DNA from: Macrostomum lignano
Taxonomy: Eukaryota
Assembly (NCBI GenBank): GCA_002269645.1
Contig: NIVC01000903.1
Coordinates: 458,459-522,458, forward strand
Length of the DNA stretch: 64,000 nucleotides
Reading direction: 5' to 3'
Below are positions 1 to 64,000 of the stretch, piece by piece (within the stretch, counting starts at the first letter, position 1; every line of letters begins with the position of its first letter). Made by a program: the position numbers and the translations under genes. The notes beneath the pieces were generated by a model. The model saw only the letters and a program-made list of their open reading frames with translations, did no database searches and was not told the DNA's origin.

Positions 1-224
1 CGAAATTCAACTTTAAAATAAATGCAATATATTTATGAACTAACGAGGCCAACTCCTACGTTGGCGGAGTAAGGGGATAGAACTCCCATCGCCAGAATTT
101 CATTCCCTGAATCCAATGACACGAATCCCATCGTCCAAATCCTCTATTAACTTCCCAAAAACCATGTTGATTTACCTGTTTGCAAAAATTGACTGCCTGC
201 CATCGTCCAGACTGAGACTCTCGT

Positions 225-720
225 CTGTCTCCTCTCTCCTCTTTGCTCTCTCATCTCTCATCTCTCCTATCTCCTCTCTGCTCTCATCTCCTCGCTTATC
301 TATCATTTCTCATCTCATCTCTACTCTCTTATCTCTCCTCTCTGCGCTCTCATATCTACGATCTCTTCTTTCTCGTCACTACTTTCTCCTCTCTACTTTT
401 TCCTCTCTCCTCTTTTATCTCCCCTCTCCTCTCTCCCTTATCCTCTCGCTTCTCTCTCCTCTCTCTTACCTCATCTCTACTCATTTATCTTTTCTCTCTC
501 GTCTTTCGGCTCTACTCCCTCCTGTCTCCTCTTTCTCCTCTCTTACCCCCTCTCCTCTGAATTCCCTCATCTCTTCTCTCGCCTTTATTCTCTTTTTCTT
601 TTCTCTAATCTGTCCCTTTTAATTCTCTCTTTTCATGTTCTCTTTCATCTAATCTTTTATCTACTCTTGCCTTTTCTCTTTTCCCTTTCATTTAGCCATT
701 TCATCTTCTCCATGAAACAG
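225..720. repeat. CT-rich polypyrimidine low-complexity tract
   Basis: Almost pure C/T degenerate (TCTC)n sequence; the S/L-rich ORFs 116..622 and 243..560 are artefacts of it. Confidence 0.9.
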
Positions 721-1202
721 ATATAATCAAAATCCTCTCAGTTAAACTGCAATCCAGCGTGTATCATCTCCTTCAAGCTACAATCCATCAATTTAAAAAA
801 TACATAATCTCTATCAAATTTCAGTCAATCAAGACTATGAAACTGAAGTCTATAAAAATATGTTTTTTACTTGTCTGGGTATACGTCAGAGTCACAACAA
901 GAGTCACAACAGTCGCCCCAGAGTCACCAGTGAGTTGTTTGCAATTACTCTTTTGTGATTACTGATTGACATTGTAAACTTTTCAATGGTATGTCCACGC
1001 AACAAGAGTTACTCTTTAGGTAAGCGTCAGTATACCGGTAGGCATCGCAAATTCTGTAAAAATACATGCATTTGGTTATAGATCAGCATGCTCCGTTTAA
1101 ACTACTTATCTAATCAGTAGCTTAAACGAATATTACTAAGCTTGAAAATTAACTAATAAACCAGGGAAACAACACCGAACAGTACTATTATTATTAGTAT
1201 TA

Positions 1203-4200
1203 CTACTGGGCAGGCAGGCGCCGAACCAGCAGTTCCGGATCAGTCGATTCGACAACAAACCGATCGAGTTCCGGCTCGGCGTCCGGATTAGCCATTGGCG
1301 GATTTTGACAGGCTACTTGAACCACCGCGTCCGGGATCTGGTTGAGGCTGGCCAGGGTCTGGCCGGACACCAGGCCGAGCTGGGCGGAGGTCAGGCCCAG
1401 CTGGTCAATCAGTTCAGAGTGGAAGCGGCGAAGGCGAAACATGGGCACCTCCATTGGCGGGCCGGGCTTGTCGAACAGTTGAATCTGTACAGATGTGGAT
1501 TGATTTGCAGTGTAGCTGGGCCGCTTGTGTGCTATTACAGATAGGCAAGCAGTCATTTGCCACTCAGCACTCAGCGAGCACTCGGATATACTTACAGGGT
1601 ATACGGGGTCTACGACTTTAGACTGACAGACAAAAATTCTGCTGCCACAAATTGACTTCCGACCCTAACCCTACCATGAACCCTAACCTAAACACTAACC
1701 CTAACCTAAACCCTAACATTAACCCTAACCTAAACTCTAACATGAACCCTAACCTAAACCCTACCATGAACCCTAACCTAAACCCTATCATGAACAATAA
1801 CCTAAACTCTAACATGAACCCTAACCTAAACCCTACCATGAACCCTAACCTAAACCCTATCATGAACAATAACCTAAACTCTAACATGAACCCTAACCTA
1901 AACACTAACCCAAACTAAACCCTAACCTAAACCCTACCATGAACCCTAACCTAAACCCTATCATGAACAATAACCTAAACTCTAACATGAACCCTAACCT
2001 AAACCCTACCATGAACCCTAACCTAAACCCTATCATGAACAATAACCTAAACTCTAACACGAACCCTAACCTAAACCCTAGCATGAACAATAACCTAAAC
2101 CCTAGCATGAACAATAACCTAAACCCTAGCATGAACAATAACCTAAACCCTAGCATGAACAATAACCTAAACCCTAGCATGAACAATAACCTAAACCCTA
2201 GCATGAACAATAACCTAAACCCTAGCATGAACAATAACCTAAACCCTAGCGTGAACAATAACCTAAACCCTAGCGTGAACCCTAACCTAAACCCTAACGT
2301 AAACCCTAACCAAAACCCTAACCCCAAACCCTAGCATGGACAATAACCTAAACCCTAGCATGAACAATAACCTACATCCTAGCATGAACAATAACCTAAA
2401 CCCTAGCGTGAACCCTAACCTAAACCCTAACGTGAACCCTAACCTAAACCCTAATATAAACTGCGAGTACATTTACATGCCCTAGCCCTAACCTAAACAT
2501 CAACATGAACCCTTAAAATAACAAATATTGACATCTGGAACAAAGCATATCAAAGAACCATTGTGAGCTGCCTACAAAACATTTATGCCATGTCTATTTT
2601 AGACATACCCTGACTTTTCTCATAGTCGGGCATGTACACACTCTGTAAACTGGACTGGAATGTCATACCTTGACGGCGGTTTCGCTAATCTCATCCGAGA
2701 CCAGCCGGCACCGAAGCAGTTCAGCGCCATCTTCTGGCTCAAGAAGCAGCAGCCGCTGGCCAAGGACTTCCTTAGCCATGGTGGCCAGGCAGTACACAGC
2801 GTACAGCTGCGGCTTTCTAGTGCGAAGAAATCGCAGCAGAGTGGTGGTCTCCTTCATGACGGTCTCCAGCACGGCCTCCAGCTGGCTGTCCAGGGTGTAC
2901 AGCCACACGAATCTATTGCCGTCGGAGCCGAGACGCAGAGCGGTGAACTGCTGGCCCTCGGTCAGCCCACCGACGTCCAAAAAGGCGTCGGCCTCCTCGT
3001 CGGCGTCGCTTTCTTCGTTGTCGCCGGCGTCCTCGAACTCGGCGGGCTCAGTGGCCTCGCTGGCGACCTCGCTAGCAACTTCGAATCCCCATTCGTCCAC
3101 TTCCGGCTCGGCAGCAGTTGGTTCAGACGAAGCGGAAGCAGAAGCTTTAGAAGCGGTGGGTCTCGGCGAGTAGGTCATTGTAGGCGTTTTAGGGGCCGCA
3201 GGCGACGGGATCAGTACGGAGTCGTCTAGACCGACCGGGTCGCCCGGATAGTACATCATGCGGCCGAGCACGTCTTCGACGCGCAGGGCGCCCTCGGCCA
3301 CCAAGCTGGCTTCCAGAGTGTCGCACTGAGCTGGCAGAGCAGCACCGGATCGTTCGGCCGCCTGGCGCCAGAAATAGCTGCGCTCGGTGCCGCGCGGCTG
3401 TATGATGCTTCGCGCGGCTGCTAGCAGATCGCCATAGTCGGCTGGATCAGGCGCCGGCTGCTTCGGCTGTACAGACGAGATTGTCAGATTCTGCGTGCGT
3501 TGGCTCAACGGCTCCTGGAATGCCTCCGACGGTTGTCGCGACCTGGGCGGCGACGGCGCCAACCGGGACTGGACTGGAGGGCGCTGCTCGGCCTGCATCG
3601 ACTGACTCGACGATGACGACAACAAACTCGACTGGGCAGCTCGAGGATTAGTGGCGAAGCCGAAGCTTTTTCTATCGCTACCGCCGCCAGCGCCTCTGCT
3701 ATTAAAGCCGTCACCGCCGCCGCCTCTGTTGCCGAAGCCGCCGCCGCCTCTGCTGCCGCCTCTTCCATCTCCTCCCCCGTTGCTGCCAGCACTATTGGCT
3801 GTCCGCATGCTTGGTGGCAAGTAGATCTGCTGCTCTTGCAACGGCCGCCTGCCGCCGCCGCGGGCTGTGCCCCGGCCACGCGCTGGATAAGACGGCCTCT
3901 GGCCGCGAATGGCGCCCCGGTCGGCGGAGGGGCGACCGCGGTAGGCGGATGCGCCGGCAGAAAAGGCGGAAGCGGAGCTAAGCGACGAAAAAGACGAGGC
4001 GGACGACATTGAGCTGCGGCCGCGCAAGCTAGCGGAGCTGCCACTGCCAAGAAGCGAGTTGCCGCGACCACCCCTGCCGCCTCTTGCGGAGGGGCGCTTC
4101 TTTTTTTTGCTCCTCTGCTTAGAAATCAGCGCCTCAATGTGAGAGCTGCGCTCCGAGGCGACACCGTGACAGACTACTTCCCCGTTTTCATTGGACAGGC

Positions 4201-4369
4201 GCACAATCTCAGGAATGCTGCGAAGGTAGGCAGTAAGATTTGGATAGCCCTGCAGGTCGAGATCGGCCGAGACCAGCTGACGATAGTCCCTCATCAGCTG
4301 TCTGATAGGGACGCCCTCCTTAGAGGAGATTAAGACGCATCGTAAATTGATTTTTTGATCATCGGCCAT
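1203..4369 (-). CDS. LOTUS (OST-HTH) domain + RG/SG-rich disordered region + degenerate extended Tudor domain protein (TDRD5/TDRD7/Tejas-like); exons 4369-2669 and 1484-1203
   Basis: N-terminus [27 protein letters not shown]...[16 protein letters not shown]...[11 protein letters not shown] matches extended LOTUS. Donor AAG|gtatga at 2669/2668 (phase 0) joins acceptor tacag|ATT at 1484, giving [26 protein letters not shown], a Tudor beta4/LR motif. Stop at 1205-1203. The TTG start at 4408 in the ORF track is not used; first ATG is 4369. Confidence 0.8.
1662..2500. repeat. 24-bp minisatellite built from telomere-like hexamers (AACCCT AACCTA AACCCT ACCATG), intronic
   Basis: Repeated aaccctaacctaaaccctagcatg / aacaataacctaaaccctagcatg units; produces the NPNLN ORFs. 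Confidence 0.9.
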
Positions 4370-4469
4370 TGTGTTGGAGGACGAAGAAACAGCGATGGAG
4401 CCTTTCAATTACAACGCAGAATGTTTTTTTTGCAACAATTGCACATGAATTGAATGAACCGATGAGGGA

Positions 4470-5465
4470 ATATACCGACTGCAATACTGAATCTACAGAC
4501 TGCAATACTGAATCTACTGACTGGAATACTGAATCTACCGACTGCAATACTGAATCTACCGACTGGAATACTGAATCTACCGACTGCAATACTGAATCTA
4601 CCGACTGCAATACTGAATCTACCGACTGCAATACTGAATCTACCGACTGCAATACTGAATCTACCAACTGCAATAATAAATCTACTGACCGCAATATTTA
4701 ATCTACCGACTGCAGTACTGAATCTACCAACTGCAATACTGAATCTACCGACTGCAGTACTGAATCTACCAACTGCAATACTGAATCTACTGACTGCAAT
4801 ACTGAATCTACTGAGTGCAATACTGAATCTACTGAGTGCAATACTGAATCTACTGAGTGCAATACTGAATCTACCGAGTGCAATACTCAATCTACTGACT
4901 GCAATACTGAATCTACTGACTGCAATACTGAATCTACTGAGTGCAATACTGAATCTACTGACTGCAATACTGAATCTACTGAGTGCAATACTGAATCTAC
5001 TGAGTGCAATACTGAATCTACCGAGTGCAATACTCAATCTACTGACTGCAATACTGAATCTACTGAGTGCAATACTGAATCTACTGACTGCAATACTGAA
5101 TCTACTGAGTGCAATACTGAATCTACCGACTGCAATACTCAATCTACTGACTGCAATACTGAATCTACTGAGTGCAATACTCAATCTACTGACTGCAATA
5201 CTGAATCTACTGAGTGCAATACTTAATCTACTGACTGCAATACTTAATCTACTGACTGCAATACTCAATCTACTGACTGCAATACTGAATCTACTGAGTG
5301 CAATACTCAATCTACTGACTGCAATATTTAATCTACTGACTGCAATGCTGAATCTACCAACTGCAATACTAAATCTACCGACTGCAATACTGAATCTACT
5401 GACTGCAATATTTAATCTACCATCTGCAATACTGAATCTACCGACTGCAATACTAAATCTACTGA
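4470..5465. repeat. 21-bp minisatellite (actgcaatactgaatctactg-type)
   Basis: Tandem units give the NTESTDC heptapeptide repeat ORFs; lies between the PSMD3 3' end and the LOTUS gene start. Confidence 0.95.
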
Positions 5466-6203
5466 TCCCAATGCTTGACACGAATCCACCAATAAAAGCT
5501 TAGATTCGGACGCATCTGATCCGATTTTAGCAGGAAGCAACTCTTAAAACGCAAAGGGAATTTGTAAAGCTGCAGACCCCCAATAAACCGATTGTGTCGT
5601 ATTTAGCCTGACTTGTATTTTTATTAGAATTGCTTGACTTTGCACACTGCGTTGGAAAATGTAAGCAATAAAAATACAAATATAAAGTGAGTAATTGTTT
5701 GTTTAGGCTTGTCATAAACAGTCTCGCGCGACAAAAAAATGTACTTTGAACCCGGGACTGGCGTAGCAACATATTGGCAATATGAAGCATTTTATAATTG
5801 ATAATTATTATTTATATTAGACTGTTCAAAATGATGCTTTATTAATAACAACACGAGCCACACCTGCTCTAATAGCAGTAGTAACTGAAATATATAGGAA
5901 TATGGGCAACCCCCCCAGATTCTGAATAATCAAAGAGACTTTACTACGGAACTTAATTGACAATTAATTAAAGACAGTTTTAAGCAGGATATTTAGAGAG
6001 GAACAGAGTTAATTCTACTGTAAATAAACAGATCCCGCTTTTACAATATATACTAAACTAAAGAGAACAAGAATTGGAGGGGAAAATAGGAAGAAGCGAA
6101 CCTAGAGATAGAAACTGTTCGTCATTCACTGGTGGCAGAGAATCAACAATGTCCATACAGAGACAGGCAGAGCAGGTACCCGGACAGGACAGGTCACCGA
6201 GGC

Positions 6204-9200
6204 TTAAAAATCGTCATAGTCATCTTCGCTCATCTCCTTGGCCGTCTCCAGTTCGGCGGCCTCGCGTTCGCGACGCTCCTCGGCGCTCTCCAGATCCTCG
6301 GTGTACTTCTTAGGCGGGTAGCGCATCGCTCGGACGGACTGCTCGCGGACCTGAGATGAGCCCGAGGGGGTGGGGGGGGGTGGGAGAGCTTTGTATGGGA
6401 TTTAGAACGGGCATAGGCAACACAGAGGAACCAGAGTGATGGGGCTGCAGCATCACACAGAGGAGCCAGAGTGATGGGGCTGCAGCATCACACAAAGGAG
6501 CCAGAGTGATGGGGCTGCAGCATCACACAGAGGAGCCAGAGTGATGGGGCTGCAGCATCACACAGAGGAGCCAGAGTGATGAGGCTGCAGCATCACACAA
6601 AGGAGCCAGAGTGATGGGCATGGGGCTGCAGCATCACACAGAGGAGCTAGAGTGATGGGGCTGCAGCATCACACAAAGGAGCCAGAGTGATGGGCATGGG
6701 GCTGCAGCATCACACAGAGGAGCTAGAGTGATGGGGCTGCAGCATCACACAAAGGAGCCAGAGTGATGGGGCTGCAGCATCACACAGAGGAGCTAGAGTG
6801 ATGGGGCTGCAGCATCACACACAGAGGAGCCAGAGTGATGGGGCTGCAGCATCACACAGAGCCAGAGTGATGGGGCTGCAGCATCACACAGAGGAGCCAG
6901 AGTGATGGGGCTGCAGCATCACACAGAGGAGCCAGAGTGATGAGGCTGCAGCATCACACAAAGGAGCCAGAGTGATGGGCATGGGGCTGCAGCATCACAC
7001 AGAGGAGCCAGAGTGATGGGGCTGCAGCATCACACAAAGGAGCCAGAGTGATGGGGCTGCAGCATCACACAAAGGAGCCAGAGTGATGGGGCTGCAGCAT
7101 CACACAGAGGAGCTAGAGTGATGGGGCTGCAGCATCACACAGAGGAGCCAGAGTGATGGCGCTGCAACACACAGAGGAGCCAGAGTGATGGGGCTGCAGC
7201 ATCACACAGAGGAGCTAGAGTGATGGGGCTGCAGCATCACACAGAGGAGCCAGAGTGATGAGGCTGCAGCATCACACAGAGGAGCCAGAGTGATGGCGCT
7301 GCAGCACACAGAGGAGCCAGAGTGATGGCGCTGCAGCATCACACAGGAGCCAGAGTAATGGGGCTGCAGCATCACACAGAGGAGCTAGAGTGATGGGGCT
7401 GCAGCATCACACAGAGGAGCCAGAGTGATGGGGCTGCAGCACACAGAGGAGCCAGAGTGATGGGGCTGCAGCATCACACAGAGGAGCCAGAGTGATGGCG
7501 CTGCAGCACACAGAGGAGCCAGAGTGATGGCGCTGCAGCATCACACAGAGGAGCCAGAGTAATGGGGCTGCAGCATCACACAGAGGAGCCAGAGTGATGG
7601 GGCTGCAGCATCACACAGAGGAGCTAGAGTGATGAGGCTGCAGCAGAGGAGCCAGAGTGATGAGGCTGCAGCAGAGGAGCCAGAGTGATGAGGCTGCAGC
7701 AGAGGAGCCAGAGTGATGAGGCTGCAGCAGAGGAGCCAGAGTGATGGGGCTGCAGCATCACACAGAGGAGCCAGAGTGATGAGGCTGCAGCAGAGGAGCC
7801 AGAGTGATGAGGCAGTAGCAGCAGGAGATAAAGTGATGGAGTGTGGAGAGCCAGCAGTACACAGGTGCCGATCAATTCGGAGGCCTCACCTGCAGGCAGA
7901 AGTTGATCCGCTGCTGAAACTGGTCAGCAGGCTCGGCAGTGCCATAGAGATCGGCGGTCTCCCGGCTGCTCAAGGTGCCGGCCTTGTGATCGATGGTGGC
8001 CTCAATCACGCCGTCGCGGATAGCCTTGGCGGCCACGTATTCGGCTTCCTCGGCCGAGTCCAGCTGCAGCTTGGAGGCCACGGCGGCCAGGGAGATGCGG
8101 CTGTAGGACAGGGCAACCTGTCGGACGCCGACCTTAATGACATTGTGCCGTAGGCGGACGCACAGCAGCCAGGTGTTGTCGGCTTTGAAGCGGGCCGCAT
8201 TATCGCGTAGTACGGTGTTGAATTCGGCCAGCCGGCCGGATCGGACAGCCTGGGTGAGGCGCAGGTAGGGCGCCAGCGGCCGGCGGAGGCCCTGCTCACG
8301 GAACGCCTGACGATCGGGGGTCTCGCCAATTAGAAGTTGCACCACCACCTGCAGAGTTGGATAAGTTAATAGCTTTCAATAAAAGTACTTTACTAAGAAT
8401 CACAGTTACAGTATAAAGTGCTAGGGAGTACTGGGCAAGCCCAATCAAAAGAGAATCGCGTGACAAAAGTTGTCAGGAAGCTGTACACCAGATGGAAACG
8501 GTACCTAGGCCAACAAGCATCCCAGAGTCGTTTTAGAGTTGTTGCAGGTAACACAGGTAAAATAGGAAAGAAGTGACTCCAGACATCTCTAAAACGACAT
8601 GCAAGATGTCACGGTACAAGTCGTCAAAAAGTCGTCAAAGAGTCGCCTAAGAGTCAATTTGAGGCGTTTTATTGCCAGGGACTCAGAAACGACTTTGGGG
8701 CCGTAGAGTCGTTATCACTACGCTACATATCGGTAGTCAATAGTTATTTCTCAACAATGGCATGGACAGTAGGCAGTAACAAACCTGCAGTTTGGTGCAA
8801 ATCTGCCGAAATCCCAGAGCCCGCTGACCGCTGGCAGCTTTGCGCAGCGCCTGCTGCAGGTGCTGGGCGGCCCGGCTGTACTGCAGTTGAGCGGCCCGAA
8901 TCCGGCCCAGGTAGAAATGATACCTGGCCAGCTCGTGATTCGGCGCCAGCTCGGGAAAGGCGCACTTGTCAACCAGCCTGGCGGCCTGGTCTAGCAGGCG
9001 GTCCATCAGGTAGGAGCGCAGCAGGCAGTTGGTGAGGGTGGCGCAGCCGTGCCAGTCCTGGCGCAGGGTGCAGGTGCGCAGCCGCTGCAGCATCTGGGGC
9101 CGCACGGTGGACAGCTGGCCGGCTAATTCGTGCGATCTGGCGTAATAGAAATAAGCCCGGGCGGTCAGCATGTCCAGGGTGCGCCTGTTGAACTGGCCGG

Positions 9201-9938
9201 TGCGTTGCCATAGCAACTGGGAACAGCTAACGGCCTCAGCCTGGCGATTCGAGTCGAGCAGGTGTAGCAGCAGCAATAGGTGAAGAAACACTTCCGTCTC
9301 TGGGAGCAGGCGGCGGGAGGCCTGAGCGCTCTGGCCTGTTCGGGGAAGGGGGAGGTTTGCAGTTTGAAACTCTGCATAAAGGGTTTTACGTGAATATCAC
9401 TCTGACTAGTGTGACCGTCGACGTGACACTCAAATGTGATAGTCTAATAAACAGTCACCAGTGTGACCGTCGCTGTGATAGTCGAATAAACAGTCACCAG
9501 TGTGACCGTCGATGTGACACTCAAATGTGACAGTCCCTCTTATACAGCTTGTATCCGGAAACTTAAAAAACAACACACAGTCTCACCGGAACCGGAACTG
9601 GCAGCCGACAGGAAGGCCAGGAAGGCGTCTTTGCTGGGCGACACGCCGGGGAAGTAGGCCTGGGCCAGGCGGAGCAGCACGGCCTCGTTCAGGCGACGCC
9701 GGAGCGGCACCAGCGAGCGAACAGTTCGAGTCATAAACCGAGTCTCCTTGGTCTGCACAGCCTTCTCAATGTGCCGCACCTGCTCTTTGATGTCCTCGAG
9801 GGTCAGCGTGTCAGCGTCGGCCCTGGCCGCCTCGTCGTCACCCATTTCAACGTCCTCGTTGGTGGCAGCCGTCTTCGCCGCCGAAGCCGCCTGTTGCTGC
9901 TGCTGCGTCTTTTTTAATTCGCCGTTTGGGGTGCCCAT
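6204..9938 (-). CDS. PSMD3: 26S proteasome non-ATPase regulatory subunit 3 (Rpn3); exons 9938-9587, 9371-8785, 8348-7890, 6350-6204 (514 aa)
   Basis: Motifs [77 protein letters not shown] domain [15 protein letters not shown], and C-terminus [11 protein letters not shown]...[10 protein letters not shown]. All introns are GT..AG with compatible phases (1,0,0). Confidence 0.97.
6420..7815. repeat. 35-bp minisatellite filling PSMD3 intron 3
   Basis: Units gaggagccagagtgatggggctgcagcatcacaca, with shorter variants at the right end. Confidence 0.95.
8530..8705 (+). repeat. Dispersed ~170-bp repeat, copy 1 (PSMD3 intron 2)
   Basis: caggtaacacaggtaaaataggaaagaagtgactccagaca...ttttattgccagggactcagaaacgactttgggg aligns to the reverse complement of 58485-58635. 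Confidence 0.75.
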
Positions 9939-10060
9939 ATTGCTTTCTGTTGTGACTGTAGTCTGGCTTGCAGGAGGGAACTGAGCCGAGCATGCAGAAT
10001 GGGGAAGCTAATGCCGGTGACGATGGTGCTGTATCTGGTTAGCCCACTTATCTAAGAGTG

Positions 10061-10135
<75 letters not shown>

Positions 10136-10208
10136 CTCTATCTATCTATCTATCTATCTCTCTATCTATCTATCTATCTATCTGTCTTTCTATCTATCTA
10201 TCTATCTC

Positions 10209-10247
<39 letters not shown>

Positions 10248-10388
10248 CTCTATCTATCTATCTATCTATCTCTCTATCTATCTATCTATCTGTCTTTCTA
10301 TCTATCTATCTATCTCTCTATCTATCTATCTATCTATCTATCTCTCTATCTATCTATCTCTCTATCTATCTATCTATCTATCTATCTC

Positions 10389-10423
<35 letters not shown>

Positions 10424-10428
10424 GTCTT

Positions 10429-10521
<93 letters not shown>

Positions 10522-10530
10522 GTATCTATG

Positions 10531-10582
<52 letters not shown>
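10061..10582. repeat. (TCTA)n microsatellite
   Basis: Long near-perfect TCTA array; the SIYL ORF is an artefact. Confidence 0.98.
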
Positions 10583-11314
10583 CCTTTATCTTATGTACCT
10601 ATCTAGCAATCTATTTATTTATTATTTGTTGGATGAGCTCATTAAATCAAGTCTCTAGAACAAGGCACAACAGTCGAGTTGCAATAAATTCGATATTTTC
10701 ACCAGTCAGTTATTGCAAAATTGATTACAGCGGCAAGGCAGAGAAATTTGCAGATGAAAGTTGGTCAAGATTTATAAATACCGGATATGCAGCATGGCAG
10801 TGCAATACTGTGTAAATAAATATGTACAACTTTAGCATCGAGCAACAAGAATTAACCATATGCATATAATAAGCGTTGTTTCTAGCAGGTAAAAATAAGC
10901 TGAAGAAATTCGGTACTATTCAATTCAAAGCAGACAAGCAAGAAATAAGCAGAGCAAACTGGCAATATAAGCGAGTGAGTCAGAAACAGATCACTAATAA
11001 ATAACCGATTGACAACACTGAAAATATGGCAAATCAATGGCCAATGACAGCAATTAGTAGAGCTACTATATAAGTATCGATAACGTCAATTAAAAAATCA
11101 GCAAACTAGTCATGGTGGTTTCGTGGCTGCTGTTTCTTCTTCTTCAAGAACCCGCTGTACACAATTGAAGAAGAAATGAAATGAATTGTTCGAATCTAAT
11201 AAAGCACTACTAGGAGCTATTTAGTAAATACCAAAGCTTGTGAAAGATGCTATTATCATATGTGATAATGATGAGATTGTATGATTAGAAATTACCATGC
11301 GAGCGGTGTGTGAC

Positions 11315-11580
11315 TAAGACATTAAGACAGACAGTAAGACAGACAGGCAGACAGACAGACACTAACAGACAGACACTGAGACAAGGCAGACAGACACTAA
11401 GACAGACAGGCACTAAGACAGACAGACACTAAGGCAAACAGACAGACAGACAGGGCAGACACTAATACAGACAGACACTGAGACAAGGCAGACACTAAGA
11501 CAGACAGACAGACAGACACTAACAGACAGACAGGCAGACAGGCAAGACACCAAGACAGACAGACACTAAGACAGGCACTA

Positions 11581-11637
<57 letters not shown>

Positions 11638-11790
11638 CTTAAACAGGCAGACACTAAGACAGACAGACAGACAGACACTTAAACAGGCAGACACTAAGAC
11701 AGGCACTAAGACAGACAGGCACTAAGACAGGCAGACACTAAGGCAAACAGACAGACAGACAGACAGACATGCAGACACTAAAGAAACATA
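11315..11790. repeat. (CAGA)n-derived degenerate microsatellite
   Basis: agac/cagacagacactaa repeats. Confidence 0.9.
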
Positions 11791-12616
11791 GTCCTTTCGA
11801 AGACTAACGATACACATATAGTATTACTAGTAGTATTTATAACACATCTGCTAATTTCTGAATCCTAAAATCGATTACATAAAACTACGAAGCGCTTAGT
11901 GGTTTTTCAAAACCGAATTTAAGCTCAAGGCAGTAAAAAGTCACTTTAGACAAAACAGAATTTCTAGGAATGAACAAATCTGAACTTTGCACACTGCAAA
12001 TTCTATGTACAGTAAAACATTATAGCAATTCAATGCTTATAGTCTGGGCATGATATCAACCAACAAAGCATCTGTAGCCCATGAGACAAGTGACGGACGA
12101 GCGCAAAAACGCACACCTTTGAAAATCATATTTTTTTGTAAACCGGAGCTAGGCAAGAGAGAAAAGATAAATCCATAACTATATTTTAGTGACTAAAACA
12201 CTGAGCGATAATATAATATGTCCCGAATACATTTGGTTCGCATGCATTAGGTGAATACACGAGATGGATTGAGGGATTTATTTATCACCGGTGGGAGGGG
12301 AAGGGCATATATCCCAATCGAAAAATGTGCGAAAAATGGAGCTGGGCATAAAAATACTGCAAAGTCTGATAGAACAAACTCAAATAGATTACACGGCACT
12401 ATTAACTTAGTTATTAATCTACTTGTGCATTAAAATAAAACTTCACCTTATAAGCACAAATATTATGCATTAACTAGTATTTAATCAGACGTATAAAAAG
12501 GATTAAATTTGCGTGCGCCCAAATACCGCTACTTAGTAGGGTAGTGCGCATTTTGCTGTAAAAAATAAATTGTTTAACTAAGCTTAGGTCTGAAGCAGTG
12601 GGAATAATGGATAAAT

Positions 12617-12711
12617 AATCAGCGGTCCCAGTGCGTGACAACGATTGTCTAGCGAGCGCCGGTAGGCGCGAACCATAGACAAATCGTTGTCACGTGCTGC
12701 GACCGCTGATT
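12617..12711. other. ~95-nt imperfect inverted repeat (hairpin or mini-MITE)
   Basis: aatcagcggtcccagtgcgtgacaacgattgtcta pairs with tagacaaatcgttgtcacgtgctgcgaccgctgatt. Confidence 0.75.
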
Positions 12712-12922
12712 CTTTGCATTGTTTTTCTGTTTGACGATCCTACAGACAATGCATTGTTTGTAGTAATGATTGTTCTGTATAAAATATGCGAATAATGATC
12801 GTCAAATTGCTAAACAATGTAAAAATGGAGTATGATGTATTAACAAGCAGTGAGTTTGAGTCTTTTCGCTAGCCTTAGGGTCATTTATCCTTGAATGCGG
12901 GATGCATAGAAACAGTTAGATA

Positions 12923-13132
12923 GCGATTCCACATGGGTTTAAAGGGCGATTCCACGTGGGTTTAGAGTGCGATTCCACATTAGTTTAGAGTGCGATTCCA
13001 CCTGGGTTTAGAGTGCGATTCCACATTAGTTTAGAGTGCGATTCCACCTGGGTTTAGAGTGCGATTCCACCTGGGTTTAGAGTGCGATTCCACGTGGGTT
13101 TAGAGTGCGATTCCACCTGGCTTTAGAGGGCG
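12923..13132. repeat. 23-bp tandem repeat gcgattccacgtgggtttagagt, array 1
   Basis: About 9 units; the same family recurs in the same orientation at 18516-18705. Confidence 0.9.
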
Positions 13133-13139
13133 ACTAGCA

Positions 13140-14580
13140 ATCTACGCCCCCCGTTGGGGAGCCGAAGAAATGCAATACACGTTTTTTTAATAAGCTACAT
13201 GTAGTCTTGAAATCTTAAGAAATCTCCTGTCAAACTTTTAACACTAACCCTAACCCTAACCAAAACCATGGGTTGTTGCATGATGCTTCTATAATTTTTA
13301 CATGACGCTTGCATTATTTTTGCATCATGCTTCCATGATAAAAATTTTTAATAAGCTACATGAGCTAAAGTTATAAACTACTCTAACCCTAACCCTAACA
13401 CGAATCTTAACGCAATAACCCTGAACCTAACCCTAAACCTAAACCATAATACCAACCGAACACTAACCCTACAGCCTGACATCTGCATAAGTTTGTAAAG
13501 CGCTAGTAGTATTTTTTAGCTTAGTATCTTAGCGTCGGGGAGCCAAAAATTCAGTACAAGTTTTGTAATAAAGTACATGTAGAATCTTTTTGCAATATAT
13601 ATCAGAAGTCCCTTGTAAGCCTTGACATGTCAGTAATTCCCCCCCCCACAAGCTTTAACATATCAACTTCCCCCTTGAAATTTCAGCAATGCCCCCAATA
13701 AGCCTAGAAATCTAAAAAAATCTGTCAAACTTCTAACCCTAACCTTACCCTAACCCTAACCCTAACCCTAACCCTAAAGCATTGACATTTCAGTAATTCT
13801 CTCCAACAGTCATTATAGCACTACAGCATTATAGCGATTCCCTGCAAGCCTCGACATCGTAGGGATTCCCAAATGAATCTCTTATTTTCGACATGAAGCT
13901 TCTTATTTTTTACATTACACTTTTTTATCAGCGATCCCTCCCGTGAGGAGCCAACAAATAATGAAAAATAACTTTTTAATAGACTACATGTTGCTTCTGA
14001 CTTTAGCCTTGACATCTCATTTATTCCCCCATAAGCCTTGACATCTCAGCTATTCCCCCATAAGCCTTGAAATGTCAGCAATGCCCCCATAAACCTTGAT
14101 ATCTGAAAAATCCCCTGTTAACTTTGAAACCCGCTAAAATCTAACCCTCAACCCAAACCTGACCTAAACCTAACTTTAACCCAACCTATAAAAGCCTTGA
14201 AATCTCAGCAATTCTTCTCCCCTAAGCCTTGACAATTTAGTGATTCTTTCTTCAAGAATCACAGCACTATAGCGATTCCCTCCAAGCCTTGCCATCGTAG
14301 CAATTCCCAAATGAATCTTTTAACTTCGACATGAATCTTCTTTTATGTATACATAGTGCTTCTTTTCTTTTTTACATGACTCTTCTTCTATCAGCGCCTC
14401 CCCCCCCCCGTGGCGAGCCAACAAAGAATGTAATAAAAAAATTGAGTAAAGTACATGTACTTTGAAGTAGTTTCTGACTTTTGCTTTGACATCTCAGAAA
14501 CCCACCCCCTCCGTAATCTCAGTTATTCTCCGTGAGCCTTGACATCTCAGTAAGTCTCCCCAGCACAGCACAGCTTCATT
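13140..14580. repeat. Degenerate macro-repeat (~400-460 bp period) with embedded (CCCTAA)n runs and aagccttgacatctcag subrepeats
   Basis: The gggagcc/gagccaacaaa block recurs near 13155, 13535, 13945 and 14410. A perfect (CCCTAA) run lies at about 13748-13776. Blocks 13810-14000 and 14280-14480 are homologous. Confidence 0.7.
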
Positions 14581-14619
14581 TAATTTTTACATTACACTTC
14601 TTTCATGTCTGACATGACG

Positions 14620-17600
14620 CTTCTTTTGATTTTTACATGACGCTTCTTTTATTCTTCCATGACGCTTCTATGATTTTTTACATGACGCTTCTATGATTTT
14701 TTACATGACGCTTCTATGATTTTTTTACATGACGCTTCTATGATTGTTTACATGACGATTCTATGATTGTTTACGTGACGCTTCTATAATTTTTTACATG
14801 ACGCTTCTATGATTGTTTACATGACGTTTCTATGATTTTTTACATGACGCTTCTATGATTTTTTACATGACGCTTCTATGATTTTTTACATGACGCTTCT
14901 ATGATTTTTTACAATGCGCTTCTATGATTGTTTACATGACGATTCTATTATTTTTTACATGACGCTTCTATGATTGTTTACATGACGCTTCTATTATTTT
15001 TTACATGACGCTTCTATGATTTTTTACATGACGCTTCTATGATTGTTTACATGACGCTTCTATTATTTTTTACATGACGCTTCTATGATTGTTTACATGA
15101 CGCTTCTATGATTGTTTACATGACGCTTCTATGATTGTTTACATGACGATTCTATGATTGTTTACATGACGCTTCTATGATTTTTTACATGACGCTTCTA
15201 TGATTGTTTACATGACGCTTCTATGATTGTTTACATGACGCTTCTATTATTTTTTACATGACGCTTCTATGATTGTTTACATGACGCTTCTATGATTGTT
15301 TACATGACGCTTCTATGATTGTTTACATGACGATTCTATGATTGTTTACATGACGCTTCTATGATTTTTTACATGACGCTTCTATGATTGTTTACATGAC
15401 GCTTCTATGATTGTTTACATGACGCTTCTATGATTGCTTACATGACGCTTCTATGATTTTTTACATGACGCTTCTATGATTTTTTACAATGCGCTTCTAT
15501 GATTGTTTACATGACGATTCTATTATTTTTTACATGACGCTTCTATGATTGTTTACATGACGCTTCTATGATTGTTTACATGACGATTCTATGATTGTTT
15601 ACATGACGCTTCTATGATTTTTTACATGACGCTTCTATGATTTTTTACATGACGCTTCTATGATTTTTTACATGACGCTTCTATGATTGTTTACATGACG
15701 CTTCTATGATTTTTTACATGACGCTTCTATGATTGTTTACGTGACGCTTCTATGATTTTTTACATGACGATTCTATAATTGTTTACATGACGCTTCTATG
15801 ATTTTTTTACATGACGCTTCTATGATTTTTTACATGACGCTTCCATGATTGTTTACATGACGCTTCTATGATTTTTTACATGACGCTTCTATGATTTTTT
15901 ACATGACGTTTCTATGATTGTTTACATGACGATTCTATGATTGCTTACATGACGCTTCTATGATTTTTTACAATGCGCTTCTATGATTGTTTACATGACG
16001 ATTCTATGATTTTTTACATGACGCTTCTATGATTTTTTACATGACGCTTCTATGATTTTTTACATGACGCTTCTATGATTGTTTACATGACGCTTCTATG
16101 ATTGTTTACACGACGCTTCTATGATTTTTTCCATGACGCTTCTATGATTTTTTACATGACGCTTCTATGATTTTTTACATGCCGCTTCTATTATTTTTTA
16201 CATGACGCTTCTATGATTGTTTACATGACGCTTCTATGATTTTTTACATGACGCTTCTATGATTGTTTACATGACGCTTCTATGATTGTTTACATGACGC
16301 TTCTATGATTTTTTACATGACGCTTCTATGATTTTTTACATGACGCTTCTATGATTGTTTACATGGCGCTTCTATGATTTTTTACATGACGCTTCTATGA
16401 ATTTTTACATGACGCTTCTATGATTTTTTACATGACGCTTCTATGATTTTTTTACCTGACGTTTCTTTGATTTTTTACATGACACTTCTATCATTTTTTT
16501 CATGACGCTTCTATGATTTTTTTACATGACGCTTCTATGATTTTTTACATGACGCTTCTATGATTTTTTACATGACGCTTCTATGATTGTTTACATGACG
16601 CTTCTATGATTTTTTACAATGCGCTTCTATGATTGTTTACATGACGATTCTATGATTGTTTACATGACGCTTCTATGATTTTTTTACATGACGCTTCTAT
16701 GATTGTTTACATGACGCTTCTATGATTTTTTACATGACGCTTCTATGATTTTTTACATGACGCTTCTATGATTGTTTACATGACGCTTCTATGATTGTTT
16801 ACACGACGCTTCTATGATTTTTTCCATGACGCTTCTATGATTTTTTACATGACGCTTCTATGATTTTTTACATGACGCTTCTATTATTTTTTACATGACG
16901 CTTCTATGATTGTTTACATGACGCTTCTATGATTGTTTACATGACGCTTCTATGATTGTTTACATGACGCTTCTATGATTGTTTACATGACGCTTCTATG
17001 ATTTTTTACATGACGCTTCTATGATTGTTTACATGACGATTCTATGATTGCTTACATGACGCTTCTATGATTTTTTACATGACGCTTCTATGATTGTTTA
17101 CATGACGATTCTATGATTGTTTACATGACGCTTCAATGATTTTTTACATGACGCTTCTATGATTTTTTACATGACGCTTCTATGATTTTTTACATGACGC
17201 TTCTATGATTGTTTACACGACGCTTCTATGATTTTTTCCATGACGCTTCTATGATTTTTTACATGACGCTTCTATGATTTTTTACATGCCGCTTCTATTA
17301 TTTTTTACATGACGCTTCTATGATTGTTTACATGACGCTTCTATGATTTTTTACATGACGCTTCTATGATTGTTTACATGACGCTTCTATGATTGTTTAC
17401 ATGACGCTTCTATGATTTTTTACATGACGCTTCTATGATTTTTACATGACGATTCTATGATTGTTTACATGACGCTTCTATGATTGTTTACATGACGCTT
17501 CTATGATTGTTTACATGACGCTTCTATGATTTTTTACATGACGCTTCTATGATTGTTTACATGACGCTTCTATGATTGTTTACATGACGCTTCTATGATT

Positions 17601-17985
17601 GTTTACATGACGATTCTATGATTGTTTACATGACGCTTCTATGATTTTTTTTACATGACGCTTCTATGATTTTTTACATGTCGCTTCTATGATTTTTTAC
17701 ATGACGTTTCTGTGATTTTTGACATGACGCTTCTATGATTGTTTACATGACGCTTCTATGATTTTTTTACATGACGCTTCTATGATTGTTTACATGACGC
17801 TTCTATGATTGTTTACATGACGATTTTATGATTTTTTTCCATGACGCTTCTATGATTTTTTCCATGACGCTTCTATGATTGTTTACATGACGCTTCTATG
17901 ATTTTTTTACATGACGCTTCTATGATTTTTTACATGACGCTTCTATGATTGTTTACATGACGCTTCTATGCTTTTTTACATGACG
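14620..17985. repeat. 3.4-kb satellite, ~23-bp unit ttttttacatgacgcttctatga
   Basis: Continuous tandem array with tttttt/ttgttt variants. Confidence 0.98.
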
Positions 17986-18044
17986 CCTTTTGTCCTTTAT
18001 TTGTCCTTTAATAAAAGCTTTTAATAAAAAAACTTTTCACTACT

Positions 18045-18100
18045 AAGATTCGAACCCAGGTCGCTGCATTCGCAGTCCAGTCTGTTCACATCTAGGCTAG
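18045..18100 (-). mobile_element. tRNA-derived SINE head or pseudo-tRNA fragment
   Basis: Minus strand tagcctagatgtgaacagactggactgcgaatgcagcgacctgggttcgaatcttag has a B-box (GGTTCGAATC) and a degenerate A-box; no clean cloverleaf. Confidence 0.5.
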
Positions 18101-18515
18101 CTATTATCGAATTTATAAATGAAATTGTAGCACTTAAGTATCAGTCTCAATTAAAGTTGACAATATGGTTACGCAATCCACACTGCATTTTCAATACTGT
18201 GACGCAATTCAAGTTGGAGTTACAATTCAGTTATGATGCAATCTATTTCAGAATCAGAATCAACCAGTCAGTTTTTTCTCTAGCATTCTTACAATGCATT
18301 TCAAGTCGAAAAGTTTGCTTGACCTTTGCAAAAAAGCATGTTTTTCGAATATTTAATGCCTTTAGCATCAAGCAATTTCTTAGCCACGATGCATGTACTG
18401 TCACGGGAAAATTTCTGATCGAACAGTGCAAGTCTCATGAAAATCGGTTAAGCCATTTTTTCTCTAATCGATTACAAGCAAGCAAGCAAGCAAGATTTTC
18501 ATTTTTAGTATATAG

Positions 18516-18705
18516 GATTCCACGTGGGTTTAGAGTGCGATTCCACGTGGGTTTAGAGTGCGATTCCACGTGGGTTTAGAGTGCGATTCCACGTGGGTTT
18601 AGAGGGCGATTCCACGTGGGTTTAGAGGGCGATTCCACGTGGGTTTAGAGTGCGATTCCACCTGGGTTTAGAGTGCGATTCCACCTGGGTTTAGAGAGCG
18701 ATTCT
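18516..18705. repeat. 23-bp tandem repeat gcgattccacgtgggtttagagt, array 2
   Basis: About 8 units, same family and orientation as 12923-13132. Confidence 0.9.
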
Positions 18706-18853
18706 ACAAGGGCTTATTACTCGTAAAGGGCGATTTTATGTACAAGAATTTAGAATGCGATTGGACAGAGTATAAAATCATGTCACCCAATACTACACAA
18801 TGATATTGTATAAAGGACTTTAAAAATCATAAGCCATATATTATCCAGCCAAA

Positions 18854-20741
18854 TCAGTCAGACTTTGTAGACACAGTGGAAGCGGCGGCCGGGGATGCGC
18901 CAGGACTATAGAGGAACACCCTGGCCCATTGCTGCTGCTGTACGTCTGGCCAAACTTTCCGCGCAAAATGATTGACAACGCAGAGCGCAGTGGCGCAAGC
19001 GAAAACCAGGTCGTAAATGAGAATCAATGGCAGATTATCTAGCCAATAGTCTGACGCGGAGTCGAACGTGCCAAGCAGCGAGAAAGTGGTAATACCCAAC
19101 AGGCGAGCCTGCAGCGGCAGAGCCGAAGCGCTCAGCAATAGGCAGAACGCATTGAGCAGCATGTGCATCAGAGGCGTGTCGCGAGGTCGCAGAGCGCGCC
19201 GCTTCATCGGGCCCAAAGAGTAGAGGCCCGTGAGGCTGCATGCGAGGCTGTGCAGCACCAGTGCGGTCTGCAGCAGGGCGCCCAGGCCGCCTAGAGAGGA
19301 CAGGGAGCGAACGCCGAAGCTGAAGGCTGCTCCGTGCAGATGATGCTGGTTTTGATGAAGCGAATCGGCCTGCTGATGCTGAGTTAAGCCGGCGGCCAGT
19401 CGGAGCAGATGATGAGCAATAAAAAGAAATTCTAACAAAGTTAGAAGTAGACTGCAGCACAACAGAGCCAGGTGGCCAAGCAGTCTGGCAGGTGAGAACA
19501 CGGCCATCTGCTGGGCTGCTGAAGCATTCACCTGCTGCTGCTGCTGAGGTCCGATTCGCAGGCAAAACTCGGAGGGCGCTGTAGCCCGGTGCAGCTGTTC
19601 CAGTTGGCTGCGCAGCCGATCGTTCGGACGGTTGGCCAGGCGGGCCTTCAACTGGGCGCTGGCGCCGCGGAATGCGAATAGCAGCAGGTAGACGTGGCCC
19701 ATCGGGGTGCACAGCAGCAGCAGCAGCACTGAGCAGAATGACACCAGCGAGAATAGGGCTGGCAAATATACCTGCGGGTGTGGGATGGGGAGGCTCGTTG
19801 CTGTAGATACTTGGGATGAGCAAGACTGGAGAGCGCTGTTGGTGACGTTATTGGGAGAATTGTTGGTGACGCAACTAGGAGCACTGTTGGTGACGCAACT
19901 AGGAGCACTGTTGGTGACGCAACTAGGAGCACTGTTGGTGACGCAACTAGGAGCACTGTTGGTGACGCTATTGGGAGCATAGTTGGTGACGCTATTGGGA
20001 GCATTGTTGGTGACGCTATTGGGAGCACTGTTGGTGACGCTATTGGGAGCGCTGTTGGTGACGCTATTGGGAGCATTGTTGGTGACGCCATTGGGAGCGC
20101 TGTTGGTGACGCTATTGGGAGCACTGTTGGTGACGCTACTGATTAGGAACATATCGATAACTTACCCGCCACAGGTCCAGAAAGGAGCCATGCCAGAAGA
20201 ATGCAAACAGGGTAGTGCCCAGACCGAACAGTACAACGCACAGCAAACAAAAAGTGCACAATGTCTCGTAGAATCTAGCCAGCAAGCCGGGCCTGGAGCC
20301 CGGATAGCCTTGGCTCTCAGAGAACAAATAAGCAAATGGCAGTAGTAAAAAGATGCACAGATTAGCGCTTAGGCTAACCCAGCGCCACAGCTGCAGCACT
20401 AGGGTGCCAGTCAGCCATTGCATGTAAAACGAGTCCGGATAGGCCAATTTCACTTCGTTGCTAATCACCGATAGCGGCAATAGTAGCACTGTTGCTATGG
20501 CAACAGCTAGGCTCAGAGTGCAGACTAACAAAGTAACGGTGTCAACAATGCGCTCCTCGTTGTCCAATCGCAGCAGTTCTGGATCGGCTCGCCGGCAATG
20601 CGACAGAGCCTGATAGGCCAGCAGGAAGAGGACCACAAACAGCAGGCTGCTGATGAGCAGGTCGCGAACGGCTGCGTCGAATAGCTGCGCCTCGGCGCTT
20701 GGCGGCGACTCTTCACGCGGCTCTTCCCATGGGCCTTGCAT
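18854..20741 (-). CDS. LMBR1: LMBR1/LMBR1L-family multipass membrane protein; exons 20741-20166 and 19771-18854 (497 aa)
   Basis: VLLLPLSVISNEVKLAYPDSFYMQWL, LLPFAYLFSESQG, YLPALFSLVSFCSVLLLLLCTPMG, DTPLMHMLLNAFCLLLSASALPLQARLLGITTFSLLG. Donor CGG|gtaagt and acceptor cgcag|GTA, both phase 0. Confidence 0.93.
19836..20140. repeat. 24-bp minisatellite filling the LMBR1 intron
   Basis: Units ttggtgacgctattgggagcactg; these explain the spurious VTNSAPNS N-terminus of ORF 18854..20152. Confidence 0.92.
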
Positions 20742-21399
20742 GAGCCAGCGGCCTGCAAGTTAGCGAATTGTGGCAGCGTTATGGGTGGGGGGCGATTTTT
20801 GGATGGTAAAGAAAAATATTGCCACTACGCTGTGAAGCCTTAAAAACAAAAATCACGAAAATACGCAGGTTGCTGATACCATGAAAAGTACGCATACTAG
20901 TTTTGTTTTTTGAGTTTTAATATACTAGCCAAACTGGTAAGAATTGAATAGGCTAACAATTATAACTGTCCCAAAAAATGACGGACGAATGCAATGCGCC
21001 ATGTCTGTCTGCCAATTGAAATTACATTATGACTAATACGCTCGTAAATACACTTACACACTACTAAATAGTAAGGAACATAATATCATAGCAGATTCTT
21101 CTAAGATGTCGCTTATAAAAGCCGTGACCTGTTTTTGTATCACGGATTTTAATTAGTACGCAAAACGTTTCGGAGCCAAATAAAAATGATAACTAATTAT
21201 CTATCTAAAATGTGACATGATTTGACAAAGTTTTAAGCTGTAGAATTAAGACCAAACTAGCTAACCGTTCTGCATTTAAACCGTATATTAAAAATGAGGA
21301 ACTGCAATCCGAACTGGAATAGTGGAATTTGCTTTTAAAGGCTTGATAATCAGACTGGAGGAAGAATTTGGAGATCTCAGTGACAAAGGTTATTGTCTA

Positions 21400-21636
21400 C
21401 CTACCTTACCTACCTTTCTATCTGTCTACCTATCTACCTATCTATCTATCTACCTACCTACCTACCTACCTACCTAACTACCTACCTACCTACCTATCTA
21501 TCTATCTACCTACCTACCTACCTACCTACCTAACTACCTACCTACCTACCTATCTGTCTATCTATCTACCTATCTATCTATCATATATCTACCTACCTAT
21601 CTATCTATCTATCTATCTACCTATCTATCTATCATA

Positions 21637-21690
<54 letters not shown>

Positions 21691-21914
21691 CCTACCTATC
21701 TATCTATCTATCTACCTATCTATCTATCTACCTACCTACCTACCTACCTACCTAACTACCTACCTACCTACCTATCTATCTATCTACCTACCTACCTACC
21801 TACCTACCTAACTACCTACCTACCTACCTATCTGTCTATCTATCTACCTATCTATCTATCATATATCTACCTACCTATCTATCTATCTATCTATCTACCT
21901 ATCTATCTATCATA

Positions 21915-21946
<32 letters not shown>

Positions 21947-21971
21947 ATATATCTATTTACCTATTTATCTG

Positions 21972-22019
<48 letters not shown>

Positions 22020-22031
22020 CCTATTTATCTG

Positions 22032-22091
<60 letters not shown>

Positions 22092-22130
22092 CCTATCTAT
22101 CTATCATCTATCTATTTACCTATTTATCTG

Positions 22131-22192
<62 letters not shown>

Positions 22193-22222
22193 CATCTATC
22201 TATCTATCTATGTATCTATTTA
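21400..22222. repeat. (CTAC)n/(CTAT)n compound microsatellite
   Basis: Direct inspection; the YLPT/YLSI ORF is an artefact. Confidence 0.97.
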
Positions 22223-22794
22223 TACTTTTCGCTTTTCAAATGATCGACGGAGCTTATTTGTTTCATACTATCCATATCAAAAAAACGAAGAATAATTTCT
22301 AAGTACTTCATAAATGAAGAACTCTAATGGATTATCTGCGAATTGTTTTGGTGAAATTCCTCAGAATTTCCACCCCCTGTTATCAATATATCCACTATTA
22401 GTAGATTTACGTCAGAGAACTGATTGTTCTATAATTTTTCTGAGTCAGTTCCAAGGACCTCTTAATAATAAATCAGGACTGGTTACGAGTCAAATTGGTG
22501 CATGCTACACTGCAAATGAGCCGGAGACCGGTAAGAAACGCGCAATTGTCGCATCGCCAGTGCATTTAGTATCGCGGTGAATGGAGTTTGGCCATAGACA
22601 AATTCAGTCGAGATTTCAGTCTGGTCCTGAATTTACGCTCCTTGGTCAGTCCCTATCCTATTAAGAAGCAATTTTCAGTGATCATTCGCTCCCTATTGAG
22701 CCGGCAAAAATTCCCGCGGGGAACAAACAGAGCAGGAAAAACGCAACTAGAAATGTAAATAGTTTTAATGCTTTTAATTCCAGTTGACAACTGA

Positions 22795-23766
22795 TTATTG
22801 CTTGGATTTGGTCTTGGAAGGCGACGACGATGTCGAAAAATTGCCGTTATCGCGTCGACGCCGCTTCTCGGCACTGCCGCCGCCTCCAGAGGACTTCGAT
22901 GACGATGAAGATGAAGATGAAGTATCTGAATTCGATGAAGAGGAGGAGGCTGAGCGAGACCTGGGCGCTGTTGCCGGTTCCCGTTTCCGGTCGTCGCTAC
23001 TCGCAGCCGGCTTAGCGTCGCCGTCCTCCGCCCACAGATTGTACTTTGCCAGATCGCCTTCGTCGTCGTCCTCTTCCTCGTCTGCAGCTTCCTCTTTATC
23101 TTCTTCATCTCGCCGATCGTACGCTCGGTCAGCTTTGCCTCGTCCATCATCGTAATCTCGTTGTTTCGAGCTCGACGAAGCGGTCTCGGCCGGCGCCGAA
23201 GTCAAGCCTCTGTAGCGTTTCTTTTTCCGGCCAAATTCGTCGTATTCGCCGTCCGATCCGGCGTCGTCGTCGATGGCGCGCCGGCGCCGGCGCTGCTCAT
23301 CATCGTCGCGCTCCATGTAGCCGCCGCCTAGGCCGGTGCGCTGGCCCAATTGTTGAGTGTCGCGCGACGTATTGCACACGTTGCAGATATTCCGCCTGGC
23401 CCAGTTGATGTTGCCGCAGCTGCGACAGTTCCAATCGTCCGGGCTAAACAAGCCTTTGCTTTTCTCGGCCATTTGCCGGCCAATCTCGGACGATTGGCGA
23501 GAGCCGCTCCGGCTGCCGCTGCTACTGTTGTGACGGTCATTGTGACGGTCACCGTGACGGTCGCCGTGCCGGTCGCCGTGCCGGTCGCCATACCGGTCGC
23601 CATGCCGGTTGCTATGCCGGTCGCGGTCGCCGCTGCCATCGCCGCCGCCGACGCCACGCGGCTTGCCGCACCGGTTGCAACGGTCCCGCTTAGCGTAGTT
23701 CACGTTGCCGCATTTGGCGTCCGGGCAGCGCCAGTCGTCCCGTTTTGGCACGAATTTGCCGGACAT
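22795..23766 (-). CDS. ZRANB2: Zinc finger Ran-binding domain protein 2 (two RanBP2-type fingers), single coding exon, 323 aa
   Basis: DDWRCPDAKCGNVNYAKRDRCNRCG and DDWNCRSCGNINWARRNICNVCNT, followed by RTGLGGGYMER and SDGEYDEFGRKKKRYRG, which are ZRANB2-specific motifs. Confidence 0.93.
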   Translation of the reverse strand: MSGKFVPKRDDWRCPDAKCGNVNYAKRDRCNRCGKPRGVGGGDGSGDRDRHSNRHGDRYGDRHGDRHGDRHGDRHNDRHNSSSGSRSGSRQSSEIGRQMAEKSKGLFSPDDWNCRSCGNINWARRNICNVCNTSRDTQQLGQRTGLGGGYMERDDDEQRRRRRAIDDDAGSDGEYDEFGRKKKRYRGLTSAPAETASSSSKQRDYDDGRGKADRAYDRRDEEDKEEAADEEEDDDEGDLAKYNLWAEDGDAKPAASSDDRKREPATAPRSRSASSSSSNSDTSSSSSSSSKSSGGGGSAEKRRRRDNGNFSTSSSPSKTKSKQ

Positions 23767-24718
23767 TTAATTTTAGCGATTAGCTTTAATTGCTGAATTG
23801 AAACGGAATTATGATTTATGAGTATGATCAAATACAAGGAGGGCAGTTAACAGCAGGAATATCAAGAGATTTATTCACCCGGCCAACTACCAAGGAGGGG
23901 AATTATCTCCCGCCCCAGGAAATTTTGACACTAAATTCAAGAACACGGCCCAACTCTTGTTTGCGCACCTTCTTCTCAAACAAGAACCAAGTCGCCAGCC
24001 CCCCGGCAGTTGAGACATTCAACAAGCCTGTCAGGGGGTCCAAATTTCATCAGCAAGTAGACCACATGTGCCTGCATGAGTGTGTGGGTGAAGGCAAGAG
24101 ACCAATCAAGTCAGACCTGATGCAGAAACATGTGGTGGACGTGCCGATAAAATTTGGGGATTTGTTGATTTCTTTTACCCGAAATTTGTCTGCTTTAATC
24201 CTAGCTTCCGTTGAAGTACAGGGGTGCCGCAGAAGTAACTAAACAACTTTTAACTGTAACAATTCTCAGAATGTAGTCAGTTTTATAGATTTACTGTTTC
24301 GAAATGATTCCTGTACACCCTCTATGGAACCTGATCATAATTGGAAAATTAAACAACAAGAAAAATGTATAAATTTAAATCTGATTTTATCATGCTGTTG
24401 TTTGTTTTTGGTTGCTTTGTTATATTTGTTGTTGTGAGTGTCGCACTGTGTTGTGGGACTTGTGCGATAAGGGCCTACCTATGAGCTCAAATGGATCATA
24501 AGGAATGGAATACTACTACACTAAAAATTATCGGCGGGGACTGGAAACACTGGAAAACACTACTAACTATAAGTAGTACCAACACGCGGTTGGTTTCATT
24601 GCTACAACTGAGAAATTTTTGTAACTCAATAGGGAGAGAAAAGCCTAAAACATTCTATAGTTCAAAAGTGCAGTCACGGCCTGTACATGTATAGGCCTTT
24701 TAACTTCAATTCAATGAA

Positions 24719-24961
24719 TTAATTCTTCTTCGGGATGGCCATCGAAGCGCACAGGCCAAGCGAGTACAGAAAGCCCGCACCGCTGATGGCCAGCATGGCG
24801 TTGGCGGCAAACCTGTAGCTGGGAAATTTCTGCCACACCAACAGGCCGTCCTGCCTGGTCATCACGTGCTGCAGGTACAGAATTCGGCGATAGGCCCGGT
24901 CATTGGGCACGATGCCCATCGGCTGCTTAGGCAATGGTTGCTTCAAGGAGTTAGCCACCAT
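24719..24961 (-). CDS. COX7A: Cytochrome c oxidase subunit 7A-family protein, short form (80 aa)
   Basis: Q...DG..V..K...YR..M......G..Y.L......PKK pattern with one TM helix; gccATGG start context. Confidence 0.75.
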   Translation of the reverse strand: MVANSLKQPLPKQPMGIVPNDRAYRRILYLQHVMTRQDGLLVWQKFPSYRFAANAMLAISGAGFLYSLGLCASMAIPKKN

Positions 24962-25049
24962 GGCTTAGATTTGGCATGCAATGGGGCGAGCAAATATTTA
25001 AATTTACTGCTCACTTCGATACCCCTTCTAGTGCTCTAGACCCATGCTG

Positions 25050-25530
25050 ACACAAATCTCAGATACTCTGGACCCATCCCTGACACAATTCTGATACACT
25101 GGACCCCATCCCTGACAAATCTGATGCACCGGACCCATCCCTGACACAAATCTGATACACTGGACCCATCCCTGACACAAATCTAAGATACTCTTTGGAC
25201 TCAGCCCTGAAACAAATCTAAGATACTCTCTGGACCCATCCCTGACACAAATCTAAGATACTCTCTGGACCCATCCCTGACACAAATCTAAGATACTCTC
25301 TGGACCCATCCCTGACACAAATCTAAGATACTCTCTGGACCCATCCCTGACACAAATCTAAGATACTCTCTGGACCCATCCCTGACACAAATCTAAGATA
25401 CTCTCTGGACCCATCCCTGACACAAATCTAAGATACTCTCTGGACCCATCCCTGACACAAATCTAAGATACTCTCTGGACCCAACCCTGACACAAATCTA
25501 AGATACTCTGGACCCATCCCTGACAAAATC
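25050..25530. repeat. 35-bp minisatellite between the two COX7A copies
   Basis: Units ctctctggacccatccctgacacaaatctaagata. Confidence 0.93.
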
Positions 25531-25965
25531 TGACTATTGCGCCATGGCTCTAAATAAAACTAATACATTTAAATCTGTACAAAGCATAACATTGTCACTA
25601 AGAAAATGAATACAAATAGAATGCAGCTCCGTTTGAACATGAACGCATATTCACTATCTAATTTTATTTTATAACTAAAATACTAGGGAAAAGTAAAATC
25701 AAAGCTTACATCTCTAACAGGATGACTGTATTTAGTAAGAAACTATAGAGCTAAGTTAAATAACTCGAGACAGTAGATTAATATTACAAAGTGCTGACAT
25801 TTCAAACTAAAAAGCAGTCAGTTCTGATTTATATATATTTCTCATTGTGTCACTAATTGATTTATCGGGTCAATCTAAACCCAGAGAGCGAGATGCTACT
25901 TAAACTACTGCAAGTGAGTAGTCCGTATGGCAAATTGTTGCAAACAGTCGCATAATCTAAATGAA

Positions 25966-26334
25966 TTAATTCTTCTTCGGGATGGCCATCGAAGCGCACA
26001 GGCCAAGCGAGTACAGAAAGCCCACGCCGCTGATGGCCAGCATGGCGTTGGCGGCCAGCCTGTAGCTGGGAAATTTCTGCCACACCAACAGGCCGTCCTG
26101 CCTGGTCATCACGTGCTGCAGGTACAGAATTCGGCGATAGGCCCGGTCATTGGGCACGATGCCCATCGGCATGGACTTCGCCGACAAGCTGGCGCCGCGC
26201 CGGGCAGCCTGCTGTTGGCCAGCGTCCAAATTGTAGAAAGTTGTGCCGGATATGCCGTGCACTATGCGATTCTCGGGTGCGCGAGAGCCGCCTAAGCCGG
26301 CCAGGGTGAGCGGTTTTCCCTCTGCAGTTGGCAT
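25966..26334 (-). CDS. COX7A: Cytochrome c oxidase subunit 7A-family protein, long form (122 aa; COX7A2L/SCAF1-like length)
   Basis: Same C-terminal ~68 aa as the short copy plus an unrelated, longer N-terminus. Confidence 0.75.
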   Translation of the reverse strand: MPTAEGKPLTLAGLGGSRAPENRIVHGISGTTFYNLDAGQQQAARRGASLSAKSMPMGIVPNDRAYRRILYLQHVMTRQDGLLVWQKFPSYRLAANAMLAISGVGFLYSLGLCASMAIPKKN

Positions 26335-27370
26335 CTTTGTATTGGCATGCAGTATTATGGTCGGAGTCCTTGATATCGGGGCTAATATAAAAACGAATGC
26401 CTTAAATGCTGTTAGTTGTGGAGAATTTGTTTTTTAGCTCTAAAATCAAACAGACTTCATTTAAATCAATAAATTTGCTAGTTAGTGGTATATCTAAAGA
26501 TAATTACTTGCATAATTATTTACCATATAGTTGTGTTTATGTAAAACAATCACATATAGAACTAGATCCTAGATAGAGACAATTCATTTTTAATATAGCG
26601 GGTATATAAATTTGAAGCAAAACTTACTATTTTGTCAAAAACCCTAAAATACTACAATAATTAAGATACATTATTTATGAAAAACAAAAAGAATCACAAG
26701 TACAATGTATGTTTATCACTAACAAGGCTTATAAATTGATATGTACTTAATTAACTGCAACTTTAATTATTTGACACTATAGTCTGTACATTCAAGACTA
26801 TACCAAAATACTTGTAGAAGCAATAGGATAAAATTTCAAAAAGCTTGCTTAGCGCAGCATTGTGTACTGTCAGTACAAAGCAGTAAAATATACAGTTAAT
26901 TTAACAAATTTCTTGAGTTTCATAACCATTTGATGCTCTTTCAGGTAAAAAGTATATTTTTTGCAAAAATTTATCAGATTGAGCTACATACTGTATTGCA
27001 TTTGCATACAATTCCTTGCATTGCATGGCCTTGGTGTTGGGCTAAGTTAAGTTGGTTAGAAAGGAAAGGAAAAGAAAAAACAACTGTACATACAATATAC
27101 ACTCCTATCCCTTCCAATTGGGGCTATAGTGCAAGAGCTTAGGCTAGAGTGTCAATATAGCTTCATTTGCTTGCATATAGACAAAGCAAAGATTAGAATT
27201 TCCTATTAAATTTAGCTCTTTAACAGCACAATTGAATTGCAAGCCTAGTATACAAAGCTTGGCTAGTGGTAGATCTAAGTCACTATGTGTACAATCCTCC
27301 TCCCCCTCAGACCAAAAGGTCAGGCAATATGGCTTAGTATACTTATAAAGTAGCATTGTACAGTGTTTTG

Positions 27371-27963
27371 CCCTATAGGAAAAAGTTGTAAAACCGCGGA
27401 CGGTGTCCGGCGCACTTTTGAAATTTTTCTAAAGCGCAGCGCGCGCACAGGCGCATTGCCTGCACGCGCGCTGCCCTTTCTTACTGGCTGCTGCTCTAGC
27501 AAATACATATACATGGAAATGGGTATAATACCTCTGTTGAAGGGGCTTATACACTCGTAATTTATTAAGCTTTGAGATGTTCCGAGAATTCAATTTCAAT
27601 TTTCCAAAATTTGAAATTTTTTAGAGCGAATTTCAATTTAGAAAAAAATTTAGAAGTGAAAATTTTGGTAGTGTCTAAAGAGTCGCTAAAAATAAACTAC
27701 TTTCTACTACATATACATGTATTACTTTTTGCTTAAGCAGTAAATTAAAAGTAAAAAAGTGAGTGTTGATCGAACTAAACTTTGTTTTTCTGAATTATGA
27801 TTTCGGGAAATTTCAATTTTGATTTTGGAAAGTTAGCAAATTTTGATTTCGACGAAACTGCAGATCTTTCGGAACATCTCTAATATTCCTAAAGCGCGGT
27901 AAAATAGTTTGACTCTTTTCTAAAGCGCGCGTCCGCGGGTTTTTAACATTTATTCCAATAGGG
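27371..27963. mobile_element. 593-bp non-autonomous DNA transposon (MITE) with ~33-bp imperfect TIRs and 8-bp TSD gtgttttg
   Basis: Left end ccctataggaaaaagttgtaaaaccgcggacg versus right end cgtccgcgggtttttaacatttattccaataggg; gtgttttg at 27363-27370 and 27964-27971. Confidence 0.8.
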
Positions 27964-30270
27964 GTGTTTTGGAATGACTTTATTAATTATAGCTTTCTTT
28001 GCATCCCAATAGAAAGATTTATGGGTATCTTACAATAGTTAGTTTAGTAACATTCTAATTTTACCATTATCCTACAATCTGATTAAGATATATCCCATAA
28101 ACTAGTTGGCTTTCAAAGCATTGGTTTGAAAGCCTGGTTTTCAAAGCACTTGAGCTGATACTCAAGAGGATCTATGTTGAAACAACCAGCTTTATGAGGC
28201 GGTTATCACCCTGTAACTCACTGAAGACTTTAGACAATTTATTTAGATTAAGGGCTTATTAAAGAATCTAGGCAATGATAGGCTAGACAAGATAGATAAA
28301 ATGAAAGGGAGTAGAGAAGACAAGAGGAAAGAGATAAAAGATAAAACAAGACAAGCAAAAGACTAGAGACTAGAGAAAGATAAGAAAAGAGAGAAACATA
28401 ACAAACAAAGAGAGAAAATAGAAGTAGAGATTTACATTTTTCTTGAGCTTTTTAAAGTTCTTTTTCAGTGGTACAAAACTAGGTCTATCAATTAGTAAGA
28501 CAACCCATGTCTAAAAAGAAGCCTGTTTACTAGTGGCAAAAAGACATGTCTTTATACTACTTGTCAAATTGTTAACTGGGTAATTGTATTACTGCGGGAC
28601 CAGGATCCCAACCCTAAAAAACACGAGAAACGGGAATAGGTCTTTTGATCAAAAGTTTATAGAATTAGTAATTACTTAAATGTATTTTGGTTTTAACTTG
28701 TATTCATTACATTATTACTTTGTTTGGTACAAAACTTTGCATCAATTTTGTTGTGTTTTACTTTTGATCTTGACAGTTTTGCTCAATTTTGTTTAACTTT
28801 ATATGGACCTATAAACTAAATTAATACTAAATTACAACAAAATATAAAATTGTTTAAAAATGATAAATAATCACCTAACTCACCTTAAAAAATCACAAAA
28901 AAATTTTTTTGTAAAAATTTCCATTCTCTATACACATTTGGCACCAAAGACAAAGTAACTATATTTAAAAATGAGATCAATTTGCCAATTGCAAATACTG
29001 ATAGGCCTATCCCTACCAAATAGTCATTTTGTCAACCATTTGAAAAATGCCACACTTAGAGACACGGTGACCATGTTTATAATGTAGAAACTTATAGACA
29101 CAGTGGCCATGTCTAATAATGACTGGGTCTATACTAGCCATTGTGTCTATAAGTATAGACCTAATCACTATTACAGACAGGGTCGCCATGTCAATGAAAC
29201 TTGTATGGCAGCAGTATTGTTAATATTGAATGGGTTCACACTTAGAGACATAGTGGGTGGCTGTGTCTCTAATATTGGAACTTATACTTATATTATAGGC
29301 ATAGCTACCATGCTATATAAATAATCATCAATTAGATGAAAAGATTAATTGATTGAAAAGCTAGAGTTTTTTATTTGAATTTTTTTAAATTAAATCAAAT
29401 TTAATTTTTAAGAGTAGTCTAACACAAAATTGTGACGTTGCTAGTTTAAGTGGTCCCGCAAAAGGGCCATTGGACTATAGTTTCCCTTGCAATTTCTCAT
29501 ATTAATTTCTCCAATAGTTTATTTTAACGTTTACTTATAGTAGCGTGCAAATAATCTGTATCAACTGCTAATTCACTGTGTATTTGATAGACCTTGCGCC
29601 TGTCTGTGAATTTTGGCACAATCGATAATTTCAAGTTCTCTCGCCAGCCAATGAAAACTCTCCGTGTTTTACGCTACCCCCCTTTTGCGCTCTTTATTAA
29701 CCCTTGCCTGGCAGGCTGGGGGTTTCACTCGTCCCTGTTCTTGTGTTCGGTGTTCTCTCTCCTTAGGCTTGTTCTCCGTCCCGTCTGGCTTGCCTAGCCT
29801 TGTCTAGCCTTGTTTTCCTTCTCTCTATCTGGCTGCCTCGAGCCTCCTTATCTCACGCCACGGCTGACGCCAACCTCGCCACTGCTCATCTGCCTGCCTA
29901 CTGCCTCTCACTGCCTTCACTGTGCTCATTGCCATTGCTCATCACGTTACGTCGCCATTGCATCATTCGTCTGCCACTTGACTTCACATTCAATTTATCT
30001 TCAAAAACCATTGTTGCAGCTGCCAGTGAGTGCCCAGAAAGCTATAGTTTGTGTATTGACAGTAATAACCAAGCCTAATATTGATACTACCAATAAAAAC
30101 AACTACGGCAGTTCCTGCCTTTATTGCCAAGTGCTCCGCTACAAAATCCGCTTTACAAGAGTTGACTTCAACTTATTTTGAGACTACGACTCACTACAAC
30201 TCTCGTCAAAACGGCCCTTTTAAGGGTCATAGCCATAGTTAGCTGCTACGCCAATAACGTGACAAAATCA

Positions 30271-30353
30271 TTTTAAAGTGTGGCCATGATAATATATATA
30301 TAGCTATTGAAAAAGAAATATTTTTTTCTATATATATTGACCACACTTTAAAA
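30271..30353. other. Small AT-rich hairpin or mini-MITE
   Basis: ttttaaagtgtggcca...atatata pairs with tatatattgaccacactttaaaa. Confidence 0.55.
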
Positions 30354-30498
30354 TTTAGTATTAGGGGCCTACTCTTATTAAAAAAATTAATTTAGGCCTA
30401 ATTTATTATTTCATTTAAATGAAGAAACTTAAAAAGTTCAAGACACAAAAATTTCTATTTGCTTAAAAAAATTCAAATAAAAAAAAACTCCAACCACT

Positions 30499-30563
30499 TG
30501 GGATTCAAACCTTGCTACATGTAATTACAACTACAAGGCAACTGTCTTATCCACTAAGCCACC
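30499..30563 (-). mobile_element. tRNA-derived SINE head
   Basis: Minus strand ggtggcttagtggataag...aggtttgaatccca contains A-box TGGCTTAGTGG and B-box GGTTTGAATCC. Confidence 0.55.
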
Positions 30564-32989
30564 AATAAATTGTGAGAGAGCCGTATAGAACACACCTTTT
30601 ATATCAATGATTATAGCCATGCCTATAAACTCAAATATTATCTAGACATAGCTGCTGTGCCTATAAGAACTCCATTTGAAAAAAATGCCAGTTAGGCCCC
30701 TACCCTAACAAAGTGACCAACATCTGAAATTTAGAATTTTCAATATTATAGGCCTAATGTATAACTTATAAGCTAGGTCTAAGCATAACAAAAATCCAAA
30801 ATAGGCCTAGGCTTAGCACTTAGGTCAAGCAAAATATTAATGATAATGACACAATGTTAGTCGTTAGAGCTTAGACTCTTAGAGGTAGATGCAATGCATA
30901 TTTATTAAGAAATTTGGCTTCCCAAACAAAGATCTCCACGACCACAGACAAGTCAGGGGCGTTCAAATAGTCCTAGGCCTAATCCACTAAGGATTTCTTA
31001 ATTACTCAATGCTCAACGCATGGGCGTATGGCTTTCAGTTGATTCAGTCTAGGGCCTAGCCTACGGCCTAGCCCTCGTCCAACTTTACAACTTTTTTTCA
31101 TACTGAAGATTTTAAATTGACAACGTTGAATGTCTCCGAATTTATGTTATGCCTTTAGAACCTCGAGCCCAAATATATGCATCGCCTACCCACCCAATCA
31201 CGCAAATGACAATTGTCAATGGTTTTTCTGTTCCATCTTCCATGACTGTACATTTTTTATTTTTTTAAAATTATTAAGACACAAGTAATGCTTTGGAAAT
31301 TGTTTATAGAAAAACAACATTATTTTATATTATGTTGCTTCTAAGTTATAAAATGATATACTTAAAAACGTTAATTACTGTTTGTGGTATTTGTTTTATT
31401 TTAATGCGTTAACGAGAACTAAAAACACCTTTAAATATAACTTTGATAAAAATACAAATACATTTGCATGGCATAACTCCTATTTTCTACTTAATTAGGC
31501 TAGTAGTTTGTCTTTCTCGCTTGAAAACACTTATAGCATAGTGTTTTCGAGTGTCATGGTTTTTATTTCGGTAGATTTTTAATCAGAAAACCTGCATTGC
31601 TGAATGCAGCAATTCAGTAGAAAAGGGTTCTTGTATGGTACATTATAGGGACATAGAAATTTGGTAGCTACAGTAGCTACAGACTACAGATTATTTGAAA
31701 CCTAGATGTATGTATTTGTTCATGGAGAGTAGTTAAGGGTTAGAGAGGTGGTGGATTAAGAGAGAGCAAAGTGGGGCTCTAGCCAGTCTGAAAAATTCAG
31801 ATCGATGTACAAATTGTAATCACACTCAGGTCTGATGAGTCACTTTAACTAAGAGCAGCATTATGGTGCTTTAAAGAATACATCTGAGTATTTCTTAATT
31901 GATTACACATTTATTTATTGCAGCTGCTGCTGTGAGTGTATATGATGTTACTTAATTAAGAAAACAAAGTTTGACATTTTAATTGAAAAAAACACGTTTA
32001 GCTTGCAATAAAATAAAAATAACACACTAAAGTAATAGTTTTACACGTCATACGAACATTAACCGTAGGTCAGCATGAAAGCTATATAGCAAGTGAAGAT
32101 GGGCAAAGAGCTGAGAGCTGAGAAATGGGCAAAGATGATTAAAACAGGAAGGACGAGGCATCTTGTTTATTAGATTATTTTAAGCCTCATTTTTTCCGAA
32201 AAACGACACTATTTGATTAAACGCCCATAAAATGATAGTTTTAAAATGTACATGCTTTATCTTCTCTATCGCTTTATAGATTTTTTTAAGTCAAGCCGTT
32301 AAAACTTTTCCAAGAAATCAAGTGTTTCTATTTTCTCGATTCTATAGTGGAACATGAAAATGGGAAACTGTCAAAGAAGCAGAGTTGAGACTCAAAAAAG
32401 CAAATGAAAATAGCACTCATGTCATACCATAAATAATGAATGCGTGTACAACAAACGAGATGCACGGATGTTTACATGTACATAAAAAACGCAATAGAAA
32501 TTTGAAAACATTTGAAAAATGAAAGAAGAAGCGAGACGGAGCCAATATTAAAGAACTACATGAATGCAAACGCTAAAGCAGGCATCAGGAAGGCCGCAAT
32601 GACCTCTTAGGGTTGGGCAATAGAGTAAATACAATGAAAGATTTATGCTCAAAAGCTCTCTAGCAGGGTGTAAGAGTATACTTACTTCACAGTTAAGCAA
32701 ACGATTAGAAAACCACAGCTAACAAACAATGGCTAAGAGAATTGCTGACAGAGTACAAAAGTACATTTATGATTAAATATAAATATGAACGTGCTAACTC
32801 GATACGTGTGTGACAGAAAGTTGCAGCGATTGCTTTACTGAAAAATTTGTTCTAATTTTTCTTACGCTATAGAATCAGATAAGAGGATCGTATACTGGGT
32901 CCAAAAAATTTGAACGGGAAGAGGGCCACAGGAATTAAAAAACTGAAACATAAGGCTGCTTTGCTTTATCAAAGGACAGGAAGAAGAGT

Positions 32990-33542
32990 TAGCGGCGCTA
33001 CATTGAGAGACCGGAAGTGAACTAAGCGGCGCTAAATTGAAGGAACGGAAGTGAGCTTAGCACCGCTACATTGAGGAACCGGAAGTAAGCTTAGCACCGC
33101 TGCATTGAGAGACCGAAAGTGAATTTAGCGGCGCTAAATTGAGGGACCGGAAGTGAGCTAAACAACGCTACATTGAGGGACCGAAAGTACATTTAGTGGC
33201 GCTACATTGAAGAACCATAAGTGAATTTAGTGGCGTTACATTGAGGGACCAGAAGTAAATTTAGTGGCACTACATTGAGGGACCGGAAGTGAACTAAGCG
33301 ACGCTACATTGAGGGACCGGAAGTGAACTAAGCGACGCTACATTGAGGGACCGAAAGTAAATTTAGTGGCGCTACATTGAGAGACCGAAAGTGAAATTAG
33401 TGGCGCTACATTGAGGGACCGAAAGTGAATACAGCGGCTCTACATTAAAGGACCGGAAGTGAGCTTAGCAGCGCTACATTGAGAGACCGGAAGTGAGCTT
33501 AGCACCGCTACATTAAAAGACCGGAAGTGAACCTGGTGGCGC
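32990..33542. repeat. 34-bp minisatellite (16 units) containing ACCGGAAGTG
   Basis: Unit attgagggaccggaagtgaactaagcggcgctac; 34-bp period checked from the motif at 33011 and 33045 through to 33521. Confidence 0.92.
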
Positions 33543-33685
33543 TCCTCATGAGCAATGATAGCAGCTTTAGCCCGCTTAGCCTAAACTCACACTGGATACG
33601 CCACTAATTCTTCAAAAATGCTACTTTATTCCACATTCTCATTGCATAAAAGTACAATTGGCTGCATCATGGTTCAAGTTATCAA

Positions 33686-36600
33686 TCACTGCGCATCGTG
33701 GGAATAGAGCCTAGACAGAGTCCGCATGATAGATAGCATAGCGCTGCCAGGCACAGTCACTGTGTTCATAGTCTGCGCTAGCATGGCCTGATTTCGCTTA
33801 ACCAAACCGGCCAAATCATTATTAGCCGAAGTTAGCGACTTTTCACCGCCGGCTATTGGCGACCAGAGCTTCACGTCGTAGTCGATGCCGCTGGTTGCCA
33901 GGTAGAGCAGGCTGGGATGCGGCGCCACCCGATTCACCACCCGCTTGTCGGCCAGGCAGGCGTTCAATAGGCGGCCATCGCTGGCGCGCCAGACCAGAAA
34001 GTGTCCGCAATCGCTGCCGGACAGGACATAATTGGAGCCCCAGAATGCCGCCTGTTGGATGCAGGTGCGCGCGTTCCGGTGGCCCTGGAACACCCGGCAC
34101 ACCGGATAGCTTGGATAGTCGGTCGCCGATTCCACTTGCGAGCCGCTGTCGGCCAGGCCGCGGCGATTTGACTGACATGGAGCGGCGCGGGTGGCGGCGG
34201 AGTTAGCAGGGACTGAGGCTACGGAAGCGGCGGAGGCGGCGCCAGCTCCATTGCTGCTTGAATTCGACAGCTCGTGCGGTTCCGACGAAGGCGCCGGCGT
34301 CGGAGGCTCGGAGTGGCGCTGTCGAACTGCGGGCACCTCGTCAGAGGTGTCATCGCTGTCCTCTGGCAGCGGCGGGTTCTGGCCCTCCTGGTCCATCGGC
34401 TGCTCGGACGCTGCAGCGCCGGCCGGATTTCGCTGTCGATTGAGCTGGTAGGCCCGCATCATGAACTGCCCGAGGCGCTCGCTGTAGTCGCCTGAGCCGC
34501 GGGCGACGCCGCCATCGTTGCCGCCACCGTCTCCGCTGCCACTGCCACCACCGCCGCTGCCGCCTCCTTCAGTTGAAGACGACGGCGGCTCGGAGCCCGG
34601 CCCGGTGTCGGACCAGTCGCCGCGGAAGCGAAACACGATTCGACCTGACGAGTCCTCGGCTGGAACGGCGTCGGTTGGCAGCGGGCCGCCGTGCAGCGGA
34701 TCGCAGCCGGCGTTGGGCGCGGCGGTCAGTTGCGACTGAGGCACAGTCTGCTTGATGTCGAACAGGTAGAGACTGCCGCCATTGTAGGAGGCCAGCAGCT
34801 GGGTTGCACTCGGATTAAAGCTTAGGCTGGTAACGCGAACAAGTCGCTTTGAGCTGAGCACTTCAACAGGTTTGGACTGGCTGACCCAGCGACCGTAGCC
34901 GATGCAGCGCCGATCATATTCGCCAATGTAGCCGTCCTTGTCGGCCACGAATAGCCGCTCTCTGGCCAGCGGGTGGACGGCGGCTGCCGTGTAGCCATAG
35001 TAGCTGGGTTGTGAGGTGGGCCGGGGCTGGCGAGCATCGGTCAGAGAGCATCAGTGAGCATCAGTCAGTGAGCATCAGTCAGTAAGCATCAGTCAGTGAG
35101 CATCAGTCAGTGAGCATCAGTGAGCATCAGTCAGTGAGCATCAGTCAGTAAGCATCAGTCAGTAAGCATCAGTCAGTGAGCATCAGTGAGCATCAGTCAG
35201 TGAGCATCAGTCAGTGAGCATCAGTCAGTAAGCATCAGTCAGTGAGCATCAGTCAGTGAGCATCAGTCAGTGAGCATCAGTGAGCATCAGTCAGTGAGCA
35301 TCAGTGAGCATCAGTCAGTGAGCATCAGTCAGTGAGCATCAGTCAGTGAGCATCAGTCAGTGAGCATCAGTCAGTGCGCATCAGTCAGTGAGCATCAGTC
35401 AGTGAGCATCAGTCAGTGAGCATCAGTCAGTGAGCATCAGTCAGTAAGCATCAGTCAGTGAGCATCAGTCAGTGAGCATCAGTCAGTGAGCATCAGTGAG
35501 CATCAGTCAGTGAGCATCAGTGAGCATCAGTCAGTGAGCATCAGTCAGTGAGCATCAGTCAGTGAGCATCAGTGAGCATCAGTCAGTAAGCATCAGTCAG
35601 TGAGCATCAGTGAGCATCAGTCAGTGAGCATCAGTCAGTGAGCATCAGTCAGTGCGCATCAGTCAGTGAGCATCAGTCAGTGAGCATCAGTCAGTGAGCA
35701 TCAGTCAGTGAGCATCAGTGAGCATCAGTCAGTGAGCATCAGTGAGCATCAGTCAGTGCGCATCAGTCAGTGAGCATCAGTTAGTGAGCATCAGTCAGTG
35801 AGCATCAATCAGTGAGCATCAGTGAGCATCAGTGAGCATCAGTGAGCATCAGTCAGTGAGCATCAGTCAGTGAGCATCAGTCAGTGAGCATCAGTGAGCA
35901 TCAGTCAGTAAGCATCAGTCAGTGAGCATCAGTGAGCATCAGTCAGTGAGCATCAGTCAGTGAGCATCAGTCAGTGAGCATCAGTCAGTGAGCATCAGTC
36001 AGTGAGCATCAGTCAGTGAGCATCAGTCAGTGAGCATCAGTCAGTGAGCATCAGTCAGTGAGCATCAGTCAGTGAGCATCAGTCAGTGAGCATCAGTCAG
36101 TGAGCATCAGTCAGTGAGCATCAGTCAGTGAGCATCAGTCAGTGAGCATCAGTCAGTGAGCATCAGTCAGTGAGCATCAGTCAGTGAGCATCAGTCAGTG
36201 AGCATCAGTCAGTGAGCATCAGTCAGTGAGCATCAGTCAGTGAGCATCAGTCAGTGAGCATCAGTGAGCATCAGTCAGTGAGCATCAGTGAGCATCAGTC
36301 AGTGCGCATCAGTCAGTGAGCATCAGTTAGTGAGCATCAGTCAGTGAGCATCAATCAGTGAGCATCAGTGAGCATCAGTGAGCATCAGTGAGCATCAGTC
36401 AGTGAGCATCAGTCAGTGAGCATCAGTCAGTGAGCATCAGTCAGTGAGCATCAGTCAGTGAGCATCAGTCAGTGAGCATCAGTCAGTGAGCATCAGTGAG
36501 CATCAGTCAGTGAGCATCAGTCAGAGAGCATCAGTCAGTGAGCATCAGTGAGCATCAGTCAGTGAGCATCAGTCAGTGAGCATCAGTCAGTGCGCATCAG

Positions 36601-38542
36601 TCAGTGAGCATCAGTTAGTGAGCATCAGTCAGTGAGCATCAATCAGTGAGCATCAGTGAGCATCAGTGAGCATCAGTGAGCATCAGTCAGTGAGCATCAG
36701 TCAGTGAGCATCAGTCAGTGAGCATCAGTCAGTGAGCATCAGTCAGTGAGCATCAATCAGTGAGCATCAGTGAGCATCAGTGAGCATCAGTCAGTGAGCA
36801 TCAGTCAGTAAGCATCAGTCAGTGAGCATCAGTCAGTGAGCATCAGTGAGCATCAGTCAGTGAGCATCAGTCAGTAAGCATCAGTCAGTGAGCATCAGTC
36901 AGTGAGCATCAGTCAGTGAGCATCAGTCAGTGAGCATCAGTCAGTGAGCATCAGTAAAAGGTCACGAGTTGCGTTCTCACCGGCAGTGCTTGTTGGTGAG
37001 CAGCACAACATGCCTGGAGTCGGGCTGGCGCACATCGAACTGTCTGAGAGTGCCGTCGGCGCTAACGCTAAGAAACAGGTCGGCCTCAGTGGGGCTGGTG
37101 ACAATGTCGAACACGGTGGCCCTGTGACAGGCGTAGGAGCGAACATTGCCACCATCGTTGCTGGCCTGGCCAAGGTCGATCAAGTTGATTTTGCCGTCGC
37201 CAGCTGCCGATAAAATTTTTAGATCATCTGACATTGGCAGGAATTTTGAGCTGAATATGTTCGCCCGGTGGCCAGATGCAATTGAGTGAGACTCGGCCTG
37301 GTTAATTTCAAGTATTCAGGCATAATTTCATTTGTAGCTACTTATCAGTAGTGTGCTGGGCAAAGATGGGCAAAGACATGCAGGCCTGGACCCTATTCAT
37401 ACAATGAGATGCAGTGCTATCTATATATAAGCCTTTGGATACAATTACTCAAGATTTCACTACATTCTTCTGCAGCAACCAAAACACCTGCTTTCATTAC
37501 CAAATGCCCTGTTCTGTTTGCCATTATTTTGCAATGCAAAGCAATGTTCCAAATTCAACCTGCATGCATGCAATAGTTTTGGATTTGTTTAGTTTTGATA
37601 CTAAAAACCATGGTTGGGAAAGATTTTAATCTCTTTCTAAAATAGACAGGAGCTACAGGGTATTAATCAGATAGTTAAAGGCTTAAGAAATATTAACTAG
37701 AGAAAAAAGTCAAATAAAAGTCTAATGGAAATTGTAAAACATCTCAATAATTGTTAAAATGGTTTATGACTTATTGAAAGCAACTTAGCTTACCAAATGA
37801 CTAAATGGAGATGTTATAGCAACATTGCGATCATCTGAGCCAGACAATAAGTAGCGCCCATTAGAGCTCCAACACACTGAATTAACCTACAAAAATGAAA
37901 AGGAAAATTCTTGATGATGATGACTATGATGACTAATAGTCATCAAGTTTTTTAAAGATATACAATAGAATTAAAGAACTCACACAACCAGAATGCACAG
38001 GAAGAATTTTTTCCAATGATAGTCGTATTACACTCCATTCAAAGTCTAAAAAGGTTAGAAAATGTTTAAATGTTTATGTTCTTTATTAAACTTTTACTAT
38101 ATTATATTTATTTCCAATAATGCAATATTGGTCTCATTCTGTATAATCATAATTATCATACATAGTTTATTTTAAAACTATCTTATAAGTAAAGGTTTAT
38201 TACAGAAGAAAAACAAAATGCTTAGATAGAGCAGACTTAGAGCAGAATACTAAAAGCAAAAAAATAGTTGTTAGTAAATAGCTAAGTTATAAGTTACAAC
38301 TGATATAAGGGTGCAAAACACAGTGGCACAGTCGGAAATTTTTTTGGGGGGCCCATTCAGGGGAGGGGGAATTTTGCCAGGCCCCGCACCCCCCTGGCTG
38401 TGCCACAGGCAAAACAATCAATTCAACTTCTTCTCTAAAGCTATCAACATTTTTGGAGTAATTATTTACCTTTGAAATTGCTTTTTGGAAGGTTATCAGG
38501 AAAAGTTATTCGATAGTTCAAATTTTGGTGAAAGAAAGACAT
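33686..38542 (-). CDS. DCAF6: DDB1- and CUL4-associated factor 6 (WD40); exons 38542-38470, 38045-37984, 37886-37794, 37297-36981, 35003-33686 (620 aa)
   Basis: Spliced product [33 protein letters not shown]...SGHRANIFSSKFLP...FRGDWSDTGP...GHRNARTCIQQAAFWG...SGSDCGH...ATSGIDYDVKLWSP...NTVTVPGS. Introns are GT..AG with phases 1,0,0,2. Exons 1-3 are too short for the ORF track; exon 1 is the least certain. Confidence 0.9.
35035..36955. repeat. 14-bp/10-bp minisatellite (tcagtcagtgagca) filling DCAF6 intron 4
   Basis: A 1.9-kb array that ends within ~30 nt of both splice sites. Confidence 0.97.
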
Positions 38543-40398
38543 TTTTAAAGTTCACAAAATGTCTAAAATAGATCTGCAAATAAAGTCCCCCCCCCTAGTA
38601 ATGATTTAGCAAAAAACAAACGAGTAAAAAGTAATCAATTAAAATTAAAAATTCTACGGTTACAAACGTCATTTGCTTTGTGAAGCAAACAAAACTTTAG
38701 GCAAAGCAAGTTCTACTTTGCCAGTTTGCTGAAAATTAATTTGATCTCGGTTAAGCGAACGTTTTGTAGAAAAAAAGTATTCAAATTTTTTGGTCATTTT
38801 CGTAATGTAAAATATACTCCACGGCTCGTTTTTATACATAAATATTATTCAATTCAAAATTAATTATTTAACTTTTTGCAAAATTTCTCCTTAATTTAAA
38901 TATATAGTTATACTTAATACATTTGTACGATCTAATTTTACGAGGTAAAACCTATTTTGAAATCATTCAACAGTCCGTCAATTTAAATTTTTGTTTGGCT
39001 TTTTCGTTTTAAAGAAGTTAAGTAGACATATACTTCTTTAGCATGTTTAGCATTTAAAATTTCGACATTCGAGTGTTATAACTACAGTACAGGCAACATG
39101 AATATGAGTATAATGTATATAATGTATAATGTATAATGTAATTATATCTGTATTGGTGGTAAACTTACTGTAGTCTGTAATTGTAATGTGTACTGTACAA
39201 TATTAGCTAGGCGGCTAACTTTGGCTCCCTAAGCAGATTAAGATGTAGCCTATTACATTTTTATGTGGTGGGTAAGGCTATAGTAGGCCTATAAAACACA
39301 TGCATAGCAATATAGATTAAGAGGGTATTAGAGCCCAGAGGTTAGTTGCAAGATGTTAGATGGGACATTTTTCTATCTATAGGCCTAGGCCTAAAATGCC
39401 TGAAAACTTTAAGCTTTATGTATGAGTATGACATTGGCATAAATAGATAACAGATTTGGCTATAGGCTAGGGGCCTATCTCTTAGTCCATGACTCTACTA
39501 TCTTATGTTATTATCCCTTGTTCTTAGGCCTAGGCCTAGCTGTTATTTTATTGGCCTATAGAGGGCCTACCTCTTAATTTTGTATCAATTTTTTTAGGCA
39601 GTCATTATTTGCATAGTAGGCCTACTGTGTAAATATAGCTAGTGTTATTTACAAATTATTTACAAAAGTAACTAAAATAAATGGGCCTACATTAGCCTAA
39701 GGCCCCATAAATAGTTATTTTATCAAGGACTAATCAATATTTGATCCTTGTATCTTTTATTTTCAATATGAGTTTAAACTAACTAAAGCTAGGCCTTAGT
39801 AAAATAGAGTTTAAACATAATTTATGTTTATAGCTTAGCATTAGCTTAGCATAGCTTAGCTTAGCTAGCCTAGCTTAGTATACTTAAAAAACAAATAAAA
39901 GATGCAACTTATTTGCCTTTAAAATAAATGGATTTGTGGTCAGTCAAATATAACTTGATTAGGCCTATTCTCTTATAGCCATAGTTAGGAAGATAGCCTT
40001 TTTTTACAGATAATTCCAGTGCAAAAAAGGGTTGGGTATGTTATATTGAAGCATTCTGGCACAATAGTAGGCAAGGGAAAAATTTCATTATTTTGGTTAA
40101 CAATCACCTTAACTTAAATAGTGATGATCCCTCAAACAATGACAATCACTACTGAAAACAGTTGTAAAACATAAAACCCAATGGTGGTTTCCAATGAAAT
40201 GAAATTGAATGTTGGCAAATTGACTTTGTTTATTTCAAATGATGGTAAGACTATTATAGCTTATATTTCACTTTTAGTTTACAATCATCTATATGTATGT
40301 TACTATTAAAATGATTGCAAACCAAAGTTGGCTATAGGAAAGCCCATTAAATAATTTTAATTATAAAGTCGCAAGTTTGAACTAGCAGCTTATATATA

Positions 40399-41545
40399 CA
40401 ATGTGTATTCAAAAAGTTCTTTTCGATGCCCTACAAAACTGAACACAAAACAACTGGAACTATGAAAACACTATTAGATTGTTTAATTCTGTCACTCAAC
40501 ATATTCATTGCTAATGTCTTTGCACTTCTGCCAGAAATTTACCAGGCCTCTGTTTCCAGAACTCACACCATTTGTATCTGTTTGACGAACAGCTTGACTG
40601 CATGCAACTTGGATGTGCTCAACGCTGTCAAATTGAATGCCTCGAAGGTGCTTCTTCACAGAATGAAATAAGAAAAAGTTGCATGGCAACAAATCAGGCA
40701 AATAGGGTGGATGTTGGAGCACTTCTCAGCCCCATTTGCTCAGGAGTTCCACAACGTTGTGCTTGCAATGTGCTGGCGCATTGTCGTGCAGCAGAATCAT
40801 GCTAGGTTCCAGCAGACCAGGGGCGCTTCTTTCCTATTGCTGGGCGCAACTCCTGCAGTATCCACTTTTAGTAGTCCCCATTGACGGTGGTTCCTTGTGG
40901 GACTGCCCAGTTCAGCAGGATTCCTTGGGAATAAAAAACATGACGTGCATGATCTTCAGCGCACCCTGCTTCCTGATGGCTATCTGAGGTCTTGGAGAAT
41001 ATGCTGGAAGCCATTCGGCAGACTGGGCCTTTGTCTCAGGATCCCAGCTGTAAACCCACGTCTCGTCTCCAGCAACAATTCTCGATAGAAAATCCTCCCC
41101 TTCTCGATGGAACCGACACAGGTGGCTGCTTGAAGCCAGAGTTCACTGCATCTTTTGCTCACCTGTCAGCAGGTGTGGCACCCACTTGCAGAACTTTTTC
41201 TGCAGGTGAAGACGCTCAGTCAGAATTGTGTGGACGCTTCCTGCTGACACACCAACGTCTTCTCCCAACTCTTCGCAAGTCCGTAGCCGATCATCATCCA
41301 GGAGCTCTTGTACTTTCTTCACAACAGTCTCATAGGTTGCAGTCATCAGCCTTCCAGAGCGATCATTGTCCCCAACGCTCTCTCTTCCCTCAGCGAACAG
41401 CCGGTACCATTTTCGAAATGTCTGCTCAGTTGGTGCACAGTTGCCAAGCACTTGCTGAAGCTCCCTAAACATATCCGGTGGCTTTTTACTTGCAGAAACT
41501 GAAACTTCATCAAGCTTTGAATGTCTTACTTTGAAAATGATTCAG
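40399..41545 (-). pseudogene. Decayed mariner (DD34D) transposon
   Basis: Minus-strand fragments KWVPHLL, IVAGDETWVY, LLHDNAPAH and HPPYLPDLLPCNFFLF, broken by a stop and frameshifts. A TIR remnant ta|caatgtgtattcaaaaagttc is at the left end; the right boundary is approximate. Confidence 0.88.
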
Positions 41546-42724
41546 CTATGGCCCTGATTGCAGCGCATGGGCATTTTGGCGGACGGCGTCTGGCGCGATT
41601 CTAATACGGCGCGGCGCGTACGGCGCGCGGCAATTAGTACGGCGCGGCGCGGTACTAATTAGATGCCGAGGCATTTAGCCTTGATAAGACAGTCATAGTT
41701 ACTCCTGCCGTTTATCTAAAACTGCGTTAATTTTGCTTTAGGGTTTCTTTCACAGGTAAGTCATTTCACAGCGTGGCGCAGGTTGTGTAGGCGTCTGGCG
41801 TACTTAAGCCATGCGCTGCAATAGGGGCTATGGCCAAGAAATTGAGTGGTAGCTGATAAAAATGTTTGCTGCTCTAAACATAGTTGCAAACTGAGGCTAA
41901 AAACCCTAGGAACATTTAGGCCATAGACATAACTTGGTGAAATCACTAAAATTCTGTTTACAATGCTTTCTAAAAATAAATGCCAAAGGACCAAAAAGAA
42001 CTATTTGAATACACCTCATATATATCACTTTTAGTTTATGATCACCTAAACATATATTGCCTATTGAAATAATTGTGAACTAAAGCTGGCTATAAAAAAG
42101 TGTCAAATATAACAAATAGTCACCATATGCAGAAAACTGCTGCTCATTCTAGATCAAAGGCATCAAAATCCCCCTTTACCTTTGCATCCCCCTTACCTTT
42201 GCACCCTCTCTCCTTTGGTTTATGATTACTTCCACATATGCAATCTGCTAAAATGATCGCAGTCCAAAGCTGGCAATATTACCTTTACCCTAAGTGCATG
42301 TGCATTACATATAATATTAATTTTAACCCAGTTTCAGTTCAGTTTCAGTTTCTATTTGCATTACACATTCAAATGATCATATACCAAAGCTGATATATAA
42401 GCATCATCCAATAAACTGCACTTTCAACTTTGTGTATTTTAAGTTTTACTAGTATTTTTTCAAATGGAAAATTATTGATTTTTGCATTTTTTCAAAGAGT
42501 TATAGTACAAAACCAAGCAAACCTTTTTAATAAGATTTGTTCCACAGCACAGTGCAATCAAACTTTTTTGATAAGATTCATTCTGGTATAGGCATGCCAT
42601 GATCCTGACTATAGGGCTACAGCTATAATTATAAGTACTATAATATATAAAACTAGTATTTATTTTATTTACTGTGCAAATAACAAGTACTAGTATTTTA
42701 GGATCTTTATTTATTTGTCTTCTA

Positions 42725-43552
42725 CGAGAGGTGTCCCAAAAGTTCCCGGAATGTCTAACGTAGCTCTTCAACAGAGCCATGAAATTTCACGCCCATGGTG
42801 TCAAATGAAAAGAAATTTTGTCACAAAGAATACAAAGTTAAAATCATGTTGATATCTTTTTTTATTCAAGAGCTACAGCAAGAAACGTGCGCAAAGGTCA
42901 TGGGTAGTGTTACACAACCTCAACAATCTATGGCAATAATTTTTTCATCTCCATTTTTGGAGTTTTTCATTTTGAATTCGTGCTACTGACGTGTTAGAAA
43001 GACGTGGTAGTGTCTATGGAAAAAAGCAGAAATGCTCATAAAGCTAATCTGAGCTTTTGCGCGAGTGCAGATAATTCGTACCAAGCGCTTGCTTTCAACT
43101 TGAAATTTCTTTGCGAAAATGAGTTCTCTTCAGAGCCTTGAAAGTCAGCAAAGTCAAGTTTTTGCCCTTTGGTCAGTAGGATGGAGTAGAGCCAAGATTT
43201 CTAACCACTTATTCTCCATCCACGGTGAGAACAGCCTGAAAAAACTGCAATTTACGGATGGATTGAACGCTTTAGAGTTGGCCAGTCTGCTGTGAATGAA
43301 TTCAAAATGAAAAACTCCAAAAATGGAGATGAAAAAATTATTGCCATAGATTGTTGAGGTTGTGTAACACTACCCCTGACCTTTGCGCAAGTTTCTTGCT
43401 GTAGCTCTTGAATAAAAAAAGATATCAACATGATTTTAACTTTGTATTCTTTGTGACAAAATTTCCTTTCATTTGACACCATGGGCGTGAAATTTCATGG
43501 CTCTGTTGAAGAGTTACGTTAGACATTCCGGGAACTTTTGGGACACCCCTCG
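42725..43552. mobile_element. 828-bp fold-back mariner-derived MITE with 255-bp inverted arms and TA TSD
   Basis: Arms 42725-42979 and 43298-43552 are reverse complements with about 5 mismatches; TA at 42723-24 and 43553-54. The spacer encodes a frameshifted transposase N-terminus from ATG 43119. Confidence 0.92.
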
Positions 43553-45419
43553 TAGTTATTTTAGACTAGGGGTTCAATAATATTTAATTTTCAAGATTTT
43601 TGAGATTTGCTTTTTTGTCAATACAACATAAGATTCAAGTGCTACCAAATTTTTCAATGTCTAATTTGTCAACTATTTTGATGAGTTTGGTTTACCTTAC
43701 CATGTACTATTGACAAGTTTAGTTACTTAACAATAAGTTCACTATTGTCATTGACTAATATATTTACTTTACACTAAAAATTGAAGGACAAAGCCTATTG
43801 AGAAGATACATATAGGATAACAAAGAATGGTTTTATTTGATATTAATTTTTTATAAGCTGTTAATACCTGCAGATTTTAAAGTCATTGAATTCTAATAAT
43901 AAATCCCAGGAACTATTTTTGCATGCATTTTAAAATCTAAAATCCAAAACCAAGTTAATGGTTGAGATAAGCAAAACTTGGGATTAAATTTGTTTAAAAG
44001 GTTTGTTTGTTTAATTTAAATATTTATTCTAGTACATATTTAAATAATGAAAGAAAAACTAAACTTATAAATTATAGTTAGTTTATAATTATAATAATTA
44101 ATTATTGTATAATTTCTTTATGTATACTAGTGGCTATGCAATATAGTCTTAGCAACAATGCAATTTATACTAAGAGGTTTTTTGTTCATATGGTAAAGTG
44201 TGTATATGTACCCAAAATTTGAAATTGCACCTTGAAATTGATAACAGAGTGCAATTTAATTGGGATATTATTACCTATTTTGATAAGTAATAAAACTACT
44301 TAACTTTGACATGTTAGCTGGACTAAGTTAAGAGTCTTCAACCTTCTACAGAGAGTAGGCTGCATTAATAACTGGCTTGGGGTCTGCAGGCTACATGCTC
44401 CCCCCTCCCTCCCAACCCTTTTAACCCCCAACCCACACCTTTGCCTTGAATCTTACTGATATTAGCTAGCATTCTTTCTTACTTTCATTTCTACTCTTGA
44501 CTGCATGTATATTTGTATACTAGGAGTAGTTAAAATAGTAATCCAAATGATTTTTAGGGCTGCATAAAATTTTTGAAGGCAACAATAAAACATACATGCC
44601 TAACACCTGTCCAACCTGTCTAAACTAGATAGTTGAAATAGCTGCCAGCCAAGATAAGTTGCAAAATTGAAAATGCTAAAAAAATAAAAAATTGGGTGAA
44701 GAAAGAAAGGAAAAGAAAGAAGGGAGTAGAGAGAAAAAGAAAGAGGACAAAGAAAGAAAAAAAAGAGAAAAAGGCAAGAAAAGTCATATACAAAGTGAAA
44801 ATTAAGTCCCAATTGGAGAAATTAAGTTGTAATTGAAAGGAACTAAGTTGCAAATCTGGACAAAACTAAGTTGTACTGGATAGGTGAAATTTTAAGGTTG
44901 GGCATATATGCAGTGAAATCTGGTGATAGAAGGTACATAGTCAAGTTTAGTTATATAGTCTTGGTAGGCCACATGTAATGCAAACTACTAAAAGTTGCCA
45001 CAAGCTAAAAAAGGGCTTGCAGGCCAAAGGTTGGAGCCCCTAGACTAAATACTATCATTATAACTGATCCCATAGCTAAAGAAAAAATGTTGTAGATTCT
45101 TAAGCTAAAGAAAATTTGCTTCAAAAGCTCACTTAAGTAGAGGATATAATGTCTATGCTAACAACTAAAATCAATTAAAGAGCAAGTTCCATGTGCAGAA
45201 AAAACAGTTACAATTTTTAATTGTCTTTCATACAGAAAGGCTATCAAACTTTTCAAATTAATAATTTTGAATTTGACAAAAACTGCTTAAAGCTTTTTGG
45301 GTATCTTAATAAATATAAAGTAAAGAGAATTATTGTTTGATTTTTATTCATTTTTATTTTATATATAATATAATTAGATATATAATATATAGTGGATTCT
45401 TAACCCACTCGGAACAATT

Positions 45420-45640
45420 TGTGTCCTTGAGCAAGACACTTAACACTGCATTGTTTCAGTTCACCCAGCTGTAAAATGGGTGCCAGCATTAGCTGGGGTA
45501 ATTGAGTGTGTGTGGCAACCCCAGTCCTTGGACTGAACAGCCATAAGCAGCCTTAGATGTGCCACGCAATAGCTGTGGCTGACCTATTGGTTGCACATCT
45601 GCCCATGTGCCCATTGAAGTTGGTTACATTTGGATTAAAC
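45420..45640 (+). mobile_element. CORE-SINE-like segment
   Basis: tgtgtccttgagcaagacacttaacactgcattgtttcagttcacccagctgtaaaatggg (45420-45480) resembles the MIR/CORE consensus tgtgaccttgggcaagt.acttaacctctctg.gcctcagtttcctcatctgtaaaatggg (recalled). The 3' boundary is approximate. Confidence 0.7.
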
Positions 45641-45921
45641 ATTGTCTACAAATATAGCTAATACCCCAATGAGGTCTCTGAAGCCATTTTTAGATATTTT
45701 TATACCAAACTATCTCATTCTGTCTCATGTCATATAAAGGCTCTCCAAATATTAGGTACATGTCATTTTTTATGGAAACTACCTGGCATATAACACTAGC
45801 CAGCTAATATTGAATTATGCAAGCAATTAATAAATTTATCTTTATCAAGAAGTCTATCTTAAAACTGTAAAGAATTTCAGTAGCTAAAAATTCAGTTTCA
45901 GTTTTAATGATTATTTTTCAG

Positions 45922-48900
45922 GGAGACCCTGAGTCATTGATCATCACACCGCAGAGCTTTGCAGCACTGCTAGGTGGCAGCTTTCAGGTGAGAAATTGTA
46001 TATTTATTTAGAGAACTATGGATTAATAAACAGAATTTATCTAATAAAAATGGATCCAAAAGTAATTTCTTATTTGCATTCAGTCTAGAGAGACTTTTAT
46101 AAAGCAAAAAATGAACTTAGGTCCTAGTTTGGTCAGGTTATTTTTCTGTACCAACAGCAGTGAATTCAACTTTATCAATTAAATTAAGCTGCTGCTGATC
46201 GACTGCCGCTCGTTCCTTGAGTTCAACACCAGCTGCATACGCGGCGCTATCAATGTGTGCTGTTCGCGGCTTGTTAGGAAACGTCTGCAACAGGGCAAGG
46301 TGAGGAGTAACATGTGTTGTGTAATAATTGGCAAATATATTGTTCAAAATTGATTTATGGAGTCGGCCACTTATGTGATCAACGAGTGTCCAGTGAGACA
46401 TAACGGTAGAAATTAAAATAAAAGCCACAGATTCTATATTATCTATATGTGTCACTCGCAGCATTCTCCCAGCACTCCCCCACAGACACCCCCACAGGCC
46501 ACAGACACTGGGTGCTGCTAATGCTTGAGAGCAGCAAAATCTTTACTCTATGGTCCTAACCCTCAGGGTTTTCGCGCTGCGGGCCAGGCGGCTAGAGTGA
46601 CATTAATCTGAGATAAAGCCTGCATGAGCTGTCATAATCTATGGGCCAAAAGTACGAGCTAGATGCCCGAAATCTGCTTTGAGCTGCTTTGGCATTTTAT
46701 ATTTAGATAATTCTCTTGGTTGAACAGTGGCCTATCCAGGACGTCAAGGTTGAGGCTGATCTCTCCCGTGGGAAAAAATAAATCTTTGTGCTCAATCGTC
46801 AATTGGATATTTTTCATTTTACGAGGGAGAGAGAAGCTTCTCAAGCCAGATTCAATATTTTCTACCGCCGCTACGCGCCACCATTTGATGCGGATAGTGT
46901 TACGCCCGCCTGCTTGTCATAGAGAGGGAGGTTGGGAGGTTTCGGTTGGTAGCAAATAATAAGTGATAAAATCGCATATCCGATCCGATTAAACTAAATC
47001 TCCGCTGAGGTCTCCTACCCTGCCTCATAGTATGCGTCACCCAACATTGCGGTTTGGCGTAGCGCCTCCCCCCACCCTCCAAGATCAAGGCCAATAATGC
47101 CGACCGTGTGCAAAATGACGTCAGCGTGTGTTGCAGTCGTGCGCGTAAATGTTAGCTATAAAATATATTTAATCGTATAGTCCTATGCCTGTTAGCATAA
47201 GCTGTTATATACATGTGTGTGATTCGCTTGTTATAGCAACCTTTAACAGCTACTTGTTATCCAGCGCAGTCTGTGTTCTGACTATTCTGACTCATTCTGC
47301 ATAGAGTGCACGCATTAAGCGAGGCTCTTTCAAGGTCAAAAACGCTTTTTTTAACTAACCCCATTTAACCAAGTAAATTTCTGATAGGAGCATTTTCAAC
47401 TGGGATGATCAATAATTCATTGTTCATTATGAGCATTTCCAACTATGTAATCAATGTTTATTATGAGCATTTTCAACTAGGTGATCAATGCTCATTATGA
47501 GCATTTTCAACTGCGATGATCATTGCTCATTATGAGCATTTTCAACTGCGATGATCATTGCTCATTATGAGCATTTTCAAATTGGGATGGTCATTGCTCA
47601 TTATGTTCATTTTCAACTGGGATGATCATTGCTCATTATGGTGATAAGGGGCTCTTAATTGGAATGACTATTACTAGTATCGGGATTTTTAGCAGGATGG
47701 CCATTGCTCGTATTGGGATTTCTAAAGATGACTACTTCTCATATTGGGATTTTTGATGGGGATTTCGAGATCAAATCTGCTCAGTTCCTCGGAATGCTCA
47801 GCTCATACGCAGATTTTCGTGGAGGCCGGTGGGTTGGGAGATTTTCGCCGGATTAGAGGCATCTGTTGCTATTAGCTAGTCCCGAGGGATGTTCTGTAAA
47901 TTTTTTTCCGGCTTATTTGCTATTCATATCTTCACTTACTTTTCTGTGTGTATAACAAAAATCATCTATCCTTTTATTACTGCATTCTCAAATATTGATT
48001 GCGCAACCAATTTGCATGTTTCTGAGTAACTGATTTTACATGTATAATACTGTTACAGAAGGGCAGGCTGTTTGTGCGTGTATAGAATGTGTCATCGAGC
48101 TTGCTATGTTAGATTAGCTACTTAATAATAGTGAGCTGTAGTGGCTTAGGTAAGCCTGGACAATTGAGAATTGTGTGAGAACTATAAACGATTACTCACA
48201 CTTAAGCTAAACTGCAGAGACCGAACATTCGTGCGTGTGAATAATTTCACGTTTACCTTGCGGGTACGCGGCTGGCTGGCCATACACCCTAGATCCATTG
48301 ATTTCCCCATTACTGTAGAGTATCCATATTGAGTTTATAGTTGTTTTTTGTAGAGTAGTGAATCCCGGATGGCTTGTGTGACACACATGATTGACAAACT
48401 TGTCCGATATGGGTAAGGCGTTAGTTTCTGTTTATTTACTCTGCGTAAATTAATGAAGTATGATGGTTAAATATGGTATTTGCGTTCTATAGGGGCCGTA
48501 GTCTAGTGTTTTAGTGCCTAGTGCCCAGGCTCGATTCCAGGTGTAGTTGCATTAATTTTGGGCTAAATCGGAATCTCAGCTTGGGTCTGCTTGTGCAATT
48601 AACGCCATTGAGGGCCAACCCCCACAAGGCACAGTGAAGTGTACATGCCTAACCATAAATAAAAGTTAGGGCCGCTGTACAGATCCTGTGTGAGTGTGTG
48701 CCTGTGCGGATGACTGCTCAGGGGAGTCGACGGAATGGGCAATAATGCCTCTCGCAGGTATGTATGTGACAGTGACAATGTCGATTATTAAAGTGCACCA
48801 GGGTGCATGTAGCTCCCTGTCTTTAATAAAGAAATAACGTCTTATACTACTGAAATATAAGTAGAAATAAGAGATAGATTCCGTATTATGAAATGAAATT

Positions 48901-51900
48901 TATGAAGAACGCTGGCTCATACAGGGAAGTAAAGAAATTTCAGTGCAATGTGTTTTTGTTTACTTCACTTAACATCTAAAAATAGTAGTTTGTAAAGTGT
49001 CAGATGGAGCTTACTTCGCGTTAGTCTGCTTGCCCGCGACAACTGAAAATAAGAATACGCGAAATCGATAGCCCCTATAGCAGGCAAGGTGCGTGTTTAC
49101 CTTACCTTATTGTACCTGCGCTGTGCACCTGACTGACTGACTCATCGGCCCGCACTGCTATAGCCTCGATAGCCTGCTTATTGCTAGAAATACTTCAACT
49201 TAGATTTCCTGTTTGCGTCTCCTGCTGCCAAATATAGATAGAATTATTGTTTTAAGTAATCTTAAGTAAAATCCCGAGGGCAACGCGTGTTGATTAACCG
49301 TTTTTTAATTATTATGGTGCCTGTGATTATCAAAACTGTTAATTAGATTTAACCATCTTTATTTTAATAGAAATTTCTCGAATACAGAGTGTTCGGCCCG
49401 TTAATAATTTGTTGTCTCAAGGCTAGTTCAAGTTTCCAATTGAATTTTATTTAGTAAAAGAAGCGACCATGAAATCTGGGAAGTCTACGAAAAAATGCCA
49501 AAATTGCTAGAATTATGCTTTCGCTCTACTATAAGTAGCGTTTATTTTTAAGCGATTGATTAGTAAGATATTTAAATTCAGTTTTATTGACTGCATTTAG
49601 CTGCGCAATCCAATGCGTGACCTGTCGCGCCCTCATTTTTTACCCAATTCACTTCAAGCAGCTTCTCCTCCCTCGGGCCGGACAATTACGTAATTGAGGG
49701 GAGTGGGCGAGCGTGTGTTTTTCTTTCTTACTTCTCTCCTCTCCTCACTCACTCCGCGCATCATCGTCACTTTGTGGCGGTGACTAATGCTTAATGCTGG
49801 GCTTGGGCCGCGGTTTTGCCTCGATTGACCTCCCTTTTCTTCTCTTTTTTTTCTAACCCGCAAATCTTCCTGTTTCCCTTGGGAGACTTCTGGTAAGCAT
49901 AAGTCCTGGCATATCGAGTCACGGTGCGTATGCGCCAACTATATGGGGCATATATAATGTTATTTCTCTCAATTTTTATGTTTTATAGGCTCTCCAATCC
50001 CTATTCCCTTGAGCGGTTTCTTAAATTTTTGTCTACCTGGCTTTAGCCCCCCTCCCCCGAGCTCTTGCGTTGCATAATAATAATCCCACTAACGGATGCT
50101 GGGCTTTGGGATTTGAGAATCCGGTGCTCAGGCAGTTGAATTGAACAGTTTAAAAAACTGTTTATTGGTACGCGTTGCCACTGCACGGCCGTTGTCAGCG
50201 CTTGTATAATAATAATAATAATATTAATAGTTGTGTGTAAAGAGTGAGTCAACGTATTTATTGCTTGGGCGTATGGCATTGGGAAATGGGAAAGGAAAGA
50301 AAATGAAAGGGATGAGGGAGAGACATGGGAGGAAGAGAGAGAGCGAGGGGGGTGTTCTGGGTTGTGACCTTAGCTGGCAGTGCTTCAGCTGGGGAATTGC
50401 TCTGCATTATAGTCACTTTGGTGCTTAAAGTGGCTGCTGATTCGTGTCACCAATTCTAATTGAATTGAACCGGGAGCGTTGGCTAAACAGAAGACTGTAC
50501 GATCTTTTAGATTGCCTGATTCCTAGTCTGGGAGGATGAGTGACCTTGTGTAGGCTTACTACGAGGGTCACTCAGAAAGTTCTTAGCTTGAACACGAAAA
50601 CAGCAACAAATGAACTAAAAAACGACTACAAGTGCTCAAAATACTCTCCACCGGCATTGATACAGGCTTGCATCTTGTGAAACCAGCTGTCGAAGCACTG
50701 CCGCCAATCCTCATCCCGGAGCTCCTCGATGATGTTTTTAAACTCATTCACAGCTTCTTCCGGTGAAGAAAAGACCTGGCCCTTCAGAATCTCCTTGCAC
50801 TTCGGAAACAGAAAAAAGTCGCACGGTGCCAGGTCTGGACTGTAAGCAGGGTGAGTCATCAGCTGGACCCCACAGTCAGCCAGAAACTCCAGAGTTGGAG
50901 CCGCCGTGTGCGCGCTGGCGTTGTCGTGGTGCAGAAGCACCCCGCGCATTCCGCACCTTGGGCGCCTCTGGCTCACAGCAGAAAAGACCTTGGGCAGGCA
51001 AACCGTTGTGTACCAGTCAGCGGTGACTGTCTGGCGATCTTTAAGTGAAACGGAAGCCACATACCCAGTGCGCATCAAGAAACAGGCCACCATCTGCTTG
51101 CCGACACTCCGGCTGCGTCGAAACTTTGTGGGGCTGTCCTCGTCTCCAAAGGTCCACATGGCTGACTGGCGCTTGCTTTCGGGGTCGTATTGATAAATCC
51201 AGGTCTCATCGCCCGTGAGGATGTCCCAGATACGCCGGCTGGTCCCGGATTCGAATTTCTGCAGCATGAATCGGCACCAAGCCACCCTGGTGTCCTTCTG
51301 CACTTCCGACAGCTGATGGGGGATCCACCGGGAAGCCAGCTTCCGCACTCCAAGGTGTTCGTGCATAATGGCGTGCACACTCCCCGATCCAATACCGATC
51401 TCCTGTTGGATCTGCTGGTAGGTCACTCGCCGGTCAGCGGCAATCATGCTGGACACAGCGCAGATATTTTCTGGAGTCACTGCGTCACAGGGTCTCCCGG
51501 ATCGATGTTCATCTTCGAGGCTTTCTCGACCTCGGCGAAACTCAGCGAACCAGTTTTTGACGGTTGCGTATGAAGGACATACATGGGTGAAAACGTTCTG
51601 TAAAGTTTGATACGATTCGGCCGGCGACTTGCCTTGCTTGAAGTGCAGGTACATCATTGCTCTGAAGTCGCGATTTTCCAGCTTCATTGTTTAATTGAAG
51701 AACTCAGGGGGTGAACTGACTTTAACTCGCTGCAGTGGACTCAAAAGTGGCTGCTTCTGTTTGAAATTTTTGCTGCGATACTTTTAAAAGTTGGTCTTTA
51801 CCATAGACAAATTTCATGCTTCTACGTCTCGTGGATCCTACTCAGGCTAAAGACTTTCTGAGTGACCCTCGTAAGAATAACCGTTAGGAATGACGATTGA

Positions 51901-54900
51901 CCTGCTAGGGGATTTAGGGAGGGCGAGTGACTTTCACACACTACGAGTACCAGTTAGAAAGGCCGAGTGACCTAGACCTACTAGGAGTCCCAGTTAGAGG
52001 CCGAATGACCTAGACCCACTGAGAGTACCAGTTAGAAAGGCCGAGTGACCTAGACCTACTAGGAGTCCCAGTTAGAGGCCGAATGACCTAGACCCACTGA
52101 GAGTGCCATCTAGACAGGCCGAGTGACCTAGCCCCACTGAGAGTGCCATTTAGAGAGGCCGAGTGACCTAGACCTACTGAGAGTGCCATCTAGAGAGGCC
52201 GAGTGACCTAGACCCACTGAGAGTAACAATTAGAGAGGCCGAGTGACCTAGGCCCACTGAGAGTAACAATTAGAGAGGCCGAGTGACCTAGACCCACTGA
52301 GAGTAACAATTAGAGAGGCCGAGTGACCTAGACCCACTGAGAGTGCCAATTAGAGAGGCCGAGTGACCTAGACCCACTGAGAGTAACAATTAAAGAGGCC
52401 GAGTGACCTAGAGCCACTTAGAGTGCCAGTTAGAGGCCGAGTGACCCAGACCCACTGAGAGTACTGAGAGTGCCAATTAGAGAGGCCGAATGACATAGAC
52501 CCACTGAGAGTGCCAATTAGAGAGGCCGAGTGATCTAGACCCACTGAGAGTAACAATTAGAGAGGCCGAATGACCTAGACCCACTGAGAGTGCCAATTAG
52601 AGAGGCCAAGTGACCTAGACCCACTGAGAGTGCCAATTAGAGAGGCCGAGTGACCTAGACCCACTGAGAGTGCCAATTAGAGAGGCCGAATGACCTAGAC
52701 ACACTGAGAGTGCCAATTAGAGAGGCCGAGTGACCTAGACCCACTGAGAGTGGCAATTAGAGAGGCCGAGTGACCTAGACCCACTGAGAGTAACAATTAG
52801 AGAGGCCGAGTGACCTAGACCCACTGAGAGTAACAATTAGAGAGGCCGAATGACCTAGAGCCACTTAGAGTGCCAGTATTGAATACTCGCTAAACTTTGA
52901 AAATATTCCGCAGCTGTCAATCGACGATCTGATCGCCTCGGGCAGTCCTGGCGGCGCTCGAACGCCTCCGTCGCCGAAGTCGCCGCCAGCTGGGGAAGCC
53001 TCGGCATCGGGAGGCGCCGAGAGTTCTGGCGTGCAGGCCGCCAAGGGCCCCGAGCCCGACCTGGTTGTTGTGTACGATCAGTGCTCAGATCGGCCGCCAA
53101 TTGAAGCGGGCGATTCCAGCTTCCTAATGCTGCTGATGCAGCGCCTGGTGCGACAGTACAAAGCTGTCCGCCTGCTGCAGGGTGAGGCTGCTGATGACTC
53201 ACTGCCCCCTCTCCCTCTCTCTCAAGCCGGCTTCTTTTGAAGTTATGATCTGTAGTTGAGTGGATGGACGATCTAGATAATTTCAATTTTCCTCCCAACA
53301 ACTAACTATAGGATGAATTGAACTTTTTTGTAACCATTTACAATCCCCTTCTGAGTCACTTCGAATGGGGGGAAGTGGATCCTGTTTCTGGACTCGGAAA
53401 TCGGTTCTGAATAGAAGTGGCCGCGCCTGGTCCTAGGAATTTATCTATCCGCATGTGTGCGCGCAGTCATAGCGTTCAGATACAGTCCTAGATTTTAGCT
53501 ATGACTAACAATCTTTGTTTAAGTGCTTTAAAGCGTTTAATCCAAGCGCTCGTGTCTGTCCCTGTCTTTCTAATGCTGTCTTGGGTTTGGCGGTCCACCC
53601 CGGCAGTTACTAGCTGAAGTAGCTAATTACTCATCTTATTGCTTAGTCACAATTTAGCCGCTTTATTTCGGCACCCACCCGCCAACTATATAGACTTTGC
53701 TAGTTTTTGTTGTTTGTACGACATCTTGAATAGCTTTGGAGGTATCACCCGAGTTGTCTTTGTCTTATCATATTTTCATGCCCAAGTTGCTAGTTTGTTC
53801 CCAGTTGTCTCATTGGGTGAGATTTTGAGACTTCTGTGTCTCACGGTTGAGATTTTGGGACCTCTGTGTCTCATTGGGTGAGATTTTGAGACTTCTGTGT
53901 CTCACGGTTGAGATTTTGGGACCTCTGTGTCTCATTGGGTGAGATTTTAAGACTTCTGTGTCTCACGGGTGAGATTTTGGGACCTCTGTGTCTCATTGGG
54001 TGAGATTTTGAGACTTCTGTGTCTCACGGGTGAGATTTTGGGACCTCTGTGTCTCATTGGGTGAGATTTTAAGACTTCTGTGTCTCACGGGTGAGATTTT
54101 GGGACCTCTGTGTCTCATTGGGTGAGATTTTGAGACTTCTGTGTCTCACGGGTGAGATTTTGGGACCTCTGTGTCTCATTGGGTGAGATTTTGGGACTTT
54201 TGTGTCTCATTAGGTGAGATCTTGGGACCTCTGTGTCTCATTGGGTGAGATTTTGAGACTTCTGTGTCTCACGGGTGAGATTTTGGGACCTCTGTGTCTC
54301 ATTGGGTGAGATTTTGAGACTTCTGTGTCTCACGGGTGAGATTTTGGGACCTCTGTGTCTCATTGGGTGAGATTTTGAGACTTCTGTGTCTCACGGGTGA
54401 GATTTTGGGACCTCTGTGTCTCATTGGGTGAGATTTTGAGACTTCTGTGTCTCACGGTTGAGATTTTGGGACCTCTGTGTCTCATTGGGTGAGATTTTGA
54501 GACTTCTGTGTCTCACGGGTGAGATTTTGGGACCTCTGTGTCTCATTGGGTGAGATTTTGAGACTTCTGTGTCTCACGGGTGAGATTTTAGGACTGCTGT
54601 GTCTTACAGATTGCGTCTATTTAAAGTATTTTTGCATGCTTTTTAGGTTGCTTGAAAATAAGAAATTGGTTGGGTAGCAGGTGCTTAGCTGCTATTGACG
54701 GCAACTCCTTGTTATTCCTTTGAAGCAGCAGACTCGCGCCGCAGCTTTCCTCCCGAGTTGGGAGTCAGTTGTCTCTGTTGATTAAAAAGTAGATTATAAA
54801 AATGCAAAAAAAAATTGGATATGGGGAGCCTATTTAGACCGGTTATTAATCCACTGGTTGATAATCTGGCAGTTCGCATGAGTCACCAAATTGAAATATG

Positions 54901-57900
54901 GCCATAGCCAGACTGTATACAATACGCAGGTCCTTCCTGTTTCATATATCGGCCATTTTATTTATGTTTGTTATACTACGGCTTAATCAAGGACAGCTAA
55001 GTAGTATTCTGGTTTCTTAGAAAATTTTGAGAGCTCATTGTTTTGTGATGGAATAAACGAATAAATGAAAATTTCCTATCTCCGTAGTGTATTTTCCTGC
55101 GCAAACCCAGTCCTGCTCAAGTCGTCCTTGGTCTTGTGGGTTAATGTTACAACAACTGAGTCATTGCGCTTGTTTAAGGAGGCCGCACTATTAGCTAATA
55201 ATATTTATCAAGTGCTGCTCTGCGGCTGACGAATTGTCAACGCTTTGTAGTGAGCTGGCACGTGCGCGCAGTCATATGATGTCAACACATCCAGCGCACT
55301 CTCAGCCCGTCCAATGTATTTTTTTGTTTAAAAAAAGAAACTCAACGCGCTTAGTCAGATTCTCTGTTCAACTGGCGACAGGGGCCGCTCGGGGGGGGGG
55401 GGGTAGCCCCGCTGCGTTGGCCTTAGCAACGGGAGTGGGCTTGGTTGGCAACGCTACGGAGATTCCCCCCTCTCAACCCCACCCCCACGTCCCCTTATTG
55501 TCGCCCGCCCACTTAGTCAGCATTTCAGCCTCTCAGTTCTAATTAAATACTGCCGCTGGGTACATTGCTTGTGCGTGTTTCTCTTTTTCTAAAACCTATT
55601 CGGGAGAGAGGGCGGCGTTGCACATTGCTATAGTGATAGTCGCTCGCTGATTTGCTAAGGCTGTCCACTGAGGGAGAGAGAGCAGAGTGCGCCCGCCTCA
55701 CACCCCTTGCATTTATCTTTTCTATAACTTATTCGACTCTCGGGATAGGAGGGTGCGAGTTATATCAACACGCGGCCATATTGCTCTGTCACCCTGTCCT
55801 CCTGTCCGCCCAGTCATCATTTTTTATTAATCTTCTACTGTGATCGATTTGCCCGTCACGATTTGCAATAAGCATGCTTGAAAATCGTGGCGGTACCGGC
55901 GGCGGCGTTAACGCCATCGTCACAGATCAGCCCCCGGCCGCCTCTGTCGTAGTCAATAGGCCCCGGCCTCCCTGTCGATTGTCCCTATCGACGCCAATGG
56001 CCGCTGCTTTAGCCTCTCCGTTGAGCCCAATCTCGGCTAATCCATGCGTTACCATGGCAACAACGCCGACAACAAATTTGGCGCGAAAGCGTCGCACCTG
56101 TATGGGTAAGAATCGATTCAAAAAGGATTAGCTAGGGCCCCTAATTGCCGTAGAATCCTCATTAGAAGCTGGGGTGTGGCTTGCATTTTGTCACTCTGCG
56201 CTGCTCCCATCGCTCAGCCCCGCTCCAATCTGCTTTGCTTTGGTTTTGACTATTTTCTGCCGCTTTTTTGCTATCTTAGCAAAATCTTGTAACCATTTTG
56301 ATAGCTCAAACAGAGATTTTATAACTGTCCCGTGCGTGTCTAGCTATTTCCTATATCAGGCTTAGCTGCTTCCTATATCAGATAATCAGGCTTAGCTACT
56401 TCTATATCAGGCTTTGCTGTTTCACATATCAGTCTTAGCTATTTCACATATCAGGCTTAGCTATTTCCTATATCAGGCTGTGCTACTTCCTATATCAGGT
56501 TGAGCTACTTCCTATATCAGGCTTAGCTATTTCCTATATCAGGCTTAGCTATTTCCTATATCAGGCTGTGCTACTTCCTATATCAGGCTTAGCTATTTCC
56601 TATATCAGGCTTAGCTATTTCCTATATCAGGCTGTGCTACTTCCTATATCAGGCTTAGCTATTTCCTATATCAGGCTGAGCTACTTCCTATATCAGGCTG
56701 AGCTACTTACTATATCAGGCTTAGCTATTTCCTATATCAGGCTGAGCTACTTCCTATATCAGGTTGAGCTACTTCCTATATCAGGCTTAGCTATTTCCTA
56801 TATCAGGCTTAGCTATTTCCTATATCAGGCTGTGCTACTTCCTATATCAGGCTTAGCTATTTCCTATATCAGGCTGAGCTACTTCCTATATCAGGCTGAG
56901 CTACTTCCTATATCAGGCTGAGCTACTTACTATATCAGGCTGAGCTACTTACTATATCAGGCTTAGCTATTTCCTATATCAGGCTGAGCTACTTCCTATA
57001 TCAGGTTGAGCTACTTCCTATATCAGGCTTAGCTATTTCCTATATCAGGCTTAGCTATTTCCTATATCAGGCTGTGCTACTTCCTATATCAGGCTTAGCT
57101 ATTTCCTATATCAGGCTTAGCTATTTCCTATATCAGGCTGTGCTACTTCCTATATCAGGCTTAGCTATTTCCTATATCAGGCTGAGCTACTTCCTATATC
57201 AGGCTGAGCTACTTACTATATCAGGCTTAGCTATTTCCTATATCAGGCTGAGCTACTTCCTATATCAGGTTGAGCTACTTCCTATATCAGGCTTAGCTAT
57301 TTCCTATATCAGGCTTAGCTATTTCCTATATCAGGCTGTGCTACTTCCTATATCAGGCTTAGCTATTTCCTATATCAGGCTGAGCTACTTCCTATATCAG
57401 GCTGAGCTACTTCCTATATCAGGCTGAGCTACTTACTATATCAGGCTGAGCTACTTACTATATCAGGCTTAGCTATTTCCTATATCAGGCTGAGCTACTT
57501 CCTATATCAGGTTGAGCTACTTCCTATATCAGGCTTAGCTATTTCCTATATCAGGCTTAGCTATTTCCTATATCAGGCTGTGCTACTTCCTATATCAGGC
57601 TTAGCTATTTCCTATATCAGGCTTAGCTATTTCCTATATCAGGCTGAGCTACTTCCTATATCAGGCTGAGCTACTTCCTATATCAGGCTGAGCTACTTCC
57701 TATATCAGGCTTAGCTATTTCCTATATCAGGTTTAGCTACTTCTCAGAATCATGTCAACACTGTTACCAGCCTTTCTACTGTGAACTGGGTTTTTATTAT
57801 GAAAAATCTTCTCACCTCTAGGCGGCTTCCTCAGCTTCTCGGCCGGCTATCCGCAGCACTGCGAGTCCAAGACCAGCCAGGACCCGGAGGCTAGCGAGAA

Positions 57901-59889
57901 ACCCGCAGCTGAGCCTTCCGCTGTCAGCCAGGGCCCGACTCGGGTGCTCAACTTTCTGTACGTCGGTTCGCAAGCCGACGCTCTAGACGAGGAGGTAATC
58001 AGACGGCACGGCATCACGCACATCCTGAACGTCAGCTCCTCCTGTCCGCAGTCTCGGCACGTGTCGCCTGATAATTTTCTACGCATCTCCGTTAACGATG
58101 GTTATGTTGACAGGCTGTTGCCGCATTTTCAACAGGCGTTTCAGTTTCTTGGTGAGCAATTCTTTTCATTAACATTTTTAATGGAGTTAACGATACCTAC
58201 TAGCTCAGCGACTCTCGCGCCACGAACCCTGGTTCGATTCCTTGTGCGGCCACATCAGACGGTTAGAAAATCAGGGCCGCTGTACACATGACTCAAAAAA
58301 CTGTAATGTGACAGAGAGGCGACTGACTCTCTAGATAAACTCTAGATATAGTTTTCATAAATGCAAAATGCGATTCTTATTCATAAGTGACGCAGATGGC
58401 TTTAGACGCAACTCAGTGATTCCACAGCGACTCGGGCATGCCTCAGATCCGACTCTGCGGCCCCCCGAGTCATTATAGAAGCGCCCCAGAGTCGTTTCAG
58501 AGTCGCAGGCAATAAAACATCTCAAATTTATCTTTGACGACTACTTGGCAACTTTTACCGTGGCATCTCGTCGTTTTAGAGTTGTCTGGAGACACTTCTT
58601 TCCTAGTTTACCTGGGTTACCTGTAACGCCTTTGAAACGTTAAATGAGTGTGGCCGCGCACGCAATCGAACCCACGTACCACTGAGCTACTCCGCCCCAT
58701 CCCATAGAAAGGCTTGGCTTTCTTAGGCTCGTCTCAGTTTGCATTCGCCATTCCATCGGTCCTTCAATTCAGAAAATGTCCGCGAAACGTCCGGCCGCTG
58801 TCTCGTCCACTGCCTGGCCGGCATCTCGCGGTCGCCCACGCTGTCGATCGCCTATATTATGAAGCACAAGAAGATGTCTCATGAGGACGCCTACAAGTAG
58901 GAATTTGTTAATTATTATTATTTCAATTGTGTAATATTAGTTTCTGTAGGGAAATGTTTCATTTACTTTGCTATCCACATTTCCGCAGATTTGTCAAAGA
59001 GAAGCGAACCAACATATCGCCAAACTTTAACTTCCTGGGCCAGCTGCTTGAATTCGAAAAGCAATTGAAACGTTCGGAGAGCTTCTCCGAAGCCGCCTCG
59101 CCATCCGGCGGCGGTGGCGGCAGCGGCGGAGACGGCAGCGACTGTTGGGAGGCGAAACGACAGCGCACGACCGTTGCGAGCAGCCGCAGCCAGCCAGCGG
59201 GCTTCCTCCGGCCGCCGCCGCCTCCGCCGCTGCCAGCCTCGGCACAGAGTCCCACCACGGCGCTATCGCGGCTGTCCTTCACGCCGTGCGCCTCGGCGGC
59301 CGCCCTTCAACATCACAACCACCTGCCGGACTTTCCCGGCACCAGCCTGGAGCAGGTGGCCGTCACGCCCTGCCGGTCCGCCGCCGCTGCCACCTGCTCC
59401 GCTCCACCTACTCCGCCACCTCCGCTCACGTCGGCTCTGCCTCCGCCGCCGCCGCCTCCGGCGCCAGTTCGCACCACCAGCCGTCGAGTCAGCGGCCAAC
59501 AGGCATCGGCAGGCAGCGGATCTTCGGCAGCCTCGCCGGCAGCGTCTTCGAATAGCGGGCAAGCCAGCCGACCTCACAGCGTTGTGCTGTCGGCTGCCTC
59601 TGCCGCCGCCGCTGTTCGCAAGAGCCAATCGGAGAATCACCTGCTCAGCGAGGAGGACGATCGAAGCAGCGGCAGCAGCAGCAGTTTGGCGGCCACTTAT
59701 GCAGCGGCGGCTGCGGCGGCGGCTGCTGCGGCGGCGGCTGCAGCCGTGGCGGACGGCGGCCGGTCCCGCTCAACGGAGAACCTGGCAGCTGACGCGGCCT
59801 GCGCGGCTAGCGGCGGCAGCATGAAGTCGCTGTCTAGTAGCGCTTCTAATGGGTCCCACGGCAGTCAGGAGATTCTCACCTATTCATAG
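45922..59889 (+). CDS. DUSP16: Dual-specificity MAPK phosphatase, DUSP8/16 type; exons 45922-45987, 46189-46299, 52914-53181, 57822-58151, 58773-58896, 58989-59889 (599 codons; initiator not located)
   Basis: Rhodanese domain LLLIDCRSFLEFNTSCIRGAINVCCSRLVRKRLQQGK...VVVYDQ...LLQGGFLSF. Catalytic domain GPTRVLNFLYVGSQ, VHCLAGISRS, FVKEKRTNISPNFNFLGQLL. C-terminus GSQEILTYS resembles GSMEIIEVS. Phases 0,0,1,1,2 are all compatible. DUSP8 versus DUSP16 cannot be resolved. Confidence 0.92.
47116..47123. promoter_or_regulatory. Perfect CRE/ATF palindrome TGACGTCA in a DUSP intron
   Basis: Sequence match only. Confidence 0.35.
47385..47640. repeat. ~35-bp minisatellite (ttatgagcattttcaactgggatgatcattgctca)
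   Basis: About 7 degenerate units. Confidence 0.85.
48493..48545 (+). mobile_element. Short tRNA-like Pol III head (degenerate SINE)
   Basis: ggggccgtagtctagtg ... ggctcgattcc (A-box-like and B-box-like). Confidence 0.35.
50562..51871 (-). mobile_element. Full-length mariner transposon, 1310 bp, ~30-bp TIRs, TA TSD, antisense in DUSP intron
   Basis: ta|cgagggtcactcagaaagttcttagcttga ... tcaggctaaagactttctgagtgaccctcg|ta, with 3 mismatches between TIRs. Confidence 0.97.
50626..51687 (-). CDS. Mariner DD34D transposase, intact, 353 aa
   Basis: Two HTH regions, WIPHQL, TGDETW, HHDNASAH, HPAYSPDLAPCDFFLF; uninterrupted ORF. Confidence 0.97.
   Translation of the reverse strand: MKLENRDFRAMMYLHFKQGKSPAESYQTLQNVFTHVCPSYATVKNWFAEFRRGRESLEDEHRSGRPCDAVTPENICAVSSMIAADRRVTYQQIQQEIGIGSGSVHAIMHEHLGVRKLASRWIPHQLSEVQKDTRVAWCRFMLQKFESGTSRRIWDILTGDETWIYQYDPESKRQSAMWTFGDEDSPTKFRRSRSVGKQMVACFLMRTGYVASVSLKDRQTVTADWYTTVCLPKVFSAVSQRRPRCGMRGVLLHHDNASAHTAAPTLEFLADCGVQLMTHPAYSPDLAPCDFFLFPKCKEILKGQVFSSPEEAVNEFKNIIEELRDEDWRQCFDSWFHKMQACINAGGEYFEHL
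51945..52872. repeat. 40-bp minisatellite (tagagaggccgagtgacctagacccactgagagtgccaat)
   Basis: Tandem array running from near the mariner end to ~40 nt before the DUSP exon at 52914. Confidence 0.93.
53815..54600. repeat. Alternating 30/31-bp minisatellite (61-bp dimer)
   Basis: gtgagattttgagacttctgtgtctcacgg alternates with gtgagattttgggacctctgtgtctcattgg; each unit contains a tgaga...tctca inverted pair. Confidence 0.93.
55874..56105 (+). CDS. Candidate alternative first coding exon of the DUSP gene
   Basis: GC-rich ATG-initiated frame of 77 codons + 1 nt ending ATG G|gtaaga. This is phase 1 and matches the phase-1 acceptor at 57822. Confidence 0.6.
56340..57745. repeat. 22-bp minisatellite (agctatttcctatatcaggctt) with a 506-bp higher-order duplication
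   Basis: Identical 117-aa artefact ORFs at 56568 and 57074 (offset 506 = 23 x 22). Confidence 0.95.
58200..58253 (+). mobile_element. Compact Pol III A/B-box element, copy 1
   Basis: tagctcag...ggttcgattcc...gcggccac. Confidence 0.5.
58485..58635 (-). repeat. Dispersed ~170-bp repeat, copy 2 (DUSP intron)
   Basis: Reverse complement aligns with 8530-8705. Confidence 0.75.
58650..58690 (-). mobile_element. Compact Pol III A/B-box element, copy 2 (inverted)
   Basis: Minus strand gtagctcagtggtacgtgggttcgattgcgtgcgcggccac. Confidence 0.5.
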
Positions 59890-60030
59890 TTGATTAAACA
59901 CATTAAAGGAATGCTCGTATTCATTTATAGCTGACTTCTGTTTGCATGCGTCGGGTAAAAGTGCAAATAGAGAATATCCAGTGACGTTTGTCCTGGTTTT
60001 GCAGATTATTCATTAATATGTGAACTCTGA

Positions 60031-60036
60031 AATAAA
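60031..60036 (+). terminator. Likely poly(A) signal of the DUSP gene
   Basis: AATAAA ~140 nt after the stop at 59889, followed by T/GT-rich sequence. Confidence 0.5.
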
Positions 60037-60999
60037 AAAACTACACGCTAGGATTTGATTTATTACTGTTGTACTTTGTCGTCCGTCTCATATTTTTTGT
60101 TTGTTTCTGAACCCGGAGATGATTTCTAATGTGTTTAATATAAACCAGTGGGTGAGGTTTATCTTTGTTGTCAAGCCTAGGATACCCATTCATATTATTA
60201 TGTGTTGTGTGCTGTACCGTCTGTGATTTCTCTACCTTTTCCTTTGTCTTAACACTAAATTATTGGGTGTCTTTATTGTGTAGCAATTAGTCAGTCCAGT
60301 GCCTTGTTGGAGCTTATCTGTATGTTATGATAGCAGTACTGCAGTTGACTGGAATTCAGCAAATAGTATTAGCTTTACTCTGGTCGTGTATAAAACCGTC
60401 CCTGCATACGAACTAACTTATATTTGTAAGAGATCATTATAGCCTCTGTCGCTTTATATTTATCTGATTTTTTGTCATTTTTTAAAACGACTTGAATCAA
60501 CTTTGTTAGTCAGCCGAAACTGGCTTACTAAATTGCTACAAACTAAACAAGTGTGCTTATCGTCTCTGTCGGTTAACTTGACTTTTTAACCAGGGTACTA
60601 GTTTGACCTTAGGAGAGAGGGACAGCCGATCTTTCTCTAGTGAGTCATACACCCCTCGTCTCTAGCTGCTCTTTGAAGCCTAGATAACTAGCCAAGTTTA
60701 TAAGATATACCAACCACAAAAATGCACTCATCTACTCATTTTTTCAGTAGCAAAATTAGTGTTTTGCCTTTATAATAGTAAAATTAAAAAGTAAATTTAA
60801 CAAGATTTTGAAACTGAAACAATCACATTGGCTCTCTGCAAGCAGACCCATAATTAAATTAGCATCTTCACCGTGTTTTAAAGACTTCAGACTGACTCAA
60901 ACTCAAAATCATTTAAAAAGAAATGAATTTAAGACTGAAGAATGGAGAAAAATTTGTTAAACTCGAATCTAGTGCGTGTGCATAGTGAGCAAGAGAGAA

Positions 61000-61285
61000 A
61001 AGGGATTGCGCCCCAGCCCCCAGCCAGTCTGACTTTAACCTCTCTCCTTACTGCTTCCTCATTGGCTGACTTAGATTGGGCTTGCCCCCACCACCCGAGG
61101 CTGCTTTTCGTTCATCTGACTGTCACCTTACCGCTCTCTCATTGGCTGAGCTAGATTGGGCCTGCCTTCAGCCCTGGGCTGATTTTCGTCCGTCTGACTG
61201 TCATCTCTTTCCGCACTGCTCTCTCATTGGCTGAGCTAGATTAGGCCTTCCCCCAGCCCAATACTGATTTTCGTCCGTCTTGCGT
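61000..61285. repeat. Three ~82-85-bp units each carrying ATTGGCTGA plus a second ATTGG-like box
   Basis: ctcattggctga(c/g)(t/c)tagatt(g/a)ggc at about 61058, 61138 and 61223. Confidence 0.7.
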
Positions 61286-62639
61286 TCAATTTTGCACATC
61301 GAGTTGAATGCTTGTTGTTCATTCTTAACTTCAATATGCTCCTGAGGCCAGAAACTCGGATGAAGAAAAGGCAGTTTTAGCTGCCTCATTTAATTTTAAT
61401 GACACTGCGCAGACAAACTACTGAAAAGTAATAGACTCAACTTTTTACGAGTTTAGTTGCGAGTGATATATCCAGTTATTCTAGATTATACTGCCGAAGT
61501 AGTAATGCGGAATCTGCATTGTACGAGCTAGTAAGCGTAATCCTAAAAATGTAGCGGTACGGGGAGCTATAAATCGGTTTGTTTTAATAAAAGAGAGCTC
61601 TTTGAATTGCCATAGTTGATAAAATTGTTAATAAGTGAACAAAAAGTGAATAGATTTTTAAACACAACTTTATTAAAATTGTTGTAAAACTCCGTGTGCC
61701 TGCGTTGTGCCCCTTTGACACAGCAGCAAATCTTGTTTTGCTATATACATATATATAAAGCATGCAGACTCAGGGCCTTAGATTGCTTAACTAAATAGAA
61801 TACAGAAGATTTTCAGTAACTCCCCCCCCCTTTTGCCTGTCCCGTATCGCTATTTAAAGTAATGTATTCGTCAATAGCTAGTAGTAAGGATTTTCATCCA
61901 AGCCGAAAAAATCTCTGTGATTCTCTGCTGCTGCTTTGCGTCATTATTCTATTCTGTTAGATAGAATTTGCACCTGCACTAAGCCATGCTCGCATCACTG
62001 TCCCGGCTACTGTTTCCAGTGTTATTCTTGTCATACATTTATATATATATCGATTTCACTGTACCAGTTGGATTGTTTGATTACTTCGCTGTCTCTATCC
62101 ATCTTTCATGCCATTCTGTCAGGTATTATTACTGTCATACTTTATTTGCCTTCTCTCGTACGCCCGCCCAGCCCTCTGTCATACTCTGTCAGAATTTAAT
62201 AAATCATTCTCTGTAATCGCTGTGCTATTTAAATTACCTATCGCCTGTTTATATCTAAGCAGAGAGTGGACTCTGCCGCTATAATAACTATATTATTTCT
62301 ATTAGTCATTCTACCGGTAGATGTAACCGGTATTTTGCCACTTGCGCTCATTGGCGTCATTAAGTTTAATAAAGCATAGCAGCGGCAGCACAGTACTGCA
62401 TAAAATATGTAGTTTAAGGTACGTCTATCTAGTAACTAAATATATTGCATAGAAATTTACTCCCCCGCTGCTCAAACTTTTTAGCACTTTTAAGCACAGT
62501 GAATAATAAATATTGACTTGGGGTTTTTTGCTAACAAAAATGTTTTTTTTGGATTAACAATTGTTTATCTAAGGGACAATTGCGCTTAACAAATGCATGT
62601 ACACACATTGTACCTTGAATCGCCCCTCAACAGTAAATT

Positions 62640-63592
62640 AAAATCGCTCATCAACAACAGTACGTCAGAATCGCTCATAAACAAGAGTACATCAGAATCG
62701 CTCATCAACAACAGTACATCAGAATCGCTCATAAACAAGAGTACATCAGAATCGCTCATCAACAACAGTACATCAGAATCGCTCATCAACAACAGTACAT
62801 CAGAATCGCTCATCAACAACAGTACATCAGAATCGCTCATAAACAAGAGTACATCAGAATCGCTCATCAACAACAGTACATCAGAATCGCTCATAAACAA
62901 GAGTACATCAGAATCGCTCATCAACAACAGTACATCAGAATCGCTCATCAACAACAGTACATCAGAATCGCTCATCAACAACAGTACATCAGAATCGCTC
63001 ATCAACAACAGTACATCAGAATCGCTCATCAACAACAGTACATCAGAATCGCTCATAAACAAGAGTACATCAGAATCGCTCATAAACAAGAGTACATCAG
63101 AATCGCCATCAAGAACAACACATCAGAATCGCTCATCAGCAGCACATCAGAATCGCTCATCAACAGCACATTAGAATCGCCGTCAACAACAGTACATCAG
63201 AATCGCTCATAAACAAGAGTACATCAGAATCGCCCATCAACAACAGCACATTAGAATCGCCATCAAGAACAACACATCAGAATCGCTCATCAGCAGCACA
63301 TCAGAATCGCTCATCAGCAGCACATCAGAATCGCTCATCAGCAGCACATCAGAATCGCTCATCAGCAGCACATTAGAATCGCTCATCAACAGCACATCAG
63401 AATCGCCCCTCAACAACAGCACATTAGAATCGCCGTCAACAACAGTACATCAGAATCGCTCATCAACAACAGTACATCAGAATCGCTCATAAACAAGAGT
63501 ACATCAGAATTGCCCATCAACAACAGCATATTAGAATCGCCATCAAGAACAACACATCAGAATCGTCCATCAGCAGCACATCAGAATCGCTA
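62640..63592. repeat. 27-bp minisatellite (catcagaatcgctcatcaacaacagta) with shorter variants
   Basis: Produces the NNSTSESLI and MSDSDVLL artefact ORFs. Confidence 0.95.
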
Positions 63593-64000
63593 GAACTGTT
63601 GCTAACAGTACTGTTGTTGGTTGCTACTGGTAACATACCCAAAAAGGGAATGGCCCATAGGCGGCCTCTTAAAATGCATGTCAACAGTGCTTAGAATTGC
63701 TTGACTCACGGAAGGCCCTCTAGCTCGCCAAGATTTGATTAGAATCCAGGCAGCACTGGTCGCACTTTTTAAAAAAATCCCACCCAGTTTTTCATTGCCG
63801 CTCCATTATCCGACTGAAAGCTTTTTAGTCTCTGTTTTTCCCTATGGGAGTCGCTTCCCCGCGTCCTCAACAGCCCAATGCAAAGGATGAAAGTCATAAA
63901 TATTACAGTAGTTGTACTGCGGGCGATAGATTTATGAATCGGCGGCCTCTGCTGCTCCTCATTTTTCGCTCCTCAGGACGAATTTCAAGTGGGCTCCATC

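Follow-up and report, generated by a model that had tools for sequence, protein, structure and literature searches.

A candidate intronic first exon that would exchange the rhodanese domain for a docking-type peptide in a Macrostomum lignano DUSP8/16-type phosphatase gene

The specificity of MAP-kinase phosphatases (MKPs) normally is credited to their rhodanese domain and its kinase-interaction motif (KIM). A gene in a 64-kb stretch of Macrostomum lignano DNA, referred to here as the window, raises the question of whether one catalytic domain can also be supplied with a linear docking module through an alternative first exon. On balance we favor the view that this gene encodes a DUSP8/DUSP16/VHP-1-type MKP with two alternative 5´ modules, the internal one swapping the rhodanese domain for a D-motif-bearing peptide.

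Gene layout and the internal first exon

All features described here lie on the + strand. For the long, canonical isoform, the UniRef A0A1I8J5B3 model (MIIFQ GDPESLIITPQSFAALLGGSFQ) puts the start of coding sequence in an exon at 45907-45987, though the true start may be farther upstream, given that an acceptor is present at 45921/45922. The N-terminal half of the rhodanese domain, together with the kinase-interaction motif (LLLIDCRSFLEFNTSCIRGAINVCCSRLVRKRLQQGK), is encoded at 46189-46299, as found by tblastn with DUSP8/16 homologues and by the Pfam Rhodanese profile on the joined long isoform, and the C-terminal half (LSIDD...VVVYDQCSD...VRLLQ/G) at 52914-53181, which ends in a phase-1 donor (CAG G/gtgagg). 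Shared exon 3 (57822-58151) holds the end of the rhodanese fold (GGFLSFSAGYPQHCES), a linker and the start of the catalytic domain, shared exon 4 (58773-58896) holds the active site VHCLAGISRS, and the shared last exon (58989-59889, stop TAG at 59887-59889) completes the catalytic domain and adds a long Ala/Pro/Ser-rich tail. Rhodanese is matched by residues 15-160 of the long isoform (Pfam E = 5e-8; KIM SRLVRKRLQQGK), and DSPc, with its HCxxGxxR signature in VHCLAGISRS, is matched over positions 1-133/133 of the profile (E = 5e-39). The exons of the window match P0121 with 100% identity.

Outside flatworms, the best named matches are DUSP8, DUSP16 and VHP-1, with 47-58% identity over the catalytic region (P0008, P0012, P0013, P0020, P0028-P0030, P0037-P0057 and P0077), and by these closest named relatives the gene appears to belong to the DUSP8/16/VHP-1 subgroup rather than to other MKP subgroups. 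The long isoform resembles DUSP8, DUSP16 (MKP-7) and C. elegans VHP-1 in combining Rhodanese and DSPc domains with a KIM, VHCLAGISRS and a long low-complexity C-terminal tail; the window gene differs from them in its alternative first exon and the encoded peptide, to which no database protein corresponds. As possible counterparts, DUSP8/16 entries without a rhodanese domain from nematodes, carp, electric eel and catfish (isoform X2) were considered and set aside as apparently truncated or partial models that have no docking-type N-terminus. In the databases, the window gene is represented solely by a 153-aa rhodanese fragment from genome annotation.

A preliminary description of this DNA had proposed an ATG-initiated, phase-1 exon at 55874-56105 that would give rise to a 528-aa isoform with the whole catalytic domain but without the rhodanese domain, and splice reconstruction bore this out. 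The exon, termed exon b, does lie within the intron 53182-57821, which is flanked on its 5´ side by the exon for the C-terminal rhodanese half. It is 232 nt long (77 codons plus 1 nt), starts at the ATG at 55874-55876 and ends in ...TGTATGG/gtaaga at 56105. Joined to the acceptor ctctag/GCGGCTTC at 57822, its frame stays open through 57822-58151, 58773-58896 and 58989-59889 to the TAG, and the resulting 528-aa protein matches Pfam DSPc over 1-133/133 and has no Rhodanese match. No other ORF with an ATG start in the 4.64-kb intron runs into a GTRAG donor in phase 1. An in-frame TGA at 55841-55843, 33 nt upstream of the ATG, rules out exon b as an internal cassette, a reading we also rejected on the grounds that the single candidate AG acceptor ahead of the ATG leads into a frame stopping within 26 codons. 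By AF2, the N-terminus encoded by exon b is predicted to be disordered (pLDDT < 50 for residues 1-73, > 90 for the catalytic core). The intron between exon b and exon 3 (56106-57821) consists mostly of a 22-bp minisatellite (56342-57743, 63 copies). Minisatellites are present in other introns of the gene as well, and an ARAGORN search on tRNA-like fragments found no tRNA.

Exon b at paralogous loci and the sequence upstream

Unannotated homologues of exon b were found at two paralogous DUSP8/16-type loci of M. lignano (contigs NIVC01001575 and NIVC01004444), at 7531-7834 of L001 and 6944-7160 of L002. Conservation of the exon frame, which the preliminary description had named as a check, holds at both: the start Met, an A at -3 and the phase-1 donor are common to the window, L001 and L002, and the downstream acceptor (..ag/GC) falls at the same Gly codon in 3/3 loci (57822 in the window, 10179 in L001, 10182 in L002). 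Between the window and L002 exons, 29 residues are identical, 18 of these 29 with different codons, and nucleotide similarity is undetectable outside the 30-nt stretch encoding SPLSPISANP, where 10/10 residues are identical despite 6 synonymous codon differences. The three-way invariant islands, P-x-R-L-x-L, SPLSPIS-x-N and RK-x-R, have undergone synonymous-only change. Identical residues with different codons and no wider nucleotide similarity indicate that the protein and not the DNA is conserved; at the level of sequence comparison, this shows exon b to be under purifying selection. Current annotation is wrong or incomplete at each of the three loci and nowhere includes exon b.

Elements upstream of exon b also are conserved. 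The preliminary description had pointed to two TGAGTCA and two TTAGTCA sites, and these are indeed present, at 54879 and 55157 and at 55351 and 55513, respectively. They belong to a putative internal promoter or enhancer at 54879-55521 that comprises TGAGTCA (54879, 55157), TTAGTCAG (55351), GATTCCCC (55461-55468) and TTAGTCAGC (55513-55521); in L001 and L002, too, these elements precede exon b, with the strand unchanged and the distance similar. Raw 7-mer enrichment was swamped by minisatellites and became informative once 7-mers missing from any of the three loci were dropped; TTAGTCA then was the top 7-mer common to their 1-kb upstream regions (6 observed vs 0.48 expected). T[GT]AGTCAG(C) occurs on the + strand between -223 and -523 in each of the three loci, and GATTCCCC occurs once per locus on the + strand, 298-413 bp upstream of the ATG. 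Across the whole window, AP-1-like heptamers are only moderately enriched (30 observed vs 19 expected). The conserved sites would fit an internal, stress-responsive promoter, and we guess that the binding factors are of the bZIP type (AP-1 or CNC/Maf-like). Together, these data support exon b as a genuine coding exon that is kept by selection and that has conserved cis-elements of its own upstream; a rhodanese-less MKP would come from it.

Database proteins did not contain the exon b peptide. A search with the window and L002 exons aligned to each other gave 0 matches at E <= 10 among 5.8 billion proteins, and the 77-aa peptide gave 0 matches among 1.84 billion cluster representatives, and thus transcripts of exon b from any of the three loci are not evident in these collections. 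Their absence argues only weakly against transcription, since none of the M. lignano matches is labeled as coming from Logan (sequencing-run assemblies), transcript coverage there appearing to be poor, and since the long isoform itself is known only as a genome-annotation fragment. The conserved upstream elements and splice phase give indirect support to an internal promoter and to splicing of 56105 to 57822, which we infer along with binding to a MAPK, its specificity and induction by stress.

L001 and L002 have a second rhodanese-less N-terminus (type c), MVLCRKxRPxxLxF, which is encoded on a 5´-extended exon 3 and is supported by assembled transcripts from two sequencing runs; the 5´UTR of these transcripts is genome-colinear and has an in-frame upstream stop. 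This N-terminus was absent from the preliminary description. A search of the window for an MVLCRK-type extension or its conserved 5´UTR returned low-complexity GC-rich matches only. Homology of the window peptide to the MVLCRK N-terminus of P0002/P0004 was considered and dropped, as both L002 and L001 have the true homologous exon farther upstream; exon b and the MVLCRK form are separate modules. At L001, rhodanese exons and D-motif first exons are visibly combined at one locus. At L002/L003, no rhodanese exon was found in the 6.9 kb upstream (10 kb was examined, and the contig continues 11 kb farther upstream), a rhodanese remnant has decayed to GSGLHEFHSLAG, and L002 seems to have lost the domain. 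Both this state of L002/L003 and the type-c transcripts speak for MKPs of this group working without a rhodanese domain.

The exon b peptide as a candidate docking module

The peptide features named in the preliminary description were located as given. The D-motif-like segment RPRPPCRLSL lies at 55958-55987 (residues 29-38), with P33-x-R35-L36-x-L38 invariant across the three paralogues; four S/T-P sites are present (T40, S48, S51 and T64); and the basic patch ARKRR (56081-56095, residues 70-74), in which R71, K72 and R74 are invariant, is located toward the exon's end. Between them, the SPLSPISANP island (56015-56044), invariant in all three loci, holds a P-x-S-P phospho-acceptor site of the MAPK type, and this P-L-S-P is positioned ~12 residues C-terminal of the D-motif-type segment. 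The standard layout of MAPK partners places a PxSP site after the D-motif (PMC4670726).

We compared the segment with defined D-motif classes. RPRPPCRLSL fits the generic and loose D-motif consensus (PMC4670726), a very common pattern with 395 matches in the window translated in six frames, whereas the JIP1-class pattern has only 15 matches in the same 64 kb. For the latter we used [RK]-P-x-x-L-x-[LIVMF], with a short linker and a basic residue directly before the Pro. This regular expression is that of the ELM resource. The JIP1 class is defined as "2-spacing, short linker" with a 7-residue core, and JNK admits only two short-linker D-motif classes (PMC4670726). The exon b peptides of L001 (RPSRLQL) and L002 (RPGRLQL) fit the RPxxLxL class of the JIP1 motif bound to JNK1 exactly, as do the type-c sequences RPERLTF and RPCGLKF; all type-c N-termini (5/5) match the pattern. 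The window peptide (R-P-P-C-R-L-S-L) meets the generic pattern alone and fails the JIP1, NFAT4, DCC and MEF2A class patterns. The preliminary description had given the spacer as one residue longer than in strict JIP1 type; the alignment instead shows an Arg-to-Pro substitution at the basic position, with no inserted residue. Pro replaces the basic residue directly before the core Pro, Arg is kept at -2 and -4, and the nearest basic residue stands one position farther from the Pro-x-x-L-x-L core, outside the strict class. Because the window peptide falls outside the short-linker classes, JNK binding by this copy appears doubtful. RP..L.L is among the three invariant islands and is exactly JIP1-class in both paralogues, which supports in part the proposed reading as a docking peptide.

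These comparisons bear on how the peptide might act. Exon b could be genuine and conserved without encoding a MAPK docking site, its disordered region serving localization (with RKRR as an NLS), stability through the SP sites or binding to another partner, and RP..L.L being incidental. The failure of the window copy to match any specific class, the frequency of the generic pattern (395 six-frame matches in 64 kb) and the fact that the best-conserved island is SPLSPISAN rather than the D-motif would all agree with such a role. We nevertheless consider it unlikely, though it is the strongest competitor to docking, given that P-x-R-L-x-L is invariant in 3/3 paralogues, that the exact JIP1 class is found in two of them and is again independently placed at the type-c N-termini, that MAPKs are the only known substrates of the protein, and that the order of D-motif and PxSP site is the standard one for MAPK partners.

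Less probable still is that exon b functions in the paralogues and is decaying in the window copy, with the window locus making the long rhodanese isoform only. The Arg-to-Pro change at the basic position could be a sign of such decay, as could the 1.4-kb minisatellite (56342-57743) that occupies most of the downstream intron and the lack at this locus of the type-c extension present in L001 and L002. The window copy, however, has an intact ORF, start with A at -3, GTAAGA donor, SPLSPISANP and ARKRR, and intact upstream T[GT]AGTCAG and GATTCCCC elements; it keeps Arg at -2 and -4 from the Pro, and minisatellites are found in other introns of the gene too. Finally, a chance ORF beside a chance GT, or a conserved non-coding or regulatory element merely looking coding, would account for a peptide found in no annotated or assembled protein but is disfavored to the point of being very improbable by the start, phase and junction codon common to three paralogous copies, by the different codons at 18/29 identical residues and by nucleotide similarity confined to one 30-nt stretch, which leaves the protein conserved instead of the DNA.

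Known parallels, proposed mechanism and implications

The preliminary description did not recognize an arrangement of two promoters and two targeting modules as described; parts of it are known, from chicken DUSP8 (PMC12536144) and from the motif of MKP5/DUSP10 (PMC4670726). A short isoform of chicken DUSP8, X2, is transcribed from an alternative promoter in intron 3 and is rhodanese-less (PMC12536144). Like the exon b isoform, it comes from the same gene family and an internal promoter, lacks the rhodanese/KIM region and keeps the phosphatase domain; it differs in being an N-terminal truncation for which no replacement docking element is reported (PMC12536144), whereas exon b of the window codes for a conserved peptide. 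MKP5/DUSP10 has a JIP1-type linear D-motif (core residues 18-24) whose binding to JNK has been validated (Zeke et al., 2015, PMC4670726), while its rhodanese domain binds p38 (PMC4670726). The placement of a JIP1-class linear motif in a disordered MKP N-terminus is as proposed for exon b, but MKP5 has both motif and rhodanese domain on one polypeptide, whereas in the window gene the choice of first exon would allow only one of the two. Since the window gene belongs to an MKP subgroup other than that of MKP5, its D-motif probably arose independently. A rhodanese-less MKP isoform and a linear MKP motif are already known; the exchange of the domain for the motif is the new part.

Regulation also has a parallel. 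Drosophila Puckered, the product of a DUSP10-type gene, is a JNK phosphatase induced by JNK/AP-1 feedback. The logic proposed here is alike, with an MKP transcribed from AP-1-type sites feeding back on JNK, feedback at the window locus being suggested only by the conserved heptamers. Literature searches on Puckered with rhodanese, on Macrostomum with JNK and on vhp-1 isoforms found nothing specific.

In the mechanism we propose, T[GT]AGTCAGC (bZIP-type, AP-1 or CNC/Maf-like) and GATTCCCC in an intronic promoter would drive the short isoform, probably on stress signaling, and exon b (55874-56105) would be spliced to the shared exon at 57822. The rhodanese/KIM domain encoded by exons 45907-53181 would thereby be replaced by a 77-residue disordered peptide with a D-motif-type P-x-R-L-x-L after Arg residues, a P-L-S-P phospho-acceptor and a terminal RKRR patch. 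By way of the linear motif, the catalytic domain would be held at a stress MAPK's docking groove, the JIP1-class motif in the paralogues indicating JNK as the partner, and the kinase may in turn phosphorylate the phosphatase at the neighboring PLSP site. Promoter response, docking and PLSP phosphorylation together would make up a feedback loop.

More tentatively, DUSP8/16-type genes of Macrostomum may be three-way modular, with a rhodanese/KIM module, exon b and an MVLCRKxRPxxLxF exon 3, each with its own promoter; L001 would have all three and the window gene the first two. If so, promoter choice would set which MAPK is switched off, and drift of the linear motif, JIP1-class in the paralogues and off-class in the window, would retune specificity between paralogues. 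The exon swap would be a natural experiment in which domain-based and motif-based docking are interchangeable on one catalytic body, and promoter choice would be able to re-aim a phosphatase. The loci would also provide a concrete case of the birth, duplication and drift of docking motifs among paralogues, in a transgenic, regenerating model for studying stress-MAPK signaling.

The phosphatase gene and its probable alternative first exon

Sequence reading and scripted exon joining showed that the region belongs to a eukaryotic gene with several exons, encoded on the + strand, whose shared body consists of exons 57822-58151, 58773-58896, bearing the active site VHCLAGISRS, and 58989-59889, the last exon, with TAG at its end. 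Using tblastn with DUSP8/16 homologues, we placed the long-isoform exons, also on the + strand, at 45907-45987, 46189-46299 (LLLIDCRSFLEFNTSCIRGAINVCCSRLVRKRLQQGK, which includes the kinase-interaction motif) and 52914-53181 (...VVVYDQCSD...VRLLQ/G). This placement was confirmed by the 100% match of these exons to the 153-aa database protein P0121 (UniRef A0A1I8J5B3, 'Rhodanese domain-containing protein', Macrostomum lignano), which also identifies the window as M. lignano. Pfam assigns a Rhodanese domain (residues 15-160) and a DSPc domain to the long isoform, and the gene is a member of the DUSP8/16/VHP-1 subgroup. P0121, the sole database representative of the gene, ends after the rhodanese domain, and no protein of the gene's own was found among the database matches to the catalytic part (best match, 71% identity), which means that current annotation splits or truncates the gene.

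Exon b (55874-56105) comprises 77 codons from its ATG at 55874 to the phase 1 donor TGG/gtaaga after 56105. When joined by script to the acceptor ctctag/GC at 57822, it yields a 528-aa product with a normal stop, in which Pfam identified the DSPc domain in full but no Rhodanese domain. The exon anatomy, in-frame join, length, and retention of the catalytic domain with loss of the rhodanese domain proposed in the preliminary description were all borne out by these analyses. Since exon 57822 opens with residues (GGFLSFSAGYPQHCES) that are still part of the rhodanese profile, the short isoform retains an orphan end of the rhodanese fold. AlphaFold2 (AF2) gave a confident catalytic core, with residues 1-73 disordered (pLDDT <50). 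No other ATG-initiated ORF in the whole 4.64-kb intron runs into a consensus GTRAG donor in phase 1. Use of exon b as an internal cassette was ruled out by an in-frame TGA 33 nt 5´ of the ATG.

The exon b peptide was found in no protein of a 5.8-billion collection or a 1.84-billion representative set. This absence is weak negative evidence, because none of the M. lignano entries found is labelled with a sequencing-run-assembly source and the long isoform, undoubtedly real, is likewise present only as a genome-annotation fragment.

The first long intron (46300-52913) contains an intact 353-aa mariner/Mos1-type transposase ORF (50626-51687, - strand) with HTH_48, HTH_32 and partial Transposase_1/DDE_3 Pfam matches. 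Five large minisatellites of up to 63 copies lie in or around the introns, at 47417-47640 (period 35 bp), 51914-52875 (40 bp), 53806-54604 (61 bp), 56342-57743 (22 bp, occupying most of the intron between exon b and exon 3) and 62628-63591 (27 bp). Intron 58152-58772 carries a 24-nt inverted repeat (58231-58254 and 58649-58672, 88% complementary, 394 nt apart) whose arms resemble a tRNA T-arm/acceptor end (GGTTCGATTCC...); ARAGORN called no tRNA, and the repeat may mark the two termini of a tRNA-derived SINE or MITE. The neighbouring genes, all on the minus strand, encode an OST-HTH/LOTUS-domain protein (2663-4408), the proteasome lid subunit PSMD3/Rpn3 (7872-9938), an LMBR1-like membrane protein (18854-20741), a RanBP2-type zinc-finger protein (ZRANB2-like, 22795-23766) and a WD40 protein (33686-34948).

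Exon b and other N-termini in paralogous loci

The nearest proteins to the window gene, at 53-71% identity, are from M. lignano and the assembled runs SRR28338165 and SRR30276804. Two paralogous genes are Mlig006006g1 (locus L001, NIVC01001575, product P0002) and Mlig009817g1 (loci L002 and L003, product P0004). A tblastn search combined with a motif scan located unannotated exon b homologues at L001:7531-7834 (MPSSP...SAKRNRPSRLQLGF...SISPLSPISPN...ARPRKLRSI/G gtgagt) and L002:6944-7160 (MRSQQ...VAKRARPGRLQLEF...GSPLSPISANPSILGARKRRK/G gtaagc). All three copies share the start Met, an A at -3 and a phase 1 donor, and the downstream acceptor ..ag/GC falls at the same Gly codon (window 57822, L001 10179, L002 10182). 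The preliminary description had made its case dependent on conservation of the exon frame, and the frame is kept in both paralogues.

The three-way alignment contains the invariant islands P-x-R-L-x-L, S-P-L-S-P-I-S-x-N and R-K-x-R. Of the 29 residues identical between the window and L002, 18 are encoded by different codons; within SPLSPISANP, all 10 residues agree despite six synonymous differences, and blastn detected no nucleotide similarity between these two copies beyond this 30-nt stretch, indicating selection on the protein rather than the DNA. The catalytic domains of these paralogues are themselves only about 60-70% identical. Judged from these comparisons, exon b is a real coding exon maintained since the three paralogues diverged, and we consider it probable that it serves as a functional coding first exon.

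A further rhodanese-less form is represented by database proteins P0001 to P0005, all of which begin MVLCRK[FN]RP..L.F. In L001 (10001-10178) and L002 (10001-10181), it is encoded by exon 3 extended in the 5´ direction, and the exon-3 acceptor falls within the ORF of the extension. The assembled transcripts L004 to L006 bear it, and the L004 5´UTR is colinear with L002:9790-9925 and has an upstream in-frame stop; the MVLCRK form therefore has a separate transcription start within the intron. The window has no such extension, the 22-bp minisatellite being at the corresponding position. Thus L001 contains rhodanese exons (1464-1577 and 4918-5142), exon b and the MVLCRK extension, the window has the rhodanese exons and exon b, and L002 has exon b and the extension, with no rhodanese exon in the 6.9 kb upstream of exon b (L002:1-6943). 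The rhodanese remnant of L002 exon 3 (10182-10230; GGF..F..YP..CE) has decayed to GSGLHEFHSLAG / GSGLHEFHSLAGKQQS. Together with the lack of a rhodanese exon in these 6.9 kb, this decay suggests that rhodanese-less forms can work alone and that Mlig009817g1 may now make only such forms.

The predicted docking motif

Patterns for the classes of D-motifs (linear MAPK-docking motifs) were run on all exon b and MVLCRK N-termini with regular expressions of the ELM resource; the definitions of the classes, the loose consensus and the 7-residue JIP1 core were confirmed in the literature (PMC4670726). The JNK-specific JIP1 class, with only 15 occurrences when the 64-kb window is translated in six frames, matched exon b of L001 (RPSRLQL) and L002 (RPGRLQL) as well as five of five MVLCRK N-termini (RPERLTF, RPCGLKF; residues 8-14). 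These matches lend good support to the docking-motif reading of the exon family.

All motif coordinates in the preliminary description were correct. The window motif, RPRPPCRLSL, fits no pattern other than the generic consensus, a common one with 395 six-frame matches in the window. Its spacer had been described as one residue longer than that of JIP1; the alignment instead reveals an Arg-to-Pro change before the Pro-x-x-L-x-L core, and affinity or MAPK preference of this copy may be shifted. A P-L-S-P site invariant in all three loci lies ~12 residues downstream of the window motif. This order, with the phospho-acceptor after the docking motif, is usual among MAPK partners. The proposed exchange of the rhodanese domain for a docking peptide is partly supported: it gains from the conserved coding exon and the JIP1-class motifs of the paralogues, but is weakened by the generic match of the window copy. 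On balance, we slightly favour the prediction that exon b acts through MAPK docking, and are less confident of JNK as the partner of the window copy.

Upstream elements and relation to known phosphatases

The four AP-1-like heptamers listed upstream of exon b in the preliminary description are all present. The window contains 30 T[GT]AGTCA sites (19 expected), nine of them in 53195-55519, and TTAGTCA is the top 7-mer among those present in all three 1-kb exon b upstream regions (6 observed, 0.48 expected). Plus-strand T[GT]AGTCAG(C) sites are found at -361 and -523 in the window, -392 and -223 in L001, and -352 and -464 in L002, along with exactly one plus-strand copy of GATTCCCC per locus (-413, -298 and -323, respectively). 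The former look like putative bZIP sites (AP-1 or NF-E2/CNC-Maf type) and the latter like a putative Rel/kappaB-like site. This conserved cis-module sits where the exon b promoter would be expected. Four AP-1-like heptamers (TGAGTCA and TTAGTCA, two each; 53195-53649) form another cluster directly 3´ of the rhodanese exon, 2.2-2.7 kb 5´ of exon b, and a run of 13 G residues (55390-55402) is found in a GC-rich block (55380-55510) that also contains GATTCCCC.

A rhodanese-less isoform arising from an alternative promoter in intron 3 has been shown for chicken DUSP8, with no replacement docking element reported (PMC12536144), whereas the M. lignano exon b peptide is a candidate for such an element. 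In MKP5/DUSP10, a validated JIP1-type linear motif binds JNK beside a p38-binding rhodanese domain (PMC4670726); in M. lignano, by contrast, the two would be exchanged through the first exon. As read from these loci, a dedicated conserved first exon by which a linear motif would take the place of the rhodanese/KIM domain, the two being mutually exclusive, appears to be new, as does a single gene with up to three such modules.
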